Source: an uncultured Lentisphaeraceae bacterium | Lineage (GTDB): Bacteria; Verrucomicrobiota; Kiritimatiellia; RFP12; DVOR01 | Direction: 5' to 3' | Assembly: GCA_949289005.1 (NCBI GenBank) | Contig: CASEMQ010000034.1 | Location: 59,964 to 123,963 of the forward strand | DNA length: 64,000 nt | Shown here: piece after piece, positions 1-64,000 of the stretch | How positions within the stretch are numbered: the stretch's first letter is position 1 | How the letters are laid out: the number at the start of each line of letters is the position of its first letter | The notes under the pieces: model-generated | The model's database searches: none | The model's input: the letters and a program-made list of their open reading frames with translations, nothing else | Told to the model about the DNA's origin: nothing | Translations under genes and position numbers: made by a program

Positions 1-5
1 CCCGC

Positions 6-476
6 ATGGTCTTCGACGACCCCGCGTGGCGCCCCGACCTCATTCTTGCGCTTTGGCGCGGCGGCGCACAGCCCGGCGTCATCGTCAGCGAGGTCTTCGC
101 CTTCCTGGGGCGTGCCACCCCGCACGCCATCGTCAAATGCGCCTCCTACGCCGGTATCGGCCGGCGCACCGACGCCGTCGTCTTCCAAGGCGCCGACGCC
201 ATCCTTGACGCGCTCGCCGGCAAACGCGTCCTTGTCGTGGACGACGTTTTCGACACCGGCAAAACCGCCGAGGCTGCCCGTGCGCGCCTTGCCCACGCCG
301 ACCCGCGCATCGCCACCGTCTACTGGAAGCCCACCGCCAGCCTTGTCCCTTTCCGCCCCGATTACTACGTCCGCGAAACCGCCGACTGGATTGTCTTCCC
401 CCACGAACTCGACGGCCTCACCCCCGACGAACTCCGCGTCAAAGACCCTGAGCTCGCCGACATCCTCTTGGCCTGA
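6..476 (+). CDS. phosphoribosyltransferase, xanthine-guanine PRT (Gpt)-like; may be complete or slightly truncated by window edge
   Basis: PRPP-binding motif VLVVDDVFDTGKT at residue ~77; ~156 aa as in Gpt-type PRTases; ATG only 5 nt from window start. Confidence 0.6.
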   Translation: MVFDDPAWRPDLILALWRGGAQPGVIVSEVFAFLGRATPHAIVKCASYAGIGRRTDAVVFQGADAILDALAGKRVLVVDDVFDTGKTAEAARARLAHADPRIATVYWKPTASLVPFRPDYYVRETADWIVFPHELDGLTPDELRVKDPELADILLA

Positions 477-505
477 CCCCGTCGCGCCGCATTCCATTGC
501 TTGGC

Positions 506-670
506 CTGTCGATAACTTTTGCAAATCTGTTGAAAACCTGTTGAATACGGGCGGGGTCGGGGGGTGCCGCAAATCCCTCTTTTCAATCTATACAAGGGGT
601 CATTTTTCGAGACGCGCCGTATCTCCCCCCGAGACACGGCGCGTCTCGTCATGGGGTGCGCCGTGTCCCG
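506..670 (+). repeat. structured intergenic repeat element, copy 1 of 3 (plus orientation)
   Basis: Shares with copies at 30152-30338 (minus) and 49298-49486 (plus): TGTCGATAAC, GTTGAAAAC-YTGTTGA, distal TTTTCAATC, GGGGTC, and hairpin GAGACGCGCCGT/ACGGCGCGTCTC. Confidence 0.6.
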
Positions 671-830
671 AAACGCCCCGGCCGCGACGTTTTCGACGAC
701 CTCCCGCCATCCCTGTTCCCCTTGCGGTCATTTTGAGGTGTTTTTGGGGGGCGTTTTCTTGGGTGGCGCCGAAAAAAGGCTTGTCGGGAGGGGAGTGGGT
801 GGGTTATACTATGGGGCAAAGGGAGTGGCA

Positions 831-1115
831 ATGCAGGATTTGTTGCGGAAGATGGTGTTTGGCTTTGTTTTCCTCGGGGCCGTCGTGGTCGGTGCGGTCG
901 CGTTGGTGCAGTCTGTGCCGCGGATGCGGGCGTATCGTCAGTGCGACGCGGAGCGCGTGCGGCTGCAGGGTGAGGTGGACGCGGTGCGTCAGCAGGTGAC
1001 GGAGACGCGGAGGAAAATCGACCGTTTCAACCGTTCGCCGTATTACGTGGAGTATCTGGCGCGGGAGAACCATCGCGTGGCGGAGAATGAGGTGGTGCTG
1101 ATTTTCGAGGATTGA
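831..1115 (+). CDS. ftsB: septum formation initiator FtsB/DivIC-like small membrane protein
   Basis: 94 aa with an N-terminal TM helix and coiled coil. C-terminal YVEYLARENHRVAENEVVLIFE resembles the FtsB signature. ATG at 831 after GGGAGTGG. Confidence 0.6.
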   Translation: MQDLLRKMVFGFVFLGAVVVGAVALVQSVPRMRAYRQCDAERVRLQGEVDAVRQQVTETRRKIDRFNRSPYYVEYLARENHRVAENEVVLIFED

Positions 1116-1128
1116 CGGGGGCGGAGCG

Positions 1129-1968
1129 ATGGTGCCGGAGGCCTTGGTCGTCTTCTCGGGAAGCGGGGATTATCCGTTGTGCGCGGTGCGGGGTGCGCGC
1201 GCGGCGGGGGTGCGGCGTGTGTTGGTGGCGGGGGTGCGTGGGATGGTGGCGCGGCGCGTGTTGCGCGAGGCGGACGAGGCGGTTGTCTTTGGGGTGGGGG
1301 AGCTGGAGCGCGCGCTGGGCTGGCTGGAGGGTTGCGGGGCGCGGCACATGATGTTGGTGGGGCAGATCACGCCGGCGGCGTTGTTCCGGACGTGGTTCGA
1401 CGGGCTGACGCGGCGGATTCTCGCGGAGTTGCCGGTGAAGAACGCGCACACGATTTTCGGGCGGATGATTCGCGAGGTGGAGGCGCGCGGGGTGCGGGTG
1501 ATCCCGTCGTCGTGCTTTATGGGGGCGCATATCCCGGGGGCGGGGACGCTGACGCGGCGCGGGCCGGACGCGCGGGAGGCGCAGGATATCGACTTTGGCT
1601 ACCGCGCGGCGATGGGGGTGTGCGGGCTGGACATCGGGCAGACGCTTTTGGTGAAGGAGGGGATGGTGCTGGCGGTGGAGGCGTTTGAGGGGACGAACGC
1701 GACGGTGCGCCGCGCCGCGAAGGTGGGCGGCAAGGGCGCGGTGATGGTGAAGGTGGCCAAGGATGGCCACGACATGCGCTTTGACATCCCGGTCTTCGGC
1801 GAGCACACGGTGCGGCTGTGCCACCGGTGCGGTGTCTCGGCGGTGGCGTTTCAGGCCAATCGCCTGGTGATGATCGACCGCCCGCGCGTGGTGGGGCTGG
1901 CCGACCGTTACGGCATGGCGCTCGTGGGGTTGCCGACCGATCTGCCGCCGGCCCCGCTTGAGCCGTAA
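1129..1968 (+). CDS. lpxI: UDP-2,3-diacylglucosamine pyrophosphatase LpxI (DUF1009)
   Basis: Strong similarity to Caulobacter LpxI: GLDIGQTLLVKEGMVLAVEAFEGTNATVRR, KVAKDGHDMRFDIPVFG; 279 aa. Confidence 0.8.
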   Translation: MVPEALVVFSGSGDYPLCAVRGARAAGVRRVLVAGVRGMVARRVLREADEAVVFGVGELERALGWLEGCGARHMMLVGQITPAALFRTWFDGLTRRILAELPVKNAHTIFGRMIREVEARGVRVIPSSCFMGAHIPGAGTLTRRGPDAREAQDIDFGYRAAMGVCGLDIGQTLLVKEGMVLAVEAFEGTNATVRRAAKVGGKGAVMVKVAKDGHDMRFDIPVFGEHTVRLCHRCGVSAVAFQANRLVMIDRPRVVGLADRYGMALVGLPTDLPPAPLEP

Positions 1969-2163
1969 GGCAAGGCGCGGCGGCGCCGCAACGCAAGCGT
2001 GCCGGGGAACCGCTGCCCGGGGCCGCGTTCTTGCGGAGCGTTGGCAGGCGGCAGCCCGCCGGCGGCCCGTTTCCGGCTCGTGCAAGCCGCGGTTCTCGAC
2101 AGAGCTCTATTCCCAGGACGCCGCCGGCGGGGAAAATCCGCGGTGAGGGGGGATGGCGATTTA

Positions 2164-2172
2164 TGGTATACT
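2164..2172 (+). promoter_or_regulatory. extended -10 promoter TGgTATACT upstream of icd
   Basis: TGnTATACT 35 nt upstream of the icd ATG, in an AT-rich pocket of a GC-rich sequence. Confidence 0.45.
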
Positions 2173-2206
2173 ATGCGCGTTTGTTTTTTTCAATGGAGTG
2201 ATTGCG

Positions 2207-3475
2207 ATGGCGTACACGAAGATTGTCGAGCCGGCGTTTGGCGAGAAGATCACGATGGGTGCGGATGGGCGGCTGGTGGTGCCGGATTGCCCAATCGTCC
2301 CTTTTGTGGAGGGTGACGGCACGGGGCCGGACATCACGGCGGCGGCGATGGTGGTGTGGGACGCGGCGGTGAAGGCCGCGTATGGCGACAGCCGCAAAAT
2401 CGCGTGGATGGAGGTTTACGCGGGGGAGAAGGCGAACGCGGTCTATGGGCCGAACACGTGGTTGCCGGAGGAGACGCTGGAGGCGTGCCGGGATTGCCTG
2501 GTCTCGATCAAGGGGCCGCTGACGACGCCGGTGGGCGGGGGTATCCGATCGATCAACGTGGCGATGCGCCAGGCGCTGGATCTCTATGTCTGCCTGCGGC
2601 CGGTGCGGTGGTTCAAGGGGGTGCCGAGCCCGGTGCTGCATCCGGAGCGGACGGACATGGTGATTTTCCGCGAGAACACGGAGGACATCTACGCGGGCAT
2701 CGAGTGGATGGAGGGGACGCCGGAGGCGCGGAAGGTGATCGACTTCCTTGTCAAGGAGATGGGCGTCAAGAAGATTCGCTTCCCGGGGACGAGTTCGATC
2801 GGCATCAAGCCGGTGTCGCGCGAGGGGAGCGAGCGGCTGATCCGGGCGGCCATCGAGTATGCCATCGCGAACGACCGCAAGTCGGTGACGTTGGTGCACA
2901 AGGGCAACATCCAGAAGTTCACGGAGGGGGCGTTCCGCGACTGGGGTTACGCGCTGGCGCGGCGGGACTATGGCGCGCAGCCCATCGGCGAGGGGCCGTG
3001 GTGCGCCTTCGCGAACCCGCGCACGGGGCGGGAGATCGTGGTGAAGGATTGCATTTGCGACGCTTTCTTGCAGCAGATCTTGACGCGGCCGGCGGAGTAT
3101 GACGTGATCGCGACGCTGAACCTGAACGGCGACTATGTGTCGGACGCGTTGGCGGCGTGCGTGGGCGGCATCGGCATCGCGCCGGGCGCGAACATCAACT
3201 ACAGCACGGGCGTGGCGGTCTTCGAGGCCACGCACGGCACGGCGCCGAAGTACGCGGGGCTGGACAAGGTGAACCCCGGCTCGCTCATCCTCTCGGGCGA
3301 GATGATGTTGCGCTACATGGGCTGGACGGAGGCTGCGGACAAGATCATCGCGGCGATGGACAAGGTGATTGCCGACAAGGTGGTGACCTATGACTTCGCG
3401 CGGCTGATGGAGGGTGCGCGCGAGGTGAAGTGCTCTGAGTTCGGCCGGGCCTTGGCGGAGGCGATGCATGCGTAA
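2207..3475 (+). CDS. icd: NADP-dependent isocitrate dehydrogenase
   Basis: Full-length E. coli-type IDH similarity, 422 aa. RBS GGAGTG lies 7 nt upstream of ATG 2207. Confidence 0.9.
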
Positions 3476-5105
3476 CGTGTGGCAGGACCCGACGACGCTC
3501 GCCATCACCTGCGCCAAGGGCGTGGTGCCCTATCTGCGCCGGGAGCTGGAGGCGTTGGGCTACGAGATTTTGGGCAACGACGAGACGACGGTGGGCATTC
3601 GGGCCAAGAATGCCTGCCGCGACATCCTGCGGCTGAACCTGTGCCTGCGCACGGCGCAGCGCGTGCTGTGGCCCTTTGTGCAGGATGTGCGCTGCCGCAC
3701 GCTCAACGACCTCTATCGACTGGCCTATCTGGCGCCGTGGGAGCAGGTGCTGGACGTGGACCAATCCTTTCTCGTGAACAACGTCACGCAAGACGTGCCC
3801 ACGGTCACGGACACGCGGATGCCCACCCTGCGCCTGAAGGACGCCATCGTGGACCGGATGCGCGACAAGTGCGGCCGCCGCCCGAACGTGGGCGACACCG
3901 TGGTCGTGCGCGTGGAGGCCGAGGGCGAGGAACTGCTCAACCGCCGCGCCCCCCTGCGCTCGGCCCAGCGCCTGGTGCGGGCGGCCATCGAGGATTGGCT
4001 GCCCACGTTGCCCCCCGAGCAGGAGCGCGTCGCCCTCAAGATCGAGGTGGATGGCTACGACCTGATGTCGGGCGACTGGTTGCCGTTGGGCAAGATTGAC
4101 TTCCAGACGCTCAAGCGGCGCATGGAGCGCACCTTCGGCTCGCGGCTGAAGGAGGGGCTTCCCGGCGCGGCGGTCTTCCTCCATTGGCAGAAGACCCACG
4201 CCAAGATTTACCTGGACACCTCGGGCATGCCGCTCTCGCGGCGCGGTTATCGCAAGGAGGGCTGGGTGGCGCCGATGCAGGAGGCTTTGGCCGCCGCGTG
4301 CATCCTGGCCACGGGGTGGGACGGCAAGGTGCCCTTCGCGGTGCCCTTCAGCGGGTCGGGCACGCCCGCCATCGAGGCCGCGCTCATGGCCCGCAACATC
4401 CAGCCCGGCACCCTGCGCGCGGACTTCGCCTTCATGCACTTGAAGGGGTGGACCTCCATCATCCCCGGCGAGCGGGCCGGCATCAGCGTGCGCAAGCGCT
4501 TCGGCGCCACGCCCAAGGAAATCTGGCGCGAGATGCTCGCCGAGGCCAAGGCCGCCGAGCGCCCCTTCGACGACCCTTCCCTGCCTTTGATCGTGGGCGT
4601 GGATTGGGAGGACAAGGCGGTGGACATCGCCGAGCGCAACGCCAACGCCGCCGGCGTGGGGCAGAACGTGCGCTTCTTCGCGGAAGACTACTCGGACACG
4701 CCGCTCCCCAAGACCCCCGGCATCCTCTTCATGAACCCGCCCTACGGCGAGCGCCTGGAGGACGAGGAAAGCCTGGGGCCGCTCTACGAGGGCATCGGCC
4801 AATGGTTGCGCCACACGGTGCCCGCGGGGTGGCAGGCTTGGGTCATCACCTCCAGCAAACCGCTCTCGCTGAAAATCGGCCTGCGCACCTCGGCCATCCT
4901 CAACTTCAAGAGCGGCCCGCTTGACTGCCGTCTCATCGGCTATGACATCCACGGCCCGCTCCCCGAACCCGAGCCGGGAGCCGAGGCCGCTCCCGGTTCC
5001 GCGGCGGAAGCCGGCCCGGAGGCGGGGCCTGCGGGGGAGACGGCGTTCGCGACCAATCCGGATGCGGGGGGCGCGCCCGGCGCGGCTCCTGCGTCGGAGG
5101 CGTGA
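3468..5105 (+). CDS. rlmL: THUMP-domain 23S rRNA (guanine-N2)-methyltransferase RlmL-like with Ala/Pro/Gly-rich C-terminal tail
   Basis: N-terminal THUMP domain plus SAM methyltransferase motifs ([19 protein letters not shown]) as in RlmL/YcbY. Start overlaps icd stop (ATGCGTAA). Confidence 0.7.
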
Positions 5106-5731
5106 TGGCGGCGTTCGGCACCCAGGCGTTGCAACGGCTCCCGCTTTACCTGCGTGTGTTGCGCGAGTGGGCGCGGGAGGGCAACGCCTATGCCTCCGGC
5201 GCGGCGCTGGCGGCCGCGTTGGGCATCGAGTCGGTGGTGGTGCGCAAGGATTTGGCGCGTACGGGGGTGCGCGGCACGCCGCGTGTCGGCTTCCCCATCG
5301 CGCAACTGATCGCGGTGCTGGAACGGCTGACGGGGGCGGACGCGGAGATGACGGCGGTGCTGGCCGGGGTGGGGCGGTTGGGGTCGGCACTCTTGGGCTA
5401 TCCGGGGTTCCGCCGGCAGGGGTTGCGCATCGTGGCGGCCTTTGACGCGGCACCCGAGCGCTGCAACTTGGTGCTGGCGGGCACGCCGGTCTTCCCCGTG
5501 AGCGCGATCACCGAGACGGTGATGCGGCTGGGGGTGGCGTTGGGGATTTTGACGGTGCCGGCGGAGCACGCCCAGCGCGTGGCCGAGCAGATGGTGGCCG
5601 CCGGCGTGCGCGCCATCTGGAACTTCACCCCGGCGCGGCTGGATTTGCCGCGCGAGGTGTTGGTGCAGCGGGAGGATTTGGCCGTGAGCCTGGCGGTGCT
5701 GCTGCACCGCATTCGCGAAAGGAGGCTGTGA
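5102..5731 (+). CDS. rex: redox-sensing transcriptional repressor Rex
   Basis: ~209 aa with N-terminal winged helix and C-terminal Rossmann/CoA-binding-like fold typical of Rex. ATGA overlap with rlmL stop. Confidence 0.8.
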   Translation: MMAAFGTQALQRLPLYLRVLREWAREGNAYASGAALAAALGIESVVVRKDLARTGVRGTPRVGFPIAQLIAVLERLTGADAEMTAVLAGVGRLGSALLGYPGFRRQGLRIVAAFDAAPERCNLVLAGTPVFPVSAITETVMRLGVALGILTVPAEHAQRVAEQMVAAGVRAIWNFTPARLDLPREVLVQREDLAVSLAVLLHRIRERRL

Positions 5732-6558
5732 TGTTCGTTCTGTTCAAGTGGTTGCTGTGGCTGTGCATGCCCTACACGCTCGTGATGGTGGCGTTGGCGG
5801 CGCTGGGGGTGTGGCTCGTCGCGCGCAGGCAGGTCAAGCCGGCGCTCTGCGCGTGGCTGTTGGCGGCGGCGCTTTTCGTGATGGGGCTGCCGGCGCTCTC
5901 GGTCGGTCTGGGGCACGCGTTGGAAAGCAAGTATCCGCCGACGCCGCTCGAGGCCATCCCGAACGCCGATGCGATCGTGCTTTTGGGCGGGGGCGTCGGC
6001 GCGACCGTCGAGGCGGTGCCCTATCCGGAACTCTACTGGGCGGCCGACCGCGCGGTGATGGCCGCGCGCCTCTTCCGCGCAGGCAAGGCGCCGTTGATCA
6101 TCCCCACGGGCGGCGGCGCGCCCTTGGCCGAGAAGCCGCTCTTGGAGACGCTCGGCGTGCCGGCGAGTTCCATCGTCTGCGAGGACGAGGCGCGCGACAC
6201 CGCCGAGAACGCCTCGAAGACGTTCGCCCTGCTCCGTGCCCACAACTGCAAGAAGGCGTTGGTGGTGACCTCCGCGTGGCACCTGCCGCGCGCGATGATG
6301 CTCTTCAAGGCTGAAGGCATCACGTTTGTGCCGGTGGGGTGCGATTACGAGAGCACGCTGGCCTACCTGAAGCGCGACGTCACGCCCCTGTGGCAGAAAC
6401 TCCCGGGCCCCGAGGCCGCAGGGCGCCTGGGCTACTACGTCAAGGAGTGGCTGGGCATTCTCTTCTATTCCTTCCGCAAGCCCGCGCCGGCGCCCGCCAA
6501 GGAAAACGCCAAGGCGGCCGCCGGGGGGAAGGCCAAAGGAGAGGCCAAGGCCGCATGA
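5731..6558 (+). CDS. DUF218/YdcF-family membrane-anchored protein (ElyC/SanA-like)
   Basis: N-terminal TM helices plus DUF218 core (IVLLGGG...IIPTGG...TAENA). RBS AAAGGAGG 5 nt before ATG 5731; alternative GTG at 5728. Confidence 0.7.
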   Translation: MFVLFKWLLWLCMPYTLVMVALAALGVWLVARRQVKPALCAWLLAAALFVMGLPALSVGLGHALESKYPPTPLEAIPNADAIVLLGGGVGATVEAVPYPELYWAADRAVMAARLFRAGKAPLIIPTGGGAPLAEKPLLETLGVPASSIVCEDEARDTAENASKTFALLRAHNCKKALVVTSAWHLPRAMMLFKAEGITFVPVGCDYESTLAYLKRDVTPLWQKLPGPEAAGRLGYYVKEWLGILFYSFRKPAPAPAKENAKAAAGGKAKGEAKAA

Positions 6559-7643
6559 GAGCCTTTCTTTCCCCGCCATTCCTGAATGGGGACGACGAGC
6601 GCGCGCTTGTCGCCGCGGCGCTCGACTCCAACTATATCGCGCCCTGCGGGCCGATGGTGGACGCGTTGGAGCGCGAGGTGGCCGCGCGGCTGGGGTTCGC
6701 GGATGTGCTGGCCACGGTGTCGGGCACGATGGCGTTGGGGTTGCTGGCGCGCGCGCTTGGCATTGGCCCGGGAGACGAGGTCATCGCCAGCGACCTTACC
6801 TTCATCGCATCGGTGGCGCCCTTCGTTACGCTCGGCGCGCGGCCGGTCTTCGTGGATGCCGCGCCGGGCACGTGGTGCATGGACGTGGCCTTGGCCGAAC
6901 GCGCGTTGGCCGAGCATCCCGGGGCGCGCGTGCTGATCGCGACCGACCTCTACGGGCAGTGTTGCGACGTGGACGCGTTGGCCGCGCTGTGCGCGCGCCG
7001 TGGCGTGGCCTTCGTCGTGGACGCCGCGGAGGCGCTGGGGGCGACGTGCCGCGGGCGCGCCGCCGGCAAGGGCGCGTTGGCCGCGGTCTATTCGCTCAAC
7101 GGCAACAAAATCATCACCGCGGGCGGCGGCGGGCTGCTCTGCTCGGACGACGCGGCGCTCTTGGCGCGTTGCCGCAAACTCGCCGGCCAGGCGCGCGAGC
7201 CGGTGCCGTGGTATGAGCACCGCGAGCTGGGCACGCACGGGCGGCTCGGGAACGTGCCGGCGGCCATCGCGTTGGCGCAGTTCCGCCATCTCGACGACGC
7301 GTTGCGCGACAAGGCGGCGGTGTGGGCGGCCTGGCTGGCGCGCCTTCCCGCCTGGGCCGTGCCGATGCCGACGGCGGCCTATGGCGTGCCGAACCGTTGG
7401 CTGACGGTGGCGACGCTGTCCGGGCGTGACCCCTTCCGCGCGGTGACGCTTCTGGCAGAGCGTGGCATCGAGGCGCGGCCGTTGTGGAAGCCGATGCATT
7501 TGCAGCCGGTCTTCCGCGGGGTCCCGGCGGTGTTGTCGGGGGTGGGGGAGCGGCTGTTCGCCGAGGGGATTTGTCTGCCTTCGGGGCGCGGGCTTGCCGC
7601 GGACATCATGGATGAGGCAATCGGAGTGTTGGAGGCGTTATGA
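6555..7643 (+). CDS. DegT/DnrJ/EryC1/StrS-family PLP-dependent sugar aminotransferase
   Basis: Fold-type I aminotransferase motifs (SGTMALGL, SLNGNKIITAGGGGLL with the PLP lysine). ATGA overlap with the upstream gene. Confidence 0.8.
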   Translation: MRAFLSPPFLNGDDERALVAAALDSNYIAPCGPMVDALEREVAARLGFADVLATVSGTMALGLLARALGIGPGDEVIASDLTFIASVAPFVTLGARPVFVDAAPGTWCMDVALAERALAEHPGARVLIATDLYGQCCDVDALAALCARRGVAFVVDAAEALGATCRGRAAGKGALAAVYSLNGNKIITAGGGGLLCSDDAALLARCRKLAGQAREPVPWYEHRELGTHGRLGNVPAAIALAQFRHLDDALRDKAAVWAAWLARLPAWAVPMPTAAYGVPNRWLTVATLSGRDPFRAVTLLAERGIEARPLWKPMHLQPVFRGVPAVLSGVGERLFAEGICLPSGRGLAADIMDEAIGVLEAL

Positions 7644-9556
7644 TTGGGCTTCTTTGGCAGTGTTGCGTCGTGGGGTTGATCGCGTTGGCGTGTTCGTTGG
7701 CGCTGACGCCCGTGGCGCGTGGGTTCATGCGGCGCATCGGCGCGATCGACAAGCCCGATCCGCGGCGCGTCAATCGCGTGCCCGTGCCGCGAGGCGGCGG
7801 GTTGGCGGTGGTGGTGGCCTTCTTCGTGGCGGTGGCGGTGGCGGTGCACGTCTGGCCGGGGGTATGGGCGCATTCGGCCTTTGCGGGCATCCTGCCGTGG
7901 TTCGTGCCGGCGGCCGTGCTGTTGGTGGCGGTGGGGTTCGTGGACGATCGTTTCGGCCTGCCGCCGGTGGTCAAGCTGGCGGCACAGATTGTCTCGGCGG
8001 CGATTTTGTGCTGGGGCGGGGCGCGGTTGACTTTCCCCGAGGCGTGGGGGGCGTGGGTGGCCGAGCCGTGGGTGTATGTGCCGCTCACGTTGGTGTGGTA
8101 TATCGGCGTGGTCAATGCCTTCAATCTGATCGACGGGTTGGACGGGCTCTCCTCCGGGCTGGCGATTTTGGGCACGGTGGGCATCGCGGGCGCCTTTCTC
8201 TTCGTGGAGCCCACGGCGCTGCCGGTGGCCTCGGCGGCTTTCGTGGGAGCCTTGCTGGGCTTTCTGCGTTACAATTACAACCCGGCGTCCGTCTTTCTGG
8301 GCGATTCGGGGAGTCTCTTCGTGGGGCTGACGGTGGCGACGCTGGCGTTGGTGTCGCGGCGGAGCGACGCGTTCCTGGTGTCGATGGGCATCCCCGTGTT
8401 GTGCCTGGGCGTGCCGTTGATCGACACGGGGCTGGCCGTCTTGCGGCGCACGTTGCGCTATATGTTGCGCCGGCTGGACGCGCCGCAGGGCACGGAGGGC
8501 GGCACCGGCGCGGTGATGACGGCCGATCGCGATCATGTCCACCATCGCTTCCTGGCGCTGGCGCACGGCAATCAGCGTCGCGCCGTCTGGGCGCTCTATG
8601 GGCTGGCCGCGGTGCTGATGGCGCTGGGGTTCGTGGCGTTGGCGGTTCGCGAGGCCAAGGCCACCGCCTTTATCATCGGCTTTTGCGCCTTCGCGGCGGT
8701 AATCGTCCGCGCGATGACGAACGTGGAGTTATGGGACGCGGGGCGGTTGCTCGCGCGCCCCGGCGCGCGTTGCGGCCGGCGCACCGCCACCGTGATCTTC
8801 TATGTGCTGAGCGACGTGGCGGTGATGGTCGCGCTCTATGTCGCGTTGCTGTGGCTGCTGTGGGATTTTCTCCCGGCGTATTCCCTGCGGAGGTTCCTCA
8901 ACTTCTTCTTGGCCTATTCGGTGCCGGTGGCGGTGGCGATGGTGTTGGTGCGGGCGTACACGCGCATTTGGGGGCGCAGCACGCGCAAGGATTCCTTTAT
9001 GGTCGTGGCCGCTGTGGCCGGCGGGTCGCTGGTCTCCCACCTGACGCTTGCCTATCTGGTGCCCGAATTGGCGGGTGCGATGGTGCGCTTCCATGTGCTT
9101 TGGGCGGCGTTGTTGCCGTTGCCGCTCTTGATGGCGCGCTTGGCGAAGACGGCGTTTTTGCAGTGGCTGGCCTTCGCCGAGAACCGCCGCCTGTGCCGCC
9201 GGTCGTTGCAGGATGCCTCCATCCCGCGCGTGTTGTTCTATGGCGCCGGGGTGAGCCTGCGCGCGACCATCACGCTCTACGAGGTCAACGTGACACGCAA
9301 CCACATGGCGCTTATCGGCGTGCTGGACGACAATCTGGGCCTCCACGGGCGCATCTTCCGCGACCTGCCCATCTTTGGCCCGCTGGAGGTCTTGGAGGAG
9401 GATCCCGACCTGTTCGCCCGTCTCCGCCCCACGCAAATCGTCGTCACCACGCCTGCAATCCCGCCCGCCCGCCTGGCGGAGATTCGCGCTTTCTGCGACG
9501 CGCATGGCATCGCCCTCTTGCGGAGCGTCATCGAGCAGTCGCCGCGGCCGCTCTGA
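7640..9556 (+). CDS. polyprenyl-phosphate HexNAc-1-phosphate transferase (WecA/MraY family) fused to C-terminal TM plus CoA-binding-like domain
   Basis: N-terminal ~350 aa carry the MraY/WecA motif VNAFNLIDGLDGL and multiple TM helices. C-terminal ~250 aa resemble the WbaP/WbpM-type CoA-binding domain (RVLFYGAG...IGVLDDN...PIFGP). ATGA overlap with DegT. Confidence 0.7.
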   Translation: MIGLLWQCCVVGLIALACSLALTPVARGFMRRIGAIDKPDPRRVNRVPVPRGGGLAVVVAFFVAVAVAVHVWPGVWAHSAFAGILPWFVPAAVLLVAVGFVDDRFGLPPVVKLAAQIVSAAILCWGGARLTFPEAWGAWVAEPWVYVPLTLVWYIGVVNAFNLIDGLDGLSSGLAILGTVGIAGAFLFVEPTALPVASAAFVGALLGFLRYNYNPASVFLGDSGSLFVGLTVATLALVSRRSDAFLVSMGIPVLCLGVPLIDTGLAVLRRTLRYMLRRLDAPQGTEGGTGAVMTADRDHVHHRFLALAHGNQRRAVWALYGLAAVLMALGFVALAVREAKATAFIIGFCAFAAVIVRAMTNVELWDAGRLLARPGARCGRRTATVIFYVLSDVAVMVALYVALLWLLWDFLPAYSLRRFLNFFLAYSVPVAVAMVLVRAYTRIWGRSTRKDSFMVVAAVAGGSLVSHLTLAYLVPELAGAMVRFHVLWAALLPLPLLMARLAKTAFLQWLAFAENRRLCRRSLQDASIPRVLFYGAGVSLRATITLYEVNVTRNHMALIGVLDDNLGLHGRIFRDLPIFGPLEVLEEDPDLFARLRPTQIVVTTPAIPPARLAEIRAFCDAHGIALLRSVIEQSPRPL

Positions 9557-9638
9557 GGCGTTCGCCCCCCATGTCGCTTCCCCGGAGACGGTGTGGATAC
9601 TCAAGAAAGCATGGATTGCGCAAGGCCGCAAAAAGGTC

Positions 9639-9668
9639 TTGCATACCTTTTGGAAGGTTTGTATAATA
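9639..9668 (+). promoter_or_regulatory. sigma70-type promoter TTGCAT-17-TATAAT for the TetR/RND operon
   Basis: Perfect -10 TATAAT (9662-9667) and near-consensus -35 TTGCAT (9639-9644) with 17-bp spacer, 25 nt upstream of TetR ATG 9693. Confidence 0.6.
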
Positions 9669-9692
9669 CGCGCCGTTTATTCAAGGAAACGC

Positions 9693-10301
9693 ATGCGACG
9701 GACAAAGGAAGAAGCGTTGGAAACACGCAAGGCCATTCTCAAGGTGGCCTTGGATTGCTTTTCCAAGCGTGGTTACGCGCTGACCACGTTCAACGACATC
9801 GCGCGGCGGATCCACCTCACCAAGGGCGCGGTCTTTTGGCACTTCAAGAGCAAAGAGGAATTGTTGGCCGAGCTGATTGAGCGCGAGCATTCCATTTATG
9901 AGCCTCTCGGCGGGGTGGGGGAGGCCGAGGATGTGGAGGCCATCCGCGATGCCTTCGTGGATTGGGCCAAGGCGCTCGAGAGCCATCGGGAGCTGCGCCA
10001 GTTCACGGTTTTCCTGATGAGCCGCGTGGAGTGGAGCGAGGCGTTGAAGGCCAGCCTGGCCAAGAAGCTGGAAGGTTTGGTGGTGACGGATCCCTTTGCG
10101 CGGCTGCGCGCGCGACTGGAGTGGCTGAAGGCGCAGGGGCGCATCGCGACGCCCCTTTCGCCGGAGCAAATCGCCACGCTGATGGTGGGCGCCTTCTTCG
10201 GTACCCTGCGGGAGGCGTGGCTTTACAAGACGCCGGTGAACGTCTCCGAGACGGTCGCCGCGGGTTTGGATTTCATCGTTCAAGGAATCAGGAGCAAATG
10301 A
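9693..10301 (+). CDS. TetR/AcrR-family transcriptional regulator
   Basis: N-terminal TetR HTH (RKAILKVALDCFSKRGYALTTFNDIARRIHLTKGAVFWHF), 202 aa, directly upstream of RND genes. Confidence 0.8.
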   Translation: MRRTKEEALETRKAILKVALDCFSKRGYALTTFNDIARRIHLTKGAVFWHFKSKEELLAELIEREHSIYEPLGGVGEAEDVEAIRDAFVDWAKALESHRELRQFTVFLMSRVEWSEALKASLAKKLEGLVVTDPFARLRARLEWLKAQGRIATPLSPEQIATLMVGAFFGTLREAWLYKTPVNVSETVAAGLDFIVQGIRSK

Positions 10302-11539
10302 TCATGGAAGAGAAGAACGAGACGAAGCAAGAGGCGAAGAGCCCGCTGGCCGCGACCGTCGGGTTGCTGTTGAGCGTGATCGTGGCCGCGGGGCTGGGGT
10401 GGTTCGCCCGCACGATTTACCAGAACAACCTGGACGCGAAGGCGCAGGCCGCGGCCATCGCGCAGGCGGCCGCGGAGGCGCAGGTCCGCCCCGTCACCGT
10501 CGAGACCGCCAAGGCAACGATGAAGGCCATCAACCCGCCGCAATCGTTCATGGGGCACGTCGAGCCGATCCAGGACGTGGACCTGCGCGCGCAGATCGAT
10601 GGCACCATCCAAGAGGTGGCCTTCAAGGAGGGCGCGATGGTGAAGGAGGGGGACCTGCTCTATCAGATCGACCCGCGCGTCTACGAGGCCCGCGTCGCCC
10701 AGGCCAAGGCTGCCCTCGCCCAGGCCAAGGCCCGTAGCGAGAACGCCAACCGCTACTATGACCGTATCAGCAAGGTGGACAAGCGCTCCGTCACCGAAGC
10801 CGAGGTCGACCAAGCCTACGCGGACAAACTCGAGGCCGAGGCCGCCATCGCGCAATGCGAGGCCGATTTGGCGAGCGCCGAGATCAACCTGGGCTACTGC
10901 AAAATCACCGCGCCCATCTCCGGCCGCATCGGCCAGAGCCTCCTGAAGAAGGGCGACTACGTCTCGCCCTCGATGGGCACCCTCGCGCGTATCGTGCAGA
11001 TGGATCCCGTGCGCGTCGTCTTCTCCGTGCCCGACCGCGCCTACCTGACGAACAAGAACATCGCCGGGGCGAAGGGCGCCGAGGCCATTCGCGCCCAGAT
11101 CCGACTGGCCGACGGCACCATCTACGCCCACGACGGCAAGCCGGACTTCATCGCCAACGAGATGAGCATGGAGACGGCCTCGCTGCCCGTGCGCTACGCC
11201 TTCGCCAACCCCGACCAACAGTTGCTCTCCAATGCCTACGTCACCGTCCTCCTCTCCGAGGCCCAGCCGAAGGAGGCGCTCACCGTGCCCTCCTCCGCCG
11301 TCTTGGCCAACGCCACGGGCGACTACGTCTACATCAACGATAACGGCAAGGCCGCCCGCCGCACCGTCGTCATCGGCGCGCGCCTCGAGGGCATGGTCGA
11401 GGTCAAGTCCGGCCTTAAGGCCGGCGACGAGATTGTCACCGAGGGCGTCGTGAACGTCATCGAGGGCACGAACCTGAACATCGTGAACCCCTCGCCGAAC
11501 GCCCGGCCCGCGGACGCGACCGTCACCCTTGCGAAGTAA
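10297..11539 (+). CDS. RND efflux membrane fusion protein (AcrA/MexA family)
   Basis: Signal anchor, coiled-coil hairpin, lipoyl and beta-barrel segments typical of periplasmic adaptors. Start overlaps the TetR stop. Confidence 0.85.
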
Positions 11540-11560
11540 GCCCAGGGAGGAGACCCAACA

Positions 11561-14500
11561 ATGGCCGATCAAGAAAGGATCATGAGCCTTGAGGAACTCG
11601 AGGCGAATGAGCGCGAGGCCGTCCACAAGATGGTCGAGGAGTTGCCGAAGAAGAGTATCTTCTCGCGCACCTTCGTCAATCGCCCGCGCTTTGCGCTGGT
11701 CATCGCCATCGTGATGTCCATCGTCGGCGTCATCGCCATCCGGTCGCTGCCCATCGCGCAGTATCCGGAAGTCTCCCCGCCGGCCGTGCGCGTGAGCTGT
11801 TCGTATCCTGGCGCAAACGCCGTGGACTTGGCGAACTCCGTGGCCATCCCGATCGAATCCGCGGTGAACGGCGTCGAGGACATGCTCTACATGAGCTCGA
11901 CCTGCACGGACTCGGGACGCTATAGCCTGACGGTGACCTTCGCCGTGGGTACGGATCGCGACATCGCCCAGGTGCGTGTGCAGAACCGCGTGGCCCAGGC
12001 CGAGTCCAAACTGCCGAAGGAGGTCACCCAGCAGGGCGTGAACGTCGAGACCCGCTCCGACTCCACCCTCGGCTTCATCTCCTTCCGCTCCCCCAGCGGC
12101 GAATTGAGCAAGCTGGAAATCTCGGACTTCCTCTATTCCAACGTCCGCGATGCCATCCTGCGCGTCCACGGCGTCGGCGGCGCCGACGTCCATGGCGCGC
12201 GCATGGCCATGCGCATTTGGCTGGATCCCGAACGCCTCGCCGCCCAAGGCCTTGATGCCAGCGACGTCATCTCCGCCATCGAGGCGCAGAACCTCCAGGC
12301 CGCGCTCGGCTCCGTCGGCGCCTCCCCGGTGCTGGACGTGGACGTGCGCGAGACCTTCTCCATCATCGCCGAAGGCCGCTTGAGCACCGTGCGCGAGTTC
12401 GAGGACATCGTCGTCCGCTCCGCCGACGAGGGCGGGCTCGTGCGCATTCGCGACATCGCGCGCGTCGAGCTCGGCGAGCAGAGCTACGCCAACACCGGCT
12501 ACTTCAACGGCCAAGACGCCGTCTCCATGGGCATCGAGCAGACGCCGGGCACCAACGCCATCGCGGCGATGGAAGCCGTCCGCAAGACCCTCAAGGCGCT
12601 CGAGCCCACCTTCCCCGGCGACCTTACCTACACCATCGCCTACGACTCCACCGAGTTCGTCCAAGTCTCCATCGACGAGATCGTCAAGACGCTCATCGAG
12701 ACTTTCGTGCTTGTGCTCATCGTCTGTTATGTCTTCTTGCAGGACGTCCGCGCGACGATTGTGCCGCTCTGTGCCATTCCTGTCTCGTTGCTCTGCACCT
12801 TCCTGGTGCTCAAGCTCTTTGGCTACACCATCAACACCATCTCGCTCTTCGCGCTCGTGCTGGCCATCGGCTCGGTGGTGGACGACGCCATCGTCGTGGT
12901 CGAGCGCGTTCAGCACCACATGGACAAGAACGGGCTCGACCGCAAGACGGCCACGCTCCTCTCCATGCACGAGGTGACCGGCGCCGTCGTCGCGACCACG
13001 CTCGTGTTGCTGGCCATCTTTGTGCCCGTCGGCTTCGTCGGCGGTATCACCGGCCGCATCTACTCGCAGTTCGCCGTCACCATGTCCGTGGCCATCCTCT
13101 TTTCGGCCGTGAACGCGCTCACCCTTTCGCCGGCCATCTGCGCCACCATCCTCGGCGTGCCCAAGCCGCACACCAAGTTTTACGACCCCTTCACGTGGTT
13201 CAACAAAGCGCTCGACTGGGTGCGCATGCGCTATGGCGCGCTCGCCAAGTTCTTCGCCGCGCGCCGCCTGCTCACTCTCATGCTCCTGCTCCTTTGCTTT
13301 GCCGGCGTGGCCGTCAGCTACAACATGACGCCCACCTCCTTCCTCCCCGAGGAAGACCAAGGCGTCGTCTTCGTGGACATCGCGTTGAAGGAAGGCACCA
13401 ACCGCGCCGTCACCGACGACTTTGTCAAGCGCTTCGAGCGCGAGGTACGCGCCATTCCCGGCGTCAAGAGCACCATGTCCGTCATCGGTTGGGCCATGAT
13501 TTCCGGCAACGCCGAGAGCACCGGCATGTTGATCGTCGCCCTTCATCCCTGGGATCAGCGCACCACCGAGGACCTCTCCGTCTGGTCCATCCAGCGCAAG
13601 ATCCAGGAAATCGCCGCGCGTTATCACGAGGGCAAGTTCCTGGCGATGGTGCCGCCCGCCATCCAGGGCCTCGGCGTTTCCGGCGGCATGAGCCTCTTCT
13701 TCCAGTCGCTCTCCACCACCGACCCCGAGATCATCGAGCAGAACCTCAAGTCCTTCCTTGCCGCACTCAACCAAGCCCCCGAGGTCGAAAGCGCCTTCTC
13801 GCCCTACACCTCCGGCACGCCGCACATCGAACTTTCGGTCGATCGCACGAAGGCCGAGTCCTACAAGGTGCCCGTCTCCACTGTCTTCTCCACCCTGCAG
13901 AATTACCTCGGTTCCTACTACGTGAACGACATCAATCTCGGCACGCAGGTCAACCAGGTCATTGTGCAGTCCGACTGGGATGGCCGCGCCACCCGCGACG
14001 ACATCGGGCGCCTCTACGTCCGCTCCACCGAGGGCAACCAAATCCCCGTCTCTGCCCTTGTGAACCTCGAGACCGTCGGTGGCGTCCGCAACTACGCGCG
14101 TTTCAACCTCTTCCCCGCCGCGCGTATCACCGCCAACGCCGCGCCCGGTTTCTCCTCCGGCGAATCCATGGCCGCCGTCAAGCGTGTCGCCGGCGAGACC
14201 CTTTCGCGCGACTTCTCCTTCGCGTGGACGGACCTCTCCTACCAAGAGTCCATCGTCGAGGGACAGACCGGCATTCTTGTGCTTGCGGCCTTCGTCTTCG
14301 GCTACCTTTTCCTTGTCGCCCAATATGAGAGCTGGACCCTGCCGTTGCCCGTGATGACCTCCATCACCGTTGGCGTCGTTGGCGCCTTCCTTGGCATTCT
14401 CTACTTCGGCATCTCCCTGTCGATTTACGCCCAGGTCGGCCTGCTCCTGCTCATCGCGCTGGCCGCGAAGAGCGCCATCCTCGTGGTCGAGTTCGCCGCG

Positions 14501-14797
14501 CAACGCCGCGAGCAAGGCCTCTCCATCATCGATGCCGCCGGCGAAGGCGCCTCCGAGCGTCTCCGTGCCGTGCTCATGACGGCCCTCACCTTCATCCTCG
14601 GTGTGCTCCCGATGGTTTACGCCACCGGCGCAGGTGCCGTCAGCCGCGTCCACCTCGGCGCCACCGTTTACAGCGGCATGCTCGCAGCCACCACCGCCGG
14701 CATGATCATGATCCCCGCGCTCTACTCCCTCTTCGAGAAGATGCGCGAAAGCACCTACGCACTCTTTGGCAAATTCCACAAGCGGGAGGTCAAATGA
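11561..14797 (+). CDS. RND multidrug efflux transporter (AcrB/MexB family, HAE1)
   Basis: 1078 aa, 12-TM RND architecture with strong AcrB-like similarity throughout. RBS AGGGAGGAG. Confidence 0.9.
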
Positions 14798-16395
14798 AAA
14801 GCTCCACCCTCACCCTCGGCCTCCTGCTCATCCTCTCGGGCTGCGCCATCCCCAACCATAAACCCTACGAAGAGCGCCCGGTGAACGACGTGCTCCAAGC
14901 CGCCTCCATCGCCGCGGACACCCGCCAAGAGGCTCTCCCCGGCATCAACGGCCAAGCCGTCGCCCCCGCGTTGGACGATTGGTGGAAACGCTTCAACGAC
15001 GAGCCCCTCAACCGCCTCCTCGCCCAAGCCTACGCCGCCAACCGTACCCTCGGCGCCGCCCGCGCCAACCTCGCCGCCGCCCGCGCCCAGTGGCGTTACC
15101 AGCGCGGCGCGCTCTGGCCCACCGCCGACCTCGGCGGCGACCTCACCCGCGCCCGCACCTCCGAAAACGGCCTCAGCGGCAAAAACTGCTACACCGACTA
15201 TCGCCTCAATGGTGGCGCACGCTGGGAAATCGATCTCTTCGGTCGCCAGAACTACCTCGTCGAGGCTGCCGCCGCCGAGGCCCAGGCCACCGAGGCCGAC
15301 CTCAAGGCCATGTGGGTCTCCGTCTCCGCCGACCTCGCCACCTACTACGTCGAGCTCCGCACCCTCCAGGGCCGCCTTATGGTCGCCCAAGACAACCTCC
15401 GCCTCCAGCAAGACAACTACGACCTCTTGGCCGACCGCCAGAAGGGCGGCCTCACCAATGCCCTTGTCGTCTCCCAGGCCGAGTACGACCTCCACAACAC
15501 CGCCGCCTCCATCCCCGCCCTCAAGTCGCAAATCACCGCCGCCGAAGACGCCATCGCCATTCTCTGTGGCGTCGCCCCCGGCGCGTTGCCCACCGAGGTC
15601 GTCGATCCCCCCGCCTTCATGGCCACGGAAGGCGATGCCAAGGACGGTGAGCAAGGCGGCCGCAAGGCCATCGGCCTCCGCCCCACCGCCATCCCCACCG
15701 CCGCCAACTTCTCCCTCGAGGAAGGCATCCCCGCCGACGCCATCCGCCGCCGCCCCGACGTCCACGCCGCCGAGCGTCGCCTCAAGGCCGCCACCGACAC
15801 CCTCGGCTCCGCCAAGGCCGAACGCTATCCCACCGTCTACATCTCCGGCAACATCGGCCTCGAGGCCCTGCAGTTCGGCGACCTCTTCGACTGGGACAGC
15901 CATTTTTATGACTTCGGCCCCGGCGTCACCCTCCCCATCTTCCGCGGCGGGCAAATCGTCGCCAACATCGACATCAAGACCGAGCAACAGAAGGCCGCCC
16001 TGGCGAATTACGAGCAATCCGTCCTCACCGCCCTTGGCGACATCCGCGACGCGCTCTCCGGTTGCCAGCAAGAGCGCGAGCGTCTCCGCCACCTTCGCCT
16101 CGGCGTCCAAGCCGCGCAGAGCGCCTACGAAATCGCCGGCAACACCTACGACGCCGGCATCGGCGACTTCTTCGACCTCCTCGACGCCCAGCGCCAGGTC
16201 CTTAACCTTGACGACGCCCGCGTCGTCAGCGAAGGCCAAATCGCCAAAAACCAAATCGCCCTCTACCGCGCCCTCTGCGGCGGCTGGGAAGGCAACGAAG
16301 CCCCGGAAACCGCCACCGCGCTCTTCGGCGAAAACAACGCCAAGAATCCCCTTCTTGCCCCCATCGTCAATCCGCCCGCCCCCGCCCAACACTGA
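14794..16395 (+). CDS. RND efflux outer membrane factor lipoprotein (NodT/OprM family)
   Basis: Lipobox LLILSGC and OEP repeats. ATGA overlap with the RND pump stop. Confidence 0.85.
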
Positions 16396-16411
16396 GCCTT
16401 CCGCGGCACGA

Positions 16412-16456
16412 CAAAAAAGCCCCCGACCTCTTCCGGAAGATGTCGGGGGCTTTTTC
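16412..16456. terminator. bidirectional rho-independent terminator between convergent RND and nif operons
   Basis: A-run, then stem GCCCCCGAC/GTCGGGGGC with inner CTTCCGGAAG palindrome, then T-run. Confidence 0.6.
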
Positions 16457-16475
16457 GTTGTGCCGCGGCGCGGTG

Positions 16476-17654
16476 TCAGTGCTTGACGAATGGGGAGAGC
16501 GCGCGCATTTCCGCCACCACGTCGGGGCAGTGTTTGAGCACGTAGTCGATCTCCGCCTCGGTGGTGTAGCGGCTGAGGGAGAAGCGGATGGAGCCGTGGA
16601 CGGCGGTGAAGGGCACGCCCATCGCGCGGATGACGTGGCTGGGCTCCAGGCTGCCGGCGGCACAGGCGGAGCCGCTGCTGGCGCAAATGCCCAGATCGCT
16701 GAGATGGTAGAGCACGCTTTCGCCCTCGATGTACTCGAAGGAGATGTTGAGCGTGTTGGCGACGCGGGCGGCGGCGCCGCCGTTGACGCGGGCGTCGGGG
16801 CAGGTCTTGAGGAGGCCGGCCTGGAGTTTGTCGCGCAGGCGGCGGATGCGCTCCTCCGAGCCGTCGGCCAGCGCGGCCTGGGCGAGGTCGCACGCCTTGG
16901 CCAGGCCGATGATGTAGGGGACGTTCTCGGTGCCGCCGCGACGGCCGCGCTCTTGGTGTCCGCCGATGACGAAGGGCTTGATGCGCGTGCCGCGGCGGAC
17001 GTAGAGCGCGCCGATGCCCTTGGGCGCGTGCATCTTGTGGCCGGCGATGGAGAGGAGGTCGACGGGCACGTCGCGAACGTCGAGCGGCACCTTGCCGGCG
17101 GCTTGGACGGCGTCGGTGTGCATGGTGGCGCCGGCGGCCTTGGCCATCTCGGCGATGCGCTTGATGGGGAAGAGGACGCCCGTCTCGTTGTTGGCCCACA
17201 TCACGGAGACCAGTTTGGGGCCGGGGTGCGCGGCCAACGCGGCCTCGTAGGCCGGCAGGTCGAAGCGCCCCTCGCCATCCACGCCAATCTCGACGATGGT
17301 ATGGCCCATCTCGCGCAAACGCAGGCAGGGGCCGAGGATGGCCGGGTGCTCCACGCGGCTGGTGATGACGGTGCCGGGGCGCCCCCAGGCGGCGGCCACG
17401 CCAAAGAGCGCGTGGTTGTCGGCCTCCGTGGCACACCCCTCGAAGACGATTTCCTCGGGGCGCTCGGCGTTGAGGAAGGCCGCGACACGGGCGCGCGCCT
17501 CGGCGAGCGGCTTGGCGACACGCCCGCCAAAGGCGTGCATGCTGCTGGGGTTGCCCCAGTGCTCGGTGAAAAAGGGGAGCATCGCCTTGACCACCTCGGG
17601 CGCGGGGCGGGTCGTGGCGTTGTTGTCAAGATAAACCAAAGGGACGTCGTTCAT
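16476..17654 (-). CDS. nifS: cysteine desulfurase NifS
   Basis: 392 aa class I NifS/IscS with PLP lysine (SIAGHKMHAPKG) and active-site SSGSACA. ATGA overlap with nifU. Confidence 0.85.
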   Translation of the reverse strand: MNDVPLVYLDNNATTRPAPEVVKAMLPFFTEHWGNPSSMHAFGGRVAKPLAEARARVAAFLNAERPEEIVFEGCATEADNHALFGVAAAWGRPGTVITSRVEHPAILGPCLRLREMGHTIVEIGVDGEGRFDLPAYEAALAAHPGPKLVSVMWANNETGVLFPIKRIAEMAKAAGATMHTDAVQAAGKVPLDVRDVPVDLLSIAGHKMHAPKGIGALYVRRGTRIKPFVIGGHQERGRRGGTENVPYIIGLAKACDLAQAALADGSEERIRRLRDKLQAGLLKTCPDARVNGGAAARVANTLNISFEYIEGESVLYHLSDLGICASSGSACAAGSLEPSHVIRAMGVPFTAVHGSIRFSLSRYTTEAEIDYVLKHCPDVVAEMRALSPFVKH

Positions 17655-18487
17655 TCCATCTCCACCTGAAGCGCGGGGTCCACAAACTCATGGAGGGCGT
17701 TGGCGATGAGGTTGTCGCGCGTGATGGCCGCGCTGCGGCACCCGGCGCACATCCCACGGAAAGCAATGCGCACGACGTCGCCGTCCACGTCCACCAGCTC
17801 CACGTCGCCGCCGTCCTTGCGGAGCACGGGGCGCACTTGCTCCTCGAGCGTCTGCTCGATGAGTTTGATTTTCTGGAGGTTGGTCATCTTCTTGGCGGGC
17901 GCGTTTGGCTTGGCGGCGGCCTGCGCGTGGTTCACCTCGTCGACGATCTCCTGGATGCGGTCGCGGCACATGCCGCAGCCGCCGCCGGCCTTACAATAGT
18001 TCGTGACCTCCTCGACGGAGTGGAGGTGGTTCTCGCGGGTGACGCGCTCGATCTCGGCGCGGGAGACGCCAAAGCAGGTGCAGACGATCTCGTCGTTCAC
18101 CTGGACGACGTTCTCCTCGCCGGTGCGATAGTTGTGGATGGCGGCCTCGAGGGCCTCACGCCCCATCACGGAGCAATGCATCTTCTGGTCGGGCAAGCCG
18201 CCGAGATAATCGGCGATGTCCTTGTTGGTGATTTTCGCGGCCTCGTCCAACGTTTTGCCGATGACCATCTCGGTGAGGGCGGAGCTGGAGGCCACCGCGC
18301 TCGCGCAACCGAAGGTCTGGAACTTCGCCTCGGCAATGCGCCCGTCGGGACCCAACTTGAACATGAAGGTGAGCGCGTCGCCGCACGCCAACGAGCCCAC
18401 CGTCGCCTTGCCGTCCGGGTGCTCGATCGTGCCGACGTTCCGCGGGTGGCGGAAGTGATCCATCACTTTGTCCGTGTAATCCCACAT
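17651..18487 (-). CDS. nifU: Fe-S cluster scaffold NifU (three-domain)
   Basis: N-terminal IscU-like domain (three Cys), central 2Fe-2S BFD-like domain, C-terminal NifU/Nfu domain (CAGC); 278 aa. Confidence 0.85.
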   Translation of the reverse strand: MWDYTDKVMDHFRHPRNVGTIEHPDGKATVGSLACGDALTFMFKLGPDGRIAEAKFQTFGCASAVASSSALTEMVIGKTLDEAAKITNKDIADYLGGLPDQKMHCSVMGREALEAAIHNYRTGEENVVQVNDEIVCTCFGVSRAEIERVTRENHLHSVEEVTNYCKAGGGCGMCRDRIQEIVDEVNHAQAAAKPNAPAKKMTNLQKIKLIEQTLEEQVRPVLRKDGGDVELVDVDGDVVRIAFRGMCAGCRSAAITRDNLIANALHEFVDPALQVEME

Positions 18488-18516
18488 GGCCTGTTCCTTT
18501 CCTTGTTTGACCTCTT

Positions 18517-18525
18517 ATTTTAGCA
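18517..18525 (-). promoter_or_regulatory. extended -10 promoter TGcTAAAAT for nifU-nifS
   Basis: Minus-strand TGCTAAAAT ~30 nt upstream of nifU ATG, with RBS AAGGAAAGG. Confidence 0.45.
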
Positions 18526-18575
18526 CAGACACGACGCAACGGCGACGGCCCGAAAACGCCCCCCGGTTTTTTCGC

Positions 18576-18603
18576 TTGCATTTTTGCGTATTTTTGAGAT
18601 ACT
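18576..18603 (+). promoter_or_regulatory. candidate promoter TTGCAT-16-TGaGATACT for proS
   Basis: -35 TTGCAT and extended -10 TGAGATACT, ~45 nt upstream of proS ATG 18649. Confidence 0.45.
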
Positions 18604-18648
18604 TATGCGCGATTTCGCTTATTTTCCCTTCGAAAGGACACGAACGTC

Positions 18649-20358
18649 ATGATTCGTTGGAGCCAGACTTTGCTGAATACGTTGCGCGAGGCGCCCCAAG
18701 ACGCCGAGATCGTCAGCCACATGCTGATGATCCGCGCGGGGATGATGCGCAAGCTGGGCGGTGGCCTTTACACTTATTTGCCGTTGGGCATGCGCGCGCT
18801 CCGCAAAATCGAGGCCATCGTGCGCGAGGAGATGGAACGCGCCGGCGCGCAGGAAACGCTCTTCCCCATCCTTCAGCCCGCGGAACTCTGGAAGCAGACC
18901 GGCCGTTGGGAGACGATGGGCCCCGGGATGTTCCGCGTGCAGGATCGCAAGGAGGCGTGGTACGTCTTGGCGCCGACCGCCGAGGAGGCCTTCACCGCGC
19001 TGGCCAAGAGCGAGATTTCCTCCTACCGCCAGTTGCCGCGCACCATCTTCCAGATGCAAGACAAGTTTCGCGACGAGATCCGCCCGCGCTTCGGCCTCAT
19101 CCGCGGCAAAGAGTTTATCATGAAGGACGCCTACAGCTTCGACGCGGACGATGCGGGGGCGGACAAGAGTTACCGCGCGATGTATGATGCGTACGTGCGC
19201 ATCTTCGCCCGCGTGGGGCTGGCCGCCAAGCCGGTCGAGGCCGACACGGGCGACATCGGCGGCAATTTCTCCCATGAGTTCATGGTTTTCGCCGCCAGCG
19301 GCGAGGATGGCATCCTGGACTGCCCGGCGTGCGGCTACGCGGCCAACCAAGAGCGCGCGGAGCGCGCCCCCGCCCCGGTGCCTTACCAAACCGAGGCCGG
19401 CGCCGCCGAAACCGTCGCCACGCCCGGCCAACACACCTGTGAGGAGGTGGCGTGCTTCCTGGGGCGCCCCATCGACCAAATCGTGAAGAGCCTCGTCCTT
19501 CTTGTCGGCGGCAAGCCGGTCATGGCCTTGGTGCCGGGCGATCGCGAGCTCAGCGAGACCAAACTCCGCCGCCTCTTTGGCGGGGCCAAGGTGGAGGAGG
19601 CGGCCCCGGAGACGGTGGCGCAAGTGGCCGGCCCCGTCGGTTCGATCGGCCCCGTCGGCGTTTCCATCCCTGTTTACGCCGATCGTTCGCTCCAGGGCGC
19701 CGCGGATGTCGTGGTGGGCGCGAACCGAGAGGGTGCGCACCTGCTCCACGTCTGCTTGGCGCGCGACGCGAAGGTCGCGGCCTACGAGGATTTGGCGACT
19801 GTCCGCGCGGGCGACCTTTGCCCCAAGTGCGGCAAGCCGCTTGAGATCCGCCGCGGCACGGAGGTGGGGCAGTGCTTCAAGCTGGGCACCAAGTACTCCG
19901 CCGCGATGGGAGCCAGCTTCCTCGATGAGCAGGGCGCCTCCAAGCCGCTCGTGATGGGATGTTACGGCATTGGCGTCAGCCGCACGTTGCAGGCCATCGT
20001 GGAGCAGAGCAACGACGAAAACGGCATCATCTGGCCGGCGGCCGTCGCCCCCTGCCAAGTGGCCCTGCTCATTCTCGATCCGGACGTCCCGGAGGTGGTG
20101 GCGAAGGCCGAGGCCCTCGGCGCGGCGTTGGAGGCGCGGGGCATCGATGTCTTCGTGGACGACCGCGCGGAGCGTCCCGGCGTGAAGTTCAAGGATGCCG
20201 ACCTTATCGGCCTGCCCATCCGTGTCGTCGCGGGCGCCAAGGGGCTCGCAAAGGGCGGCTTCGAGATCCGCCGCCGCACCGAGCGCGACTCGGCCATCGT
20301 CGCACCCGAACAGGCCGCCCAGGCCATTTCCGATTTGCTTGCTACCACTCAGAAATAA
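18649..20358 (+). CDS. proS: prolyl-tRNA synthetase (bacterial type with INS editing domain)
   Basis: Class II aaRS motifs and full-length similarity to ProRS, 569 aa. Confidence 0.9.
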   Translation: MIRWSQTLLNTLREAPQDAEIVSHMLMIRAGMMRKLGGGLYTYLPLGMRALRKIEAIVREEMERAGAQETLFPILQPAELWKQTGRWETMGPGMFRVQDRKEAWYVLAPTAEEAFTALAKSEISSYRQLPRTIFQMQDKFRDEIRPRFGLIRGKEFIMKDAYSFDADDAGADKSYRAMYDAYVRIFARVGLAAKPVEADTGDIGGNFSHEFMVFAASGEDGILDCPACGYAANQERAERAPAPVPYQTEAGAAETVATPGQHTCEEVACFLGRPIDQIVKSLVLLVGGKPVMALVPGDRELSETKLRRLFGGAKVEEAAPETVAQVAGPVGSIGPVGVSIPVYADRSLQGAADVVVGANREGAHLLHVCLARDAKVAAYEDLATVRAGDLCPKCGKPLEIRRGTEVGQCFKLGTKYSAAMGASFLDEQGASKPLVMGCYGIGVSRTLQAIVEQSNDENGIIWPAAVAPCQVALLILDPDVPEVVAKAEALGAALEARGIDVFVDDRAERPGVKFKDADLIGLPIRVVAGAKGLAKGGFEIRRRTERDSAIVAPEQAAQAISDLLATTQK

Positions 20359-20368
20359 GGAAGTTCCC

Positions 20369-20725
20369 ATGCCCAAGAAAGCAACCACCAAACCCGAGCG
20401 CAACCCTTCCACCAGTACGCGCCGCGACCTTTCCACCGTCATCGCCGGGATGCACAATATCCCGCAGACGCTCGCCTACAGGATTGTGGACACCACCTTC
20501 GAGGCGCTCCTGGCCAATCTCGTCAAGAACGGCCACGTGGAACTCCGCGGCTTCGGCGTCTTCGAGATTGTCTCGCGCAAAGCCCGCCGCGGCCGCAACC
20601 CCAAGAAGCCTGAGCAGGAGGTCTGGATCGCCGAGCGCCGCTCCATCCGCTTCAAGCCCTCGCGCCTACTGCGCAAGGATCTGGAGACCGCCACGCTCGC
20701 GCCGCGCCTGCGCAGCGAGCAGTGA
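20369..20725 (+). CDS. HU/IHF-family nucleoid DNA-binding protein with Lys/Pro-rich N-terminal extension
   Basis: HU signature region ELRGFGVFEIVSRKARRGRNPKKPEQEVWIAERRSIRFKPS. RBS AAGGAAG. Confidence 0.75.
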   Translation: MPKKATTKPERNPSTSTRRDLSTVIAGMHNIPQTLAYRIVDTTFEALLANLVKNGHVELRGFGVFEIVSRKARRGRNPKKPEQEVWIAERRSIRFKPSRLLRKDLETATLAPRLRSEQ

Positions 20726-20811
20726 GGCGCCGCCGCGCCCATCGCGCGGACCCTGCGACATCGGCGGGGCCGCGCGCCTTTTTCTTTTCCCCCTTCACCC
20801 GAGAGAAACCC

Positions 20812-22074
20812 ATGAGCGACATTTCCTTTGAGCCGCCGCGCGGCATGCGCGACTTCTACCCCGAGGACATGGCTTGGCGCAACCGCGTCTTCGACGCTTG
20901 GCGCGCCGCCGCCGACGCCTTCGGCTTCCAACCCTACGATGCCTGCGTGGTGGAATCCTTGGCGCTGCTCCAGCGTAAGAGCGGCGAGGAGGTCTCCGAG
21001 CAGATTTACGCCTTCGAGGACAAGTCCGGCCGTGCGTTGGCTCTCCGCCCGGAGATGACCCCCACGCTCGCGCGTATGGTCGCCGCCCGCCAAGGTCGCC
21101 TCCACTTCCCCATCAAGTGGTCCGCCATCGCCCAATGCTTCCGCTATGAGCGCATGACCCGCGGCCGCAAACGCGAACACTACCAACTGAACCTCGACAT
21201 CATCGGCTCCGACGACGTCCTCTGCGAGGCCGAACTCCTCGGCGCCGCCGTCAACGCCGTCCGCCGCATGGGCCTGCCCGACGACGCCTGGCGCATTCAC
21301 CTCTCCAGCCGAGCCCTTCTTGGCGAACTGCTCGCCAAGAGCGGCATCCCCGCCGCCCAACATACCGCCGTTTTCATGGCCCTCGACAAACGCGGCAAAA
21401 TCTCCGACGAGGACATCGCCGACCTTCTGCGCAACGAAGGCCTCGCCCAGAGCGCCATCGACGAAACCTTCCGTCTGCTGGCCGTGGACACGCTCGACGG
21501 CGCGGCCGCGTTGGCCGGCGCGGGCTCCCCCGCCATCGCGCGCCTCCGCGCGCTCATCGCCCTGGCCGAACGCATGGGCTACGCCCACTTGCTGCAGTTC
21601 GACATTTCCGTCATCCGCGGCCTTTCCTACTACACCGGCATCGTCTTCGAGGCCTTTGACGTCCAGCGGCGCTTCCGTGCCATTTTCGGCGGCGGCCGCT
21701 ACGACTCCCTGCTCGCGCTTGTCGGCGGCAAGCCCACGCCCGCCGTCGGCCTCGGCTTTGGCGACGTCGTGATCGGCGAGATCCTGCGCGACGCGCTGGG
21801 CGACGTTTGTCCCACCCCGCGCCACGGCTATGCCCTTGGCTACATGACCGAGGCCGAGCGCGCCGCCGCCGTCTCCCTTGCCGCGCGCCTGCGCGCGGAC
21901 GGACACCCCGTCAACCTCGCCCTGCTCCCGCAGAAGCCCAAACACTTCTTCGCCCAGGCCGGCGCCTCCACCGCGCAGTTCGCCGTCTTCTTGGGCCCCG
22001 ACGACCTCGCCGCCGGCATCGCCAAGGCCAAGAACCTCGACACCCGTGAAAGCGTCGACCTCCCCTTGGCCTGA
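20812..22074 (+). CDS. hisS: histidyl-tRNA synthetase
   Basis: Class IIa HisRS motifs and anticodon-binding domain, 420 aa. Confidence 0.9.
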   Translation: MSDISFEPPRGMRDFYPEDMAWRNRVFDAWRAAADAFGFQPYDACVVESLALLQRKSGEEVSEQIYAFEDKSGRALALRPEMTPTLARMVAARQGRLHFPIKWSAIAQCFRYERMTRGRKREHYQLNLDIIGSDDVLCEAELLGAAVNAVRRMGLPDDAWRIHLSSRALLGELLAKSGIPAAQHTAVFMALDKRGKISDEDIADLLRNEGLAQSAIDETFRLLAVDTLDGAAALAGAGSPAIARLRALIALAERMGYAHLLQFDISVIRGLSYYTGIVFEAFDVQRRFRAIFGGGRYDSLLALVGGKPTPAVGLGFGDVVIGEILRDALGDVCPTPRHGYALGYMTEAERAAAVSLAARLRADGHPVNLALLPQKPKHFFAQAGASTAQFAVFLGPDDLAAGIAKAKNLDTRESVDLPLA

Positions 22075-22162
22075 CAAACCCGCGGCCGGGCCGAGGGGCG
22101 CGCCGACGCAGGACGCGACCGCCGCCCCGCCCGGGTCGGCGTGCCGATCCGCCGCCAAACGC

Positions 22163-23065
22163 GTGGGGCGATTGGCGCCCTCGCCGACCGGCGCCCTCCA
22201 CCTCGGCAACATCCGCACCTTCATGGCCGCCTGGCTCCAAATGCGCCAGGCCGGTGGCCGCATCCTCCTGCGCATCGAGGACCTCGACCACCCCAAGCAC
22301 AAGCCGGGCGCGGACGCGGCGCTCATCGACGACCTCCGCTGGCTCGGCTTTGACTGGGATGGCCCCATCGTTCGCCAATCCACGCGCCTGCCCGCCTATC
22401 GCGCCGCCCTCGCGCGGCTCGCGCCGCTTTACCCCTGCGACTGCACCCGCGCCGATATTCAGGGGGCCCAATCCGCCCCCCATCCCGGCGAGGTGCTCCG
22501 CTATCCCGGTACCTGCCGCGGCCGCGATCCCAATCGCCCCTTTTCCCCCGGCAAGCCGCCCGCTTGGCGCCTGCCCCTCACCCCGCGCGACGACGGTCGC
22601 TTCACGGACGCCTTCGCCGGCCCGCAGATGCGCACCGCAGACGCGCTCACGGGCGACTTCGTGGTCGCGCGCGGCGACGAGCCCGCCTATGTCCTCGCAT
22701 CCCTGCTTGACGACGCCGAGGCCGGCGTGACCGACGTCGTGCGCGGCGACGACATCCTCCCCGTGACCCCCGCGCAGATTGTCCTGGCCCATCGCCTTGG
22801 CCTGTCGCCTCCCGCCTATTGGCACTTGCCCCTCTTGGTCGGGCCCGACGGCCGCCGTCTCGCCAAACGCCACGGCGACACGCGCATCGCCGCCTACCGT
22901 GCCGCGGGGCTCCCCCCCGCCCGCCTCCTCACCGCCCTTGCCCGCGCCTCGCGTTGGATCGCGCCCGACGCCACCGTTGCCACGCTCCGCGACCTGCTCC
23001 CCGCCTTTGACTTGCTTGCCACCCCCCGCGCGCCCCTCGTCTGGTCCGACGCGCTCCTCCAATGA
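22163..23065 (+). CDS. gluQ: glutamyl-Q tRNA(Asp) synthetase (truncated GluRS paralog); start uncertain (GTG 22163 or TTG 22172)
   Basis: GluRS catalytic core with HLGN (HIGH-type) motif and KRHG; ~300 aa lacking an anticodon-binding domain. Confidence 0.7.
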   Translation: MGRLAPSPTGALHLGNIRTFMAAWLQMRQAGGRILLRIEDLDHPKHKPGADAALIDDLRWLGFDWDGPIVRQSTRLPAYRAALARLAPLYPCDCTRADIQGAQSAPHPGEVLRYPGTCRGRDPNRPFSPGKPPAWRLPLTPRDDGRFTDAFAGPQMRTADALTGDFVVARGDEPAYVLASLLDDAEAGVTDVVRGDDILPVTPAQIVLAHRLGLSPPAYWHLPLLVGPDGRRLAKRHGDTRIAAYRAAGLPPARLLTALARASRWIAPDATVATLRDLLPAFDLLATPRAPLVWSDALLQ

Positions 23066-23214
23066 CCCCGGCCGCCCCGCCCCTCTCTCCGGCGTTGCCT
23101 CGGCCTCTGCCTGCCCATCCTCTTTTCTTTTTTCTCTTTCGCCTATGCACTCGCATTGTGGACGCTGCCACGCCATGGGTGCGATTGATTGACTTGTCAG
23201 AATACGCGGCGGGG

Positions 23215-23223
23215 TGGTATACT
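23215..23223 (+). promoter_or_regulatory. extended -10 promoter TGgTATACT; predicted leaderless start for the downstream gene
   Basis: TGGTATACT ends 7 nt before ATG 23231 and there is no SD. Confidence 0.5.
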
Positions 23224-23230
23224 TGTCGTG

Positions 23231-24394
23231 ATGAATGTGATAGAGGAACGGTTCACGGTCTCGTTTTCCTATCCCGTGGTGTTTTGCCGCGGGTTGTTTG
23301 CGGAGGGGGACGAGACGCTGACGGAGGTGTTGGGGCGGGACGCCGCGGCGCCCCGGCCGTATCGTTTGTTGGTGGTGATGGACCAAGGCGTGCGGGCGGC
23401 GCACCCGGGGCTGGCGGAGCGGCTGACGCGTTGGCTGACGGCGCGCCACGGGGTGTTTGAGTTGGCCGCGCCCATCGAGTTCCTGCCGGGCGGCGAGTTC
23501 GCCAAGCGCCAGGAGGGCGTGGTGGGGAAGTTGGTGAAGCTGGCCTATCAGACGCATTTCGGGCGGAAGGACACCTTTTTGGCGATTGGCGGGGGGGCGG
23601 TGCAGGATGTGGTGGGCTACGCGGCCGGCATTGTCCACCGCGGGTGCCGCTTGGTGCGGGTGAACACGACCACGCTGTCGCAGGCGGACGCGGGGGTGGG
23701 GGTGAAGAACGGGGTGGACTTTGGCGCGGGGAAGAACTTTCTGGGGACCTTCGCGCCGCCTTTCGCGGTGTTGAACGACGCGGACTTTTTGCCCACGCTC
23801 CCGGATCGGGATTGGCGCAACGGCATCGCGGAGGCGGTGAAGGTGGCGACCATCAAGGATGCCGCTTTCCTGGAGTGGCTGTGGGCGCACAGCGATGCCT
23901 TGCGCATGCGTGACTTGGAGCCGATGGCGGCGATGGTGGAGCGGACGGCGCGCCTGCATTTGGCGCACATCGCCACGAGCGGCGATGCGTTCGAGCGGGG
24001 CGACACGCGGCCGTTGGACTTTGGCCATTGGAGCGCGCACCGGCTGGAGGCGATGACGTGCTATCAGCTCTCGCACGGCGAGGCGGTGTCCATCGGTATC
24101 GCGCTGGACATGGCCTATGCGGGGCTGTTGGGGTTGGTGACGCCGGCGGATTGCACGCGCGTGGTGGCGCTGTTGCGGGAGTGCGGCCTGCCGGTGTGGT
24201 GCGACGAATTGGCGTTGCGGGGGACGGATGGGCGGTTGGCCGTGCTGGAGGGGTTGCGGCAGTTTCGCGAGCATTTGGGCGGCACGCTGTGCGTGACGTT
24301 GCCCGACGGCCTTGGCGCGAAGACCGAGGTACATGAGATGGACGAGGCGCTCGTGGAACGCGCCGTCAAATTGTTGCGTGAGCGTTACGCCTGA
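23231..24394 (+). CDS. 3-dehydroquinate synthase family protein (AroB-like sugar phosphate cyclase)
   Basis: DHQS-like motifs GGGAVQDVVGYAAG, VNTTTLSQADAGVGVKNGV, GKNFLGTF, plus metal-binding His region. Confidence 0.55.
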   Translation: MNVIEERFTVSFSYPVVFCRGLFAEGDETLTEVLGRDAAAPRPYRLLVVMDQGVRAAHPGLAERLTRWLTARHGVFELAAPIEFLPGGEFAKRQEGVVGKLVKLAYQTHFGRKDTFLAIGGGAVQDVVGYAAGIVHRGCRLVRVNTTTLSQADAGVGVKNGVDFGAGKNFLGTFAPPFAVLNDADFLPTLPDRDWRNGIAEAVKVATIKDAAFLEWLWAHSDALRMRDLEPMAAMVERTARLHLAHIATSGDAFERGDTRPLDFGHWSAHRLEAMTCYQLSHGEAVSIGIALDMAYAGLLGLVTPADCTRVVALLRECGLPVWCDELALRGTDGRLAVLEGLRQFREHLGGTLCVTLPDGLGAKTEVHEMDEALVERAVKLLRERYA

Positions 24395-24410
24395 ACACGA
24401 GGAGTTTGCC

Positions 24411-26765
24411 ATGAGCGCAGGAATCAGCGCACAGCCCGTCAAAAACCCTGTCTGCCCCCTGTGCGGCGCGGCGCTTCCCGCGGGGACGGCGCCGCTGGCG
24501 GCGATGCGTTGCCCGGCGTGCGGGCAAGCCGTCATGATGCCGGGAATGCTTGCGCAGTATCGCCTGACGCGTCTGATCGGCGCGGGCGGCATGGGGGCCG
24601 TCTATGAGGCCATCGACGAAGGGCTCCAACGCCGTGTGGCCGTGAAGGTGATTTTGCGCGAGAAGGCGGCGGAGAACCCCGACTTCATCGAGAGTTTCAA
24701 GCGCGAGGCACAGTCCGCCGCCAAGTTGCAACACCCCAATATCGTGAGCATCTATGCCTTCGGCGAGGCAGAGGGGCAGCCCTTTTTGGTGATGGAGTTG
24801 GTACAGCCCGATTCGCTCGACCGGATGATGAAGGCCGGACCCGTGCAGCCGGCCACCGCGTTGAACGTGGGCATGCAGATTGCCCAGGGGCTGAAGGCCG
24901 CCGCGGAGCAGGGCATGGTGCATGGCGACGTCAAACCCGAGAACATCCTCATCAACGAGGCGCGCGAGGCGAAGTTGGCGGACTTTGGCATCGCGGCGCT
25001 GGTCAGCGCGCACGCCGCCGCAAGCAACGAGGTCTGGGGCACGCCCTACTACATCGCCCCCGAGACGCTCCGCAAGCAGAAGGTGGATTTGCGGGCGGAC
25101 ATCTATTCGCTCGGCGGCACGCTCTACCACGCCATCGCCGGGGTGCCGCCCTTCGAGGGCGCGGACGCGGTGGAGGTGATGAAGGCGCGGCTTCTGGGGC
25201 CGGCCAAACCGTTGGGCGAGGTGGCGCCCGGGTGCCCCGAGGCCGTCTCCAAGATTGTCATGCGGATGTTGGAGGCCGAGCCCATCCGCCGCTATCCCAA
25301 CTATGACTCGCTGTTGGCGGACATGGGGCAGGAGTTGCGGCGCGCCAAAAGCCGCACGGGCGCCGGCAAGCGCATCGTTATCAAAGGCATGGCGACGCAC
25401 CCCTCGCGCCCCATGCCGGTGATCGAGAACCCCAACGCGCCGCTCGTCGGCCCCAAGCCTGGCCTGAGCAAGAAGGCCATCATCGGCTTGGCCGCGGGCA
25501 TCGGCTGCGGTGTGCCGCTCGTGGTCGTTGCCATCCTGGCGGCCATCCTTGTCATGGCCGGCAAGAAGGCCGCCGAGGAGACGGTCACGGCCATGACCAA
25601 CGCCGTGGCGCAGATCCAGGCCGCCGACCCGGCCCAACTCCGGATGGCCGCCGATCGCCAGGCCCTCGCGCAGCTGAGCGAGGATTGTGCCCGGCTGGCC
25701 GCAGCCCGCACGGCGCTCGCCAACGAGGCCGCCGCCACGGTGAAGACGCTGGCGAACCAATCGCGCCGCGCCTTGCTCCTGGCCGAGCAAGAGGTCTGGC
25801 TGGAACCGCGCGAGGGCGAGCCGCCGGCGGCCTTCCTCAAGAAGTTGCAGGACGCCTTCGCCAAGCGCGATGCGCTCGCCGCCGCGGCCAAGGGCGCCGA
25901 CGCGCTCCGAGCCAAGGCCGATGGCTTGCGCGTGGCCGCCGACACGGCCGACGCCACGCCCGAGGCCGTTGCCAAGGCGCTCGCCGAGGCCAAGGCCGCG
26001 CGGGAGGCCTACGACGCAAGTGCCGCGGCCAAGGCCGCCGACGCCAACGCCCGGGCGCTCGCCGCGCTCAAGAAGGGCTGGCGCGCGGAGGTGGCCGCCG
26101 GCCGCGATGAGCTGGAGGCCGCCAACCGGGCGCGTCTCAAGGCCGAGCAGGAGGCCGAGGCCAAGGCCAAGGCGGAGGAAAAGGCCGAACGCGAACGCCA
26201 GGCCGTCGCCGACGAGGTGGCCTCGGTGGCGCGCATGGAGGCGGCCGTCTCGGCGGATCTGGATGCCTTCCGCCCCGAGGCCGCGGCCAAGGCCTTCGCC
26301 GCGCGCGCGGCCCGCCTGAAGTCCGCCGAGGCCAAGGCCGCGGCGCAGGTGGTGGCCGACCGCCTCGATGCCTTGGCGAATCTGCGGCGGTGGCTGATTG
26401 AAGCGGCCAAGGCGGGGGATTTGGCCGGCTACGGCGTCTCCAAGGCCGACGACGCGGGCATCACGGTGGGCGGCGCCGCGCTGTCGTGGGAGGACTTCGC
26501 CATCAAACAGCAGGGGGTGAGTTTCCGGATTTTGTCCACCGCGTTGGCCGACGACCAGGGCGCGCGGGCGTTGAGCACGTTGCGGCGCGCGGAGCTGGCG
26601 GTGGGGGCGCGGCAGTTTGTGTTGCGCTACTACGGGCAGAGCATGCTCGACAAATCCAAGTCGTTGCGCGACCTGATGGCGCGTCTGCAGGGCGTGGCGG
26701 AGCGGCTGCCGACCACCAAGGCGTTGCTGGAGCGGCTGGAGGCCGCGTCCACCGATGCCGAATGA
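24411..26765 (+). CDS. Ser/Thr protein kinase with N-terminal zinc ribbon, one TM helix and long Ala-rich coiled-coil C-terminal domain
   Basis: Hanks kinase motifs (GAGGMGAVY, VAVK, HGDVKPEN, DFG, APE). N-terminal CxxC...CxxC. TM at ~aa 385-405. Coiled-coil, Ala-rich C-terminus. Confidence 0.85.
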   Translation: MSAGISAQPVKNPVCPLCGAALPAGTAPLAAMRCPACGQAVMMPGMLAQYRLTRLIGAGGMGAVYEAIDEGLQRRVAVKVILREKAAENPDFIESFKREAQSAAKLQHPNIVSIYAFGEAEGQPFLVMELVQPDSLDRMMKAGPVQPATALNVGMQIAQGLKAAAEQGMVHGDVKPENILINEAREAKLADFGIAALVSAHAAASNEVWGTPYYIAPETLRKQKVDLRADIYSLGGTLYHAIAGVPPFEGADAVEVMKARLLGPAKPLGEVAPGCPEAVSKIVMRMLEAEPIRRYPNYDSLLADMGQELRRAKSRTGAGKRIVIKGMATHPSRPMPVIENPNAPLVGPKPGLSKKAIIGLAAGIGCGVPLVVVAILAAILVMAGKKAAEETVTAMTNAVAQIQAADPAQLRMAADRQALAQLSEDCARLAAARTALANEAAATVKTLANQSRRALLLAEQEVWLEPREGEPPAAFLKKLQDAFAKRDALAAAAKGADALRAKADGLRVAADTADATPEAVAKALAEAKAAREAYDASAAAKAADANARALAALKKGWRAEVAAGRDELEAANRARLKAEQEAEAKAKAEEKAERERQAVADEVASVARMEAAVSADLDAFRPEAAAKAFAARAARLKSAEAKAAAQVVADRLDALANLRRWLIEAAKAGDLAGYGVSKADDAGITVGGAALSWEDFAIKQQGVSFRILSTALADDQGARALSTLRRAELAVGARQFVLRYYGQSMLDKSKSLRDLMARLQGVAERLPTTKALLERLEAASTDAE

Positions 26766-26769
26766 CCCC

Positions 26770-27480
26770 ATGAAACGCTTTGCCCTGCTTGTGTTGGCCC
26801 TGGCCGGGATGCCCTTGGCCTGGGGGTTGGCGCGGGCCTTTTGGGATGGCCTGCTGGCGGGCATGGCGGCGGGGGTGGCCCTTACGCCGGGGTGGGTGGG
26901 CTTCCTCGGCGGCGCGGCGGCGATGGTGGCGCTTTATGCCTGGCAGGGCAAGCGCATGATGGTGCTTTACGTTTTCGCCCATGAGATGACGCACGCGGCG
27001 GTGGGGTTGCTCTTCGGCGCGCGCATCCATCGCGTGAGCGTGAGCGAGACGGGCGGCTTCGTGGAACTCTCCAAAAGCAACCTTGCCATCACGCTCGCGC
27101 CCTATTGCGTGCCCTTCTATCTGTTGGTGGCGCTGGGGCTGTGCGCGGCGGTCGCGTGGGCGTGGCCGGGCGCGGTGCCGTGGGCGGCGTGGGCGACCCT
27201 TTTTGGTTTCCTGACGCTTTTCCACGTGCTTTACACGGTGGACACGTTGATTTCGGTGGCGCAGCCGGACGTGCGCGAATATGGGCGCGTCTTCTCGTAT
27301 TGGTTTATCGTCGCGACCAACTGCGCCTTTGCCTCGCTGGCGCTTGTCCTTGCCGGGCAGGCGCACCCCGCCGCCCAGGCACGCCGTGTGGCGCGCCGTA
27401 CGGAAGCCGCCTACGCGGCCTCCGCGCGGTGGCTGTCCGTGCCGGTCAGGTTTGTTTTGGAAAGGAGCCAACGGCCATGA
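26770..27480 (+). CDS. polytopic membrane protein with HExxH motif (putative intramembrane metalloprotease-like); alternative start 26755
   Basis: Several TM helices with HEMTH embedded in a hydrophobic segment. Overlaps kinase stop and sirtuin start. Confidence 0.5.
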   Translation: MKRFALLVLALAGMPLAWGLARAFWDGLLAGMAAGVALTPGWVGFLGGAAAMVALYAWQGKRMMVLYVFAHEMTHAAVGLLFGARIHRVSVSETGGFVELSKSNLAITLAPYCVPFYLLVALGLCAAVAWAWPGAVPWAAWATLFGFLTLFHVLYTVDTLISVAQPDVREYGRVFSYWFIVATNCAFASLALVLAGQAHPAAQARRVARRTEAAYAASARWLSVPVRFVLERSQRP

Positions 27481-28235
27481 ATTCCGCAGGGCAATTGCTC
27501 GACCTGTTGCGCGAATCCACCTCCACGGTCGCCTTCACGGGCGCGGGGGTCTCCACGCTCAGCGGCATCCGCGACTTTCGCGGCAAAAACGGCATCTACA
27601 ACGACACCTTTCGCGGCTATCGCGTGGAGGAACTTTTTGGCATTGACCTCTTCCGGCGCGATCCCTCGCTCTTCTACGAATGGGCCAAGGATTTCGTTTA
27701 CGGGCTCGACGCCTTCCGCCCCTCCATCGTCCACACCACCCTCGCGCGACTGGAGCGGCAGGGGCTGCTCGCCGCGGTGGTCACGCAGAACATCGACCGC
27801 CTCCACACCCTCGCCGGCAACCGCGTGGTCCACGAGCTCCACGGCTCCCCCGCGTGGCACCGGTGCCTCGATTGTGGCCGCGCCTATCCTTACGCCGAAA
27901 TCGCCCCCGTCGCCCACCAAGGCATCGTCCCCCGGTGTGCCGGCTGCGGCGGTATCGTCAAGCCCGACATCGTCTTTTATGGAGAGCCCCTCCCCGAAGA
28001 CGTCTTCGCCGCGGCCCTGGAGGCCTTCCGGCAGGCCGATCTCATCCTCGTCCTCGGTTCTTCCCTCACCGTTTATCCCGCCGCCGCGCTCCCCAAGGAA
28101 GGCTATACCTTCGGCGCACGCCTGGTCATGGTCAACGATGCACCCACGCCACTCGACCCGCTCGCCATGCTTCGTCTTCACGACTTGGCCGACACCTTCA
28201 CCGAACTCGACGCACTTCTGCCCCCGGAGCCCTGA
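27477..28235 (+). CDS. cobB: NAD-dependent protein deacylase, sirtuin (CobB/Sir2 family)
   Basis: Canonical sirtuin motifs GAGVSTLSGIRDFRG, TQNIDRLH, catalytic His, Zn ribbon CLDCG...CAGCGG. ATGA overlap with the upstream gene. Confidence 0.85.
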   Translation: MNSAGQLLDLLRESTSTVAFTGAGVSTLSGIRDFRGKNGIYNDTFRGYRVEELFGIDLFRRDPSLFYEWAKDFVYGLDAFRPSIVHTTLARLERQGLLAAVVTQNIDRLHTLAGNRVVHELHGSPAWHRCLDCGRAYPYAEIAPVAHQGIVPRCAGCGGIVKPDIVFYGEPLPEDVFAAALEAFRQADLILVLGSSLTVYPAAALPKEGYTFGARLVMVNDAPTPLDPLAMLRLHDLADTFTELDALLPPEP

Positions 28236-28285
28236 TTTCCCGCCTTCGCCCATACCCCGCGCCGTGAACGCATGGCGCGGATTGG

Positions 28286-28315
28286 TTGCCTCGCCGCCGC
28301 GGGTTTTGTTAGAAT
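28286..28315 (+). promoter_or_regulatory. promoter TTGCCT-18-TGtTAGAAT for the PEP-CTERM gene
   Basis: -35 TTGCCT and extended -10 TGTTAGAAT, 34 nt upstream of ATG 28350 with RBS AGGAAAGG. Confidence 0.55.
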
Positions 28316-28349
28316 GGCGTCGCGTTTGTCAAAGGAAAGGTGTCTTGCG

Positions 28350-29009
28350 ATGAGAGTGTTCGCGCTTGCTTTCGCGTTGTTGGGGCTGACCGGCTGGGCC
28401 AGGGCGGCCGCGGTCGATTGGTCGGCGGGGGACACGTTCACCTCGCAAAGCACGACCTTCTCGGTGGCGATCACCTTCCAGGGAAGCGCCATCGAGGGGA
28501 TGTCGGGCGACGGGCTCTACATCGGGCACAACGCGGGCACGAATGAAGGGAAAAAGCAGGCCGGGCCTTGGGCCGCGGTGGGCACGGGCGGCCGCGTCTG
28601 GAAAAAGGGCAGCAACCCATACACCGACAATGGCCACACGGATACGTGGGGGCAGTCGGGTGAGGATAATTCCACGTCCGGGCGCTATGCGCTGGCTGGC
28701 GGCCAGGCCGTGAACATCCTTTCCGATCGCGTGGACGGGCTGAATGTCTTGGGCATCGTGGTGGAGGTGGTGGACTCGAGCGTCATCTATCATTATTGGT
28801 TGAATGGCGTGGAGGTCGGCACGTTCTCGCACAACAACATCGGCCAAAACGTTCGCACGTGGGACAATCTCTCCACTGCCATCGAAGGGGAATTGTGGTG
28901 GATGGAGGGCGAGGCGACGGCGGCGCAGTTCGCGCAGTTGCCGGAGCCGACGGCGCTGGCGCTGCTGGCGCTGGGCGTGGCGGGGTTGGCGTTGCGCCGG
29001 CGCGCGTGA
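28350..29009 (+). CDS. secreted PEP-CTERM sorting-domain protein
   Basis: N-terminal signal peptide. C-terminus LPEPTALALLALGVAGLALRRRA matches the PEP-CTERM exosortase signal. Confidence 0.7.
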   Translation: MRVFALAFALLGLTGWARAAAVDWSAGDTFTSQSTTFSVAITFQGSAIEGMSGDGLYIGHNAGTNEGKKQAGPWAAVGTGGRVWKKGSNPYTDNGHTDTWGQSGEDNSTSGRYALAGGQAVNILSDRVDGLNVLGIVVEVVDSSVIYHYWLNGVEVGTFSHNNIGQNVRTWDNLSTAIEGELWWMEGEATAAQFAQLPEPTALALLALGVAGLALRRRA

Positions 29010-29076
29010 GATTGGTTTTTGGGCGGATGCCCCCGGGCGGGGCGTCCGCCTTTTTTGTTTTCCCGGGAGGTGCGCG

Positions 29077-30126
29077 ATGGGGCGTTGGATGGCGTTGGCA
29101 TGGGTGTTGGCGGCGGTGCCGTTGGGCGCGGCGGAGGTAACCTTCTCGGGGAAGACGGAGACGGCGATCGAGACGGCGGGGGCCTTTGCCTTCGGGGCGT
29201 TGGAGCGGCAGGGGTATGCCGCGGACGCGGCGTGGGAGGCGTGCGGCTTCATGGCGCAGGAAGGCGTCTGGGCGGACAAGACGTTGCTGGCGCCGGATGT
29301 GAATGTGCAGACGGCGGGGCGTTGGCGGCTGACGCTGACGGCGCGCGAGCCGGCACTCCTGCGTCGGCTGACGCTGGACGTGGCGATTTTCAACAGTTCG
29401 GGCAATACGCAAACCGCGGGCACGGTGCGCACGGCGCGCTTCCGCGCGGAGGCCGCCGGGCTGACGGCGGAGGCGGTGGCCGATTGCCGAGGCGCGGCTT
29501 CGCTCGCGGCGCAGGCCAACACGGTGACGCTGGACTTCGGCGGAATGGCGACCTTGGGCGCGGGCGAGACGCTGACGCTGACCTGCGAGCGGGTGGAGGA
29601 GCGCCTGGGGTGCTTCTTTGCCCTGCGGTCGATTGCGTGGGAGGAGACGCTTGAGGTGGAGACGGGCGCACGGGTGACTTGGCCGGAGACGCTCACGTCG
29701 GCGACGGTGCGTTTCGCGGGGGGCACGCTGGTCGTCCCGGAGGATACGACGGTGTGCCAAATCCGTGCCACGGCGGATTCCACGGGCGGGACGTTGGTGG
29801 TGGAGGGCGCGCTGTTGGGGGAGGATACGGGCGAGCCCTTTGTGCCGGCCTTCGCCCTGCCGCGCGGCGTGCGCGTGGAGGTGGCGCGGCGCGGTTGGCT
29901 GTTGATGGATGGGCGGCTCGCGGCCACCGTGACCACGACACAGGGCGCGCGCCTGGGCGCGGCCACGCCCTCGGGAACGCTGACGCTGGACGACCTGGAG
30001 CAGATCGGCGCGCCAATCGCCGTCCAAGGCAAGGTGGAATACTTCATGGGGCGCACCTTCCCGAAGACGGAGGACGCCGAACTGGTGCCGTGGGGGCGAC
30101 TTGGCTTTCGCCTCCTCCTGCGCTGA
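29077..30126 (+). CDS. secreted hypothetical protein
   Basis: Signal peptide MGRWMALAWVLAAVPLGAA. RBS GGGAGG. No recognisable domain. Confidence 0.5.
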   Translation: MGRWMALAWVLAAVPLGAAEVTFSGKTETAIETAGAFAFGALERQGYAADAAWEACGFMAQEGVWADKTLLAPDVNVQTAGRWRLTLTAREPALLRRLTLDVAIFNSSGNTQTAGTVRTARFRAEAAGLTAEAVADCRGAASLAAQANTVTLDFGGMATLGAGETLTLTCERVEERLGCFFALRSIAWEETLEVETGARVTWPETLTSATVRFAGGTLVVPEDTTVCQIRATADSTGGTLVVEGALLGEDTGEPFVPAFALPRGVRVEVARRGWLLMDGRLAATVTTTQGARLGAATPSGTLTLDDLEQIGAPIAVQGKVEYFMGRTFPKTEDAELVPWGRLGFRLLLR

Positions 30127-30151
30127 GCGCGTGCCCGGTCTCGGCGGACGG

Positions 30152-30338
30152 GTTGTCGATAACCTGTCGATAAGTCTCACGGCGTATCGCGGGGGGAGAT
30201 GCGCCGTGCCTCGCTTCGGGATACGGCGCATCTCGGGGAACGACCCCGCTCCCTGATTGAAAAAGAGGATTTGCGCCTCCTTCGGTCCCGATCCGTCTCA
30301 ACAGGTTTTCAACGGATTTCCGAAAGTTTTCAACAAGG
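30152..30338 (-). repeat. structured intergenic repeat element, copy 2 of 3 (minus orientation)
   Basis: Reverse complement aligns to copies 1 and 3. Hairpin GAGATGCGCCGT/ACGGCGCATCTC. TGTCGATAAC duplicated at one end. Confidence 0.6.
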
Positions 30339-30724
30339 CATTGCCGAACAAAACAAGGCGTCCCCGTACTTTCGCGTCGCGCACACAAAAAGCCGGTTTT
30401 GCCGGGGGTACGCTTCGTGGCGGATGGGCGGGTCGCCGGCGGAATCGCCGGTGCGCACCGCGCAAGGGGCTTTTGGGATGCGCCGGTCGCCCTTTTCCAA
30501 TCAGGGCGCGGGGCCATTTCCCGGGATGTGCCGCATCGCCCATCGAGACGCGCCGTGTCCCATCCCGGCACGTATCGGCAACCTCCGTCGATAACGTCGC
30601 GCGTTCCCGAGGCGTTCGCGTCCCTTGCCTTGGCGCTTGCGCGCACGGACACAACCAATCCGCAATCCCCGCGCCTCCCCGACATATTTTTTTTGCCTTT
30701 TCGCGTAAGTTTGCCCCGGCAAGG

Positions 30725-30733
30725 TGCTAATAT
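30725..30733 (+). promoter_or_regulatory. candidate extended -10 promoter TGcTAATAT for the giant surface protein gene
   Basis: TGCTAATAT 33 nt upstream of ATG 30766 with RBS GGAGG. Confidence 0.35.
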
Positions 30734-30765
30734 AGGGTGTATTTCATTTCAACCGGAGGTGCGCG

Positions 30766-33700
30766 ATGAAGAGCGTTCTGTATGTTTGCGCCACTTTGCT
30801 GGGCGTGGTTCCTTTTGCGGCGGCGCAGACGGATTACGCGTCCATCTATACTTGGGAAATCGTTGATGGCGAGGCCCATATTTTGGATGTCAAAACAACG
30901 CTTTCCGGGGAAGTCGCGATTCCTGCCGAGTTGGATGGCTATCCTGTGACATCCGTTGGTGTCGCGGAACTTCCTGACGGACTCGCGGCCAAGGCGGGGC
31001 GCGATGGGTTCAATGGGCAGACCCGCATCACGGCGGTAACGATTCCACCGAGCGTCAAAACAATCGGCGACGACGCCTTCCGTGGGTGCACCGCGTTGGA
31101 GCGTGTGGCGCTCTCCTCCCCTGTGACGATCGGGGATTTTGCCTTCCGCGATTGCACTTCACTGCGGGAATTGGACGCGACGTATTTTCCGACGACGACC
31201 GTCTACTCCGGGTCTGAAGCCAATACGGCCTTTTATGGATGCGCCAATCTGCGCTTTGTGGGGCCGGAGAGCAAGGTCGTCGACGGGTCATTGGTCGATT
31301 GCCAGACGCTGGTTCGTGCGGCTGCCGGGACGGAGGAGGTCACGGTCCCGGAGGAAATCACGATGTTGGGGTATGCGGCTTTCGGCGGTTCGTCGCAACT
31401 GAAAACCGTCCACTTTATGGGACCGCCCCCATCGTGGTTTTACTGGAACGCGCCGGCTGACAATTGTGTCTTTTCCCCTTCCATCACCACGGTCACTTAT
31501 CGTTCCAAGTATGCCGCGGAGTGGGAGTCTTTTCTTGACGGGAAGAAAACCTGGACCGTTCAGTGCGCGGTGCTCAATGGCAATTCCTATCCCGTCCGCA
31601 CCATGACCTTCAACGTTGAGCCTTATGGCACGTGGGCACTCCAAGGGAACGCCAAGTATCTGACGTTTGAGGGTGGCACGGTGACGGGGCTTTCCAACAA
31701 GTCCGTTTCGGGCGAATTGGCGATTCCTGCGGAATATGACGGGCAGACGATCACGGGCATTTATCAGGACGCGTTCACGGACTGCACGCGCATCACGTCG
31801 GTGACGGTGCCGGGGACGGTTTCGACGATTGGCTTTCGCACGTTTGTGCGGATGACGGGCATGAAGGAAATCGTCTTCCAGGAGGGCGTGCAGGAAATCA
31901 CGTGGGGGGCGTTCTCGGATTGCACGGCGCTCAACCGCATCGTCATCCCGGCCAGTTGCACACGTATCGACGAGATCGCTTTCGACACGTGCGGGAAAAT
32001 CACGTTCGAGGTCGCCTCGGACAACCCCACGTATACCGCGGTCGATGGCGCCTTGTTGTCCAAAGACGGCCGGACGTTGGTTTTTGCCCCGGGTAGCGTC
32101 ACAAGCTACACGATTCCGGAAACGGTGACGGATGTTGCCGCGTTCGCGTTCGGAACGGATCAGCCGATTGCTTCGATCGACGTGCCGAGTTCCGTGTCCT
32201 ATTTGCCATCGACATGCTGTTGGTATAACACGACCGTCCGAAAGATTACCTTTCACGGCAATCCGCCGGAGGGCGGCATACCGGATGTCAATGTATGGAT
32301 CGAGGGGAACCCGTGGCCAACCACGGTGACGGGCTATTACCCGAAGTCGCGGGAGACGGCGTGGAAGGCGGCGATGGCGGCGGACGACGACGGGGACGAC
32401 GCCAAGTGGCATGGGCTGAAGATGGCGTCTTACCAGGACATCACGGGGCCGGCGCAGTATCTGACGTATGACGGCGGCACGGTCTCTGGCATTTCCAACA
32501 AGGGTGCCTCGGGCGCGCTGGTGATTCCGGACGAGATCGCGGACACGCCAATCTGGGCGATTTCCCAGGACGCGTTCACGGATTGCACGCGGATCACGTC
32601 GGTGACGGTGCCGGGGACGGTTTCGACGATCGGGAACCGTACGTTTGTGCGGATGACGGGCCTGAAGGAGATCGTCTTCCAAGAGGGCGTGCAGGAAATC
32701 ATGTGGGGGGCGTTCTCGGACTGCACGGCGCTCAACCGCATTGTCATCCCCGCCAGTTGCACAAGTATCGATGAGAGCGCCTTCGACACGTGCTACGAGA
32801 TTGCCTTTGAGGTTTCGCCGGACAACCCGGTCTACAAGTCGGTGGATGGCGCGTTGCTGACGAAGGACGGCACGAAGCTGATTTACGCGCCCGGGAACGT
32901 CACGGCCTACACAATCCCGGACACGGTGACGGAAATCGCGCGGTATGCTTTTGGCGCGGGGCAATCGCTGGGGGCGGTGAAGTTGGCCTCGGTGACGGTC
33001 CCGAAATCGGTGGAGACGATTCCGGAGAGTGCCTTCGCGTTCGGGTTCGGCGCGGTGAACGTGGACGCGGGCAACCCGAACTTCTCGTCCGAGAACGGCG
33101 TGCTTTACGACAAGGACAAGACGGCGTTGCTCCATGTCCCCACGACGGCCACGTCGTTCACGGTGCCGGATTCGGTGACGCGCATCGGGATGGGGGCGCT
33201 TTCCGAATGTGCGCTCACGTCTGTCGTTTTCTCGGACATGGGCACGTTGCGAGAAATCGGCGACCAGGCGTTCTGGGGCAGCAAACTCCGGACGCTGACG
33301 CTTCCCGAAGGCGTGGAACGCCTTGGATACGAAATCGCCGGCTGTTGCGAGAGCCTCTCGACGATTGTCTTCCCGGAGACGTTGACGGACTTGGGCGGGC
33401 AAGGTTTCACGGATTGTGATGCCTTGCGGCGGGTGGAGTTTCATGGCCTGCCGCCGTCGGAGGGAAGCACAGGCATCGTGCTCTATCATAACGCGGCGAA
33501 GGGCTATTATCCCGCAAGCTACGCGCCTGCCTGGGAGGCCGTGCTCAACGCGGACGGCACGTGGGGCGAAGGTATGCCGGAATATGGCCTTTACGCGCTC
33601 GCGATGGCCGTCTATGACGATGCGCCGACGGGGACGATGGCGCAACTGGAGTTCGCGGAGAATGGCGAGGGGGTGACGCTTGTCAAGGTGCCGGCCGGGT

Positions 33701-36300
33701 TTTCCGGGGCGTTGACGATCCCCGCGACGTGGCGTGTGGCGCGAGGCGAGGGTGCGTACGAGCGTTTGCCCGTGACGGCGATCGCGCCGGGGGCGTTCGC
33801 GGGGTGCACGCGTTTGACCTCGGTGGTCATCCCAGGCTCGGTGAGGACGGTGGGAGACGGCGTCTTCGCCGGGTGTTCCGCCCTGACGGCGGTCACCTTC
33901 CAAGAGGGGGTCGGGCGGCTGGAGGGGGTGGTCTTCGCGGACTGCGCGAAGTTGGCGAAGGTGAAGATGCCCGCGACGCTGACGGCCATCGCGCGCACGC
34001 CTTTCCTGGAGGCTTGCCCGGAAATCGCCTTCGAGGTGGCGTCGGACAATCCGGTCTATCAATCGAGCGGCGGCGCGTTGCTGGACGCGGGGTGCACGCG
34101 GTTGCTGGTCGGCCCGGGCAACGTGGCGACGTATGTGGTGCCGGCGGGGGTGACGGCAATCGCGGACTACGCGTTCGCGGCGGGGCAGTCGTTGGGAACC
34201 GTCAAACTCGCGACGGTCACGGTGCCGGCGGGCGTGACGGCGATTGGCGACTATGCCTTTGCCTTCGGCATCGACAAGGTGAACGTGGCGGAGGGGGACC
34301 CGGCCTATGCCTCCGTGGACGGCGCGCTTTTCGACAAGACCAAGCGCACCTTGCTGCACGTGCCTTGCACGCCGACGACCTTTGCCATCCCGGAGGGCGT
34401 GGAGACAATCGCCGCCGGCGCGTTCTCCGCATGCGCGGTCACGGCGATAACCATCCCGGAGGGTGTGACGGACATCGGCGGCGACGCGTTTGTCGGGTGC
34501 ACGCGCCTGACGGCGCTGACGTTGCCGGCGTCGTTGCGCGCGTGGGGCGGCGACGGCGGCGTGTCGTTGGATACATGCACGGCACTTGCCACCATCACCT
34601 TCACCGGACAGCCCGATACGTTGGAGATCGACGGGGCCACGTGGCCGGCAAAGGCGAAAGGGCGCTATCCCGCGCTCTGGACGGGCTATTGGGAGGCCGC
34701 GCTGGACGAGGCGGGCACCTTCCATGGCCTGCCGATGGTCGCCTATGCGCCGACTGGCGCGGCGGGTTCGCTGACCTATGACCCCACGAGCACCGACCCC
34801 GTCGTGACGGGCATCGCCACCTCGGCCGGCGGTGCGTTGGAGATCCCGCAGGGCGTGACGGCCATCGCGCCGGGCGCGCTTGACGGCGCCTCGCGGCTGA
34901 CCGCCGTGACGGTGCCGGGTTCCGTCGCCACCATTCAGGCCGGCACGTTCACGAACCTGGCCGGGCTTGCGACGGTGACGTTGCAAGAGGGCGTGACGCG
35001 GATTGAGGCGGGGGCGTTCGAGGGTTGCGCCAAGCTGACAAAGGTGGTCATCCCCGCTTCCTGCACGGCCATCGATCCCCGCGCTTTCGCGAATTGCCCG
35101 GACATCGCCATCGAGGTGGCCGAGGGCAACCCGGTCTACGCCTCTGTGGATGGCGCGTTGCTGAGCAAGGATGGCACGGTGCTGTATCTTGCGCCCGGCA
35201 ACGTCACGGCCTATGCCATCCCGGGAACGGTCACGACAATCGCCTCGGGGGCCTTTGGCGCGGGGCAGGCGCAGGGAAGCAAGAAGTTGGCCTCGGTGAC
35301 AATCCCGGCCTCGGTCGTGAAAATCGCGGAGGGCGCGTTCGCGGGCTTTGGCAAGGTGACGGTGGCGGATGGGAACCCGGCCTATGCCTCCACGTCGGAC
35401 GGTGCGTTGTTCGACAAGGCGCGCACGACCCTGTTCCATGTGCCCAACACGTTGTCCGGGGCTTACACGGTGCCCGAGGGCGTCGCGACGATCGCGGCGG
35501 AGGCGTTCCGCGATTGCACGGCGCTCACCGCCGTGACCTTCCCCACCACGCTCGCAGCCATTGGGCGCGATGCGTTCGCCGGTTGCACGAAGGTTGGCAC
35601 GCTCACTTTCCTGGGGCTTCCGCCCGCGACGGTGGGCGAGGGCGCCTTTGGCACGTGCACAGCGGGCGCGTATCCCAACGCCTATTGGGAGGAATGGGTG
35701 GCAGCCATGGGGGCGGAGGGCGTTTGGCACGGCTTGGCCATGTCGACCACGCCCTTCACCACCATCGTCCGTCGCGTCGGCAGCGGCACGGTGAACGACG
35801 GCGCCACGAACATCACGACCTTCCCGCGGACGATGAGCTATCAGCCCGGGCAGACGGTCACGCTCACGGCCACGCCCGCCAAAGGCTACGTCTTCCTGGG
35901 GTGGTCGGGCGCCGGCATCGAGACGCACGGCGCGGAGGCGACCTTCCCCGCCGGCGGCGCGCCGGAGATCACGGCCCATTTCGTCACGCAAGCCGTGGCC
36001 GATTCGATGGAGGCGGTCGGCGTCGGCGGCATGGATTCCTCCTTGGAGGAGGCGCTCGCCAATGGCGATGTGTTCACCAAGGAGCAGATCCAGGAGATGG
36101 CCTTCGGCGCGCCGCTCTTCGAGGTAAAGGACGGCGAGGCGACCATCGGGCTCACCTTGCGCACCGCCGAGGCGCTTGACGGCGACTGGGAAGCGCTCAA
36201 GCCGAGCGATGTCGTCGTCGGCGCGGACGGGACCATCTCCATCAAGGTCTCGGTCGAGGGGAAGACGCGCTTCTATAAGTTCGTCGTCCCGGAAAAGTGA
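30766..36300 (+). CDS. giant secreted cell-surface protein with BspA-type leucine-rich repeats and C-terminal Listeria-Bacteroides (Flg_new) repeat domain
   Basis: 1844 aa with signal peptide. Reiterated modules IPxSVxxIGxxAFxxCxxLxxV (LRR_5/BspA type) in 4-5 ~265-aa super-repeats. C-terminal GYVFLGWSG motif. Confidence 0.8.
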   Translation: MKSVLYVCATLLGVVPFAAAQTDYASIYTWEIVDGEAHILDVKTTLSGEVAIPAELDGYPVTSVGVAELPDGLAAKAGRDGFNGQTRITAVTIPPSVKTIGDDAFRGCTALERVALSSPVTIGDFAFRDCTSLRELDATYFPTTTVYSGSEANTAFYGCANLRFVGPESKVVDGSLVDCQTLVRAAAGTEEVTVPEEITMLGYAAFGGSSQLKTVHFMGPPPSWFYWNAPADNCVFSPSITTVTYRSKYAAEWESFLDGKKTWTVQCAVLNGNSYPVRTMTFNVEPYGTWALQGNAKYLTFEGGTVTGLSNKSVSGELAIPAEYDGQTITGIYQDAFTDCTRITSVTVPGTVSTIGFRTFVRMTGMKEIVFQEGVQEITWGAFSDCTALNRIVIPASCTRIDEIAFDTCGKITFEVASDNPTYTAVDGALLSKDGRTLVFAPGSVTSYTIPETVTDVAAFAFGTDQPIASIDVPSSVSYLPSTCCWYNTTVRKITFHGNPPEGGIPDVNVWIEGNPWPTTVTGYYPKSRETAWKAAMAADDDGDDAKWHGLKMASYQDITGPAQYLTYDGGTVSGISNKGASGALVIPDEIADTPIWAISQDAFTDCTRITSVTVPGTVSTIGNRTFVRMTGLKEIVFQEGVQEIMWGAFSDCTALNRIVIPASCTSIDESAFDTCYEIAFEVSPDNPVYKSVDGALLTKDGTKLIYAPGNVTAYTIPDTVTEIARYAFGAGQSLGAVKLASVTVPKSVETIPESAFAFGFGAVNVDAGNPNFSSENGVLYDKDKTALLHVPTTATSFTVPDSVTRIGMGALSECALTSVVFSDMGTLREIGDQAFWGSKLRTLTLPEGVERLGYEIAGCCESLSTIVFPETLTDLGGQGFTDCDALRRVEFHGLPPSEGSTGIVLYHNAAKGYYPASYAPAWEAVLNADGTWGEGMPEYGLYALAMAVYDDAPTGTMAQLEFAENGEGVTLVKVPAGFSGALTIPATWRVARGEGAYERLPVTAIAPGAFAGCTRLTSVVIPGSVRTVGDGVFAGCSALTAVTFQEGVGRLEGVVFADCAKLAKVKMPATLTAIARTPFLEACPEIAFEVASDNPVYQSSGGALLDAGCTRLLVGPGNVATYVVPAGVTAIADYAFAAGQSLGTVKLATVTVPAGVTAIGDYAFAFGIDKVNVAEGDPAYASVDGALFDKTKRTLLHVPCTPTTFAIPEGVETIAAGAFSACAVTAITIPEGVTDIGGDAFVGCTRLTALTLPASLRAWGGDGGVSLDTCTALATITFTGQPDTLEIDGATWPAKAKGRYPALWTGYWEAALDEAGTFHGLPMVAYAPTGAAGSLTYDPTSTDPVVTGIATSAGGALEIPQGVTAIAPGALDGASRLTAVTVPGSVATIQAGTFTNLAGLATVTLQEGVTRIEAGAFEGCAKLTKVVIPASCTAIDPRAFANCPDIAIEVAEGNPVYASVDGALLSKDGTVLYLAPGNVTAYAIPGTVTTIASGAFGAGQAQGSKKLASVTIPASVVKIAEGAFAGFGKVTVADGNPAYASTSDGALFDKARTTLFHVPNTLSGAYTVPEGVATIAAEAFRDCTALTAVTFPTTLAAIGRDAFAGCTKVGTLTFLGLPPATVGEGAFGTCTAGAYPNAYWEEWVAAMGAEGVWHGLAMSTTPFTTIVRRVGSGTVNDGATNITTFPRTMSYQPGQTVTLTATPAKGYVFLGWSGAGIETHGAEATFPAGGAPEITAHFVTQAVADSMEAVGVGGMDSSLEEALANGDVFTKEQIQEMAFGAPLFEVKDGEATIGLTLRTAEALDGDWEALKPSDVVVGADGTISIKVSVEGKTRFYKFVVPEK
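31765..31974 (+). repeat. intragenic near-identical direct repeat A (~95% identical to 32568-32777)
   Basis: e.g. GCGTTCACGGA(C/T)TGCACGCG(C/G)ATCACGTCGGTGACGGTGCCGGGGACGGTTTCGACGAT shared; offset 803 bp. Confidence 0.8.
32568..32777 (+). repeat. intragenic near-identical direct repeat B (partner of 31765-31974)
   Basis: Same ~210-bp segment encoding the AFTDCTRITSVTVPGTVSTIG...ALNRIVIPASCT module. Confidence 0.8.
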
Positions 36301-36320
36301 GCGTTCGCGAAGCGTGCGAC

Positions 36321-36357
36321 GCGGGCGGGAACGCGAAACCGTTCCCGCCCGCGTCTT
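36321..36357 (+). terminator. possible terminator hairpin after the giant gene
   Basis: Perfect 12-bp stem GCGGGCGGGAAC/GTTCCCGCCCGC followed by GTCTTTGG (weak T-run). Confidence 0.4.
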
Positions 36358-36380
36358 TGGGCGATTGTCGGGTGGCATTG

Positions 36381-36389
36381 TGGTAGAAT
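36381..36389 (+). promoter_or_regulatory. extended -10 promoter TGgTAGAAT; leaderless start predicted
   Basis: TGGTAGAAT ends 6 nt before ATG 36396 with no SD. Confidence 0.5.
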
Positions 36390-36395
36390 GGGCGT

Positions 36396-37487
36396 ATGTT
36401 CAGTATCAATTTGGTTTGCGGGGCGCTGGCGGCGTTGATGGCGGTGGGGCCGTTGGCGCGGGTTGGGTTGCCGCGGAGGGCGGTGACCGCGATTGGGCTG
36501 GTTCTGGTGGCGCTGACGCAGCAGGTGGCGGCGCATCGGCTGTTCCGGGCGTCGGTGTTGTCGCCGGACGCGATGCCGGGATGGCTGCTGATGGCGTTGC
36601 TGTGGGGGACGGCGTTCGCGTTGATGGGCGGGGGGCTGACGGTGCTGTGGTGGGTGGCGCGGTGGTGGCGGCTCGCGGTGTCGGGGTGGTGGCCGTTGGC
36701 GTTGGGGGCGGCCGCGGCGACGTTTCTGGTGTGGCAGGGGGAGCGGACGCCGGGGGTGGCGACGTATGCGGTGTCGCTGAAGGGGCTCCCGGAGGAGGCG
36801 CGGGGGTTGCGCGTGGCGGTGCTGGCGGATTTGCACGTGGACGCTTGGCGGGGTGGGGCGTGGTGCGCGCGCGTGGTGGAGCGGGTGAACGCGGCAAAGC
36901 CGGATTTGATTGTCTTCACGGGCGACCAGGCGGATGGCTCGCTGGCGTCGCGGATGGCGGATTTGGCGCCCTTGGCGGGGTTGCGCGCGCCGCTGGGCAA
37001 GTTTCTCGTCACGGGCAACCATGAGCATTATTTCGAGACGGCGGGCTATCTGCGCTTCTACGAGGGGCTGGGCATCACGGTGCTGGATGGGCGGACGGCG
37101 ACGGTGCGTGGGTTGGGGCTCGTTGGGCTGCCAGATCGGCGGTCGCTGACGCGATTGGGGGACGATTCGGCGCACCTGGAGCGTTTGGTGCGGCAACTGC
37201 CTGGAGGCGTGGCGCCGGTGCTGTTGGTGCACAAGCCGGGGATCGCGCCGGAGGCGGACGCGCTAGGGGTGGCATTGCAACTTTCCGGGCATACGCACGG
37301 CGGGCAAATCCCGGGCGTGGCGATGATTATCCGCAAACTCAACAATGGGTTTGTGCGCGGGTGGTATACGTTGCCGGGGGGCATGCGGCTGTTCGTGGCC
37401 AAGGGCGGTGGCGTGTGGCTTGGCTTCCCTTATCGTCTGTGGCCGCCGGAAATCCCGGTTTTGACGTTGTTCCCGGCGGAGGCGTGA
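36396..37487 (+). CDS. membrane-anchored metallophosphoesterase (calcineurin-like, YkuE-type)
   Basis: N-terminal TM helices and phosphoesterase motifs DLHVD, GDQADG, GNHEHY, GHTHGG. Confidence 0.7.
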   Translation: MFSINLVCGALAALMAVGPLARVGLPRRAVTAIGLVLVALTQQVAAHRLFRASVLSPDAMPGWLLMALLWGTAFALMGGGLTVLWWVARWWRLAVSGWWPLALGAAAATFLVWQGERTPGVATYAVSLKGLPEEARGLRVAVLADLHVDAWRGGAWCARVVERVNAAKPDLIVFTGDQADGSLASRMADLAPLAGLRAPLGKFLVTGNHEHYFETAGYLRFYEGLGITVLDGRTATVRGLGLVGLPDRRSLTRLGDDSAHLERLVRQLPGGVAPVLLVHKPGIAPEADALGVALQLSGHTHGGQIPGVAMIIRKLNNGFVRGWYTLPGGMRLFVAKGGGVWLGFPYRLWPPEIPVLTLFPAEA

Positions 37488-37597
37488 GCGGCGCGCCGGC
37501 GCGCGCGAAATACGCGGGCGCGGGTGCGTGCCGCGACGTTTTGGGCGGAGAAAATGCGCTTCTGTCGTGGGCGAGTGTGCGTTTACGGCGATTGTGC

Positions 37598-37626
37598 TTG
37601 CTTTTTTGCTTGCGTTGGGGCATACT
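37598..37626 (+). promoter_or_regulatory. candidate promoter TTGCTT-17-CATACT
   Basis: Hexamers with a 17-bp spacer, ~35 nt upstream of ATG 37661. Confidence 0.45.
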
Positions 37627-37660
37627 TTGTCTTGTCAAGGTCGTTATGGAAAGATAGCGT

Positions 37661-38104
37661 ATGCGAAAAGGATGGCTTATCGTGGTGTGCGCCGGGCTGG
37701 CTTTGGGTCAGGCCGTGGCGGAGGAAACGCCGGTCGCGGAATACGCGACGCGCCAGGAGGAGCGCATCGCCGCGCGTGTCAAGCAGGAGCGTACGGTGCG
37801 GCGGCAACTGCAGGTGGAGTATCTCCTGCGGCAGGATTACGCGAACGACATGATCCGCGAGCGCACCAAGATGGCGCGCTCCGGCAAACTTTCCACGCCG
37901 GAGGTGGAAAAGTTGCGCGAGGCGCGCGCCGCGCTCATCAAGCAGGTGGGCGATCTGGACAAGCAGATTGAGGAAGCGTCGTTGAAGGCGCCCGAGATCG
38001 TCGAACTCGATGCCGTGCGCAAGGCCAATGACGAGCGGTTGGAGGCGTTGCGCGCCGAGCTGGTGCCGGAGGTCCGGCATGATGCCAAGCCGGCGGCGAA
38101 ATGA
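37661..38104 (+). CDS. small secreted coiled-coil hypothetical protein
   Basis: Signal peptide MRKGWLIVVCAGLALGQAVA, then charged helical region; 147 aa. Confidence 0.5.
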   Translation: MRKGWLIVVCAGLALGQAVAEETPVAEYATRQEERIAARVKQERTVRRQLQVEYLLRQDYANDMIRERTKMARSGKLSTPEVEKLREARAALIKQVGDLDKQIEEASLKAPEIVELDAVRKANDERLEALRAELVPEVRHDAKPAAK

Positions 38105-38127
38105 CATTTTCTGAAGGAGACTAGGCC

Positions 38128-39696
38128 ATGACACAGACGAAGCAACCCGGTCAGCGTAAACCGCGCATTTTGATTGTAACGCCGGAGATTACCTATCTGC
38201 CCGCAGGCATGGGCAATATGGCCGACAAGTTGAGCGCGAAAGCAGGCGGCTTGGCGGACGTTTCGGCCAGCTTGGTGGCGAGCCTGTTCACGTTGGGCGC
38301 GGATGTCCATGTGGCGTTGCCGCACTACCGCCGGATGTTCCATGTGGATGTGGGGCGCCTCATCAGCGATGAGTTGCGCAAGTATCAGGCGCACCTGCCC
38401 GATTCGCGCATCCACCTGGCGGAGGACCGTTGTTTCTACTATCGCGACACCGTCTATTCGCAGGGCGACGAGAACCCGCACTTGGCGTTGGCCTTCCAGC
38501 GCGAGGTCATCAACAACATCATCCCCACCGTTCAGCCGGACTTGATCCATTGCAACGACTGGATGACGGGGCTGATCCCCGCCGCCGCGCGGCGACTGGG
38601 CATCCCCTGCCTCTTCACCATCCACAACATCCACACCGTCCACCGTTGTCTGAGTGAGATCGAGTACGCGGGTATCGACGCGGCGGAGTTCTGGAAGAAC
38701 CTCTACTATCAGCGGCCGCCCTACGACTACTTCGAGAGCCGCGACACCAACCCGGTGGACTTCCTCACCTCGGGCGTCTTCGCCGCGCACTTCATCAACT
38801 CCGTCTCGCCGACCTTCCTGGAGGAAATCGTGCGGGGGTGGTTCGACTTCATCCCCGGGCAGTTCCGCAACGAGGTCATCTCCAAGTACAACGCGGGGTG
38901 TGCGCGCGGCATCCTCAACGCGCCCGACGACAGCTACAATCCCGAGACAGATCCGAACCTGAAGGTCAACTACGACGCGCGCACCCACCACGCAGCCAAG
39001 ATTTCCAACAAGATGCAGTTCCAGGAGAAGGTCGGCCTCTTCAAGAACCCCGACGCGCCCCTCTTCTTCTGGCCCAGCCGCCTGGACCCCGTTCAGAAGG
39101 GTCCCCAGCTGCTCACGGACATCCTGTACAAGACGTTGGAGAAATACCGGGACGACAACATCCAGTTCGCGGTCGTGGCCAACGGCCCCTATCAGCAGGC
39201 ATTCCGTGACATCCTGGGCTTCCACAATCTCTACGGGCGCTTGGCGGTGTGCGATTTTGACGAGCACATCTCCCGCTTGGGCTATGCCTCCAGCGACTTC
39301 ACCCTGATGCCTTCGCTCTTCGAGCCTTGCGGGTTGCCGCAGATGGTGGCGCCCATCTATGGCTCGCTCACCGTGGCGCACGACACCGGCGGCCTGCACG
39401 ACACCGTGGAACTGCTGGACGTGGAGAAGGGTGTCGGCAATGGCTTCCCCTTCAAGTATTACGACAGCGAGGGCTTGGCCTGGGCCATCGACCGTGCGAT
39501 GGACTTCTACCGTCTGCCGACCGACGTTCGCGAGGCGCAGGTGGCGCGCATCATGGTCGAGTCAAAGAAGCGCTTCAACCACGAGTGCTGCGCCGCCGAG
39601 TACATCAAGATTTACGAGGAAATGCTTCAGCGCCCGCTCACCGAGCTCTTCGACGGCGAGGCCTCGGAGCAGAACCCTTATCACGAAGGACACTGA
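38128..39696 (+). CDS. glgA: glycogen/starch synthase (ADP-glucose type, GT5)
   Basis: KAGGLADV signature and full-length GlgA similarity. Confidence 0.9.
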   Translation: MTQTKQPGQRKPRILIVTPEITYLPAGMGNMADKLSAKAGGLADVSASLVASLFTLGADVHVALPHYRRMFHVDVGRLISDELRKYQAHLPDSRIHLAEDRCFYYRDTVYSQGDENPHLALAFQREVINNIIPTVQPDLIHCNDWMTGLIPAAARRLGIPCLFTIHNIHTVHRCLSEIEYAGIDAAEFWKNLYYQRPPYDYFESRDTNPVDFLTSGVFAAHFINSVSPTFLEEIVRGWFDFIPGQFRNEVISKYNAGCARGILNAPDDSYNPETDPNLKVNYDARTHHAAKISNKMQFQEKVGLFKNPDAPLFFWPSRLDPVQKGPQLLTDILYKTLEKYRDDNIQFAVVANGPYQQAFRDILGFHNLYGRLAVCDFDEHISRLGYASSDFTLMPSLFEPCGLPQMVAPIYGSLTVAHDTGGLHDTVELLDVEKGVGNGFPFKYYDSEGLAWAIDRAMDFYRLPTDVREAQVARIMVESKKRFNHECCAAEYIKIYEEMLQRPLTELFDGEASEQNPYHEGH

Positions 39697-39699
39697 ACC

Positions 39700-41787
39700 A
39701 TGCCTGCCGCGCGCACACGACTTCTCGACGATCCATGGTTGGCACCCTACGCCGATGTGATTGAGCGGCGTGCGGCGCGTGCGCGCGACACGGCCGCGCG
39801 CCTGACCGGCGGCGCGGCGAACGCCGCGGCATTGGCGGACTTCGCCAGCGCCCACGAGTTCTACGGGCTCCATTGCACCGACGAGGGGTGGGTTTTCCGC
39901 GAGTGGGCCCCCAACGCCACGGAGATTTGGCTGGTGGGGGACTTCAACGGCTGGGAGCGCTCGTTGGCCTATCGTGCCGTGCGGCTGCCCGGCCGCGACG
40001 TCTTTGAGTGGAAGGGACCGCCCGAGGCCATGCGCCACGGGCAATTCTTCCATCTGGAGGTCTGTTGGGACGGCGGCCGCGGCGAGCGCATCCCCGCCTA
40101 TGCGCGGCGCGTGGTGCAAGATCCCAAGACAGGCCTCTTCGCCGCGCAGGTCTGGGCGCCCGAGCCCTACGTGTGGCGCAACGCCTTCACGCGCGACCCC
40201 GGCCGGGCACCGCTCATTTACGAGGCTCACGTGGGCATGGCGCAGGAGCGCGAGGGCGTCGGCACCTACGCGGAGTTCACGAAAAACATCCTGCCGCGTA
40301 TCAAGAAGGCCGGTTACAACACGCTCCAGCTGATGGGCATCATGGAGCATCCCTATTACGGCAGCTTTGGCTACCACGTCTCCAGTTTCTTCGCGGCCAG
40401 CTCACGTTTCGGCACGCCCGAGGAGCTCAAGGCGTTGGTCGATGCGGCGCATGGCATGGGGCTGGCCGTCATCATGGACATTGTCCACTCGCACGCCGTC
40501 AAAAACGAGCGCGACGGCCTCTCCCTCTTCGACGGCACGCCGTATCAATATTTTCATGACGGCTCGCGCGGTTGGCACGATGCCTGGGACTCGCGCTGCT
40601 TCGACTATGGCAAGACCGACGTCCTCCACTTCCTCCTCTCCAATTGCCGGTTCTGGCTCGACGAGTATCGCTTCGACGGCTTCCGCTTCGATGGCGTGAC
40701 CTCCATGCTTTACCTCCACCACGGCCTGGGCGTGGATTTTTCCAACTACGGGATGTACTTCGACAGCTCGGTGGACGAGGATGCCTACACTTACCTGACC
40801 TTGGCGAACGGCGTCATCCACACCGTCCGCCCCGATGCACTCACCGTCGCCGAGGATGTCAGCGGCATGCCCGGCATCGGCGCGCCGGTCGCCGAGTGCG
40901 GCGTGGGCTTCGATTACCGCATGGCGATGGGCGTGCCTGAGTGTTGGTTCAAGTTGGTGCGCGATGTGCGCGACGAGGATTGGTCGGTCGGCTTCCTCTG
41001 GCACGAGCTGACGAACCGCCGCGCCGACGAGCGCACCGTCGGCTACGTGGAATCGCACGACCAGGCGTTGGTCGGCGGCAAGTCCTTCATCTTCCAGATG
41101 ATTGACAAAGAGATGTACACCGCCATGCACGTGGGCTCGAACAACCTCTACGTCAATCGCGGTATTGCGCTGCACAAGATGGCCCGTTTGGCGACGTTGG
41201 GGTGCGGGTGCGCCTATCTCAACTTCATGGGCAACGAGTTCGGCCACCCCGAGTGGATCGACTTCCCACGCGAGGGCAACAACAACAGCTATCACTATGC
41301 CCGCCGCCAATGGTCGCTCCGCGATGACCCCAAACTCTACTTCAAGGCGCTCGGCGACTTTGACGAGGCCATGGTCACCCTCATCCGGGATGCCGGCGTC
41401 CTCGACGGCGAGGATTGCCCCAAGCGCATCTTTGCCAGCGACGACGACAAAATCCTCGCCTTCATGCGCGGCGACCTTCTCTTCGTCTTCAACTTCCACG
41501 GCGAACACTCCTTCTCCGATTATCCCCTCATTGTCCCGCCGGGCGACTATCGGCAGACGCTCGACACCGATGCCGTCGCCTTCGGAGGCTTCGGCCGTGT
41601 CGTGGCGGATCAAGACTACCCGCTCACCACCATCACGCGCGCCAAGGAAGTCTGCTTCGCCATCCACGTCTATCTTCCCGCGCGCACCGCGCTTGTCATC
41701 CGCCGCACGCCCCCCGCGCCCGGCGCCACACTCCCGGCCGAGACGCTTCACGCGCTCGCCACCCAACAAAAGGAGCACACCCCCTGA
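39700..41787 (+). CDS. glgB: 1,4-alpha-glucan branching enzyme (GH13)
   Basis: GH13 catalytic regions (FRFDGV, GNEFGHPEW) and full-length GlgB similarity. Confidence 0.9.
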   Translation: MPAARTRLLDDPWLAPYADVIERRAARARDTAARLTGGAANAAALADFASAHEFYGLHCTDEGWVFREWAPNATEIWLVGDFNGWERSLAYRAVRLPGRDVFEWKGPPEAMRHGQFFHLEVCWDGGRGERIPAYARRVVQDPKTGLFAAQVWAPEPYVWRNAFTRDPGRAPLIYEAHVGMAQEREGVGTYAEFTKNILPRIKKAGYNTLQLMGIMEHPYYGSFGYHVSSFFAASSRFGTPEELKALVDAAHGMGLAVIMDIVHSHAVKNERDGLSLFDGTPYQYFHDGSRGWHDAWDSRCFDYGKTDVLHFLLSNCRFWLDEYRFDGFRFDGVTSMLYLHHGLGVDFSNYGMYFDSSVDEDAYTYLTLANGVIHTVRPDALTVAEDVSGMPGIGAPVAECGVGFDYRMAMGVPECWFKLVRDVRDEDWSVGFLWHELTNRRADERTVGYVESHDQALVGGKSFIFQMIDKEMYTAMHVGSNNLYVNRGIALHKMARLATLGCGCAYLNFMGNEFGHPEWIDFPREGNNNSYHYARRQWSLRDDPKLYFKALGDFDEAMVTLIRDAGVLDGEDCPKRIFASDDDKILAFMRGDLLFVFNFHGEHSFSDYPLIVPPGDYRQTLDTDAVAFGGFGRVVADQDYPLTTITRAKEVCFAIHVYLPARTALVIRRTPPAPGATLPAETLHALATQQKEHTP

Positions 41788-41823
41788 CCTGCGGGGGCAA
41801 CGAACACCAAAGGAGAGCGCAGC

Positions 41824-42510
41824 ATGGTAACGGCCATCATTCTCGCATCGGGCAAGGGCACGCGCATGGGCGCGGGGCTCGACAAGTGTTTCCTCTCGCT
41901 CGGCCCGCGCCCGGTGGTGGCTTGGTCGCTCCTCGCCTTCGAGAAATGCAAGGAGGTCGACCGTATCATCCTCACCGTGCGCAAAGACCAGATGGTGGCC
42001 GCGCGCGGGTTGCAGACGATGTTCGGCATCAGCAAACTCGAGAAAATCGTCCTGGGCGGGGCCCGCCGCCAAGACTCCGTCGCCGCCGCGCTCAAGGAAA
42101 TCGAGCCCGTGGGCACGCGCTATGTCGTTGTCCACGACGCCGCCCGCCCCTGCATCACCCCCGATCTTATCCGCGAGACGCTCAAATACGCCAAGCGTTT
42201 CGGGAGTGGCGTGGCCGCCCATCCCGTCTCAGACACCATCAAGGTCGCCGGCAAAGGCATGGTCGTCGAACGCACGCTCGACCGCTCCACCCTTTGGGCC
42301 GTGCAGACCCCTCAGGCTTTTGCGGCCGACAAGTTCCTTGCCGCCTATGAACGCTTCGGCGGCGCCAAGGACACCACCTTCACGGACGACGCTTCCATCA
42401 TGGAAGCAGCCGGCGAGACCATCCGCCTTGTGAAGTGGGAGGCCCCCAACCTCAAAATCACCACACCTATCGACCTGACCCTTGCCGCCGCCATCCTGCG
42501 CCTCAACTGA
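41824..42510 (+). CDS. ispD: 2-C-methyl-D-erythritol 4-phosphate cytidylyltransferase
   Basis: IspD motifs ILASGKGTRMG, VHDAARP; 228 aa. Confidence 0.85.
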   Translation: MVTAIILASGKGTRMGAGLDKCFLSLGPRPVVAWSLLAFEKCKEVDRIILTVRKDQMVAARGLQTMFGISKLEKIVLGGARRQDSVAAALKEIEPVGTRYVVVHDAARPCITPDLIRETLKYAKRFGSGVAAHPVSDTIKVAGKGMVVERTLDRSTLWAVQTPQAFAADKFLAAYERFGGAKDTTFTDDASIMEAAGETIRLVKWEAPNLKITTPIDLTLAAAILRLN

Positions 42511-42523
42511 AAGCCGACTCCCT

Positions 42524-43282
42524 ATGCCACGTCCCAAACGTTACGCCATCATCAGCGACATCCACGCCAACATCGAGGCCCTCGATGCCGTCCTTGCGGA
42601 CGCCAAGGCCCAGGGCGTGGATGATTACGTCTGCTTGGGCGACGTGGTGGGCTACAACGCCGCCCCCGCGGAATGCATCCATCGCATCCGCGAACTCGGC
42701 TGCAAGGTCGTCAAAGGCAACCACGACCACTACTGTTCCGACCCCACCGTCAATCTTGACGACTTCCAGCCCAATGCCGCCAGCGTCATCGAATGGACCC
42801 GCCGCAACATCGGTGAGGACGACACGCGCTGGTTGCACGAGCTCCCACTCACCGCCACCATCATGGGCTTCACCGTCGTCCACTCCACCCTCGACAGCCC
42901 CGAGCACTTCCGTTACGCCTTTGACACGCTCGACGCCGCCGATAGCTTCAACTGCCAGCGCACCCGCGTTTGTTTTCACGGCCACACTCACGTGCCCTGC
43001 ATCTTCATCCGCGCCCCCGGCGGCGACAGCAACGCCGTCGTCAAGGTCGGCCCCGCCAACGGCCTTCTCCGTCAAGGCTCTTACTTCATCAACGTCGGCT
43101 CCGTCGGTCAGCCCCGCGACGGCATCCCCAAGGCCTGCTACGTCATCTACACCGCCGAGGGCCTCACCAAACTCTCCGTCGAGTTCCGCCGCGTGGACTA
43201 CGATATCGAGGCCGCCGTCCGCCGAATCGAGGAAGCCGGCCTCCCCGCTCGCCTCATCACTCGCCTCTACACCGGGCAATGA
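42524..43282 (+). CDS. metallophosphoesterase (YfcE/MJ0936-like phosphodiesterase)
   Basis: Motifs SDIHAN, GDVVGYN, GNHD, GHTHV. Confidence 0.7.
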   Translation: MPRPKRYAIISDIHANIEALDAVLADAKAQGVDDYVCLGDVVGYNAAPAECIHRIRELGCKVVKGNHDHYCSDPTVNLDDFQPNAASVIEWTRRNIGEDDTRWLHELPLTATIMGFTVVHSTLDSPEHFRYAFDTLDAADSFNCQRTRVCFHGHTHVPCIFIRAPGGDSNAVVKVGPANGLLRQGSYFINVGSVGQPRDGIPKACYVIYTAEGLTKLSVEFRRVDYDIEAAVRRIEEAGLPARLITRLYTGQ

Positions 43283-43308
43283 CGCCGCCCCGCACCCAAA
43301 ACGTTCCC

Positions 43309-43770
43309 ATGCGCCCCCGCCGTGGCCAAGCGATGGCCGAGCTCGCCATCCTCCTCGTTGTCATTCTCATCCTCGTTTTGGGCGCCACCACCCTCGGCAA
43401 CCTCTCCCTCCAACAGCTCCGCCTTCGCCACGATGTCCGCCTCGAGGCCGGCACCGCCGCGCTCGGCCGTTCCACCGCCGGCTGGGTCGATCCCAATCCC
43501 GCCCCGGAAAACCGCTCCGACCCCGCCCACCGCGTCAACGCCTACGCCCACCTCGAAGCCTACGCCCCCGCACCCACCTCCCGCCTTCCCGCCAGCAACT
43601 ACACCCTCGCCGCCCGCGATCTCCCCGACGCCGAACTCGGCCTCGAAACCGAAACCCGCGAAAAGCGCGTTCTCCTCGAAGACGCCTTCATCGACCTCAT
43701 CTACAACAAAAACAACGTCCTTCTCCGCGAGGAAGCCACCTTCCCCGCCGCCTCCGGCCTCTGGCGCTGA
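43309..43770 (+). CDS. TadE-like N-terminal domain hypothetical membrane-anchored protein
   Basis: N-terminus RRGQAMAELAILLVVILILVLGA resembles the TadE/TadG Flp-pilus pseudopilin leader. No partner tad genes nearby. Start uncertain (ATG 43309 or 43333). Confidence 0.35.
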   Translation: MRPRRGQAMAELAILLVVILILVLGATTLGNLSLQQLRLRHDVRLEAGTAALGRSTAGWVDPNPAPENRSDPAHRVNAYAHLEAYAPAPTSRLPASNYTLAARDLPDAELGLETETREKRVLLEDAFIDLIYNKNNVLLREEATFPAASGLWR

Positions 43771-43803
43771 CCCGCCACCCCCCTTCACGAAAGGTTCGCC
43801 CCC

Positions 43804-44661
43804 ATGCTTCCCCCCAAACTCAAAGACACCGGCCTCCTCATCCCCGCCGCCATCGCCATCATCCTCATCGCCACCCTCTTCCTCTCCTGCGGCAACGTCA
43901 ACGCCGGCGAACGCGGCATCATCGTCCGTTTCGGCCGCCCCGTCCGCGTCGTCACCCCCGGCCTCTACATGAAACTCCCCTTCATCGAGACCATCACCAC
44001 CGTCAACGTCCGCACCGAGACTGTCCTCACCCGCGACATGAACGCCTCCTCCAAAGACCTCCAGGAAGTCTCCGCCTCCGTCACCACCCAGTGCCACTAC
44101 AACCCCGACAAAGTCATCGAAACCTACTCCAATTACGGCTACGCCGACTTCCAGCGCCGCATCGTCATCCCCGCCATCTATGAATCCGTCAAATCCGCCT
44201 TCTCCAAGTTCAACGCCGAGGAACTCATCACCAAGCGCGAGGAAGTCCGCACCGTCATCGACGCCTCCCTCCGCGACCTTCTCGCTTCCTACAACGTTGT
44301 CCTCGACTCCCTCCAAATCGCCGACCTCAACTTCTCCCAACGCTTCAACGACGCCATCGAAGAAAAAATGATCGCCGAGCAAGAAGCCCTCAAAGCCAAA
44401 AACGTCCTCGAACGCGTCAAAACCGAAGCCCAGCAACAACTCGAAAAAGCCAACGCCCAAGCCGAGGCCAAAGTCCTCCTCGCCAAGGCCGAGGCCGAAT
44501 CCATCCGCCTCCAGACCGAAGTCATCAAACAAAACGGTGGCGACCAATACCTCCTCCTCAAAGCCATCGAAAAATGGGACGGCCGCACCCCCACCACGCT
44601 CCTCTCCCCCAACACCCCCCTCCAACCCCTCCTTCAGATACCCAATCAATCCCAGAAATAA
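43804..44661 (+). CDS. SPFH/band-7 (prohibitin/HflC-like) membrane protein
   Basis: N-terminal TM anchor, SPFH domain (ERGIIVRFGRPVRVVTPGLYMKLPFIE) and C-terminal coiled coil. Confidence 0.8.
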   Translation: MLPPKLKDTGLLIPAAIAIILIATLFLSCGNVNAGERGIIVRFGRPVRVVTPGLYMKLPFIETITTVNVRTETVLTRDMNASSKDLQEVSASVTTQCHYNPDKVIETYSNYGYADFQRRIVIPAIYESVKSAFSKFNAEELITKREEVRTVIDASLRDLLASYNVVLDSLQIADLNFSQRFNDAIEEKMIAEQEALKAKNVLERVKTEAQQQLEKANAQAEAKVLLAKAEAESIRLQTEVIKQNGGDQYLLLKAIEKWDGRTPTTLLSPNTPLQPLLQIPNQSQK

Positions 44662-44735
44662 GGCGGATTATGCCACGGTCGCTTTTCTGTCCTGCCGGAC
44701 AGTCACGCGCTGAGACCGAGCCCTAGGAGCCGCAT

Positions 44736-47393
44736 ATGTGCAAATCCCGCCGTCTCGCCTGCTCGCTCGGCATCTTTGCCATCTGCACCCTCGCCGCCTG
44801 TGCCGCACGCCATCCCCGGGTCGCTCCCGTCGATGGCACCGCGTTGTCGGAGGCCGATGCCATCCTCGCCACCCTTACCCTTGAGGAGAAGGTCGCCCTC
44901 ACCCACGGCAATTCCACCATGTACCTTGCCGCCAACCCGGCCAAAGGCATCCCCGCCGAACTCGCCTTCTCCGACGGTACCCACACAGTCCGCCCCGAGG
45001 TTCCCCGCCAGACCTTCGGCTGGCTCCGCGACCCCAAGGACATGGCGGATTCCGCCACCGTCTTCCCCGCGCTCTCCGCCCTCGCCGCCACTTGGGACGT
45101 CGACCTTGCCCGACGCTACGGCGAGGCGCTTGGAGAGGAGGCACGCGCCCGCGGCAAGGACGTGCTTCTCGGCCCGGGCCTCAACCTCGCGCGTACGCCC
45201 CTTTGCGGCCGCAACTACGAGTATTTCGGCGAAGACCCCCTTCTTGCCGGCAAGATGGCCGCCGCCGAGATCCGCGGCATCCAGTCCCGCGACGTCGCCG
45301 CCTGCGCCAAGCACTTCGCCCTCAACAACCAGGAACTCAACCGCCACGGCGTCGATGCCTGCCCTGACATCCGCACCACCCGCGAGCTTTACCTCCCCGC
45401 CTTCGAGATGGCCGTCAAGGAAGGCGGACTCCTCGCCGTCATGGGGGCCTACAACAAGACTTGGGGCGTCCTCGCCAGCCACAACGCTTGGCTCAACCGC
45501 TCGATTCTCAAGGGCGAATGGGGCTTCCCCGGTTTCGTCGTTACCGATTGGGGCAGCCTCGGCGACACCGTCGCCGGCGCCCTCGGCGGCACCGATGTCG
45601 AGATGAACATGGGCAAATCCATCCGCTACTACCCTCGCCTCGCCGAGGCCATCCGCGCCGGCAAGATCCCCGAGGCCCGCGTGGACGACATGGCCCGTCG
45701 CGTTCTCTATGTCCAGTCCAAACTTCACCTCCTCGATGGCCGCCCCCGCCATCCCGGCTCCGTCAATACCCCCGAGCACCAAGCCCTCGCCCGCGAGGTC
45801 GGCGCCGACAGCATCGTCCTCCTCAAGAACGACGCCAACCTTCTCCCCCTCGCCCCGGACACGCTCAAAAACGTCCTTGTCGTCGGAGAGATCGCCACCA
45901 AGACCGACTGTTGGGAGGGATCGAGCGCCATGGGTAAGGCCCCCTATGAGATCCCGATCCTCGCCGGGCTTCGCGAGGCTCTCCCCGCCGCCCAAATTCA
46001 CTACCGGCCTTGGCCCACACCCCCCACCGACGTCACCGCCATTCCCGATGCCTGCCTCCTCACCGAGAACCCCACCCGGAACGCCGACCGCGGCATCCTT
46101 GAGCGCGGTTGGCTCTGGGAGCGCTTCCCCAACGAACGCCTCGAAGGCACGCCCGGCAACAGCGGCTTCACCCGCACCCCCGGCCTTCACCCCGACGAGC
46201 GCGGCACCCACTTCTCCCTCCGCTTCCGCACCCGGCTCAAAGCCCCCGAGACCGGCGACTACCGCTTCGCGCTCACCTGCGACGACGGCGCCCGCCTTCT
46301 CATCGACGGCAAAACCGTCCTCGAAGACTGGGCGGATGGCCGAGCCCGCACCCGTGCCGTCACCGTGCACCTCCGTGCCGGACAAATCTATGCCCTCACC
46401 GTTGAATATCGCCAAGGCACCGGCGCCGCCGCACTCGCATTCGGCTGGCGCCTCCCCTCCGAATCGAGCGTCGACTACACCGCCCTCCGTGCCCAGGCCC
46501 AACGTGCCGATGCCGTCCTTCTCGTCACCGGCAACCGCAAAGGCTGGGGCCCCGCCCGCGAGTGTGAATCCGGCGATCGCCCCGACATGCGCCTTCTCCC
46601 TCGCGACGACGCCGGCCTCGATGCCCTTCTCGGCGTCAACCCCCGCACCGTCGTCCTTGTCCAGGCCGGCACCCCCGTTGAGATGCCCTGGCTCGACCGT
46701 GCGCCCACGCTCCTTCTCTTCTCCTTCCTTGGCCAAGAGACAGGCCACTCCGTCGCCGATGTCCTCCTCGGCAAGCGCGAGCCCGCCGGCCGTCTCTGCC
46801 AAACCTGGCCCAAACGCCTCCAAGACTCTCCCGCCCACGCCCTCGGCGATTACGGCCCCGCCCGGGCCCTCCACAAAGAGGGCCTTCTCCTCGGCTACCG
46901 TTGGTTCGATGCCAAGGGCATCGCCCCCGCCTTCCCCTTCGGTCACGGGCTCGGCTACGCCACCTTCGCCTACGGCACCCCCGCCCTTGAGACCGATGGC
47001 GAGGCCGTCACCCTCCGCGTCCCCGTTACCAACATCTCCCAACGCCCCGGTGCCACCGTCCTCCAGCTTTACGTCGAGCCCCCCAAAGCGAGCGCCGTCC
47101 CCCGCGCGCCCCGCCAGCTCGCCGCCTTCGCCAAACTCCGCCTCGCCCCCGGCGAGACGCGTGAGGCCATCCTCGCCTTCGGCCCCCGCGCCCTTGCTTG
47201 GTGGGACGCGACGCTCCCCGGATGGCGGCACGAGGCCGGCACCTTCACCCTCGCCCTCGGCACCTCTTCCCGCGACTTCATCGCCCGCCTTCCCCTCCCG
47301 CGCGACGCTTGGGAGGTCTACATTCCCGCCGTCCCTGTCCCGGATGCCACCCCCGCATCCCTTCGTCAACTCCCCGGGGAGCCACAGAAGTAA
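44736..47393 (+). CDS. glycoside hydrolase family 3 beta-glucosidase/xylosidase lipoprotein with PA14 insertion
   Basis: Lipobox LAAC. GH3 motifs (KHFALNNQE, GFVVTDW). PA14 domain (GDYRFALTCDDGARLLIDG); 885 aa. Confidence 0.85.
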   Translation: MCKSRRLACSLGIFAICTLAACAARHPRVAPVDGTALSEADAILATLTLEEKVALTHGNSTMYLAANPAKGIPAELAFSDGTHTVRPEVPRQTFGWLRDPKDMADSATVFPALSALAATWDVDLARRYGEALGEEARARGKDVLLGPGLNLARTPLCGRNYEYFGEDPLLAGKMAAAEIRGIQSRDVAACAKHFALNNQELNRHGVDACPDIRTTRELYLPAFEMAVKEGGLLAVMGAYNKTWGVLASHNAWLNRSILKGEWGFPGFVVTDWGSLGDTVAGALGGTDVEMNMGKSIRYYPRLAEAIRAGKIPEARVDDMARRVLYVQSKLHLLDGRPRHPGSVNTPEHQALAREVGADSIVLLKNDANLLPLAPDTLKNVLVVGEIATKTDCWEGSSAMGKAPYEIPILAGLREALPAAQIHYRPWPTPPTDVTAIPDACLLTENPTRNADRGILERGWLWERFPNERLEGTPGNSGFTRTPGLHPDERGTHFSLRFRTRLKAPETGDYRFALTCDDGARLLIDGKTVLEDWADGRARTRAVTVHLRAGQIYALTVEYRQGTGAAALAFGWRLPSESSVDYTALRAQAQRADAVLLVTGNRKGWGPARECESGDRPDMRLLPRDDAGLDALLGVNPRTVVLVQAGTPVEMPWLDRAPTLLLFSFLGQETGHSVADVLLGKREPAGRLCQTWPKRLQDSPAHALGDYGPARALHKEGLLLGYRWFDAKGIAPAFPFGHGLGYATFAYGTPALETDGEAVTLRVPVTNISQRPGATVLQLYVEPPKASAVPRAPRQLAAFAKLRLAPGETREAILAFGPRALAWWDATLPGWRHEAGTFTLALGTSSRDFIARLPLPRDAWEVYIPAVPVPDATPASLRQLPGEPQK

Positions 47394-47402
47394 GGAGCGC
47401 CC

Positions 47403-48638
47403 ATGCCACAGCCATCGTTCGATGTCGTTTTTCACCTCATTGGCGGGCAGGCGCTGCCCAACGCCTTCGCCATCCACGCCATCCCAGCCGAGCATCACAT
47501 CCTCTTCGTTACCGACAAAACCGAAGGGATCGCCAAGCGTCTCCAAAACGCCTTCGCCGACAAACGGTTGGAAGCGATCCCCGTGGAGCCCTACAACATC
47601 CCCGGCCTCCAAGCCATCTTCACGGAGCAACTCCACCGCTTCGCGGGGCAACGCATGGCCGCCAACATCACCGGCGCCACCAAGCCCATGGCCCTCATGT
47701 TGGCGCACGTCGCGGCACAGATCGGGCGAATTCCCCTCTACTATATGGAGACCTCGCCCGACCCGCTAAAAATCGAAATCTGGCCCAACGCGGACAAATG
47801 GACGGCCTCCACCTCCTTCCTCGAAACGGCCATCAAGACCGTTCGCGAATACATCGCCCTCCACTCCGACGCCTTGTTCGAGCCCGGGGAGAAAACCTGC
47901 TCCGCCCAGACCATCGCCTTGGCACGCACCATCGCGGCTTGCCCGTCCATCCGCAAATCCCTCTCCTTCAAACTCGGAGGTCGTAAAAACAGCCCCGGTT
48001 TTACGGATTGCCTCCCGAACGCCAAATACGACTTCTACGAAAGTCAGTTCGACGCCACGCTCGATGACTTCGACCGCGACTTGGTCAAATATACTTGGGA
48101 CACCAAGGCGCGAAACGCCTGCCGCGCCGGCATCCAAGCCATGATTGAAACCGACGGCAAAGAGGCCACGTGCCGCTTCCTAGGCGGTATCTGGCTGGAA
48201 ATCTTCGCCTTCTCCGAATTGCAAGGGCGCGACGGTTTCTTTGACGTGCAACAAAGCGCACACGTGAAGTTCAGGCAAAACGAATACGACCGGCAAGAGT
48301 TTGACGTCGCAACCTGCACCAAACACCACGTCTACATCGTGGAATGCAAAAGCGGGCGCGTGACGAGCGAGCAAATCGCCGACCTCACCGCGAACGTTAC
48401 GCAATACGCCGGCACCTTCGGGCGCGGCGTCCTCCTGACGTCAAGTGAATGCATGGGGCACACTAGCGACCGCGAAGCCTACGAAAATCTTAAGACGCGT
48501 ATCCGCGAAAGCGACAACATCATGTTGGTGGAACTGCCCAAAAAATTGCCTCCCAACTTCTTGGCCAACGCACTCCGCTCCTGGAAAGAAGGCGTCTACA
48601 CCCCGCCGGCCCAGGGCTTCCCTCCCAAGAGACGTTGA
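47403..48638 (+). CDS. CARF-domain protein fused to PD-(D/E)xK nuclease-like domain (Card1/Can2-like cyclic-oligoadenylate-activated nuclease candidate)
   Basis: N-terminal Rossmann-like strand VVFHLIGGQALPN and CARF signature NITGATKPM. C-terminal E266...D301...E314-C-K316 restriction-endonuclease-like motif. RBS AAGGAG. Sits 275 bp upstream of a CRISPR array. Confidence 0.55.
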   Translation: MPQPSFDVVFHLIGGQALPNAFAIHAIPAEHHILFVTDKTEGIAKRLQNAFADKRLEAIPVEPYNIPGLQAIFTEQLHRFAGQRMAANITGATKPMALMLAHVAAQIGRIPLYYMETSPDPLKIEIWPNADKWTASTSFLETAIKTVREYIALHSDALFEPGEKTCSAQTIALARTIAACPSIRKSLSFKLGGRKNSPGFTDCLPNAKYDFYESQFDATLDDFDRDLVKYTWDTKARNACRAGIQAMIETDGKEATCRFLGGIWLEIFAFSELQGRDGFFDVQQSAHVKFRQNEYDRQEFDVATCTKHHVYIVECKSGRVTSEQIADLTANVTQYAGTFGRGVLLTSSECMGHTSDREAYENLKTRIRESDNIMLVELPKKLPPNFLANALRSWKEGVYTPPAQGFPPKRR

Positions 48639-48672
48639 TCGCCTCCTCCCAAACACACCCTTCTTTCCCCAA

Positions 48673-48705
48673 GCGGGGCGCGCGGACGCGCGCCCCGCCT
48701 TTTTT
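48673..48705 (+). terminator. rho-independent terminator after CARF nuclease gene
   Basis: Stem GCGGGGCGCGC/GCGCGCCCCGC, then CTTTTTTG. Confidence 0.6.
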
Positions 48706-48913
48706 GTGCCCACGCGACAAAATGCGGAGGGAGCCCAAACACCTCCAAAAACCGCCTCTCCCTCCACATTTCGAAACTCGTTCGCCTACAATGTCTTGTA
48801 AATAAAATCCATTGCGATGTCCCTCCTCCCCGTCCCCAAAAATAGCCTCCAAAACCGTCTCCCTCCGCATCCGCCCAATAAAGCGTTTGACCACAACATC
48901 AAACTATGCTACA
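48706..48913 (+). other. putative CRISPR leader (AT-enriched, promoter-like TACAAT / TTGTAAATAAAAT)
   Basis: Lies between the terminator and the first repeat, on the side opposite the degenerate terminal repeat. Locally AT-rich in a GC-rich window. Confidence 0.4.
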
Positions 48914-49176
48914 GTCACACCATCGTTCAAGGCCGAAAGGCTATTGCGACAGTTCCTTGGTGAAGAAGTCCATAATGGAATCCTTTCTGTCACACCATCG
49001 TTCAAGGCCGAAAGGCTATTGCGACTGGCGATGAGTGAGATTCATCCAGCAATTGTTTCCGGTCACACCATCGTTCAAGGCCGAAAGGCTATTGCGACTA
49101 ATGAATGCCCCGATACCAACAAGGACGATTCCGAGTCCAGTCACACCATCGTTCAAGGCCGAAAGGCGCTTGCGAT
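48914..49176 (+). CRISPR. CRISPR array: 4 repeats of 37 bp (GTCACACCATCGTTCAAGGCCGAAAGGCTATTGCGAC), 3 spacers (38, 36, 41 bp), last repeat degenerate
   Basis: Three identical repeats at 48914, 48989 and 49062 plus a degenerate fourth at 49140 (GCGCTTGCGAT end). Unique AT-richer spacers. The repeat 3' end ATTGCGAC resembles the ATTGAAAC crRNA 5' handle. Confidence 0.85.
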
Positions 49177-49297
49177 GGTCACGGATGTGGCGTAGGTTGG
49201 GCGGGGGCGTTGGGGTCTTGTCCGTGGCTGTTGTGGGGTGGGGGAGTGGGCATGGGCGAGTGGCACCGGCCATGCCTGCCGATGACGGTTGCGTGGG

Positions 49298-49486
49298 TTG
49301 TCGATAACCGGGGCCGGTGCTGTTGAAAACTTGTTGAAAGTCTGCCTGCCTCGGGGAGGGCCAAAACCGTTTTTTCAATCAGGGAGCGGGGTCGTTTTTC
49401 GAGACACGCCGTATCTCGCATCGAGGCACGGCGTGTCTTGCCTCGGGATACGGCGTGTTCCGGAATGGTTTGGCCTGTCAATAACC
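49298..49486 (+). repeat. structured intergenic repeat element, copy 3 of 3 (plus orientation)
   Basis: Hairpin GAGACACGCCGT/ACGGCGTGTCTT with G-T wobble. Flanked by TTGTCGATAACC (start) and TGTCAATAACC (end). Confidence 0.6.
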
Positions 49487-49607
49487 CGGCTTTTGCGTGT
49501 CCGCCTTCTTCCCGCTTTCTTTTCTTCCTCCCGCCTGCGCAACTCCATCGTGGACGCTTCAAATACATCACGACGGCCGGTGCGAGGTTGCGGGCGGGGA
49601 GGCGGTT

Positions 49608-49616
49608 TTGCTATAC
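49608..49616 (+). promoter_or_regulatory. extended -10 promoter TGcTATACT for rpsO (leader ~100 nt)
   Basis: TGCTATACT upstream of rpsO. The long 5' UTR is consistent with the autoregulated rpsO leader known in other bacteria. Confidence 0.45.
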
Positions 49617-49717
49617 TTGCGCGACTTTCCTGCGACGTGTCTTAGGATACGTTCCCCGTTGCGGGCAAGCCCCGACGTCCGGGGCAGCGGTGGAAGGTGT
49701 CAACCCTCAAAGCAAGG

Positions 49718-49984
49718 ATGCACACCATGATTGACAAGAATGCGATTCGCGAGCAGTTCCGTCGCCATGAGCGCGACACGGGCTCCAGCGAGGTTCAGAT
49801 CGCCACGCTGACGAAGCGTATTGAGCAACTCACCGAGCACCTGAAGGTCAACAAGAAGGACAATTCTTCGCGTTATGGCCTGATTCGCATGGTGAACAAC
49901 CGCCGCAAGCTGTTGGATTATCTGAAGCGCACGAACGAGGCGTCCTATCGCAAGGTGGTGGCGGATCTCGGCCTGCGCCGCTAA
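49718..49984 (+). CDS. rpsO: 30S ribosomal protein S15
   Basis: [54 protein letters not shown] matches S15. Start ATG 49718 or 49727. Confidence 0.85.
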
Positions 49985-50010
49985 GCGGATGCCGACATGG
50001 CATACAAAAA

Positions 50011-50042
50011 AGCCCCGGCCGGAGCGGCCGGGGCTTTTTTGT
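50011..50042 (+). terminator. rho-independent terminator after rpsO
   Basis: Stem GCCCCGGCC/GGCCGGGGC, loop GGAGC, then TTTTTTGTG. Confidence 0.8.
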
Positions 50043-50076
50043 GCCGTGGGCATGGGGTATTTGTCAACGCCACCGG

Positions 50077-50895
50077 CTAATAGATAAGGAGGTCGAGCGC
50101 GGTGCGGCGTGGGCCGGGGAGGAGGTCGAGGTGCGCGGCGAGGAAGACGCCGAGGAAGCGGCGCAGGCCGAAGATGCCCGGGAAGGGCTCGGGGCGGCCG
50201 AGGGGATCGGTGCGTGCGCCGGCGCGGGCGGCATCGAGCAGGGCGGGGAGGGGGAGGGCGAGGAGACGGCGGTGGAGGGTGGGAATGTCGTCGTGCAGGG
50301 TGAGGGTGGGTGGCGTGTGGAGGCGGGAGGGGCGGTGCGGGCAGATGAAGCGGCCTTCCTCGACGGAGAAGCGGTGACGCGGCGAGGGGGGGCAGGAGGC
50401 GCAGGGGGTGAAGTCCGGCCCGAGGCCGACGGTGGCGAGGAGGTTGGCCTCGAACCAGAGGAGGGTGAGGGCGATCGCGTGGGGGGCGAGGGAGGGGAGG
50501 ATGTCGAGCAAGGCGGAGAGGTGTTGGAAGAGGGTGGGGTTGGGCAGGCCGGGGCGGGCAACGCGGAGGGTGAGGTCGCAGGCATAGGTGGCGGCCACGG
50601 CGGCGCGCCAGTGCGTGCGGAGGGCATCGCGCAGGCGCAGGGGAAAACATTCGCGAATGTGGTGGACGCCGTTGCGCTCGTGCGCGTAGTAGACGAGTTC
50701 GCAGGTGTAGCCCACATCGTAGCGGCCCAGGAAGGCGCCTTTGGGGCGCAAGGCGCCTTTGACGGGGGTGGTGACGAGGCCGCGGTCTTCGGTGAGCCAA
50801 GTGACCATCTGGGAGGTTTTCGAGAAGGGGCGCGCGGCGAGGCACAGCGCGTGGGTCTTCAGGAGGGGAACGTGCTGGGTGGGGGCGTCAGGCAT
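50077..50895 (-). CDS. recO: DNA repair protein RecO
   Basis: N-terminal OB-fold region (LLKTHALCLAARPFSKTSQMVTWLTEDRGLVTTPVKGA), C-terminal Cys cluster (CASC...C.H); 272 aa. Confidence 0.65.
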   Translation of the reverse strand: MPDAPTQHVPLLKTHALCLAARPFSKTSQMVTWLTEDRGLVTTPVKGALRPKGAFLGRYDVGYTCELVYYAHERNGVHHIRECFPLRLRDALRTHWRAAVAATYACDLTLRVARPGLPNPTLFQHLSALLDILPSLAPHAIALTLLWFEANLLATVGLGPDFTPCASCPPSPRHRFSVEEGRFICPHRPSRLHTPPTLTLHDDIPTLHRRLLALPLPALLDAARAGARTDPLGRPEPFPGIFGLRRFLGVFLAAHLDLLPGPRRTALDLLIY

Positions 50896-51793
50896 TGGGG
50901 GCGGCAAAGTCCCGGCGGTAGATGGCGAGCCACTCGGCGAATGCGCGGTCGAGGTAATCGGGCGTGAAGGCGGAGGCATGGGGCAGGAGGAAGCAACGGG
51001 GCGCGGCGCGCAGGGGGCCGTGCTCGGGGTAGGGTTCTTCCTTGAGCACGTCGAGGAAGGCGGCGTGCAGGGCGCCGTGGGCGAGGGCGTCGGCGAGCGC
51101 GTCTTCGTCGATGGCGTTGCCGCGGCCGACGTTGATGATTACGGCGTGCGGGGGCAGGAGGGCGAGGCGGCGGGCGTCCAGGAGGTTGTCGGTGTCCGGC
51201 GCGGCGGGCAGGGCCAGGAAGAGGGCGTCGGCGTGCGCGAGCAGGGTGTCGAGGTCGGGGAGGTTGGCGTGCGTCACGCCCGTCACGCGCACACCCAGGA
51301 CTTCGAGTTTTGCGCCGATGGCCTTGCCGATGTGGCCGTAGCCCAGGATGACGGCTTGGCTCCCGGCGATGGCACGCCGCCCGGGGAGCGTTTCGGGCCA
51401 TGGGGCGCCGGGTCCGCAGAGACCCAGCCCGGGGAGCAGGCCGCGGCGCACGGCCAGGAGCATGCCCACGGCCGTCTCGGCCATCAGGGCTCCGTGGAAG
51501 GTGCCATGGGTGAGGCGGATGCGGGCGGGGATGCGCGCGCCGAGCAATTCGCGCCCGGCCGCCGGCGTGGCCATCCACTTGAGGCGGTAGGTCAGCGGCA
51601 GCCATGCCTCGGAGAAGCGGAAGGTGAGTGCGTAGGTGGCCTTGGAGAGGTTGCGGACGAAGGCCTCTTGCGAATCCGCGAAGACGACGTCCAACTCCGG
51701 CACCTGTTCGGCCCAACGATTCACCTGTTCGCGCGTGGCGACGAAGTCGGCGACGCCGCGCAGGCTCAGCCAAACGAGCAACATGGGTTTCAT
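50888..51793 (-). CDS. D-isomer-specific 2-hydroxyacid dehydrogenase family protein
   Basis: NAD-binding GYGHIGKAIG and catalytic R/E/H region (VINVGRG...HASAFT). ATGA overlap with rpoN stop. Confidence 0.65.
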   Translation of the reverse strand: MKPMLLVWLSLRGVADFVATREQVNRWAEQVPELDVVFADSQEAFVRNLSKATYALTFRFSEAWLPLTYRLKWMATPAAGRELLGARIPARIRLTHGTFHGALMAETAVGMLLAVRRGLLPGLGLCGPGAPWPETLPGRRAIAGSQAVILGYGHIGKAIGAKLEVLGVRVTGVTHANLPDLDTLLAHADALFLALPAAPDTDNLLDARRLALLPPHAVIINVGRGNAIDEDALADALAHGALHAAFLDVLKEEPYPEHGPLRAAPRCFLLPHASAFTPDYLDRAFAEWLAIYRRDFAAPNA

Positions 51794-53292
51794 GGGGAAT
51801 CCTTTGTTTGGGGAAGCGGGGCGCCTTTGCGACGTTCCCGGGTGGAGGGGATGCCGAGCGCCTCGCGGTATTTGGCCACCGTGCGCCGGGCCAGGGGGAT
51901 GCCTCGGGCGGCGAGCGCCACGGTCAGCGCTTGGTCGGAGAGCGGCTTGGCGGGGTTTTCGCCTTCCACGAGGCTCTTGAGCGCGGCCTTGGCGCGTTGG
52001 TCGGAGATGGCCTCGCCCTCGGCCTCGCCCTCGGCGCGAAGGGCGTGCGTGAAGAAGGCGCGCAGGGGGATGAGGGCGCGGCTGGTGGCCACGCGCACCG
52101 TCTTGTCCTTTACGGTGCGCGAGACGATGCTCTCGTCGTAGCCGATGGCCTGGGCCACTTCGCGCAAGAGAAGCGGGCGGAGCGTGCCACGGTCGCCGCC
52201 GCTGTCGAGGAAGGCGCGCTGCCGGTCAAAGGCGGCCTGTGCCACGCGGAGGAGCGTGTCGTTGCGCTCGTGGTAGGCCTCCACATCCAGGCGAGCGCGA
52301 TTTTCCAGATTGGCCACGCAGGCGCGTTCGTCGGCCGTGCGCACCGCCGCGCGTGCCGCCCCCACCGCGGCCTCGTCCACGCGGAAGAGCGGGAAGCGCC
52401 GCTCGTCGCAGACGGCCTGCCACGAGCCGTCGGGGCGGCGCAGGGCGACGATTTCCGGGCCGTCGAGAGGCTCGGGCGGGGCAAAGGCACGCCCCGGGAA
52501 AGGGTTGAGCGTGCGCAGATACGCGAGCGCCTCGCGCAACTCCTCCGGCGTGCAACGCAAATCGCGTGCCAAGCGGGCGGGGGACTCTGTGAGCAGGCTG
52601 CCCAGATGGTCGCAGAGGCGCAGGTAACGCTCGCGATTGGGCAGGTCGCGCGGATCCGCGCGCGTTTGCAACGCCAGGCACTCCGCGAGCGAGCGCGCCC
52701 CCACGCCGACAGGATCGAGCGCCTGCACCTCGCGGATGGCGCGCGCCACGTCGGCCTCCGAAAAGTTCGCCTCCGGCTTGCCGCCGTTGGCCTGCCACCA
52801 ATCGGACAACACGTCATGGGGTGTGGCGCGCAGGTAACCATCCGTGTCCAATGCGTCGCAAATCAGGAGCAGCAACCGCCGCCACGGGCCCTCCGGCGTC
52901 TGGCGCGCCACTTGGTCGGCCAAGTGTTGGTAGAGCGACGGTCGCGCGGTTTGCGTTTGGATGAGCCACTCATGGCGGCGTTGCGCCACCGCCAACGCCT
53001 CCGGGTCGGCCTGGTCGCCAAAGCCCTCCAGCGAGGCGTTGAAATAGTCCAGGTTGCCCTCCTCGTCCGCTTCCCGCGCGGCACCTTCCGAGGCGGCATC
53101 CAGCGAGACCGTCCCGAACGCGGGCTCCACGTACTCCAGGAAAGGGTTGTGTTCCGCCTTTTGGCGCAATTCCGCGCGGAGCGCCGGCAAGGGCAACGGC
53201 AAGAGCCGCAGGCGCAGGCGCGCCTGCATGGAAAGCGCAGCTTCCTGCGACTGCCGCAGGTTCGCGACAAGGCTTTGCGAGGGGCCTGGCAC
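51790..53292 (-). CDS. rpoN: RNA polymerase sigma-54 factor
   Basis: RpoN box ARRTVAKYRE, sigma-54 core-binding and DNA-binding regions. Start ATG 53292 or 53229. Confidence 0.9.
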   Translation of the reverse strand: MPGPSQSLVANLRQSQEAALSMQARLRLRLLPLPLPALRAELRQKAEHNPFLEYVEPAFGTVSLDAASEGAAREADEEGNLDYFNASLEGFGDQADPEALAVAQRRHEWLIQTQTARPSLYQHLADQVARQTPEGPWRRLLLLICDALDTDGYLRATPHDVLSDWWQANGGKPEANFSEADVARAIREVQALDPVGVGARSLAECLALQTRADPRDLPNRERYLRLCDHLGSLLTESPARLARDLRCTPEELREALAYLRTLNPFPGRAFAPPEPLDGPEIVALRRPDGSWQAVCDERRFPLFRVDEAAVGAARAAVRTADERACVANLENRARLDVEAYHERNDTLLRVAQAAFDRQRAFLDSGGDRGTLRPLLLREVAQAIGYDESIVSRTVKDKTVRVATSRALIPLRAFFTHALRAEGEAEGEAISDQRAKAALKSLVEGENPAKPLSDQALTVALAARGIPLARRTVAKYREALGIPSTRERRKGAPLPQTKDSP

Positions 53293-53300
53293 CGTGCCGT

Positions 53301-53855
53301 TCAGTCCTTGATCAACGCGTCCGCGAAGACGCGCTTGGCCGTCTCCTCGTCCGCCGCATACTCAATGATGGCGCGCGCGAAGTCCGTGAAGCGCCCCGGG
53401 CCCGCGGCCGTGATGAGATGGTCGCCAATCACCGCGCCGGCATTGACATAGCCCGCGCCAAGCGCTTGGACGAACTCGGGCGCCGGGTAACATGTCGCCG
53501 GGCGCCCGGGCAAAATCCCCGCCGCCGTCAGCACCAGCGCCGGCGCCGCGCAAATGGCCGCGACCAACTTCCCGGCCCGGTCGTAATCGCGAAGCAACTC
53601 CAGCACGCCCTGCGTGGCGGCCAACGCCTGCGCCCCGCCGAGCCCGCCCGGCAGGATCACGCCATCGAACGCCGTGCTGTCCAGTTCCGTCAGGCACAGC
53701 TCCGCCTCCACGGCGATGCCATGCGCGCCCAGCGTCAGCGGCGTGCGGTTCAACGTGCACGTCACCGTCTCCACGCCCGCCCGCCGCAACAAATCCAGCG
53801 TCCCGAGCGCCTCGATTTCCTCAAACCCATTTGCCAACAACATCACCAAAGCCAT
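53301..53855 (-). CDS. DJ-1/PfpI (ThiJ/YajL) family protein
   Basis: 184 aa. Conserved nucleophile-elbow Cys (AICAAP) and DJ-1 fold motifs. Confidence 0.8.
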   Translation of the reverse strand: MALVMLLANGFEEIEALGTLDLLRRAGVETVTCTLNRTPLTLGAHGIAVEAELCLTELDSTAFDGVILPGGLGGAQALAATQGVLELLRDYDRAGKLVAAICAAPALVLTAAGILPGRPATCYPAPEFVQALGAGYVNAGAVIGDHLITAAGPGRFTDFARAIIEYAADEETAKRVFADALIKD

Positions 53856-53981
53856 GACTCACGTTCCTTTCGCCCCCAGTATAGCAAATGAGTGGACAGA
53901 GGACAGTGAACAGCGAACAGGGCGCCCCTGCGGGGCGACGACGGGGGCAAAAGGCGGGGCCCTTGGCGGCCCGTTTTTGTG

Positions 53982-55919
53982 TCAGGGGGTGGCGGATGGC
54001 GTGAGGCGAATGAGGAAGCCTCCGCCGGGGGCGCAGGGGAGGGTGAGGGTGTCTTGGGCGGTGACGGTGCGGGTCTGGAGGATGTAGTCGGTGGGGACGG
54101 CGTCTGAGACGGGGCTGTCGCGGAGGATGGTGGCGGTGTAGGTGACGCCGGGGACGAGGTCGGCGAGGGGAATGGCGAGGTCTCGGGCTTGGGGGCCGAC
54201 GATGGCGGCAATCCAGTGCGCGTCGCCTTTGCGGCGGCGGACGAGGAGGAGGGCGTCGGGGGCGGAGGCGGGGTCGCAGCGGGTGTCGTCCCACGTGAGG
54301 GGGAGGTCGGCGAGGAAGCGGGTATAGGCGGGTTCGCGGGCGTAGGCGGAGGGACTGTCGCAGAACACGCGGAAGTTGGTGTCCAGGAGCATGAGGAGCG
54401 CGGCTTGGCGGCAGCGGGTGCCCATGGACATGGGGCGGGAGACGTTGGGGCGAAAGGTCTGGCGAGTGGCGTTGCGCATGGCGCCGGGGGTGTAGTCGGC
54501 GGGGCCGGCGAGGAGGCGGGTGAAGGGGATGCGCAGGTCGTTGGTGATGAAGTCGAGGTCGTTGCCGGCCCATTTGGCGGTCTCCAGGCCGAGGATGCCT
54601 TCGTAGGTGAGGACGTTGGGGAAGGTGCGCGAGAGGCCGGTGGGCTTGTGGATGCCGTGGTAGTCGAGAACCATGCGGTGCTTGGCCGCAAGCGCGGCGG
54701 TCTCGCGGAGGAAGTGGGCGATGGCGGCATCGTCGCGGTCGAAGTGGTCGATCTTGAAGCCTTTGACGCCCATCCGGGCGTAGTGGGCGAAAAGCGCGTC
54801 CTGGCGGCCATAGAGCGCCCCCCAGTCGGCCCAGAGGACGAGGCCGACGTTCCTTTTTTTGGCGTACGCCAGGAGCGCGGGGAGGTCAAGCCCGGGCGCC
54901 ACTTTCAAGAGGTCGTCGCCTTGGCTCCAGCCGGAGTCGATGAGGGCGTAGGGGAGGCCGAGGTCCGCGGCGAAGTCAATGTAGGCCCGGTAGGTCTCGG
55001 TGTTTATGCCGGGCTTGAAGGGGGTGTCGTCGAGCCCGAAGGCGTTCCATCACTCCCAGGCGCACGCGCCGGGCTTGACCCAAGAGAAGTCGCCCTGGGC
55101 CGGCTCGGAGAGTGCCATGACCAGGTCATTGCCATAGAGGCCGGCAGCGTTGTCGGCCAGCATGAAGATGCGCCAAGGCAGGGCGCGGGGGCCGGGCGTG
55201 CGCACAAGCCATGGCTCGCGGGCGACGACAAGGCGCTGGCGGCCGGTGGCCTCCACTTTGGCCGGGAAACGCGCCATGGCCGCGACGAGCCGCCCAGGGG
55301 GCTCAATCGGGCGGCGTAGGTTCAGCCCGGGATAGTCGCGCACCTCGGCCTCCGCAAGGGCGAGTGCCACGCCATCGCCCAACAGCGTGACGGGAAGGTA
55401 GATCAAGTGCTTAGGGTCGATTTTCCCAAGGGCGGAGCGGTTGTGGGTGGACTCGAAGTCGCCTTGGAAGTGGTCGCCGCGGTATCCCGCCGGATTGTAG
55501 CCATAGAGCAGCTCGGGCTCGCCCGCGGGGGCGAAGGTGAACGTCTCGTCGCGAATTTCCGCCTCGCCCGCCGCCACAATCGTCCAACGATAGGCCACGC
55601 CTTGGTCGGTGGACAGGATGGTGAGCGACAGGTCGCCAAAGTCCGCCGTCGCGCAGTTGGCTTTCAGGTCGATGTGTGCGCGCACGGTGTGGAACGGCAC
55701 CTCGGCGGAGAAGTCGTGCGCAAAGGTCGTCACCCGCGGCGTGCCGCCGAGCCTTGCCCCTGCCACCTCTAGGCCGATGGGCGCAGGCGCCAAGATTGGC
55801 TTGCCCCGGCGGGAGACGGCAAAAAGCAATCGTTCGCCTTCCCGCGAGACGGTGAGCGTATTGGTCCCATCGGGGGAGGTGACGGACATTAGCATGGCAA
55901 GCGCGGCCTCGGGCAACAT
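53982..55919 (-). pseudogene. glycoside hydrolase family 97 alpha-glucosidase gene interrupted by one in-frame TGA (minus strand 55052-55050)
   Basis: ORFs 55919-55050 and 54908-53982 are in the same frame. Read-through gives ...SWVKPGACAWE*WNAFGLDD..., and the stop sits where GH97 proteins carry a conserved Trp-rich motif. Confidence 0.7.
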
Positions 55920-56056
55920 GGCGGCAAAACTCCGTTCCGTTCGCTCCGGTGCGAACCCGCGGCGGTTATGGTCTCATGGCGAGCAAACCGCCCCTCCGGT
56001 CACAAAAGGCGCGCGGACTTTCGTGCCGAACGGGGCGGGCGCTCCCTGTCGAGCAA

Positions 56057-57334
56057 TCACTCGGCGTCGTCGAGGAGCCCTTGGCCTTTGAGGATGGCCT
56101 TGGCCTCGTCGGGGGAGAGGGATTCGTCCTCGTTGTCGTCCTCGTCTTCGAAATCGATCGTAACGTTCGTTTTCTGTTGCGCCTGCATGGCCTTGTGGAG
56201 CGCGATGCACTCCTTGACGATGGCCAGGCCGGTGTCGCGCCGGATGGAGAAGTCGATGGCGACGGTGTCGCCAGCGACCGATACGGGCACCTTGGCGAAC
56301 CATTTGCCCAACTCAGACGTGTTGGTCTTCATGATCATGGGGATGAACATCTGCCCCCACATCGCCTTGAGGCCGATCATGACCTCCTGCACCTGCTTGG
56401 CGGCGTCGGCATTCGTGGCCTGCAACGTCACGGGCAAGCGGAGGATGTCGTCCTCATACCAGCCCGCGGTGCGGATCAAATGCGTCTGCAAGGCCCAGCC
56501 CATCGTCAGCAGCATCGGCTGCCGTTGTTCGGGGGGGACCTGCTCCTGCACGCGGTTGAGGATGGATGCCAAGTCGCGCATCGCCATGATGCCATATTGC
56601 GCCGCTGGGCACGGCGCTTGGAGCGCCTTGCCCAGCGGCGAATCCGCCTTCAGCGTCGCGCCCTTGCCCGCGAAGAACGCCCGCGTTTCCGCGAAGTCCA
56701 GCGTGAGCGCGAAGGCGAGTCCCTCGGGAATCGCCCGCCAGGCCAGGCACGCCGGGTCGTCGGCGTCCCGCAACAGCGTCCAGCCCTCTTGCGTGGACAG
56801 CGCCAGTTGCGTAGGCGTGTCTTTGTCTTTGTCATCGTCGTCGTTGTCTGTGTCCTTGGCCTGCGCCGCCTTCTCATTGGCTTGGTCGACCAATTTCTTG
56901 ATGGCCTGGTTTAGCCGCGCCACGTCCGCCTTCGGGTTTTCCACCACGGCGTAGACCGCCAAGCCCGTGGGGAGATTGCCCTCCTTCATGGCCGCGAAGG
57001 TGGGCGGCAGGCAGAGGGAGACGACGATAGACTTCGCCGTGCATGTCTTCATGTCCTCTGAAAAGCCCAAGGAAGCCTGGAGCACATCCTGCCACACGGG
57101 GGAGAGATTGAACTTCTTCCAGTCGATGGCCTGCCCCGGGATTTCCACGCCCTGCTCCTTGCAGAGGGCCCGGATGTCCGCGTCCCACTTCTTCTGTGCG
57201 GGCGACTGTGTGTCGAGCCCGGAAATCACATAGACCAGATCCGCGTTCTCGGGCACATACTTCAAGTTCGGCGCCGCCCACAATGCCCCCACGGCCAAGC
57301 ATCCGGCCGCGACGCTCATCCAATGTCTCAACAT
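56057..57334 (-). CDS. secreted hypothetical protein with acidic D/E-rich segments
   Basis: Signal peptide MLRHWMSVAAGCLAVGALWA. No recognisable domain. Poly-Asp tract DTDNDDDDKDKD. Confidence 0.5.
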   Translation of the reverse strand: MLRHWMSVAAGCLAVGALWAAPNLKYVPENADLVYVISGLDTQSPAQKKWDADIRALCKEQGVEIPGQAIDWKKFNLSPVWQDVLQASLGFSEDMKTCTAKSIVVSLCLPPTFAAMKEGNLPTGLAVYAVVENPKADVARLNQAIKKLVDQANEKAAQAKDTDNDDDDKDKDTPTQLALSTQEGWTLLRDADDPACLAWRAIPEGLAFALTLDFAETRAFFAGKGATLKADSPLGKALQAPCPAAQYGIMAMRDLASILNRVQEQVPPEQRQPMLLTMGWALQTHLIRTAGWYEDDILRLPVTLQATNADAAKQVQEVMIGLKAMWGQMFIPMIMKTNTSELGKWFAKVPVSVAGDTVAIDFSIRRDTGLAIVKECIALHKAMQAQQKTNVTIDFEDEDDNEDESLSPDEAKAILKGQGLLDDAE

Positions 57335-57459
57335 GGCAATACTCCTTGTTCCAACAGTCGCCCATCGGGTCGCGCCCAACATGAGCCAACCCAACGCGCA
57401 ACGACACAGTCATCTTATCATAGCCATCGTTGGTTTTCAAGGGTTCAGTGCCCGGGCGG

Positions 57460-57840
57460 TCACTTGCGCAGATGCTTGCGTTCCCAGACCGCGCACCGTT
57501 CCTCGTAGTTCGCGATTTTCGCGTCCAGCCGCCCCAAGACGTCGCGCAGGTTTTCCAAGCGTTTGGCGAGCAAGGCGCGTTGTTGCACCAAGATGGCTTT
57601 CCGCGCCGGGAGGGAGGCATCGCCTTTGCGGAAGAGCGCCACGTAGCGCACGAGGGCGCTCACCTGGAGCCCCGCCGAGCGCATGCACCGGATGAACGTG
57701 ATCCAGTTCACGTCTGTCTCCGTGTAGTCGCGGATGCCGCCCCGCGTGCGCCCGACGGGCGGGATGAGCCCCACGCGCTCGTAATAGCGCAATGTATCCG
57801 CCGTGACGCCACAGCGTTTGCAAACTTCGGCAATCGTCAT
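57460..57840 (-). CDS. MerR-family transcriptional regulator
   Basis: N-terminal HTH MTIAEVCKRCGVTADTLRYYERVGLI and C-terminal coiled coil; 126 aa. Confidence 0.8.
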   Translation of the reverse strand: MTIAEVCKRCGVTADTLRYYERVGLIPPVGRTRGGIRDYTETDVNWITFIRCMRSAGLQVSALVRYVALFRKGDASLPARKAILVQQRALLAKRLENLRDVLGRLDAKIANYEERCAVWERKHLRK

Positions 57841-57862
57841 ACCACTCCTTTTGTTGGGCGCA

Positions 57863-57871
57863 ATTCTAGCA
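57863..57871 (-). promoter_or_regulatory. extended -10 promoter TGcTAGAAT for MerR-family gene
   Basis: Minus-strand TGCTAGAAT 22 nt upstream of ATG 57840, with RBS AAGGAGTGG. Confidence 0.5.
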
Positions 57872-57922
57872 TGTGGAGTGGACTCCAGGTCAAGCATTTT
57901 CCCGGCATGACGGGCAATCGGG

Positions 57923-59659
57923 TCAGCGGCCTTCGTCGAGCATGGCCTCGCCGATGTTCAGGCAGTCTTCCTTGAGGCGGCGGTAGAGGTTGATGACGTC
58001 GAGGACGATGACGACGCAGAGCGGGTCGATGGTCGGGTCGTGGTCGGCCAGGCGCGTCATCTGGGTTTTGCGGCATTGTTTGACGCACGCGGAGATGCCG
58101 GCCGCGTCCGAACGCATGTGCGCGAGCAGGTCGGGGGCGTGGGTCTTGCCTTGGCGGAAGGCCTCGGAGACGGTCGCCGCGAAGGTGCGGCACAGGTCGT
58201 GCAACCCAAGCAAATCCTCGCGCCCGCGGTCGGAGAGTTTCATCGCGTTACGCCGCATGCGGATGAATTGCTTGAGCAGCGCGGCCACCTCGTCGGAGAC
58301 GGATTCGTACTCGTCGGCCACGCGCAGGAGCATGCGGGCGCGGTAGGCCACGTCCGAGGGGAGGTTGGTGGACATGATGGCGCCCAGGAAGGTCGAGACT
58401 TCGTGCTGGAGCACGTCGAGCGTTTCCTCCGAGTGGAAAATGTCGTTCTCGATGGCCTCGGTCGATTTTCCTTGGAGGACGAGGCGGAAGGCATCGATTT
58501 GCTTCTCGCAACGGTGGCTCATCTGCTCCACTTCCTTGCGCGCCTGCTCCACGGCCACGACGGGCGCGAGTTTCAGCGGGTTGAGCAAGGTCAGTCGCGG
58601 CAGTTCGCGCACTTTCGCGTCCGGGATGATGCGTGTGATCAGCCAGGCGAACGGCTTGGTGAAGGGCAGGAAGATGCAGGTGTTGATGAGGTTGAAGGCC
58701 GTGTGCACCCCCGCCACCGCGAAGAGCAACTCGCCCGCGCCCATTGTGTCGATGCCAAAGGCGCGAACGGCCATCGGCAGGAAGAATGGGAAGAGCGGCG
58801 CCATGATCAGCACGCCGATGATGTTGAAGAGCGAGTGCGCCAGCGCCGCGCGCCGCGCATCCGTGGGCGCCCCGAGCGCTGCCAGCCAAGCCGTGACCGT
58901 GGTGCCGATGTTCATGCCCAGCACCAGCGAGGCCGCCGTGTTGAAGTCAATGCTCCCCATTTGCACCAAGATGATGGCAATGCCCGTGGTGGCCGAGGAA
59001 CTCTGCACAATCGCCGTGGCTACCGCCCCCACAAAGATACACTTCACCATTCCCCAGGCCGAAAAGGTCCCATCGGCCGCCGTGGCGCTGAAGAGGCTCA
59101 TCGCCGTGCGCATCCCCTCCGAGTTGGAAATGGGCGCGAGCGCCCCGCTCATGAACTCCAGCCCAAAGAAGATGAGCCCAAGCCCCAGGAAGATCAGCCC
59201 CACGAACTTCCAGTGCTCGCGCGTGGCGAAAAGATAGACAATCGCCGCCACGCCAATCAAAAACATGATGGCCGTGATGCCGACCTTCGGGAAGGCCGCC
59301 ACCAACCACGCGGTGGCCGTGGTGCCGATGTTCGCGCCGATAATCACGTTGATGGCCTGCAACAGCGTCATGATCCCCGAGGTCACCATGCCCACCACCA
59401 TCACCGTCGTCACCGACGAGCTCTGGATGATGGCCGTCACAATCGTTCCCGTGGCCACCCCCGCCAGGCGATTGGTTGTCGCCGCCGCCACCAACGTGCG
59501 CATGCGCGGCCCCGCCACACCTTGCAACCCTTCGGAAATCTGCTTCATCCCCAGCAAAAAGACGCCCAGCCCGCCCAACAGGCACGCCACGACCGCCGCC
59601 GCCGTCAGTTCCGTCTCCACCACCGGGAAACGACTCGCCACTTCTGCCAAAATCCACAT
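57923..59659 (-). CDS. Na/Pi cotransporter II-related protein (NptA family) with PhoU-like C-terminal domain
   Basis: Duplicated Na/Pi cotransporter repeats (QSSSATT/QSSSVTT) and C-terminal PhoU-like helices; 578 aa. Confidence 0.85.
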   Translation of the reverse strand: MWILAEVASRFPVVETELTAAAVVACLLGGLGVFLLGMKQISEGLQGVAGPRMRTLVAAATTNRLAGVATGTIVTAIIQSSSVTTVMVVGMVTSGIMTLLQAINVIIGANIGTTATAWLVAAFPKVGITAIMFLIGVAAIVYLFATREHWKFVGLIFLGLGLIFFGLEFMSGALAPISNSEGMRTAMSLFSATAADGTFSAWGMVKCIFVGAVATAIVQSSSATTGIAIILVQMGSIDFNTAASLVLGMNIGTTVTAWLAALGAPTDARRAALAHSLFNIIGVLIMAPLFPFFLPMAVRAFGIDTMGAGELLFAVAGVHTAFNLINTCIFLPFTKPFAWLITRIIPDAKVRELPRLTLLNPLKLAPVVAVEQARKEVEQMSHRCEKQIDAFRLVLQGKSTEAIENDIFHSEETLDVLQHEVSTFLGAIMSTNLPSDVAYRARMLLRVADEYESVSDEVAALLKQFIRMRRNAMKLSDRGREDLLGLHDLCRTFAATVSEAFRQGKTHAPDLLAHMRSDAAGISACVKQCRKTQMTRLADHDPTIDPLCVVIVLDVINLYRRLKEDCLNIGEAMLDEGR

Positions 59660-59751
59660 TGCGCTTACCTCTTGCTAACCAAAACCTAACACGCTTTCCG
59701 GAACGAAGCACAAAAAAGGGGCGCCGGGCAAAAGCCCGCGCCCCGCTTGCC

Positions 59752-60300
59752 TTAGGGATCCGGGATGAACAACGTTTGCCCCACGCGCAGTTTCGTGGGG
59801 TCCGTGATCTTGTTGGCCCGCATGATGGCCTTTACCGACACCTTGTACGCCTGGGCGATGGCCGACAGCGTCTGTCCGGCCTCCACCGTGTGGCTGTAGC
59901 CGGAGCGTTGCGCCGCCTGGCGTTCCCGCTCGGCCGTCGCGCGTGCCTTCTGCTCACGCTCCGCGATGGCCGCGATGCGCGTGGACAGGTCGTCCACGAT
60001 TTCCCCGCGTAGGCGCCCTTGCGTGGCGCGCACCGCTTCGAGATCCGAGCGGAGCGCGGCCAGCTCGTCCTTCGTGGCGAGGCCGGAAGTGCCCGAGCCG
60101 CGCTCCAAGGCCGCGAGCCGCGCCGCGAGCGATGTCTGGCGCTGCTCGATGGCGTCGAAACGCGCGGCCAACGTCTGCACCTGATACTGCAGGTCGCGCA
60201 ACGCCTGTGCCTGTTGGGCATAAACCTGCCCGGCCGATCGCTGCGCAGGGGCCGAGGCCGCGATTGCGAGTGCCGCGCCAAGCGCGAGGAAAAATCGCAT
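59752..60300 (-). CDS. secreted LysM-domain protein with coiled coil
   Basis: Signal peptide. C-terminal LysM (YTVEAGQTLSAIAQAYKVSVKAIMRANKITDPTKLRVGQTLFIP). Confidence 0.7.
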   Translation of the reverse strand: MRFFLALGAALAIAASAPAQRSAGQVYAQQAQALRDLQYQVQTLAARFDAIEQRQTSLAARLAALERGSGTSGLATKDELAALRSDLEAVRATQGRLRGEIVDDLSTRIAAIAEREQKARATAERERQAAQRSGYSHTVEAGQTLSAIAQAYKVSVKAIMRANKITDPTKLRVGQTLFIPDP

Positions 60301-60311
60301 GGCGCCCCCGC

Positions 60312-60638
60312 TCAAAGCGCCGCCTGCGACAGCTTCTCGGCCAGCACGTCGGCACGCTGCACGCCGACCATGGTGTCGACGATTTGGCCATCCTTGAAGA
60401 GAATAAGGGTCGGGATTGTCATCACGCCGTAGCGCACCGCCAACGCCTGCGCCTGGTCGATGTCCACCTTGGCCACGCGTACCTTGCCTTGCAATGCCGC
60501 GGGGAGTTCCATCTTGTCAAGGATTGCGCCCTGCATCTTGCACGGGCCGCACCAGGTGGCCCAGAAGTCAACCAATGTCACGCCGCTGGCAATCGCGGCG
60601 TCGAAGGTCTGCTCATCGCTGAAATGCTCAATCGTCAT
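60312..60638 (-). CDS. trxA: thioredoxin
   Basis: WCGPC active site; 108 aa. RBS GGGAG. Confidence 0.9.
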   Translation of the reverse strand: MTIEHFSDEQTFDAAIASGVTLVDFWATWCGPCKMQGAILDKMELPAALQGKVRVAKVDIDQAQALAVRYGVMTIPTLILFKDGQIVDTMVGVQRADVLAEKLSQAAL

Positions 60639-60671
60639 AACCGGCTCCCTTGGGTTGCTTTCAACGCGCCC

Positions 60672-60680
60672 AGTATACCA
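60672..60680 (-). promoter_or_regulatory. extended -10 promoter TGgTATACT for trxA
   Basis: Minus-strand TGGTATACTGGGCGC ~35 nt upstream of trxA ATG. Confidence 0.5.
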
Positions 60681-60698
60681 CAACCGTGCGCAGCACGC

Positions 60699-62018
60699 TC
60701 ACTTCGCCCGGTCGGTTTCCAAGAAAACCCATTGGGTGGGGCAGGGCCCCGACAGCGCCTCCGCGAAGGGTGCCAAGTCGCCGACCGTCACGCCGGGCGC
60801 GGCGTAGAAGAAGACGACGTAGACACGGCCGGCCGAGACATCGACCCGCTTGAGTGTCTCGGCGATGGTCTTGGCGGTCATGTCCGGGTAGCACTTGCGC
60901 GTCAGCGCAGGGTCGGGGCCGTCCACCGTCCAATCTTCCAAAATCTGGCAGAGCGTGACGACCGGCGTTTCCCCCGGCTTGGGCGGCGGCGCGATCTCGA
61001 CTTCCCAAGGCTGGAAGACGCGCGCCTTGCGGTCGCGCCAGGCATCGTTGGGCAAAAACGCGCGCAGGGAGACTTGCCCTTTGGCGGGGGCATCGATGGT
61101 GAAGCCGCCCTCGGCCTCCAAGGCGACCAAGAGCCGCGCGAAAGGGACGACCTTGGCGAGCGGGAGGGTGGGGGCCAGTCGCACATCCAGGAAGACATCG
61201 CGCGGATCCTCGCACACCTTTTTCAACTCGGCCAGCAAGGGATCCGGGTTGGTCAGTGTCGCGGTGGTGACGTCCACCCGGTGCTTCAGCACGCGTGCCT
61301 GGCCATCGGGCAGACGTTGCCACCTCAGGGCGACGATCGTCGGCGTGCCAGCCTCCTCGTTTGTCTTGGCGGTGAAGAGACCGTAGACCGCGCCCTTCGG
61401 CGCGGGGTAGGGCAGGCCGAAGAGCGAATCCGGCTCGGCATAGGCGGCGATGACCGAGGCCGGCATTTCGTCGTCATGCCCGTCCGCGCCGACGTAAGGG
61501 AACCCGCGCGCAAAGAGATTTTGCGCCGGGGTGGAGCATTGGTCGTTCACAAAATCCGCCAACGGACGGAATGCCTCGTCTTTGCCCAAGCGCTTCACTT
61601 CCACGGTGAAGCGCTCGCCCTGCGCCATGCCCAGCCCGCGCTGGACGGATGCCGCCACGCCCTTGGGCACGCCTAGCGCGGCGACGGCCTTGCCGATGAC
61701 GGAGGGGGCATCCCACGCGATCGCCAACCCTTCGTAGGCACGGTCGCTCAGGTTGCCCAACAGCAGAAACTCCACCTCATACCCCTCGCCCAGCCCGCAC
61801 AGCTCGGCCAACGCGAAAACCGTCCGCTCCGAGGGACTGTAGACACAGGTGGGCGAGACGGCCACGCAATCCTGCGGCAACCCCTCGCGCCACGTCTCTT
61901 TGGCCTCCGGATGGACAAAGCGGAACGCCGCCGGCGCGGTGTCTTGCGGAGCCGCCCCGAGCGGAGCCCCCAACAACGCGCAACACGCGGCCAACGCCAA
62001 CAACCACTGCTTGCTCAT
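60699..62018 (-). CDS. secreted hypothetical protein
   Basis: Signal peptide MSKQWLLALAACCALLGAPLGAA. RBS GGGAGG. 439 aa with no recognisable domain. The upstream part of the 551-aa ORF is Gly/Arg-rich and judged non-coding. Confidence 0.5.
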   Translation of the reverse strand: MSKQWLLALAACCALLGAPLGAAPQDTAPAAFRFVHPEAKETWREGLPQDCVAVSPTCVYSPSERTVFALAELCGLGEGYEVEFLLLGNLSDRAYEGLAIAWDAPSVIGKAVAALGVPKGVAASVQRGLGMAQGERFTVEVKRLGKDEAFRPLADFVNDQCSTPAQNLFARGFPYVGADGHDDEMPASVIAAYAEPDSLFGLPYPAPKGAVYGLFTAKTNEEAGTPTIVALRWQRLPDGQARVLKHRVDVTTATLTNPDPLLAELKKVCEDPRDVFLDVRLAPTLPLAKVVPFARLLVALEAEGGFTIDAPAKGQVSLRAFLPNDAWRDRKARVFQPWEVEIAPPPKPGETPVVTLCQILEDWTVDGPDPALTRKCYPDMTAKTIAETLKRVDVSAGRVYVVFFYAAPGVTVGDLAPFAEALSGPCPTQWVFLETDRAK

Positions 62019-62329
62019 CGCGAACCTCCCAATGCCCGCCGATAATCCACCACCGTGCGCAACGCCCGGGCGGGCGGGCGCCCCTGGGCCACAAGCGCCT
62101 TCCAGGCGGCGACATCCTCGGCGGTCAGCCGTACGCCGAACATTACCTGCGCCGCCGCGCACACCTCCGCCGTCGGCGCATCCGCCCGCAATTCCCCTGC
62201 CACGCGGGCGTACGGATCCGGCGGGCGCGGCGGCACCAAACCCGCCAGCCACCACGCGGCGGCCAACAGCGCCACCAACGCCAACGGCGCCACCACGCCG
62301 CGCGGACGCCGCGGGAGCCTCACGCGCAC
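62015..62329 (-). CDS. small hypothetical single-TM protein, translationally coupled between mtnN and downstream gene (GTG start)
   Basis: GTG 62329 overlaps the mtnN stop, and its stop overlaps the downstream ATG (ATGA). One hydrophobic helix, ~105 aa. Confidence 0.3.
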   Translation of the reverse strand: MRVRLPRRPRGVVAPLALVALLAAAWWLAGLVPPRPPDPYARVAGELRADAPTAEVCAAAQVMFGVRLTAEDVAAWKALVAQGRPPARALRTVVDYRRALGGSR

Positions 62330-63024
62330 CCCTCCTCCAGCATTGCCAGCACAATGCGCGCCGATTGATCCGCCGCGCGCTCCAGAAAATCGTCGTACGT
62401 CACGTTCGTCGCGTCGTCCGCGCAATCGCTCATCGTGCGAATCACCAGGCACGGCTTGCCGGCGGCAAAGGCCGCATGCGCAATCGCCGCCCCCTCCATC
62501 TCCACGCAATCCGGCGCGCAGTCCGCGACAATCCGCTCCCGCGTGGCGCGATCCGCCACGAAACGATCCCCCGTCGCGATCCGCCCCTCGCGATACGCCG
62601 CCCCCCGCAACACTCCCGGCCGCGCGCACGCCCGCCGGCACAGTGCCAGCAACGCCGGATCCCCCTCGAAAAACCGCCGTTTCGGGAAATACTTGAGCAT
62701 CACGGGATCCTGGTCATGGAAGCACAGTTCGCGCGACACCACCACATCCAGCGTCCGCAACCCTTGCCCGATCGCCCCCGCGATGCCCGCATTGACAATC
62801 AGCCCACATTGCCGCGCACACAGCAACCACGTCGCGCACATCGCCGCATTCACCTTGCCCACGCCGCAACACGCCACCGCCACCCGCCGCCCGCGCAACG
62901 TCCCAAACGCGAACACCGTGCCCAGCGCCAGCTCCTCCCGAACGTCGCGCATCCCCGCCCGCAACAACGCCACCTCGCGGTCAAGCGCGCCCAAAATCCC
63001 CCAAGTCGTCTCGTTCCTGTCCAT
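62320..63024 (-). CDS. mtnN: 5'-methylthioadenosine/S-adenosylhomocysteine nucleosidase
   Basis: Pfs/MtnN similarity (ILGALDREV...VEMEGAAIAH); 234 aa. Alternative ATG at 63033. Confidence 0.8.
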   Translation of the reverse strand: MDRNETTWGILGALDREVALLRAGMRDVREELALGTVFAFGTLRGRRVAVACCGVGKVNAAMCATWLLCARQCGLIVNAGIAGAIGQGLRTLDVVVSRELCFHDQDPVMLKYFPKRRFFEGDPALLALCRRACARPGVLRGAAYREGRIATGDRFVADRATRERIVADCAPDCVEMEGAAIAHAAFAAGKPCLVIRTMSDCADDATNVTYDDFLERAADQSARIVLAMLEEGCA

Positions 63025-63031
63025 GCCGCGC

Positions 63032-63040
63032 ATTATAACA
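63032..63040 (-). promoter_or_regulatory. extended -10 promoter TGtTATAAT immediately upstream of mtnN (leaderless candidate)
   Basis: Minus-strand TGTTATAAT ends 7 nt before ATG 63024. Confidence 0.45.
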
Positions 63041-63373
63041 AATGCAAGTCGCGAAGTTTGGAGGTTGGGAAGTCTGGCAAACGATCCGGGGAAAATCGCG
63101 AGGCCGGGAAAGTGGCGGAGAACTTTTCCGGGGAAGAAAAGGCGACCTTCCCGCCGCCCAATGGCTCCCGGCTTGCTACTTCCGCCGCCTTCGCAACACT
63201 CTTTGCACCGTCTATGACAGCTTCGAGGCATCTGCTCTCGGGACAGAGGACCAACCCCCACGCATCACGTTCCCCAACCTCACTCAAGTCGAACGTGCTG
63301 CTCTTCCGGGCCGCCCAATCTTCCCCGGATGTTATTGCCAGACGGGCGAGCGTGGGCATTGGTGCCGCGAATC

Positions 63374-63382
63374 TGTTATACT
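63374..63382 (+). promoter_or_regulatory. extended -10 promoter TGtTATACT for the TPR lipoprotein gene
   Basis: TGTTATACTGGGCGC ~29 nt upstream of ATG 63411, with RBS GGAGAAG. Confidence 0.4.
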
Positions 63383-63410
63383 GGGCGCAACCCTTTATGG
63401 AGAAGCGCCG

Positions 63411-64000
63411 ATGAGACGAGTTGGTATCGTGTTGAGTTGCGTCGTGACCTTGGCACTGCTGGGCTGCGATGGGGATTCCGTGGGCGATCGCGAGCGGAGC
63501 GAGCGCGGCGATGCGCTTTTCGCCGAGGCGATGGCGGCAGAGGGGCGCGGCGACGTGGCCGGCGCCGAGGCGCTCTATCGGCAGTTGTTGTTGCAGAATG
63601 GGGACATGGCTTCGGCGCACCTCAACCTGGCAATCTTGCAGCATGACCTCCGCAAGAATTACATTGAGGCCATCCATCACTATCGGGCTTATCTGGATCT
63701 TCAGCCCAACTCGGAGAAGGCCGCGATGGTGCGCGACCGCATCGTCTCGGCGCGTGCGCTCTTGGCCGCGCAACTGGCGGGCGAGACCGTGGCGCGCGAA
63801 CAGCGTACGTTGCAAAACGAGCGCGACGCGTTGCGCACCCAGATCCACACGCTTGAGGGGGCGACCGGCGATCTGCGCGAGGAGTTGGCCAAGCGAGACC
63901 GAACCATCGAGGAGCTTACCGACCGCGTGGCCGCGCTTCAGAAAATCGTGGACGCCATGAAGTCTGCCGAAAGCCAGGAGGTCGCCCGTTTGGAAACGGA
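63411..64000 (+). CDS. TPR-repeat lipoprotein with coiled coil, 3'-truncated by window edge
   Basis: Lipobox LALLGC. TPR-like segment (AEALYRQLLLQNGDMASAHLNLAILQH...AIHHYRAYLDLQP), then coiled coil. No stop before position 64000, so it is absent from the ORF track. Confidence 0.55.
   Translation, partial: MRRVGIVLSCVVTLALLGCDGDSVGDRERSERGDALFAEAMAAEGRGDVAGAEALYRQLLLQNGDMASAHLNLAILQHDLRKNYIEAIHHYRAYLDLQPNSEKAAMVRDRIVSARALLAAQLAGETVAREQRTLQNERDALRTQIHTLEGATGDLREELAKRDRTIEELTDRVAALQKIVDAMKSAESQEVARLET

Follow-up and report, generated by a model that had tools for sequence, protein, structure and literature searches.

An uncatalogued family of intergenic palindromic repeats in an uncultured Lentisphaeraceae bacterium: small RNA genes or BIME- and MITE-like elements?

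Near the start of the stretch of DNA analyzed here (the window, 64,000 nucleotides from an uncultured Lentisphaeraceae bacterium, with a G+C content of 66% and housekeeping genes), a structured sequence lies between a phosphoribosyltransferase gene and an ftsB/DivIC-like gene. A sequence-only reading, made without database searches, described it as one of three copies of an intergenic element, named small RNAs and MITEs as the candidate classes, and argued from G-U wobbles that the element is transcribed from a particular strand. Two questions are raised by this locus: whether the copies form a genuine family, and whether such a family is better understood as a set of small RNA genes or as an interspersed repeat.

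Copies, distribution and architecture of the family

The proposed three-copy family is genuine: its members are multi-copy, non-coding and intergenic, they lie where they had been placed, and their hairpin is maintained. A covariance model built from the three (R1) recovers each of them with an E-value of about 1e-50, within limits slightly wider than those first drawn: c1 at 500..706 (+; 212.7 bits, E 8e-59), c2 at 30145..30342 (-; 197.7 bits) and c3 at 49292..49492 (+; 184.7 bits). Over an alignment of about 200 nt, their pairwise identity is 63-70% and the mean column identity 76-78%, and the 16-mer GTTGAAAACYTGTTGA occurs 3 times in the window vs. 0.02 expected. Each copy recurs in other strains, c1 in all of the strain contigs L010-L015, c2 in L150-L153 and c3 in L016-L025. 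A fourth, degenerate copy, c4 (30443..30614, +; covariance model score 31.5-37.8 bits, alignment A4), had been overlooked; it stands head to head with c2, lacks the 5' module and has a decayed hairpin. Many strain variants of the same species, found by exact-protein look-ups, all carry c1, c2, c3, and c4.

The absence of additional copies had been proposed as an argument against the family; besides c4, a fifth full copy and 11 further copies, seen as translations, were found. The fifth, c5 (L167:9276-9488; 103 bits with R1 and 178 bits with model R2), is on a contig other than that of the window but from the same sample series, and was reached via one spurious protein. When the open sense frame of c2 was translated and compared with an exhaustive protein library, 13 short "proteins" turned out to be translations of the element, one of them c2's own ortholog, one c5, and 11 further copies in public metagenomes. 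These 13 translations share the consensus ..VDNF[RA]KSVENLL..FQS[GI]xGV[VI]FRD[AT]PYL..RH[GA][AV]S..RR.., with no indels across the core and the same fixed spacing of blocks. The count therefore stands at 5 copies in about 98 kb, with the c5 contig assumed to belong to the same species, plus at least 11 more as translations. A coding function for the element was considered and rejected, as the reading frame varies among copies (frameshifts) and some frames contain in-frame stops. Predicted ORFs of 76-261 a.a. span element copies (L150:3775-4488, -; P0207-P0218; P0220), and at least 13 clusters of bogus proteins in public collections are no more than this non-coding repeat in translation. Some metagenome contigs also start or end in or beside an element copy (the start of L013 and the ends of L152, L151, and L153), as would be expected if assemblies break at the variable spacer or at a repeat.

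The family is real, larger than three copies and uncatalogued, and its distribution is narrow as far as it has been sampled. A search with both models detected no copy in some 60 kb of sequence from relatives, which comprised contigs with an IDH 91-93% identical and contigs with a homolog, 58-65% identical, of the gene neighbouring c2; the gene order of these relatives differs from that of the window, so they offer no true empty site for comparison. Extension by 6.6 kb past the end of the window and 7.8 kb before its start gave no further copies. A pattern scan of GTDB species-representative genomes returned 5 matches, in unrelated phyla and with the wrong spacing, that were taken as chance; in JGI metagenomes it returned 0 and then 2 chance matches apparently in coding sequence, and in viral contigs 0 and then unrelated ones. 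A blastn search of c2 against plasmids and phages returned nothing. Many IMG/VR contigs of about 5-6 kb (L031, L047, L050, and others) contain GTTGAAAACYTGTTGA twice, 63 nt apart; these pairs look unrelated to the element and are probably a repeat inside those small viral genomes. The earlier statement that the element is not a known RNA family is borne out by an Rfam scan of the whole window, which gave no match at gathering thresholds or at permissive E-values (the best sub-threshold score was 23.9 bits vs. 47 needed, E = 0.56). The proteins encoded beside the copies assign the window to an uncultured Kiritimatiellia bacterium, the best isocitrate dehydrogenase matches being 93% identical and carrying the label of Kiritimatiellae MAGs. 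Because a homolog of the c2-adjacent gene is labelled Candidatus Spyradenecus faecavium, the sources are taken to be gut samples.

The element is built, in order, from direct TGTYGAWAAC motifs, a spacer of 34-35 nt, the block TTTTCAATC-N7-GGGGTC, three tandem 22-bp units and a terminal motif. This module order had been described correctly, but the spacer length had been put at 30-60 nt, and the presence of TGTYGAWAAC at both ends of the element had gone unnoticed. On the 5' side, three direct copies of the motif stand at offsets 0, 21-22, and 32-33; in c1, this 5' module spans 507..548 (+), with motif starts at 507, 528, and 539, the last two being 11 bp apart. The tandem form of the motif is found in the window only inside elements, save for one chance match with 1 mismatch. 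The G+C-rich 35-nt spacer of c1 (545..579, +) is hypervariable between strains, and the central block TTTTCAATC-N7-GGGGTC (580..601, + in c1) is invariant and of fixed spacing in c1-c3 and c5, the fixed distances extending through TTTTCAATC-N7-GGGGTC-N7-GAGA. At the 3' end of c1, a motif search locates TGTYGAWAAC in inverted orientation (GTTTTCGACGA) at 689..699 (+); in c2 it is an inverted tandem (30154-30174), in c5 it is inverted as well, and in c3 (49476-49485) and c4 it is direct. The terminal repeat is just 11-13 bp long and imperfect. Judging from motif orientation, the inverted 3' motif would usually, in most copies, act like a terminal inverted repeat. An informal comparison with the motifs of sigma-54 and ECF promoters, IHF, the DnaA box, parS, attC, and dif gave no convincing match.

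Palindromic units, covariation and strand

The hairpin region consists of three tandem 22-bp units, each of which is a 17-bp near-palindrome, GAGAYRCG-S-CGYRTCTC; in c3, the 22-nt period is picked up by TRF. The main hairpin of c1 (608..648, +) has a 13-bp stem with arms at 608-620 and 636-648, corresponding to units U1 (609-625) and U2 (631-647), and the hairpins of c2 and c3 lie at 30196-30234 and 49400-49440, respectively. The hairpin described in the sequence-only reading is U1:U2; a third arm located 3' of it, U3 (653..669, + in c1), which can pair with U2 instead of U1, was overlooked. Since the units are palindromic, neighbouring units are complementary to one another, and a long G+C-rich hairpin as well as an alternative hairpin can be formed. 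In c1, the U2:U3 pairing has 13 Watson-Crick and 3 G-T pairs of 17; across copies, Watson-Crick pairs number 12-16 of 17 in U1:U2 and 10-16 of 17 in U2:U3. The orientation of a unit is set only by its central base. In c3, U3 has the opposite central base and is thus oriented like U2, so that it pairs with U1 and not with U2.

Covariation was counted over 33 pairs on 8 distinct variants. Two of the 33 are compensatory, both in the main stem, and the other 31 show no compensatory change, 20 of them never varying at all. The arm sequences given earlier, the compensatory changes at positions 5-6 (CG/CG, TG/CA, and CA/TG) and the terminal G-T pair in copy 3 were all correct. A further pairing proposed between GTTGAAAA and TTTTCAAT is present and includes the G-T pair, but none of the 8 variants shows any change in it, and it carries no covariation evidence. 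In 15 copies decoded from codons, stem position 6 is G-C in 8, A-T in 4, G-T in 1, and A-C in 2; the 12 of 15 that are Watson-Crick agree with a maintained stem (Fisher p = 0.09). The centre of the unit, in the middle of the stem, is necessarily a C-C mismatch in 7 of the 15 decoded copies. No fold common to copies or strain variants was found in the spacer or the 5' half. A small helix, AGGGAGC/GTTYYYC, was examined and rejected: it rests on runs of G-U, and its N7 block exists in two unrelated versions with no matching change opposite. One palindromic stem is supported, and no other structure.

The same pairs bear on the claim that G-U wobbles reveal a transcribed RNA and its strand, and here the claim fails, as A-C mismatches are at least as common. 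In the full 17-nt U1:U2 duplex, there are 8 A-C or C-A mismatches, each a G-U on the opposite strand, vs. 3 G-U, and one of these A-C mismatches is common to all copies. A looser tally across helices yields at best 5 to 1 (p = 0.11), and this was before c5 added two opposite cases. Fold z-scores of the sense strand range from -2.1 to -4.3, and those of the antisense strand are similar. G-T wobbles form in single-stranded DNA hairpins as well. On account of this balance of G-U and A-C, of fold scores that are alike on both strands, and of the G-T pairs that single-stranded DNA hairpins accommodate, the strand is not assignable. The wobble pairs of c4 were also considered as evidence for an RNA strand and rejected; c4 decays at the neutral rate.

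Genomic setting, strain divergence and rival explanations

The contexts reported for the three copies (an ftsB-like/DivIC gene, a convergent gene, and a CRISPR array with rpsO) are as described. The phosphoribosyltransferase gene stops at 476, about 24-30 nt before c1 starts, and c1 ends about 75 nt before the promoter-like site (781-810) of the ftsB/DivIC-like gene. The convergent gene 29077-30126 has its stop at 30126, and the 3' end of c2 is 19 nt beyond it. A 4-repeat CRISPR array, whose last repeat is degenerate, precedes c3 by about 115 nt, and the promoter-like site of rpsO follows c3 at a distance of about 100 nt; the end of c5 is 15 nt past a stop codon. All four loci (c1, c2, c3, and c5) are located between co-directional transcription units, to which c1 and c3 are in sense and c2 and c5 in antisense orientation, and the promoter-like site of the next unit, where one was found by scan or by eye, is situated beyond the element. 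Consensus scans, which do find the promoters of the neighbours, detected no sigma-70-like promoter at or before the 5' end of the element. No hairpin-plus-U terminator was found at its 3' end, and clear ones are present elsewhere in the genome. A terminator role is speculative, because ordinary hairpin-plus-U terminators occur elsewhere and the big hairpin of the element is without a U tract.

Several features adjoin these loci. A tRNA-Phe/Glu/Phe operon with a canonical terminator is next to c5 (L167:8753-8986, -, and 9000-9080); just upstream of its -10-like element TGCTATACT stands TTGTCGAT, which resembles the terminal motif of the element and the -35 hexamer (TTGTCG) of the ftsB-like gene promoter. 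The CRISPR mini-array before c3 (48916-49177, +) has four copies of a 37-nt repeat, GTCACACCATCGTTCAAGGCCGAAAGGCTATTGCGAC, the last one degenerate, and an A+T-rich leader with a promoter-like site at 48887-48915. It is directly 3' of a gene for a Card1-type CARF nuclease (47403-48638), and no cas genes were seen in the window. A GH97 glycoside hydrolase gene (about 53982-55919, -) is a single ORF of 579-583 a.a. in some strains (L016-L025 and L157-L166 were compared); in others, it is split at differing points, e.g., 205+431, 362+263, and 274+309, which suggests strain-specific frameshifts, pseudogenisation, or assembly errors. Downstream of c4 (30766-36300, +) is the gene for a large leucine-rich-repeat surface protein with internal repeats of about 800 bp, and the length of this protein is 1844 a.a. 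in the window vs. 2243 a.a. in another strain (L150:4499-11230).

The intergenic region of c2 and c4 was compared between the window and contig L150. Differences amount to 1.8% in the core of c2 and to 9% in the intergenic DNA beside it (p = 0.0017); the decayed c4 shows 9.9%, like neutral DNA, and the c2 spacer (30264-30297) shows 23.5% (p = 4e-5 vs. the core). At c1, 5 of the 35 nt of the spacer differ vs. 0 of 296 nt for the rest of the sequence from 500 to the next gene (p = 1e-5). Overall, the spacers differ by 14-24% between strains and the scaffold by 0-2%. The intact c2 core is constrained or homogenised, c2 being the locus with enough divergence to test, and in c1 as in c2 the spacer is a hot spot. 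A 17-nt patch just past the stop upstream of c1 (482-498) has 6 strain differences. The clustering of differences in the spacers and in this patch could possibly come from a mutation hot spot, from conversion tracts, or from diversifying selection. When the spacers were compared with other sequences of the window, only isolated complementary 11-13-mers and no convincing target were found.

Several explanations were weighed against this evidence. As sibling sRNA genes, each copy would give rise to a structured RNA of about 150-200 nt on the strand named in the sequence-only reading, with the spacer as target-pairing region. The conserved module order and spacing, the hairpin with its two compensatory pairs, the sense-strand fold z-scores and the constraint on the c2 core between strains, while its spacer varies fast, speak for this explanation. 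It is nevertheless unlikely, given that sequence predictions place no sigma-70-like promoter at or before the 5' module and no hairpin-plus-U at the 3' end, that the antisense folds score about equally, and that A-C mismatches exceed G-U in the main duplex (8 to 3). Moreover, about half of the decoded copies have the C-C mismatch in mid-stem, the 5' half has no fold common to copies or strain variants, Rfam gives no match, and the spacers lack a convincing complementary target in the window. Far less probable, and the least so of the explanations considered, is a cis-regulatory leader or attenuator of the downstream gene (ftsB-like, rpsO, or the LRR protein) that switches between arm1:arm2 and arm2:arm3. 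Promoter-like sites lie downstream, between element and gene (from the scan; those of rpsO, the LRR gene, and the tRNAs by eye), c2 and c5 are instead turned towards a convergent gene's 3' end, the genes downstream are unrelated in function, and the third arm of c3 pairs with arm 1, not arm 2. All this is set against the alternative pairings available in every copy and the orientation of c1, c3, and c4 towards the next gene.

A duplex-DNA module bound by protein, which would insulate or organise adjacent transcription units, is about as doubtful as the sRNA genes. Under this proposal, a response-regulator-like or transposase-like protein would recognise the TGTYGA hexamers, which are phased at 11 and 21-22 bp, and a dimeric protein would use the three 17-bp palindromes, which are phased at 22 bp, as its operators. 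Such a module would account for the helical phasing, with motifs 11 bp and palindromic units 22 bp apart, for near-palindromic units whose central base is free (C or G), as in dimer operators, for the fixed spacing between blocks, and for function in either orientation. However, positions 5-6 covary between units, the left half of U1 with the right half of U2, and not within one unit, so that intrastrand pairing fits better than independent operators; nor is a candidate binding protein encoded beside the copies, and the motif never stands alone at other promoters in the window. The constant block spacing and the constrained core would, in themselves, equally fit a structured RNA or a protein-binding module. 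A step lower in probability is a new structured non-coding class, in which a rigid scaffold presents a fast-evolving segment of about 20-30 nt, the spacer. This estimate includes its more particular versions: the copies could act as guide-like RNAs, as decoy RNAs, or as single-stranded-DNA substrates for a hypothetical hairpin-recognising recombinase, or they could be a new hairpin-dependent mobile element unrelated to REP/RAYT. The pattern of a scaffold plus a hypervariable spacer would deserve experiment if it proved genome-wide, and the spacer is the one feature worth follow-up.

Resemblance to known repeat families

On balance, the family seems best explained as a lineage-restricted, non-coding interspersed mosaic repeat of about 200 bp, resembling BIME/REP clusters and MITEs though its formal membership of either class is not established, and not as free-standing sRNA genes. 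Of the two classes originally named, small RNA or MITE, the latter thus fits better. The copies would have spread in the lineage by transposition or recombination; as no target duplication, empty site, or transposase was found, mobility is something that we only infer. They may persist where they are tolerated or useful, that is, past the end of one transcription unit and before the next promoter, in either orientation. When co-transcribed with the upstream unit, the hairpin would probably form an orientation-independent 3'-end stem-loop, which could be a barrier to read-through or to exonucleases, and the repeated motifs are probably recognition sites for a protein such as a transposase, a recombinase, or a nucleoid protein. 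There are hardly any descriptions of interspersed palindromic repeats from Kiritimatiellia or from the PVC group more widely, and a defined family with a covariance model could help annotation, serve as a strain-typing marker, and flag likely operon boundaries.

The element was compared with the BIMEs and REP clusters of Enterobacteria, Pseudomonas, and Stenotrophomonas (PMC2817692, PMC3733652), with MITEs such as Correia/NEMIS, ERIC/IRU, RUP, and bcr1 (PMC3184786, PMC10969869, PMC2229807), and with sibling sRNA families. Like the last of these, it exists as several paralogous copies that have diverged in sequence but are similar in length and share a conserved hairpin; unlike them, it is without a promoter or terminator of its own, occurs in mixed orientation, and has its structure limited to one palindromic stem. 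The likeness to MITEs is broader. They too are non-coding, intergenic, and 100-250 bp long, with a potential for long secondary structure, and they have decayed copies beside intact ones. MITEs are often co-transcribed with neighbouring genes, as the element may be, and have terminal inverted repeats, which the inverted 3' motif of c1, c2, and c5 resembles. On the other hand, the terminal repeat of the element, at about 11-13 bp, is imperfect and has direct orientation in c3 and c4. The flanks of c1, c2, c3, and c5 show, at the inferred ends, no direct repeat of 2-9 bp that would represent a target-site duplication. Every strain contig carries every copy, with no insertion polymorphism or empty site among them, and no transposase was found in the window or fetched flanks and no parent IS was identified.

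In comparison with REP sequences, the differences concern size, tags, and the associated gene. The units of the element are 17 bp long at a 22-bp period (REP palindromes are 20-40 bp), and the element has an extra 5' module of about 110 bp as well as terminal inverted motifs. A hallmark of REPs is a tag, GTAG or CGTC, that stays unpaired at one end of the palindrome (PMC3733652); GTAG/CTAC is in no copy, and CGTC is only in c1 and c2, at non-equivalent positions. REP/BIME systems also have a cognate gene for a RAYT, an IS200/IS605-like tyrosine transposase, flanked by repeats (PMC2817692), and no RAYT gene was found in the window or fetched contigs. The arrangement of the palindromes and the places in which they lie, by contrast, are closely alike. 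BIMEs are defined by regularly spaced alternating palindromes (PMC2817692), and regularly spaced, alternating short imperfect palindromes are what the element contains; in both, short palindromic units have complementary neighbours that fold into larger hairpins. Both are mosaics with conserved linker motifs and are specific to one species or lineage. REP/BIME repeats, with more than 100 copies per genome, are extragenic and mostly downstream of coding regions, a location matched at four element loci, and the element, like BIME/REP, follows coding regions closely, lies between genes of the same direction, and occurs in both orientations. Di Nocera et al. describe for REPs the same positional bias as that of the element loci (PMC3733652). 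Set beside these systems, the family is a bacterial repeat of an ordinary kind, and what is unusual is its host.

What the first reader, a model, noticed from the sequence alone, without database searches (positions are those of the whole stretch)
47403..48638. Stand-alone CARF plus PD-(D/E)xK nuclease (Card1/Can2-like) beside a CRISPR array, with no cas genes within 47 kb upstream or 15 kb downstream
The 411-aa protein starts with a Rossmann-like strand and Gly-rich loop (VVFHLIGGQALPN) and carries the CARF signature NITGATKPM. Its C-terminal half has the restriction-endonuclease-like catalytic triad: E266 (WLEIFAF), D301 (FDVATC) and E314-x-K316 (VYIVECKSG). Card1/Can2 proteins have exactly this architecture and are cA4-activated DNA/RNA nucleases that act as type III CRISPR ancillary effectors. 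Here it is sandwiched between a GH3 beta-glucosidase and a 4-repeat array. No Cas10, Csm/Cmr, Cas6 or Cas1/Cas2 is present anywhere in the window. Either a type III locus elsewhere supplies the cyclic oligoadenylate, or this is a remnant or minimal orphan module. It could also be a CARF nuclease responding to a different signalling nucleotide.
Basis: partly seen in the sequence, partly recalled or inferred. Interest (0 to 1): 0.8.

Follow-up and report, generated by a model that had tools for sequence, protein, structure and literature searches.

The report
Can2 nuclease with live satellite CRISPR array
This is an ordinary member of the known Can2/Card1 family of CRISPR "alarm-activated" nucleases, sitting with a small but actively growing CRISPR array far from the rest of its type III-B immune system, so it is a split-up known system rather than a new one.

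Summary
ORF 47403-48638 (+) encodes a 411-aa CARF + PD-(D/E)xK protein. A 4-repeat CRISPR array lies at 48914-49176, and no cas gene occurs anywhere in the 64-kb window.

The protein belongs to the Can2/Card1 family:
- Both Pfam Card1 domains score above their cut-offs.
- A family profile hits Can2 (7BDV) at 3e-68.
- The AF2 model (pLDDT 95) matches Can2, Card1 and VC1899.
- The catalytic residues E266/E299/D301/E314/K316 are conserved, as are three of the four Can2 cA4-contact residues (T37, K94, Y114).

It is not a remnant:
- Its closest relatives (45% identity) sit inside type III-B Cmr loci that have the same repeat family and leader.
- The gene is under purifying selection (dN/dS 0.15).
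- Strains 96-97% identical carry six different arrays with 27 spacers, including a leader-end gain.
- Spacers are strongly antisense-biased (18:2).

A Can2-less III-B + Cas1-Cas2 locus, with an HD-less Cas10 that keeps GGDD, co-occurs in 5 of 8 of the same metagenome samples. It also shares an overlapping protospacer with the orphan array.

Best reading: a trans-acting effector-plus-array satellite of a type III-B system encoded elsewhere in this Lentisphaeraceae genome. This is a known kind and of modest interest. The partner locus was not shown to lie in the same genome.

The parts
47392..47397 (+). Shine-Dalgarno AAGGAG, 5 nt before the ATG. It overlaps the TAA stop of the upstream GH3 gene, so the Can2 gene is probably co-transcribed with GH3.
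   Evidence: Read from the sequence. The GH3 ORF ends at 47393.
47403..48638 (+). Can2/Card1-family gene (411 aa): CARF sensor fused to a PD-(D/E)xK nuclease.
47418..47822 (+). CARF domain (about aa 6-140). It carries the TG(G/A)TK motif (T90, T93, K94) and the cA4-contact equivalents T37, K94 and Y114.
   Evidence: Pfam PF23400 covers aa 9-119. T90, T93, K94 and Y114 are invariant in 112 homologues. Residues were mapped onto SthCan2 S19/T42/K99/Y118 through and PMC7969007.
48162..48533 (+). PD-(D/E)xK nuclease domain (about aa 254-377) with catalytic residues E266, E299, D301, E314 and K316.
   Evidence: Pfam PF09002. E266, D301 and K316 are invariant, and E299 and E314 are at least 90% conserved, in 112 homologues. 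They align to SthCan2 E243, E276, D278, E291 and K293.
48673..48706 (+). Intrinsic-terminator-like hairpin (11 G-C pairs) followed by a T-run. It separates the Can2 transcript from the array leader.
   Evidence: (I4).
48707..48913 (+). CRISPR leader. It holds three copies of the motif CTCCCTCC(A/G)CAT: inverted at 48722-48733 and direct at 48757-48768 and 48859-48870. A promoter-like site TTGACC-17-TACAGT lies at 48887-48915.
   Evidence: The same leader boxes occur next to cas1-cas2 in related III-B loci. The leader is identical except for one mismatch in strain L016. Promoter scan; inverted repeat I5.
48914..49176 (+). CRISPR array with 4 repeats of 37 nt and 3 spacers (48951-48988, 49026-49061, 49099-49139). 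The degenerate terminal repeat is at 49140-49176. The repeat forms a GGCC-GAAA-GGCU hairpin followed by an 8-nt AUUGCGAC handle.

Best explanation
The ORF encodes a functional Can2/Card1-type ancillary nuclease. By homology it should be a homodimer whose CARF domains bind cyclic tetra-adenylate (cA4) made by a type III Cas10. Binding should switch on the metal-dependent PD-(D/E)xK sites, which cut ssRNA and ssDNA or nick dsDNA and so arrest the infected cell.

The gene and the adjacent leader-plus-array form a satellite of a type III-B (Cmr) system encoded elsewhere in the same Lentisphaeraceae genome. In this model Cas1-Cas2 from that locus add spacers to the array. Its transcripts are trimmed to crRNAs carrying the 8-nt AUUGCGAC tag and loaded into Cmr. 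Recognition of a complementary phage mRNA then makes the HD-less, GGDD-bearing Cas10 synthesise cOA, which diffuses to Can2.

The most likely partner is the Can2-less 'L019-type' locus: small ORF-Cas10-Cmr3-Cmr4-Cmr5-Cmr6-Cmr1-Cas1-Cas2-array.

- **Shown here:** family membership, conserved catalytic and ligand-contact residues, purifying selection, spacer turnover with polarity, antisense spacer bias, homology of repeat and leader to III-B-linked arrays, and sample co-occurrence with the L019-type locus.
- **Inferred:** cA4 as the ligand, nuclease substrates, dimerisation, that the partner locus lies in the same genome, and that its Cas1-Cas2 and crRNA-processing machinery accept a repeat differing at 7 of 37 positions.
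For: **Family membership**
- Both Pfam Card1 domains score above their cut-offs, and PADLOC CARF_PDDEXK gives 8e-33.
- A 112-sequence family profile hits Can2 7BDV at 3.4e-68, Card1 6WXW at 1.6e-44 and VC1899 at 1e-43.
- The AF2 model has pLDDT 95.2 and pTM 0.92. Its top Foldseek hits are Can2, Card1, VC1899, DbCan2, Cdn1, TbrCan2 and Can1, with E down to 8e-19 and TM 0.6-0.75.

**Conserved residues**
- T90, T93, K94, Y114, E266, D301 and K316 are invariant; E299 and E314 are at least 90% conserved.
- T37, K94 and Y114 correspond to SthCan2 cA4 contacts T42, K99 and Y118. The truly orphan VC1899 has lost all four contacts.

**Ancestry in type III-B loci**
- The nearest homologues (44-46% identity) lie inside III-B loci.
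- Those loci have repeats of the same family and homologous leader boxes.
- Their Cas10 proteins are 438-475 aa, show no HD-domain match in Pfam or PADLOC, and keep GGDD.

**The gene is maintained**
- dN/dS is 0.15 at dS 0.59 against the 82%-identical orthologue, which sits in the same GH3-Can2-array context.

**The array is alive**
- Strains 96-97% identical in the flanks carry 6 different arrays with 27 distinct spacers.
- L022 equals L021, L023 and L026 plus two extra leader-proximal spacers.
- Two arrays carry overlapping spacers from one protospacer.

**RNA-targeting logic**
- Stop trinucleotides number 50 on the spacer strand and 20 on its complement. By spacer the count is 18:2 (p = 4e-4).
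- Two spacers (19 and 22) are antisense to SD+ATG gene starts, and spacers 4, 16 and 23 cover an ATG start.

**Candidate partner**
- The Can2-less III-B + Cas1-Cas2 locus appears in L019, L030-L037 and L043-L047.
- It shares 5 of 8 ENA samples with the orphan module. The hypergeometric p is about 4e-7 if the series holds about 247 samples.
- Its spacers have the same GC and mean length (0.51 / 38.2 against 0.50 / 38.2).
- One of its spacers overlaps an orphan-array spacer at 24 of 25 nt, in the same orientation.
- In both repeat types the hairpin and the 8-nt handle are conserved, with covariation in the stem.
Against: - No Cas10, Cmr, Cas1, Cas2 or Cas6 gene is in the 64-kb window, and I could not read the rest of this genome. 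The trans partner is therefore inferred, not seen.
- The L019-type repeat differs from the window repeat at 7 of 37 positions, and its leader is the least similar of those compared (50%).
- Sample co-occurrence could reflect two co-resident organisms. The figure of about 247 samples is my assumption from the accession range.
- No Cas6 was recognisable in any related locus, so crRNA processing is unexplained.
- The antisense bias is not significant in the cas-linked arrays used as controls: L019-type 18:9 (p = 0.12), L005-type 9:10.
- In sample ERZ16268227 a cas1-deleted L019-type locus (L045) coexists with an orphan array (L020) that shares no spacer with the arrays found beside the same deletion elsewhere. 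Contig pairing within samples is therefore uncertain.
- No protospacer was found in IMG/VR or INPHARED.
- The residue equivalent to the fourth Can2 cA4 contact (S19) is Gly14.
Confidence: 0.75

Rival explanations
1. Same mechanism, different partner. Can2 and the array serve a type III system in this genome that is not the L019-type locus. It could be another of the many minimal-Cas10 III-B lineages, or a locus whose array carries exactly the window's repeat.
For: The L019-type repeat differs at 7 of 37 positions and has the least similar leader. The window repeat and leader are closer to the L005-type (5 of 37; 61%). The Cas10 search returned about a dozen further lineages at 54-61% identity whose loci I could not inspect, and a Cas10 that NCBI names as from Candidatus Spyradenecus sp. 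(P0379).
Against: Co-occurrence in 5 of 8 samples, identical spacer GC and length, and one overlapping protospacer all point to the L019-type locus. That locus also lacks precisely the effector that the window supplies.
Confidence: 0.15
2. Decaying remnant. A former type III-B locus lost its cas genes, leaving a non-functional Can2 gene and a dead mini-array.
For: There are no cas genes in 64 kb. The array has only 4 repeats, the last degenerate. Some co-occurring III-B loci carry a cas1 deletion.
Against: dN/dS is 0.15 over dS 0.59 with an intact ORF in every strain seen. Catalytic and ligand residues are intact. There are six array variants and 27 spacers among near-identical strains, with a leader-end gain. 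The leader differs at a single position in L016, and its boxes are conserved in other loci. The degenerate last repeat is also present in the cas-linked arrays.
Confidence: 0.04
3. Can2 is uncoupled from CRISPR. It responds to a signal from a non-Cas10 cyclase (CBASS-like or mCpol), or to a different oligoadenylate (cA6 or cA3), and its position next to the array is historical.
For: Can2-family members differ in ligand range: Cdn1 binds cA3, cA4 and cA6 and is activated by cA4 and cA6 (PMC12825302). An orphan family member, VC1899, exists (PMC7969007). The S19 equivalent is Gly here.
Against: Unlike VC1899, three of the four cA4 contacts are kept. The closest relatives are all inside III-B loci with GGDD Cas10. 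The gene has stayed glued to a live, type III-like array across species-level divergence.
Confidence: 0.06

Closest known systems
Can2 / Card1 (DUF1887; CARF4-clade CARF + PD-(D/E)xK): SthCan2 7BDV, TsuCard1 6WXW/6XL1, TbrCan2 8Q3Y, DbCan2 8BAO
   Same: Same two-domain architecture and fold. Same catalytic E...ExD...ExK residues and the TGxTK, Thr and Tyr cA4 contacts. Its closest relatives are type III-B ancillary genes.
   Different: Only 16-17% identical to the solved proteins. It is 411 aa, with an extra beta-hairpin at about aa 120-140 and a strain-specific 5-6-aa loop insertion at aa 193-202. Gly replaces the SthCan2 Ser19 contact. The gene is not in a cas operon but sits behind a GH3 gene, with only an array beside it.
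VC1899 of Vibrio cholerae (1XMX), the orphan DUF1887 protein
   Same: Same family and fold, and likewise encoded away from any type III cas genes.
   Different: VC1899 has lost all four conserved cA4-contact residues and is not regulated by cA4 (PMC7969007). The window protein keeps three of the four, sits beside a live CRISPR array, and has III-B-embedded sister genes.
Type III-B (Cmr) systems with an HD-less, cyclase-only Cas10 that rely on cOA effectors
   Same: Related loci have Cas10 (GGDD present, no HD-domain match), Cmr3, Cmr4, Cmr5, Cmr6, Cmr1, Cas1, Cas2 and an array of the same repeat family. According to PMC11229360, only 39% of Cas10s have a recognisable HD domain.
   Different: Here the effector gene and a second array are physically separated from the cas operon. 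The candidate partner locus has no effector of its own. No Cas6 was recognisable, and a conserved unannotated ORF of 131-143 aa precedes Cas10.
Cdn1 (Psychrobacter lutiphocae; 9U49/8Z4I), a Can2-family nuclease activated by both cA4 and cA6
   Same: Same family, and associated with type III-B.
   Different: It belongs to a distinct clade. There is no evidence here for or against a broadened ligand range.

Membership tests
Can2/Card1 (DUF1887, CARF4 clade) | N-terminal Card1-type CARF domain | tested here: met
   PF23400 scores 35.6 bits against a cut-off of 24.6, over aa 9-119. Fold match.
Can2/Card1 (DUF1887, CARF4 clade) | C-terminal PD-(D/E)xK nuclease domain with catalytic Glu/Asp/Glu-x-Lys | tested here: met
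   PF09002 scores 43.7 bits against a cut-off of 26.4. E266, E299, D301, E314 and K316 align to SthCan2 E243, E276, D278, E291 and K293. They are invariant or at least 90% conserved in 112 homologues.
Can2/Card1 (DUF1887, CARF4 clade) | Full-length structural similarity to solved Can2/Card1 | tested here: met
   The AF2 model has pLDDT 95.2. Foldseek gives 7BDV at 8e-19 (TM 0.61-0.75) and 6XL1 at 9e-19, with 16-17% sequence identity. The family profile hits 7BDV at 3.4e-68.
Can2/Card1 (DUF1887, CARF4 clade) | Conserved cA4-contact residues (SthCan2 S19, T42, K99, Y118) | tested here: met
   Three of four are kept: T37, K94 and Y114. The S19 position is G14, which is the consensus of this subfamily (residue list from PMC7969007).
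Can2/Card1 (DUF1887, CARF4 clade) | Encoded with, or in the same genome as, a type III system with a cyclase-active Cas10 | tested here: inconclusive
   Not met within the window. Met for the closest homologues. For this genome there is only indirect evidence: sample co-occurrence and a shared protospacer with a Can2-less III-B locus.
Can2/Card1 (DUF1887, CARF4 clade) | cA4-dependent, metal-dependent nuclease activity; homodimer | not testable with these tools
   This needs biochemistry.
Functional CRISPR array of the type III-B-linked repeat family | Regular direct repeats with unique spacers of similar length, and a hairpin plus 8-nt handle in the repeat | tested here: met
   Four 37-nt repeats and spacers of 36-41 nt. 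GGCC-GAAA-GGCU hairpin followed by AUUGCGAC, with covariation across loci.
Functional CRISPR array of the type III-B-linked repeat family | Leader homologous to the leaders of cas-adjacent arrays | tested here: met
   The CTCCCTCCRCAT boxes and the TTGAC...TAC(A/T)GT promoter-like element are shared with L005, L006, L014, L017 and L019.
Functional CRISPR array of the type III-B-linked repeat family | Spacer turnover with leader-end polarity among strains | tested here: met
   Six array variants and 27 spacers were found. L022 equals [21, 22] followed by the [16-20] array of L021, L023 and L026.
Functional CRISPR array of the type III-B-linked repeat family | Adjacent cas genes | tested here: not met
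   None in the window, nor in 12 orthologous loci.
Degenerate orphan CARF protein (VC1899-like) | Loss of the cOA-binding residues | tested here: not met
   T37, K94 and Y114 are retained, whereas VC1899 has D34, R96 and V115 at these positions.

The most novel reading that the evidence does not exclude
The genome has no Cas10 at all. In that case Can2 and its leader-plus-array would be a self-standing module. Its spacers would be acquired, and its nuclease activated, by machinery that is not a type III system: for example a non-Cas10 cyclase, or cOA and Cas1-Cas2 supplied by a co-resident mobile element or neighbouring organism.
Probability: 0.05. Interest if true: 0.75.

Novelty: new member of a known kind. 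Interest (0 to 1): 0.3.

Why it matters
This is a clean natural example of a type III-B system split across a genome.
- The only recognisable cOA effector and a second, actively acquiring array sit behind a housekeeping glycosidase gene.
- The probable partner cas operon has an HD-less Cas10 and no effector of its own.
- Adjacency-based annotation would therefore call one locus 'orphan' and the other 'effector-less'.

It also raises small, testable questions.
- Can one Cas1-Cas2 and crRNA-processing set serve repeats that differ at 7 of 37 positions?
- What replaces Cas6 in this III-B lineage?

It does not change what is known about Can2/Card1.

Tried and rejected
- **First AF2 model.** With only 5 sequences the model was unusable (pLDDT 59.6). 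It was replaced by a 112-sequence alignment.
- **Finding the window's genome.** The genome-contig scan for the repeat core did not find it; it found only a Kiritimatiellaeota-labelled MAG carrying the L005-type locus. The JGI metagenome scan for the window repeat found nothing.
- **Protospacers.** Six spacer cores searched in IMG/VR gave no hit. All eight window, L016 and L002 spacers searched against INPHARED phages also gave no hit.
- **Rfam on 48600-49800.** Nothing was significant.
- **Synteny around rpsO.** It is not conserved in other Lentisphaeraceae, so the insertion could not be dated.
- **Cas6.** None was recognisable in related loci with PADLOC or Pfam.
- **Antisense-bias control.** The bias is not significant in cas-linked arrays: L019-type 18:9, L005-type 9:10.
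- **Spacer gain versus intact cas1.** The attempted link is suggestive for samples 085 versus 226 and 139, but sample 227 contradicts it. I do not rely on it.
- **GC dip over Can2.** Read as recent horizontal transfer into this site, this is rejected: the III-B-embedded Can2 of L005 has the same low GC (0.59 against 0.75 for its Cas10).
- **CARF census paper.** The Makarova 2020 paper could not be retrieved.
- **Mobile-element carriage.** Rejected: the flanks are conserved housekeeping genes in all 12 orthologous loci.
Full report
**1. The observation**

The window holds a 411-aa ORF at 47403-48638 on the + strand. An AAGGAG ribosome-binding site overlaps the stop codon of the upstream 885-aa GH3 glycosidase gene.

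After the stop codon there is a strong terminator-like hairpin at 48673-48698 followed by a T-run. A leader of about 210 nt follows, then four 37-nt repeats at 48914-49176. The spacers are 38, 36 and 41 nt, and the last repeat is degenerate. The repeat core occurs 4 times against 0 expected by chance.

I called about 48 genes using the GC3 pattern and scanned them with Pfam. The 38.1-47.4 kb stretch (genes at 38128-47393) was not scanned directly; I annotated it through its syntenic, 92%-identical counterpart L002. The ORFs with no Pfam hit were rescanned with PADLOC.

Everything is housekeeping: LpxI, isocitrate/isopropylmalate dehydrogenase, an AcrB-type efflux pump, NifS/NifU, aminoacyl-tRNA synthetases, glycogen genes, GH3, S15, RecO, RpoN and so on. 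No cas gene is present.

**2. What the protein is**

- Both Pfam Card1 domains score above their curated cut-offs (CARF_Card1 35.6 bits against 24.6; Card1_endonuc 43.7 against 26.4).
- PADLOC's CARF4--CARF_PDDEXK model matches end to end at 8e-33.
- An exhaustive HMMER search found 2096 cluster representatives at E <= 1e-3 and 439 at E <= 1e-10. This is a large, known family.
- In an alignment of 112 representatives reaching down to about 20% identity, T90, T93, K94, Y114, E266, D301 and K316 are invariant. E299, E314, W264 and G262 are at least 90% conserved.
- The profile of that alignment hits Can2 7BDV at 3.4e-68, DbCan2 8BAO at 1.4e-46, Card1 6WXW at 1.6e-44 and VC1899 at 1.1e-43.
- With this alignment AlphaFold2 gives pLDDT 95.2 and pTM 0.92; a first attempt with five sequences failed.
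- Foldseek against the PDB returns Can2, Card1, VC1899, DbCan2, Cdn1, TbrCan2 and Can1 as the top hits, with E down to 8e-19 and TM 0.6-0.75.

Zhu et al. 2021 (PMC7969007) list the SthCan2 nuclease residues E276 and D278. They also list four cA4 contacts conserved between Can1 and Can2: S19, T42, K99 and Y118. In the truly orphan VC1899 these four are D9, D34, R96 and V115, and that protein is not cA4-regulated.

The HMMER alignments map these positions onto the window protein:
- Nuclease residues: E299 and D301, plus E314-x-K316 and E266.
- cA4 contacts: G14, T37, K94 and Y114.

The nuclease site is therefore intact and three of the four ligand contacts are kept. The protein looks like a working cA4 sensor and not a VC1899-like degenerate.

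**3. Where the module comes from**

Only four close homologues exist in the 5.8-billion-protein index.

- The two at 44-46% identity sit inside complete type III-B loci. One layout is small ORF-Cas10-Cmr3-Cmr4-Cmr5-Cmr6-Cmr1-Can2-Cas1-Cas2-array (L005-L010). The other is array-Can2-small ORF-Cas10-Cmr3-Cmr4-Cmr5-Cmr6-Cmr1 (L011) (subunits named with PADLOC on the homologous L019 locus).
- Their repeats belong to the same family as the window's. For example GTCGCACCATCTCCCAAAGCCGAAAGGCTATTGCGAC differs at 5 of 37 positions.
- All keep a 4-bp GAAA-tetraloop hairpin, with covariation, followed by the 8-nt handle AUUGCGAC.
- The window leader shares the CTCCCTCC(A/G)CAT boxes and the TTGAC...TAC(A/T)GT promoter-like element with the cas2-adjacent leaders.
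- The Cas10 proteins of these loci are only 438-475 aa, show no HD-domain match in Pfam or PADLOC, and keep the GGDD cyclase motif. Immunity in this lineage should therefore depend on cOA signalling to an effector such as Can2.

The window's Can2-leader-array unit is thus a piece of this III-B family that now stands alone between GH3 and rpsO.

**4. Remnant or working part?**

Four lines of evidence argue that it works.

(a) The 82%-identical orthologue (L002) and twelve loci at 95% identity or more (L016, L020-L029, L001) have the same GH3-Can2-array-rpsO context. dN/dS is 0.15 at dS 0.59.

(b) Strains whose flanks are 96.5-97% identical to the window, one of them (L016) differing at a single leader position, carry six different arrays totalling 27 distinct spacers. 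L022 is exactly the array of L021, L023 and L026 with two extra spacers at the leader end. Spacers 4 and 23 are independent captures of the same protospacer, and spacer 16 abuts it. This is the signature of ongoing, polarised Cas1-Cas2 acquisition, yet no cas1 is nearby.

(c) Read on the transcribed strand, the spacers contain 50 stop trinucleotides against 20 on the complement. By spacer the count is 18:2 with 7 ties (sign test p = 4e-4). Two spacers (19 and 22) are the antisense of a Shine-Dalgarno sequence plus ATG, and spacers 4, 16 and 23 are antisense to an ATG start. The crRNAs would therefore pair with mRNAs, as type III targeting requires. Caveat: the same test is only a trend in the L019-type arrays (18:9, p = 0.12) and is absent in the L005-type arrays (9:10).

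(d) Catalytic and ligand residues are intact (section 2).

**5. A candidate partner**

A Cas1 search from the L005 locus led to L019. This is a III-B + Cas1-Cas2 + array locus of the same family that has no Can2 gene between Cmr1 and Cas1. Further copies (L030-L037, L043-L047) show the same organisation and are 94.5-98.7% identical to one another.

Among ENA assemblies of one accession series:
- The orphan Can2 module was seen in ERZ16268131, 092, 227, 226, 085, 139, 091 and 151.
- The Can2-less III-B locus was seen in ERZ16268095, 053, 092, 298, 085, 226, 139 and 227.
- Five samples are shared.

The hypergeometric p is about 4e-7 if the series has about 247 samples. That number is my assumption from the accession range. 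Logan run ERR10610479 also has both.

Other points in favour:
- Spacer GC and mean length are the same in the two array types (0.50 / 38.2 and 0.51 / 38.2) and differ from the L005-type (0.59 / 37.1).
- Orphan spacer 19 and L019 spacer 2 overlap at 24 of 25 nt in the same orientation, over the start of the same gene in two virus variants (ATG versus GTG).
- Each of the relevant 90% clusters has exactly one NCBI-sourced member. For Can2 and GH3 this is the window's 501-kb contig. For the L019-type Cas10 and Cas1 it is a 49,568-nt contig.

Points against this pairing:
- The L019-type repeat differs from the window repeat at 7 of 37 positions, and its leader is the least similar of those compared.
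- Co-occurrence is not linkage.
- Contig pairing inside samples is uncertain. Strains L043-L045 carry a deletion of about 690 nt that removes most of cas1. In sample ERZ16268227 such a locus coexists with an orphan array sharing no spacer with those seen beside the same deletion in samples 226 and 139.

I put the L019-type locus as partner at roughly 55-60%. A trans type III partner of some kind I put at about 90%.

**6. The organism**

The S15 protein clusters with sequences named Candidatus Spyradenecus and Lentisphaeraceae bacterium (taxonomy). A Cas10 of this minimal III-B type is annotated from Candidatus Spyradenecus sp. (P0379).

**7. Mechanism**

The mechanism is inferred by homology with Can2 and Card1 (PMC7969007; PMC12825302).
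1. The array is transcribed from the leader promoter.
2. Transcripts are cut at the base of the repeat hairpin to give the 8-nt AUUGCGAC tag. The nuclease that does this is unknown, because no Cas6 was recognised.
3. The crRNAs are loaded into Cmr.
4. Pairing with a phage mRNA activates the Cas10 Palm domains to make cOA, probably cA4.
5. cA4 binds the CARF dimer of Can2 and activates the PD-(D/E)xK sites, which degrade ssRNA and ssDNA or nick DNA.

Can2 itself is probably co-transcribed with the GH3 gene.

**8. Comparison with what is known, and verdict**

The protein is a new member of the Can2/Card1 family. All sequence and structure criteria are met; the biochemistry is untested. Ancillary effectors and arrays used in trans are not new concepts, and HD-less, cyclase-only Cas10s are common (PMC11229360).

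What is mildly notable is the population-level evidence that a cas-less array plus effector is kept alive as a satellite. It is also notable that the probable partner operon has neither an HD nuclease nor its own effector. Novelty: new member of a known kind. Interest: about 0.3.

The one genuinely novel reading I cannot exclude is that this genome has no Cas10 at all. I give that about 5%.

Noticed in passing
window 53985-54908 and 55053-55919 (- strand): A GH97 glycosidase is split into two ORFs: the N-terminal domain on one, and the catalytic and C-terminal domains on the other, about 145 nt apart. This may be a frameshift, a pseudogene or an assembly error.
   Followed up: no
window 49397-49465: Three 22-nt tandem units form a 34-nt imperfect palindrome in the 520-nt non-coding stretch between the array and rpsO. 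The element is conserved in strain L016. No Rfam family matched. It may be part of the rpsO 5' region.
   Followed up: partly
window 48722-48733, 48757-48768, 48859-48870; also leaders of L005, L006, L014, L017, L019, L030: The motif CTCCCTCC(A/G)CAT occurs three times in the leader, once inverted. It recurs in every leader of this repeat family. It is a candidate protein-binding site for leader recognition or regulation.
   Followed up: partly
L005:749-1153, L011:2284-2679, L019:346-777: A conserved ORF of 131-143 aa (GNTFPLTLVRGWRV...SFWGHEETR...WVLSPDVAGGGRP) always lies immediately upstream of, and overlaps, the minimal Cas10 gene. It has no Pfam or PADLOC match. It could be an unrecognised subunit of this III-B variant.
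   Followed up: partly
L005, L011, L019, L031-L034 (related III-B loci): No Cas6 is recognisable in any of these loci, although the repeats have a typical Cas6-type hairpin plus 8-nt handle. The crRNA-processing enzyme is unknown or encoded elsewhere.
   Followed up: partly
L043:15960-16552, L044:6733-7325, L045: Some strains of the Can2-less III-B locus carry a deletion of about 690 nt. It removes the C-terminal two-thirds of cas1 and the start of cas2, leaving a 115-aa fusion ORF.
   Followed up: partly
window 47403-48638; L005:6983-8155: Can2 genes have much lower GC (0.59; GC3 0.75-0.77) than neighbouring genes (0.69-0.75; GC3 about 0.9). This holds even where Can2 is embedded in the cas operon. 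It suggests the effector moves as a cassette.
   Followed up: partly
window 47979-48009 (aa 193-202): The window's Can2 has an in-frame replacement and insertion (LGGRKNSPGFTD against LSKFVD) that is absent from L016, L020 and L002 (cluster members are 405-406 aa). It lies in a loop between the CARF and nuclease domains.
   Followed up: yes
window 24312-28232: An 817-aa Ser/Thr kinase gives strong PADLOC PD-T4-6 and mad6 kinase-domain hits. It is followed by an unannotated 241-aa ORF and a SIR2-family protein. This may be only generic kinase similarity. A defence role was not examined.
   Followed up: no
window 30766-36297: A very large (1844-aa) BspA-type leucine-rich-repeat surface protein lies next to PEP-CTERM proteins.
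   Followed up: no

Follow-up and report, generated by a model that had tools for sequence, protein, structure and literature searches.

Is a CRISPR array of only three spacers, found among the housekeeping genes of an uncultured PVC-group bacterium, a leftover or a working memory, and if it works, which system does it work for? The array lies in what we call the window, the whole 64-kb stretch of DNA that was analysed. An earlier reading of the letters (the sequence-only reading) had described the array as minimal, with no adaptation module nearby, and supposed it to be either decaying or maintained in trans. Annotation covered nearly every plausible ORF of the window and returned a housekeeping content (among others lpxI, icd, an RND efflux pump, nifS/nifU, proS, hisS, aroB and a Ser/Thr kinase, together with a large BspA-type LRR protein, glgA, glgB, ispD, a GH3 glycosidase, rpsO, recO, rpoN and GH97). 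No Cas1, Cas2, Cas6, Cas10 or RAMP (Cmr) gene occurs among the annotated ORFs of the 64 kb, in keeping with the reported lack of an adaptation module, and no integrase, phage or plasmid gene occurs there either. The array does have one CRISPR-associated neighbour: directly upstream of it stands an overlooked card1/can2-like gene, the sole CRISPR-associated gene within the window, and the resulting card1-array module sits between the GH3 glycosidase and rpsO.

The element at 48914-49176 is a genuine small CRISPR array of four 37-nt repeats and three spacers (Table 1). It has what such arrays generally show, at least three direct repeats of 23-55 nt that are almost the same, with unique spacers of comparable length between them, and it is bounded by a leader with a promoter-like site on one side and by a degenerate repeat on the other. 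The repeat sequence is GTCACACCATCGTTCAAGGCCGAAAGGCTATTGCGAC; as the sequence-only reading had it, and as the positions of the copies bear out, the first three are identical to one another and the last differs at 3 positions, and the spacers of 38, 36 and 41 bp are unique. Neither a further copy of the repeat (matches expected by chance are 0 from dinucleotide-preserving shuffles) nor a second copy of any spacer within 3 mismatches was found in the 64-kb window, and an Rfam search of the repeat returned no significant CRISPR-DR family. Spacer GC is, as claimed, well below that of the host, which is 0.66 over the whole window, and the spacers do look foreign. Around the array, GC falls to 0.56-0.58 (48-50 kb). 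The mini-hairpin seen earlier in the repeat is recovered as GGCC-GAAA-GGCU in the predicted RNA fold, where it is followed by UAUUGCGAC. The end of the repeat had been likened to the handle ATTGAAAC of type I/III repeats; the type I/III-like character holds, and mere similarity understates the match, the final 8 nt, ATTGCGAC, being identical to the 5' handle of Thermus thermophilus type III crRNAs, AUUGCGAC (PMC8157118). By this analogy the repeat would supply a type III crRNA handle.

Table 1. Positions in the window of the features that make up the card1-array module.
Feature	Position	Strand	Description
card1/can2-like gene, 411 aa	47403..48638	+	N-terminal CARF + C-terminal PD-(D/E)xK nuclease
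Intrinsic terminator of card1-like transcript	48673..48705	+	stem 48673-48698: 11 bp all GC, 4-nt loop, T-run
CRISPR leader	48706..48913	+	208 nt; homologous to cas2-adjacent leaders
Leader conserved block AAAATGCGGAGGGAGC	48719-48734	+	
Leader conserved block CTCTCCCTCCACATTTC	48756-48772	+	inverted partner of AAAATGCGGAGGGAGC
Leader conserved block CTCCCTCCGCATCCGCCCAATAA	48859-48881	+	
Promoter-like site	48887..48915	+	TTGACC, 17 nt, TG-n-TACAGT; 9/12 matches + TG extension
Repeat 1	48914..48950	+	consensus copy, 37 nt
Spacer 1	48951..48988	+	38 nt, GC 0.39
Repeat 2	48989..49025	+	consensus copy
Spacer 2	49026..49061	+	36 nt, GC 0.47
Repeat 3	49062..49098	+	consensus copy
Spacer 3	49099..49139	+	41 nt, GC 0.49
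Terminal degenerate repeat	49140..49176	+	3 mismatches, ends …GGCGCTTGCGAT

The terminator and leader that the sequence-only reading had placed to the left of the array both hold up on comparison. The terminator is kept in a sister strain (L002) and in a more diverged lineage (L003), and the leader is ~100% identical to that of L002. With the leaders found downstream of cas2 in five related loci (L007, L130, L132, L133, L135) it shares 70-79% identity, in alignments that span the whole window leader; conserved in these are the inverted pair formed by AAAATGCGGAGGGAG and CTCCCTCCRCATTT and the promoter where leader and repeat meet. A single shuffle control, made with the L132 leader, gave a maximum of 129 matches as against 140 for the unshuffled sequence. 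The L132 leader was considered as the nearest to that of the window and rejected, its identity being 72.5% compared with 79% for L007. The -10 element of the promoter-like site extends into repeat 1 by two bases, and the same TTGAC…TAC(A/T)GT arrangement is kept in the L007 and L008 leaders.

The card1-like ORF ends 275 nt upstream of repeat 1 and is the immediate neighbour of the array. Its product is, on domain and motif grounds, a predicted Card1/Can2-family ancillary effector of type III systems, activated by cyclic oligoadenylate (cOA). Residues 9-119 match the Pfam CARF_Card1 family (PF23400; 35.6 bits, cutoff 24.6) and the C-terminal part matches Card1_endonuc (PF09002; 43.7 bits, cutoff 26.4), while phmmer aligns the protein, CARF domain included, with Can2 (7BDV, E 1.8e-5). 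The nuclease motif reads …EFDVA…IVECKSG…, so that D301…E314-C-K316 aligns with the ExK motif of Can2 (…ELDV…IECK…), with D301, E314 and K316 unchanged across 5 homologues. Can2 itself, a type III DNase/RNase that depends on cA4 and metal, loses its activity when the equivalent residues are mutated (PMC7969007). An AF2 model, built from an alignment of only 5 sequences, is weak (pLDDT 59.6, pTM 0.35) and its Foldseek matches were used as consistency evidence only: the top 8 in the PDB are all Card1/Can2 (E 8e-8 to 9e-5), at a TM of only ~0.2. With a dN/dS of ~0.15 at dS 0.59, measured against a relative with 82% identity, the gene is, as read from its codons, under purifying selection. The neighbour would thus be the cOA-responsive ancillary effector that accompanies a type III system.

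Only four homologue clusters of the card1-like protein shared enough words to be found, and those homologues with 44-45% identity lie within complete type III-B loci. In these, NCBIfam models give the order Cas10/Cmr2, Cmr3, Cmr4, Cmr5, Cmr6, Cmr1, then Card1, Cas1, Cas2, leader and array. The repeats of these relatives (e.g. GTCGCACCATCTCCCAAAGCCGAAAGGCTATTGCGAC; L007/L008/L009) match the window repeat at 32 of 37 positions; the 3' half, GCCGAAAGGCTATTGCGAC, is common to the window and to arrays adjacent to cmr or cas1-cas2, and the 3' 19 nt are identical, which makes the window repeat a homologue of cas-adjacent repeats. Looking for the same repeat at other loci, as had been proposed, thus leads to homologous copies beside cas genes and not to a dispersed non-CRISPR repeat. 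Cmr-type III-B sets lie beside this repeat and leader family in L006, L007-L009, L132, L133 and L135, and L130, a short contig, shows card1-cas1-cas2-array only. The Cas10 proteins of the related loci are short (438-475 aa) and keep GGDD with no HD motif, so their systems must work through cyclic-nucleotide signalling. NCBIfam models recognise no Cas6 in any related locus, and the Cas1 proteins score best against type I-like Cas1 models. A small conserved ORF upstream of the relatives' cas10 was tried as a Crn2/AcrIII-1 ring nuclease and rejected (Pfam E 0.14 only; PDB profile search empty).

A scan of GTDB representatives for at least two copies of the repeat 3' motif returned 117 genome loci, mostly in MAGs of Kiritimatiellae, Lentisphaerae/Victivallales and Verrucomicrobiota, many of them from rumen or gut; Thermus scotoductus arrays were retrieved by the same motif. 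The closest locus in the scan, L051 from a Kiritimatiellota MAG, has ORF sizes and order that fit the Cmr layout of L007, an assignment made by layout only. The picture is of a widespread PVC family of repeats and leaders tied to very small HD-less Cas10s, in loci without a recognisable Cas6. The gene set of a type III-B locus (Cas10/Cmr2 with Cmr3-6 and Cmr1) is present in the relatives' loci only; since the window holds no Cas10 or Cmr genes, its locus would be a satellite of a type III-B system and not a type III-B locus itself.

Evidence that the array is in use comes from comparison among strains. The source is a densely sampled metagenome series. The synteny glgA … GH3, card1, array, rpsO, recO … rpoN is the same in homologues of 82-95% identity and in ten further contigs, namely those encoding a near-identical Card1, and sister strains carry the same repeat at the same site. 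Nine assembled arrays hold 27 distinct spacers in six sets: spacers 1-3 in the window; 4-7 in L002; 10-14 in L138, L139, L141 and L145, which are identical; 8 and 9 followed by 10-14 in L137; 15-22 in both L140 and L142; and 23-27 in L143. 'Minimal' therefore describes the window strain with its 3 spacers, and not its sister strains with 4-8. L137 has the five spacers of L138 plus two extra at the leader end, so strain-level polymorphism includes addition at the end where the sequence-only reading had put the leader. The window's exact degenerate terminal repeat closes the arrays of L002, L137, L138, L139, L141, L143 and L145, and L140/L142 end in the same degenerate copy with one extra substitution; it is therefore an ancestral leader-distal repeat, as its degeneracy had been taken to mean.

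Spacer turnover can be set against the divergence of the flanks, computed over 11.5 kb upstream of the array. These are 99.6-99.9% identical among most sister strains, while L138 has a mosaic flank that is ~96-97% identical to the others; the window flank is 98.8% identical to most sister strains and 96.2% to L138. The card1-array arrangement is also kept in the L003 lineage, where Card1 has diverged by 18% and flank identity is ~92%. Leader-end additions, 27 spacers in near-identical strains and a conserved card1 together argue for ongoing adaptation and use, and against a decaying relic; of the two possibilities that had been offered, decay loses its footing and maintenance in trans stands. 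In principle, a large ancestral array from which the strains lost different spacers could also have left disjoint sets, which is unlikely given the 27 spacers and the additions at the leader end.

The spacers themselves may be those of a system that targets transcripts. The sequence-only reading had proposed comparing the spacers with viral, plasmid and metagenome collections, and this yielded no protospacer in IMG/VR, JGI, INPHARED or PLSDB for the spacers queried in each. Spacers 1-3 have no exact match in IMG/VR, and blastn of these and L002 spacers 4-7 against INPHARED phages and PLSDB plasmids gave chance-level matches only, the best being 23 nt of spacer 2 (E 0.09). Sister-strain spacers 8, 9 and 13 had no IMG/VR match, twenty further spacers had none by blastn against phages, and two regions targeted independently by different strains had none in IMG/VR, nor, for one of them, in JGI. 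Overlaps between spacers were found instead: spacers 4 and 23, from different strains, match at 35 of 36 positions with an offset of 2 nt, and 22 of 24 positions agree between the first L003 spacer and one from the complete L007 locus. All three overlapping pairs from different strains are co-oriented, and such overlaps suggest independent acquisition from shared invaders. The reverse complement of spacer 1 reads AAAGGA-N7-ATGGACTTC…, i.e. a Shine-Dalgarno (SD) sequence and start codon. Among 100 spacers of the family, SD…ATG occurs 13 times on the target-sense strand (complementary to the crRNA) versus 3 times on the spacer strand, and 3 versus 1 within the window lineage alone (p about 0.05), a possible strand bias that would fit crRNAs antisense to mRNAs. 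Spacer GC averages ~0.50 (range 0.26-0.66), on average also below the host value.

Searches for a partner locus that carries the window repeat itself came up empty. A 24-mer of the repeat had 0 matches in GTDB species representatives and a variant-specific 24-mer had 0 in JGI metagenomes, which means that the window lineage is absent from both collections. Five clusters of Cas1 homologues supplied contigs (L130-L136) that carry related but different repeats, so that none pairs cmr or cas1-cas2 with the exact window repeat; two NCBI-sourced Cas1 contigs were uninformative. L132 is suggestive as the best candidate for a partner, judging from its gene content and origin. It consists of Cmr1/Cmr3-6, a GGDD HD-less Cas10, Cas1-2 and an array, lacks a CARF gene in the interval from cmr1 to cas1, and comes from the same sample as the sister strain L139. 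Tetranucleotide correlation with the window is 0.987 for L132 and 0.988 for L139. The L132 repeat differs from that of the window at 7 of 37 positions, with handle and hairpin retained.

We consider it quite probable that the module, an active array with a Card1/Can2-like gene, belongs as a two-part satellite to a type III-B system of a high-GC PVC-group host, probably a member of Kiritimatiellota. An active array with neither Cmr nor Cas1-Cas2 genes in the window must be served in trans. Transcription would run rightward from the promoter at the leader-repeat junction, in line with the motif and the polarity of the array. By analogy with Thermus, the pre-crRNA would be cut just 3' of the GGCC-GAAA-GGCU hairpin, leaving the 8-nt 5' handle, and the crRNAs would load into a Cmr complex encoded elsewhere, with a short HD-less GGDD cyclase Cas10 as in the relatives. 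Going by membership of this family, pairing of the complex with invader mRNA would trigger synthesis of cyclic oligoadenylate, most likely cA4; the second messenger would bind the CARF domain of the adjacent protein and switch on its PD-ExK nuclease, which would degrade nucleic acids and halt the infection. New spacers enter at the leader end, as seen at the population level, presumably inserted by a Cas1-Cas2 integrase encoded elsewhere. A narrower version, which we put forward tentatively and think somewhat less likely to be right than wrong, is a split type III-B system in which an L132-like locus provides sensor and adaptation functions (mini-Cas10, Cmr1, Cmr3-6, Cas1-2) and the window provides a memory and executioner satellite (self-promoted array and Card1).

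Four other explanations deserve weighing against a satellite served in trans. The array and Card1 could be what remains of a type III-B locus that lost cmr and cas1-cas2, non-functional and merely shedding spacers. The lack of effector-complex and adaptation genes in the 64 kb, the short arrays of 3-8 spacers and the failure to meet an exact-repeat partner in the contigs examined would all suit such a relic; the two additional leader-end spacers of L137 relative to L138, L139, L141 and L145 do not, nor do 27 distinct spacers among strains whose flanks mostly differ by 1.2% or less, an intact card1 with the substitution pattern given above, perfectly conserved leader, promoter and repeats, and an arrangement that survives 18% divergence of the Card1 protein. 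We therefore regard decay as very unlikely. It is a little easier to imagine, if still improbable, that a different CRISPR-Cas system uses the array in trans, be it of type I, with a Cas6 and handle that are compatible, or of some other type III subtype, and that Card1 is only a signalling effector that happens to lie nearby. Arrays shared between systems have been described (cited in PMC11229360), repeats ending in ATTGNGAC are found in many arrays and phyla, and the type I-like scores of Cas1 in the related loci point the same way. Against this, the cas-adjacent relatives with this repeat and leader are Cmr III-B (L051 by layout, and L130 showing card1-cas1-cas2-array only), and a CARF effector beside the array argues for a partner that produces cOA, i.e. 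a type III system.

That the module is a mini-array on a prophage, plasmid or island, engaged in competition between elements, seems to us scarcely credible. Such arrays are known on mobile elements (PMC11656645), and this one is small and coincides with the local dip in GC; its flanks are nonetheless housekeeping genes (glgA, glgB, ispD, GH3 on one side and rpsO, recO, rpoN on the other), more than 10 strains share the same synteny, as does the lineage with ~92% flank identity, and the window is free of integrase, phage and plasmid genes, so that nothing places the locus in a virus, plasmid or integrated element. An interspersed or tandem repeat of non-CRISPR nature, for which one could cite the Rfam result, has effectively been refuted already: homologous repeats stand beside cas1-cas2 and cmr genes, the spacers are unique, hypervariable and added with polarity, and the leader is conserved.

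Read as a satellite of a type III-B system, what looked like a bare 'tiny orphan array' becomes a type III array that is still being updated, accompanied by a Card1/Can2 effector, in a PVC bacterium not yet cultured. It offers natural examples of leader-end spacer gain between near-identical strains (more than 99.9%) and of an ancillary effector under selection away from its Cas10 sensor, and hence a possible test case for trans-acting type III components, which would become a good natural model were the L132-type split proven. That split, if true, would provide a naturally occurring example, validated by population data, of the cOA signalling between loci that Hoikkala et al. proposed, and would entail spacer acquisition in trans by an array whose repeat and that of the sensor locus disagree at 7 of 37 positions.

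Several known systems share parts of this arrangement. The type III (Csm/Cmr) repeats of Thermus thermophilus have the same 8-nt 3' end, which there becomes the crRNA handle (PMC8157118), a similar length (~36-37 nt) and a small GC hairpin just upstream of the handle, whereas the window repeat shows no relation to them in its 5' two-thirds, its host is a PVC-group bacterium, and its array is detached from effector genes. Solved Card1 (Treponema succinifaciens; PDB 6WXW/6XL1) and Can2 (7BDV, 8BAO) have the same two Pfam domains and the same D…ExK and are the top fold matches of the weak model; identity to them is very low (~14-17% over the fold alignments), and the inter-domain region is longer in the card1-like protein. 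Isolated ('orphan') arrays that cas clusters far away serve in trans are well documented (Bernheim et al., NAR 2019, PMC7145637), and the window array is alike in showing signs of activity although effector and adaptation genes are more than 15-47 kb away, and differs in keeping one ancillary effector as a neighbour and in revealing its activity through strain-level spacer gain. Inter-locus cOA signalling was proposed for cyclase-positive type III loci that have no effector (Hoikkala et al., NAR 2024, PMC11229360). L132 is such a locus and the window would be its counterpart, having a CARF effector and no Cas10, although the pairing relies on a shared sample and composition (r = 0.987) between loci with divergent repeats. 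It is mildly unusual that an array and an ancillary nuclease are kept together as a stable satellite with the sensor and adaptation genes elsewhere; the locus adds to two known kinds, trans-used arrays and inter-locus signalling, and leaves current understanding of both in place.

Translation-initiation regions, in which a Shine-Dalgarno-like motif is followed by ATG, are covered on the target-sense strand (the strand complementary to the crRNA) by many of the spacers in the window, in the sister-strain contigs L002, L137, L140 and L143, and in the related loci. Regular-expression matching recovered the paired motif in, for example, window spacer 1 and sister-strain spacers 9 and 13, and in spacers 4, 6, 10, 19, 20 and 23 the ATG was judged by eye to lie at a gene start. 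Both elements occur on the target-sense strand in 13 of 100 spacers, against approximately 3.8 expected from shuffles, an excess that may reflect a bias toward transcript 5' ends.

In the leader of the window array, a CTCCCTCCRCAT(TT) motif occurs three times (48719-48734, 48756-48772, 48859-48881), with two of the copies inverted relative to each other (AAAATGCGGAGGGAG … CTCCCTCCACATTT). This motif is retained throughout the leader family (window; leaders of the related contigs L007, L008, L130 and L132) and is a candidate protein-binding site that may serve integration or regulation. The interval separating the array from rpsO contains an imperfect 34-nt palindrome (49397-49465) built from two to three 22-nt units (TCGAGACACGCCGTATCTCGCA…). 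The palindrome is conserved in L002, is preceded on its 5' side by a terminator-like site (49367-49389), and may serve either to regulate rpsO or as a terminator for the array.

One sister-strain contig, L138 (ERZ16268139 scaffold_612), has a mosaic 11.5-kb flank that shows 96-97% identity with the sister contigs and 95% with the more diverged L003 lineage, and its five-spacer array is exactly that of sister contigs L139, L141 and L145. A mosaic flank beside an unchanged array suggests recombination around the array region, or transfer of that region.

Elsewhere in the window, a GH97 glycosidase is divided between two minus-strand ORFs (53982-54908 and 55050-55919), one encoding the N-terminal domain and the other the catalytic and C-terminal domains; because the split recurs in sister strains (L137), it could represent either a true pair of genes or a long-standing frameshift. 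A region of lowered GC (0.59-0.61 vs 0.66) contains an 1844-aa BspA-type leucine-rich-repeat protein (30766-36300), neighboured by a PEP-CTERM protein (28272-29009).

Locations of rpsO and of features in related type III-B loci
Feature	Contig	Positions
rpsO	window	49697-49984
CARF slot	L130	383-1516
CARF slot	L135	15544-16734
CARF slot	L132	
cas10/cmr2	L009	1051-2394
cas10/cmr2	L006	2676-3992
cas10/cmr2	L132	774-2201
cas10/cmr2	L133	12756-14180
cas10/cmr2	L135	17167-18543
Small ORF upstream of cas10	L009	650-1054
Small ORF upstream of cas10	L006	2284-2679
Small ORF upstream of cas10	L132	346-777
Small ORF upstream of cas10	L133	12345-12737
Small ORF upstream of cas10	L135	16759-17160

The CARF effector slot of the related III-B family is modular, holding a Card1-like protein, a Cas_NE0113-family protein or no effector, depending on the locus. 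Its Card1-like proteins share only 24-27% identity, whereas identity among the flanking Cas1 proteins stays at 48-68%. Directly 3' of the last cmr gene in one related locus are about seven tandem 22-nt units (GCCGCTGATCCACTTCGGGTCA; L006:8501-8676).

Cas10/Cmr2 in this PVC-group family (L006, L009, L132, L133, L135) is very short (438-475 aa), keeping GGDD and lacking the HD motif. No Cas6 gene was recognisable in these five loci, so crRNA processing may depend on a distant or non-canonical enzyme. Immediately 5' of cas10, all of them carry a conserved 130-143-aa ORF with the motifs GNTFP…SFWGHE…VLSPD…WHLLRL. Profile search of this ORF against the PDB returned no match, and the sole hint of family is a faint Pfam match (E 0.14) to STIV_B116-like/DUF1874, the AcrIII-1/Crn2 family of cA4 ring nucleases.

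Follow-up and report, generated by a model that had tools for sequence, protein, structure and literature searches.

A GH97 gene interrupted at a conserved tryptophan codon and broken in every sampled copy of an uncultured bacterial species

We analysed a 64,000-nt stretch of DNA from an uncultured Lentisphaeraceae bacterium (hereafter the window; GenBank assembly GCA_949289005.1, contig CASEMQ010000034.1), in which a gene of glycoside hydrolase family 97 (GH97) is interrupted by a TGA codon. The premature stop is a genuine TGG-to-TGA (G-to-A) nonsense transition. We consider it highly probable that this copy is an inactive GH97 allele, an ordinary pseudogene in a gene undergoing species-wide decay, with the lesion itself, W290*, private to one haplotype. 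W290* is young, and the loss of function across the species is older. We infer that enzyme activity has been lost and that the cause of the decay is neutral.

One reading frame with a single internal stop

The minus strand at 53982..55919 translates as one frame of 645 codons, from an ATG at 55919-55917 to a natural TGA at 53984-53982, with a sole internal stop, TGA, at 55052-55050 (55050..55052, minus strand; codon 290). The preliminary description, which was made from the letters of the window, had placed two ORFs in one frame with this TGA as the only break, and translation bears it out on both counts. One ORF, 55919-55050, has 289 codons before its TGA; the other, 54908-53982, encodes 308 aa from a TTG start. 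The minus-strand context of the stop is KPGACAWE*WNAFGLDDTPFKPG, within the wider translated context SWVKPGACAWE*WNAFGLDD. The altered base is position 55050, which is A on the minus strand of the window and G in relatives, where the ancestral codon is TGG (Trp).

Matches to three GH97 Pfam domains, all exceeding the curated cut-offs, together with an alignment to PDB 3a24 over residues 14–639, identify the whole frame as a GH97 pseudogene with the three-domain architecture of the family (beta-sandwich, (beta/alpha)8 barrel and C-terminal beta domain). The 5' fragment (55053..55919, minus strand; 289 codons) encodes the N-terminal beta-sandwich (GH97_N, 1.2e-29, residues 13–273). The 3' remainder, in the same frame (53982..55049, minus strand), encodes the (beta/alpha)8 barrel (Glyco_hydro_97, 2.1e-73) and the C-terminal domain (GH97_C, 2.1e-18). 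The Glyco_hydro_97 match covers profile positions 24–275, with positions 1–23 falling across the stop; because the match starts at profile position 24, the stop interrupts the domain itself and is not a boundary between two genes. The uninterrupted ORF of about 620–740 codons expected of a functional GH97 gene is absent here, with the TGA at codon 290. The remaining genes of the window are ordinary, intact housekeeping genes.

The G-to-A change turned the TGG codon of the invariant Trp290 into TGA, and translation would halt after the N-terminal beta-sandwich, leaving the catalytic barrel and the C-terminal domain unmade. The 289-aa beta-sandwich is expected to be the sole polypeptide made from the W290* allele, and the 3' remainder is expected to be untranslated now, or at best translated via an internal start. 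The first in-frame start past the premature stop is a TTG at 54906..54908 (minus strand), 47 codons downstream, which opens the 308-aa ORF at 53982..54908. Its product would be without the N domain and without the first barrel strand, which bears a pair of adjacent tryptophans (the W-W pair). An exact look-up of this C-terminal ORF (P0121) found no record.

A probable BtGH97b-like member of the retaining subfamily

With the stop masked, the protein aligns with PDB 3a24 and 5e1q over residues 14–639 with E = 4.8e-126. Both structures are of BtGH97b, the retaining alpha-galactosidase of Bacteroides thetaiotaomicron, 5e1q being its D415G nucleophile mutant. SusB-type alpha-glucosidases match more weakly (~1e-30) and over residues 244–639 only. 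D391, in the sequence KGFKIDH, aligns with the single difference between the two BtGH97b structures (KGFKVDF versus KGFKVGF), that is, with the nucleophile Asp; codons I390-D391-H392 lie at 54744..54752 (minus strand). The residue adjoining the nucleophile, His in this protein (H392), is Phe in 115 of 116 homologues.

The retaining subfamily of GH97 carries the signature (K/M)(I/V)DF, with the nucleophile Asp, and has no HHET motif, whereas the inverting subfamily is marked by HHET, which contains the general-base Glu439, and by a Gly in K(T/S)GY (Gloster et al. 2008, PMC2670981). Here the retaining signature reads K-I-D-H, with Asp kept and Phe changed to His. The HHET base motif is absent, the protein reading YHGIH there, and neither HHET nor the Gly of K(T/S)GY, the marks of the SusB-like inverting subfamily, is found. 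K-I-D-H and YHGIH together point to the retaining, BtGH97b-like branch, to which the protein probably belongs, with alpha-galactosidase as the predicted substrate class. The label 'alpha-glucosidase' in the preliminary description is probably wrong, given the far stronger match to BtGH97b than to SusB, the nucleophile Asp and the missing HHET.

A pair of glutamates six residues apart, E440 and E446 (YEGILGLE; 54582..54602, minus strand), is also kept and aligns to FEGVNGLE of 3a24. In BtGH97a, Glu526 and Glu532 (Ca2+ ligand and catalytic acid) are absolutely conserved across GH97 (PMC2670981). To judge from the six-residue spacing and that published conservation, E440 and E446 would be their equivalents.

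The stop is derived from an invariant tryptophan codon

We aligned 116 full-length homologues (36–68% identical, 624–690 aa), all of them single chains. Columns 290 and 291 are both W in 116 of 116, as the preliminary description had anticipated in naming a W-W motif at the break, and the premature stop falls on the first Trp of the pair. Trp331 of BtGH97a hydrogen-bonds the substrate O4 (PMC2670981), and one Trp of the W-W pair probably corresponds to it in the alignment, with the register ambiguous by one residue. That the homologues run across both halves in one chain also settles that this is one gene and not two.

For the codon itself, a comparison comes from a conspecific contig (L001, ENA ERZ16268085) that is 98.8% identical to the window over the gene and reads GAA TGG TGG against GAG TGA TGG in the window. 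This contig is syntenic, with a 425-aa hypothetical gene, GH97, DJ-1, rpoN, a 2-hydroxyacid dehydrogenase, recO, S15, Card1 and GH3, and it encodes a protein (P0003, 431 aa, 98% identical) that reads AWEWWNAFG. The consensus of conspecific copies at codon 290 is likewise TGG. From the TGG in L001, the population consensus and the Trp in all 116 homologues, it follows that TGA is the derived state, and the TGG-to-TGA transition proposed as the simplest explanation is thereby confirmed. The window thus carries a disabling change at codon 290 relative to an ancestral sequence that is intact at this codon, with TGG in relatives.

Every conspecific copy is broken, by different lesions

The GH97 gene was aligned from 22 sources, after which an apparent deletion in one contig (L012) and one whole contig (L021) were set aside. 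The conspecific set comprises the window, L001, L002, L007–L020, L022 and L024–L027, counted as 20 copies; most of the contigs belong to one ENA/Logan accession series, apparently one cohort, and some assemblies may share samples. All 20 copies, the window and 19 others, are broken, each with at least one lesion. There are 11 distinct lesions including that of the window: four nonsense mutations, five frameshifts and two deletions. None is common to all copies, and the majority consensus of the conspecific copies is an intact ORF of 645 codons.

The nonsense mutations are W290* (TGG>TGA) in the window and L002, W363* (TGG>TGA) in L007–L010, Q275* (CAG>TAG) in L011–L015, L020 and L022, and W237* (TGG>TAG) in L018, a lineage 92% identical. 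Frameshifts are caused by an inserted T at nt 585 (L001, L020, L022, L024–L027), a deleted T at nt 95 (L017), and deleted Cs at nt 1133 (L011, L012, L014, L015), at nt 1610 (L011) and at nt 44, the last in L019 together with a 595-nt deletion. The other deletion, in L013 and L016 (proteins P0138 and P0139), is an in-frame loss of 198 nt between 16-nt direct repeats; it removes one copy of the repeat and the sequence between the two copies. In the window the first copy, ACCCGC(C/T)TCCTCGCCG at 54506..54521 (minus strand), is intact, and the same repeat recurs at 54308..54323 (minus strand). The spectrum combines G:C-to-A:T nonsense mutations, indels of 1 nt and repeat-mediated deletions. The inserted T at nt 585 occurs both with and without Q275*, which points to recombination or recurrence.

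Gene calls in the databases independently give matching break points. The 90% cluster of one of the window's fragments contains fragments only (205, 242, 274, 289, 362 and 579 aa), as does the other 90% cluster (60, 165, 263, 308, 393, 431 and 583 aa). Ten neighbour genes show no frameshift or stop in any conspecific locus, with in-frame length variants in two. Since the neighbours are full-length in the same loci, poor assembly cannot explain the GH97 breaks.

Two observations were rejected. An apparent 27-nt deletion at the nucleophile region of L012 was not counted, as the letters there are Ns that mark a scaffold gap. L021, which had looked like a divergent lineage carrying the inserted T, is a chimera or recombinant and was excluded: its flank and first ~700 nt come from the focal species, and the rest, with the downstream DNA, comes from an organism of the type represented by protein P0001 (contig L028).

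Among about 15 billion proteins we found no intact relative above 90% identity, the best full-length match being 68%. A scan of GTDB genomes returned relatives at 62–69% identity only, from uncultured Kiritimatiellaeota/Lentisphaeraceae, and a scan of JGI metagenomes returned one relative at 66%; neither yielded further conspecific copies. Intact homologues are kept by related MAGs and contigs (P0001, P0002, P0004 and others; L003–L005) in a different genomic context, and the intact P0001 and the focal-species contig L018 come from the same ENA assembly. A literature search for reports of Kiritimatiellae pseudogenes found nothing specific.

GH97 polymorphism is close to neutral

Segregating nonsynonymous and synonymous changes stand at 34.5:20.5 in GH97, compared with 61:109 for 13 neighbours taken together (Fisher p = 9e-4). 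The GH97 piN/piS is 0.43, against 0.00–0.40 across the neighbours; being below 1, it reflects partial constraint in part of the genealogy or a noisy estimate. Missense changes relative to synonymous ones were observed at 1.7, against 1.8–2.8 under neutral models run on the consensus ORF, and nonsense changes at ~0.15 (3:20.5, from 3 nonsense mutations), against 0.075–0.09. Ratios this near the neutral predictions indicate that GH97 evolves close to neutrally, whereas the neighbours are under purifying selection. Constraint on GH97 is relaxed relative to its neighbours, and it alone of these genes tolerates nonsense and indel lesions. Together with the breakage of all 19 other copies, the near-neutral polymorphism implies that constraint was lost species-wide, before W290* arose. 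The preliminary description had suggested a very recent pseudogene; the gene is a pseudogene, and the window's own lesion is indeed confined to one haplotype, but the loss across the species is older.

A back-of-envelope calculation, with piS of ~0.012, ~12 neutral changes along a root-to-tip path, a nonsense fraction of 0.025 and ~0.12 indels per substitution, suggests that, counted from the common ancestor, neutral decay would have given a lineage roughly 1.7 lesions. At that rate of disabling events, universal breakage does not by itself need positive selection.

The species consensus also departs from its homologues at several conserved sites. A candidate earlier missense hit is S329 (54933..54935, minus strand), which is Ser in every conspecific copy examined and Glu ('DEGW') in 107 of 116 homologues. 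Its column corresponds to Glu391 of BtGH97a (2d73 residues 363–470 align to query 28–134, with the VEGW Glu at 391), a ligand of the substrate O4 (PMC2670981). Residue 518 is Val where Met is found in 116 of 116 homologues, and C286 and F294, on either side of the W-W pair, deviate as well. In total the consensus deviates at 11 of the 136 columns whose conservation is 85% or more, which ranks it 16th among 117 sequences; nine of its 11 closest relatives have 1–7 deviations, and the other two have 9 and 12. Such deviations may date from a previous change of function or a previous relaxation, and the excess is modest. A missense first hit, common to all copies, was considered as the cause of relaxation and is suggestive but, at rank 16 of 117, not decisive.

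TGA is an ordinary terminator in this genome

We found no evidence of unusual decoding at the GH97 TGA. Among the about 38 other predicted genes of the window, the terminator is TGA in ~29, TAA in 7 and TAG in 2. The preliminary description had said that all the other genes use TGA, which is true of most of them, and its conclusion that genome-wide recoding of TGA to Trp is unlikely agrees with the role of TGA as the normal stop here. TGA ends 9 of 13 neighbour genes in every strain, and the consensus GH97 ORF contains 13 TGG codons. The 86 nt around and after the premature TGA, searched for a SECIS or read-through fold, fold no better than shuffled sequences (z = -0.82), and Rfam (at the gathering threshold) and ARAGORN gave no Rfam match and no tRNA or tRNA-Sec across the whole window. 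The site does not look like a selenoprotein or UGA-recoding site, being Trp in all the homologues and TGG in conspecifics, and the use of TGA as an ordinary terminator does not fit an alternative code.

Discussion

Three other readings of the stop were considered, and we find each of them very improbable. TGA differs from TGG by a single base, and a sequencing or assembly error with TGG as the true codon had been proposed as one option. The exact 289-aa product is nevertheless found on three contigs (NCBI, 501 kb; Logan ERR10610439, 24 kb; and another of 10–20 kb), and the DNA of the Logan contig (L002) matches that of the window at 100% identity across 1736 nt, the TGA included. The three have identical neighbours and may represent one strain or sample, but they come from different assembly pipelines; we judge an error very unlikely, because the same TGA appears in three separately made assemblies, with identical truncated product and DNA. 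Errors, moreover, would not strike GH97 in 20 of 20 copies yet spare ten neighbours throughout. There is similarly little room for the reading in which the TGA is decoded, by programmed read-through, as selenocysteine or by near-cognate tRNA-Trp, and the cell still obtains useful amounts of full-length enzyme. Of the stop codons UGA leaks most, being misread chiefly by tRNA-Trp in E. coli and Bacillus, and the leak expected from such near-cognate reading is small. Misreading by tRNA-Trp would restore the ancestral residue exactly, and trace wild-type protein is conceivable. However, the stop is limited to one haplotype whose relatives have TGG, the homologous residue is never Cys or Sec, the fold and the tRNA and Rfam searches lend read-through no support, TGA terminates most genes here, and the frameshifts and large deletions of other strains are beyond rescue by read-through. 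A split gene, whose N domain and catalytic part would function as separate subunits, has in its favour that no more than about 10 residues lie between the stop and the GH97_N/barrel boundary. We nonetheless give it almost no weight, as the next in-frame start, the TTG 47 codons on, would sacrifice the first barrel strand and the W-W pair, every one of the homologues is a single chain, and the break codons vary by strain (15, 32, 195, 237, 275, 290, 363, 378 and 537).

A different question is whether loss of the gene was positively selected, with repeated independent knock-outs favoured across lineages or hosts; a cost of the enzyme, or of its product, in the present niche could be one reason. 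On that view, the finding of 11 different lesions across 20 of 20 genomes would amount to parallel adaptive loss of a CAZyme in an uncultured bacterium, possibly a gut organism, a proposition that we regard as unlikely. The universality of the breakage, with no universal lesion, speaks for such selection; nonsense changes are about twice their neutral expectation relative to synonymous ones (3 observed, ~1.7 expected), and related MAGs and contigs retain intact copies, one of them (P0001, on L028) within the same assembly as L018. Yet three events make up the nonsense excess, which is not significant, most lineages would, by the rough calculation above, already be broken by neutral decay dating from the common ancestor, and the near-neutral missense spectrum fits simple relaxation. 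Combined lesions, such as the inserted T at nt 585 with Q275*, are moreover expected of a sequence that is already dead. Taken together, we think it improbable that selection drove the loss; were it so, species-specific changes at positions of substrate contact, E329S in the column of BtGH97a Glu391 and F392H next to the nucleophile, would mark an earlier functional shift.

Under neutral decay, which we prefer, the sampled strains most likely diverged after the enzyme had become dispensable, or an earlier change had crippled it while preserving the ORF. Drift would then have given each lineage a stop, frameshift or deletion of its own, with recombination mixing some of these lesions between lineages. 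With no lesion common to all copies, none of the lesions stands out as the trigger of the relaxation.

Annotation would best join the two ORFs into a single record, marked as a BtGH97b-like GH97 pseudogene, and neither list two CAZyme genes nor use the name alpha-glucosidase. Correct merging matters for the glycan-degrading capacity that is inferred from MAGs. The gene is also a clean case of a gene in mid-decay, in which the consensus is intact, no sampled copy works and related lineages have intact homologues. It could be used to measure the spectrum of spontaneous lesions in a high-GC uncultured lineage, and to ask which niche change made an alpha-galactosidase-like enzyme dispensable.

Segregating loss-of-function alleles and decay under relaxed selection are a general phenomenon of bacterial populations, and the decaying gene described here is of this known kind, offering an unusually complete picture of segregating lesions. 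It shares with other such cases many independent lesions, a raised ratio of nonsynonymous to synonymous changes and intact flanks, and it differs in that there is no intact allele in 20 copies and yet no fixed lesion. Among characterized enzymes, BtGH97b (BT1871), a retaining, Ca2+-dependent alpha-galactosidase, shares with the masked protein its architecture, the Asp of K-I/V-D, the Glu pair of xEGxxGLE and the sequence AW(D/E)WWN, whereas the gene of the window is broken at W290 and has His in place of the Phe that follows the nucleophile, Ser in place of the Glu of 'DEGW' and, at residue 518, Val in place of the invariant Met. SusB (BtGH97a; PDB 2d73, 2jka), an inverting alpha-glucosidase, has the same family, fold, W-W pair and Glu pair, but it is far more distant (E = 1e-30), its HHET is missing here, and its Gly469 is Asp in the protein of the window.

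Rearrangement and relaxed constraint around the GH97 locus

Copies of the GH97 glycosidase pseudogene from the same species differ by more than point changes. The barrel region of the gene holds two copies of a 16-nt direct repeat, ACCCGC(C/T)TCCTCGCCG, on the minus strand (54506-54521 and 54308-54323). In two conspecific metagenome loci, L013 and L016, 198 nt are missing from GH97, corresponding to one repeat copy plus the sequence between the copies. Such a loss is what slippage or recombination between short repeats leaves behind.

A further locus, L021 (ENA ERZ16268131 scaffold_13586, 2869-5095), which was set aside from the conspecific copies, is a hybrid. Its 5' portion is focal-species DNA: the flank, followed by roughly the first 700 nt of the GH97 gene with its +1T frameshift (an extra T at nt 585). 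The remainder is the 3' part of an intact GH97, together with the DNA downstream of it; this GH97 is of the type designated P0001, comes from a different organism and is carried on L028 (ERZ16268132 scaffold_10548). The GH97 of that organism has 77% nucleotide identity and its flanks differ. L021 is either an artefact of metagenome assembly, a chimera joined through the conserved barrel region, or a true inter-species recombinant.

Immediately upstream of GH97, on the same (minus) strand, lies a gene at 56057-57394 whose product, predicted at 423 or 425 aa in the other strains, has no Pfam match. Among the GH97 neighbours it is the gene under the lowest constraint (piN/piS 0.40; N:S 15:12, nonsynonymous to synonymous polymorphisms within the species), and in-frame length variants were seen. 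This gene may be functionally linked to GH97, with constraint on the two relaxing together.

Other genes of the region

In-frame length polymorphism is also seen in RpoN, an essential sigma factor: the protein as called has 496 aa in L017 and L019, two conspecific loci, versus 500 aa in the window and in the other loci with a complete rpoN. A 1844-aa ORF (30766-36300, plus strand) encodes a BspA-type leucine-rich repeat domain (LRR_5, 5.7e-145), matched over eight stretches, together with an InlB B-repeat-like domain, and its product is probably a large surface protein.

A low-GC stretch with a Card1-type nuclease gene

The plus-strand gene at 47403-48638 encodes a Card1-type CARF nuclease, its ortholog in the syntenic contig L001 having Pfam CARF_Card1 and Card1_endonuc matches. 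Downstream of it is a CRISPR-like mini-array (48909-49177) in which the 37-nt repeat GTCACACCATCGTTCAAGGCCGAAAGGCTATTGCGAC occurs four times at a spacing of 73-78 nt; no cas genes were found among the ORFs scanned in the window. The gap between this array and the S15 gene, apparently non-coding, contains three tandem 22-nt units (49397-49465; TCGAGACACGCCGTATCTCGCA and variants), which also make up a 34-nt imperfect palindrome. GC content falls to 49-62% across 47.4-50.0 kb, compared with 66-74% in the flanks, which suggests that the stretch carrying the Card1-type gene and the mini-array is an acquired island.
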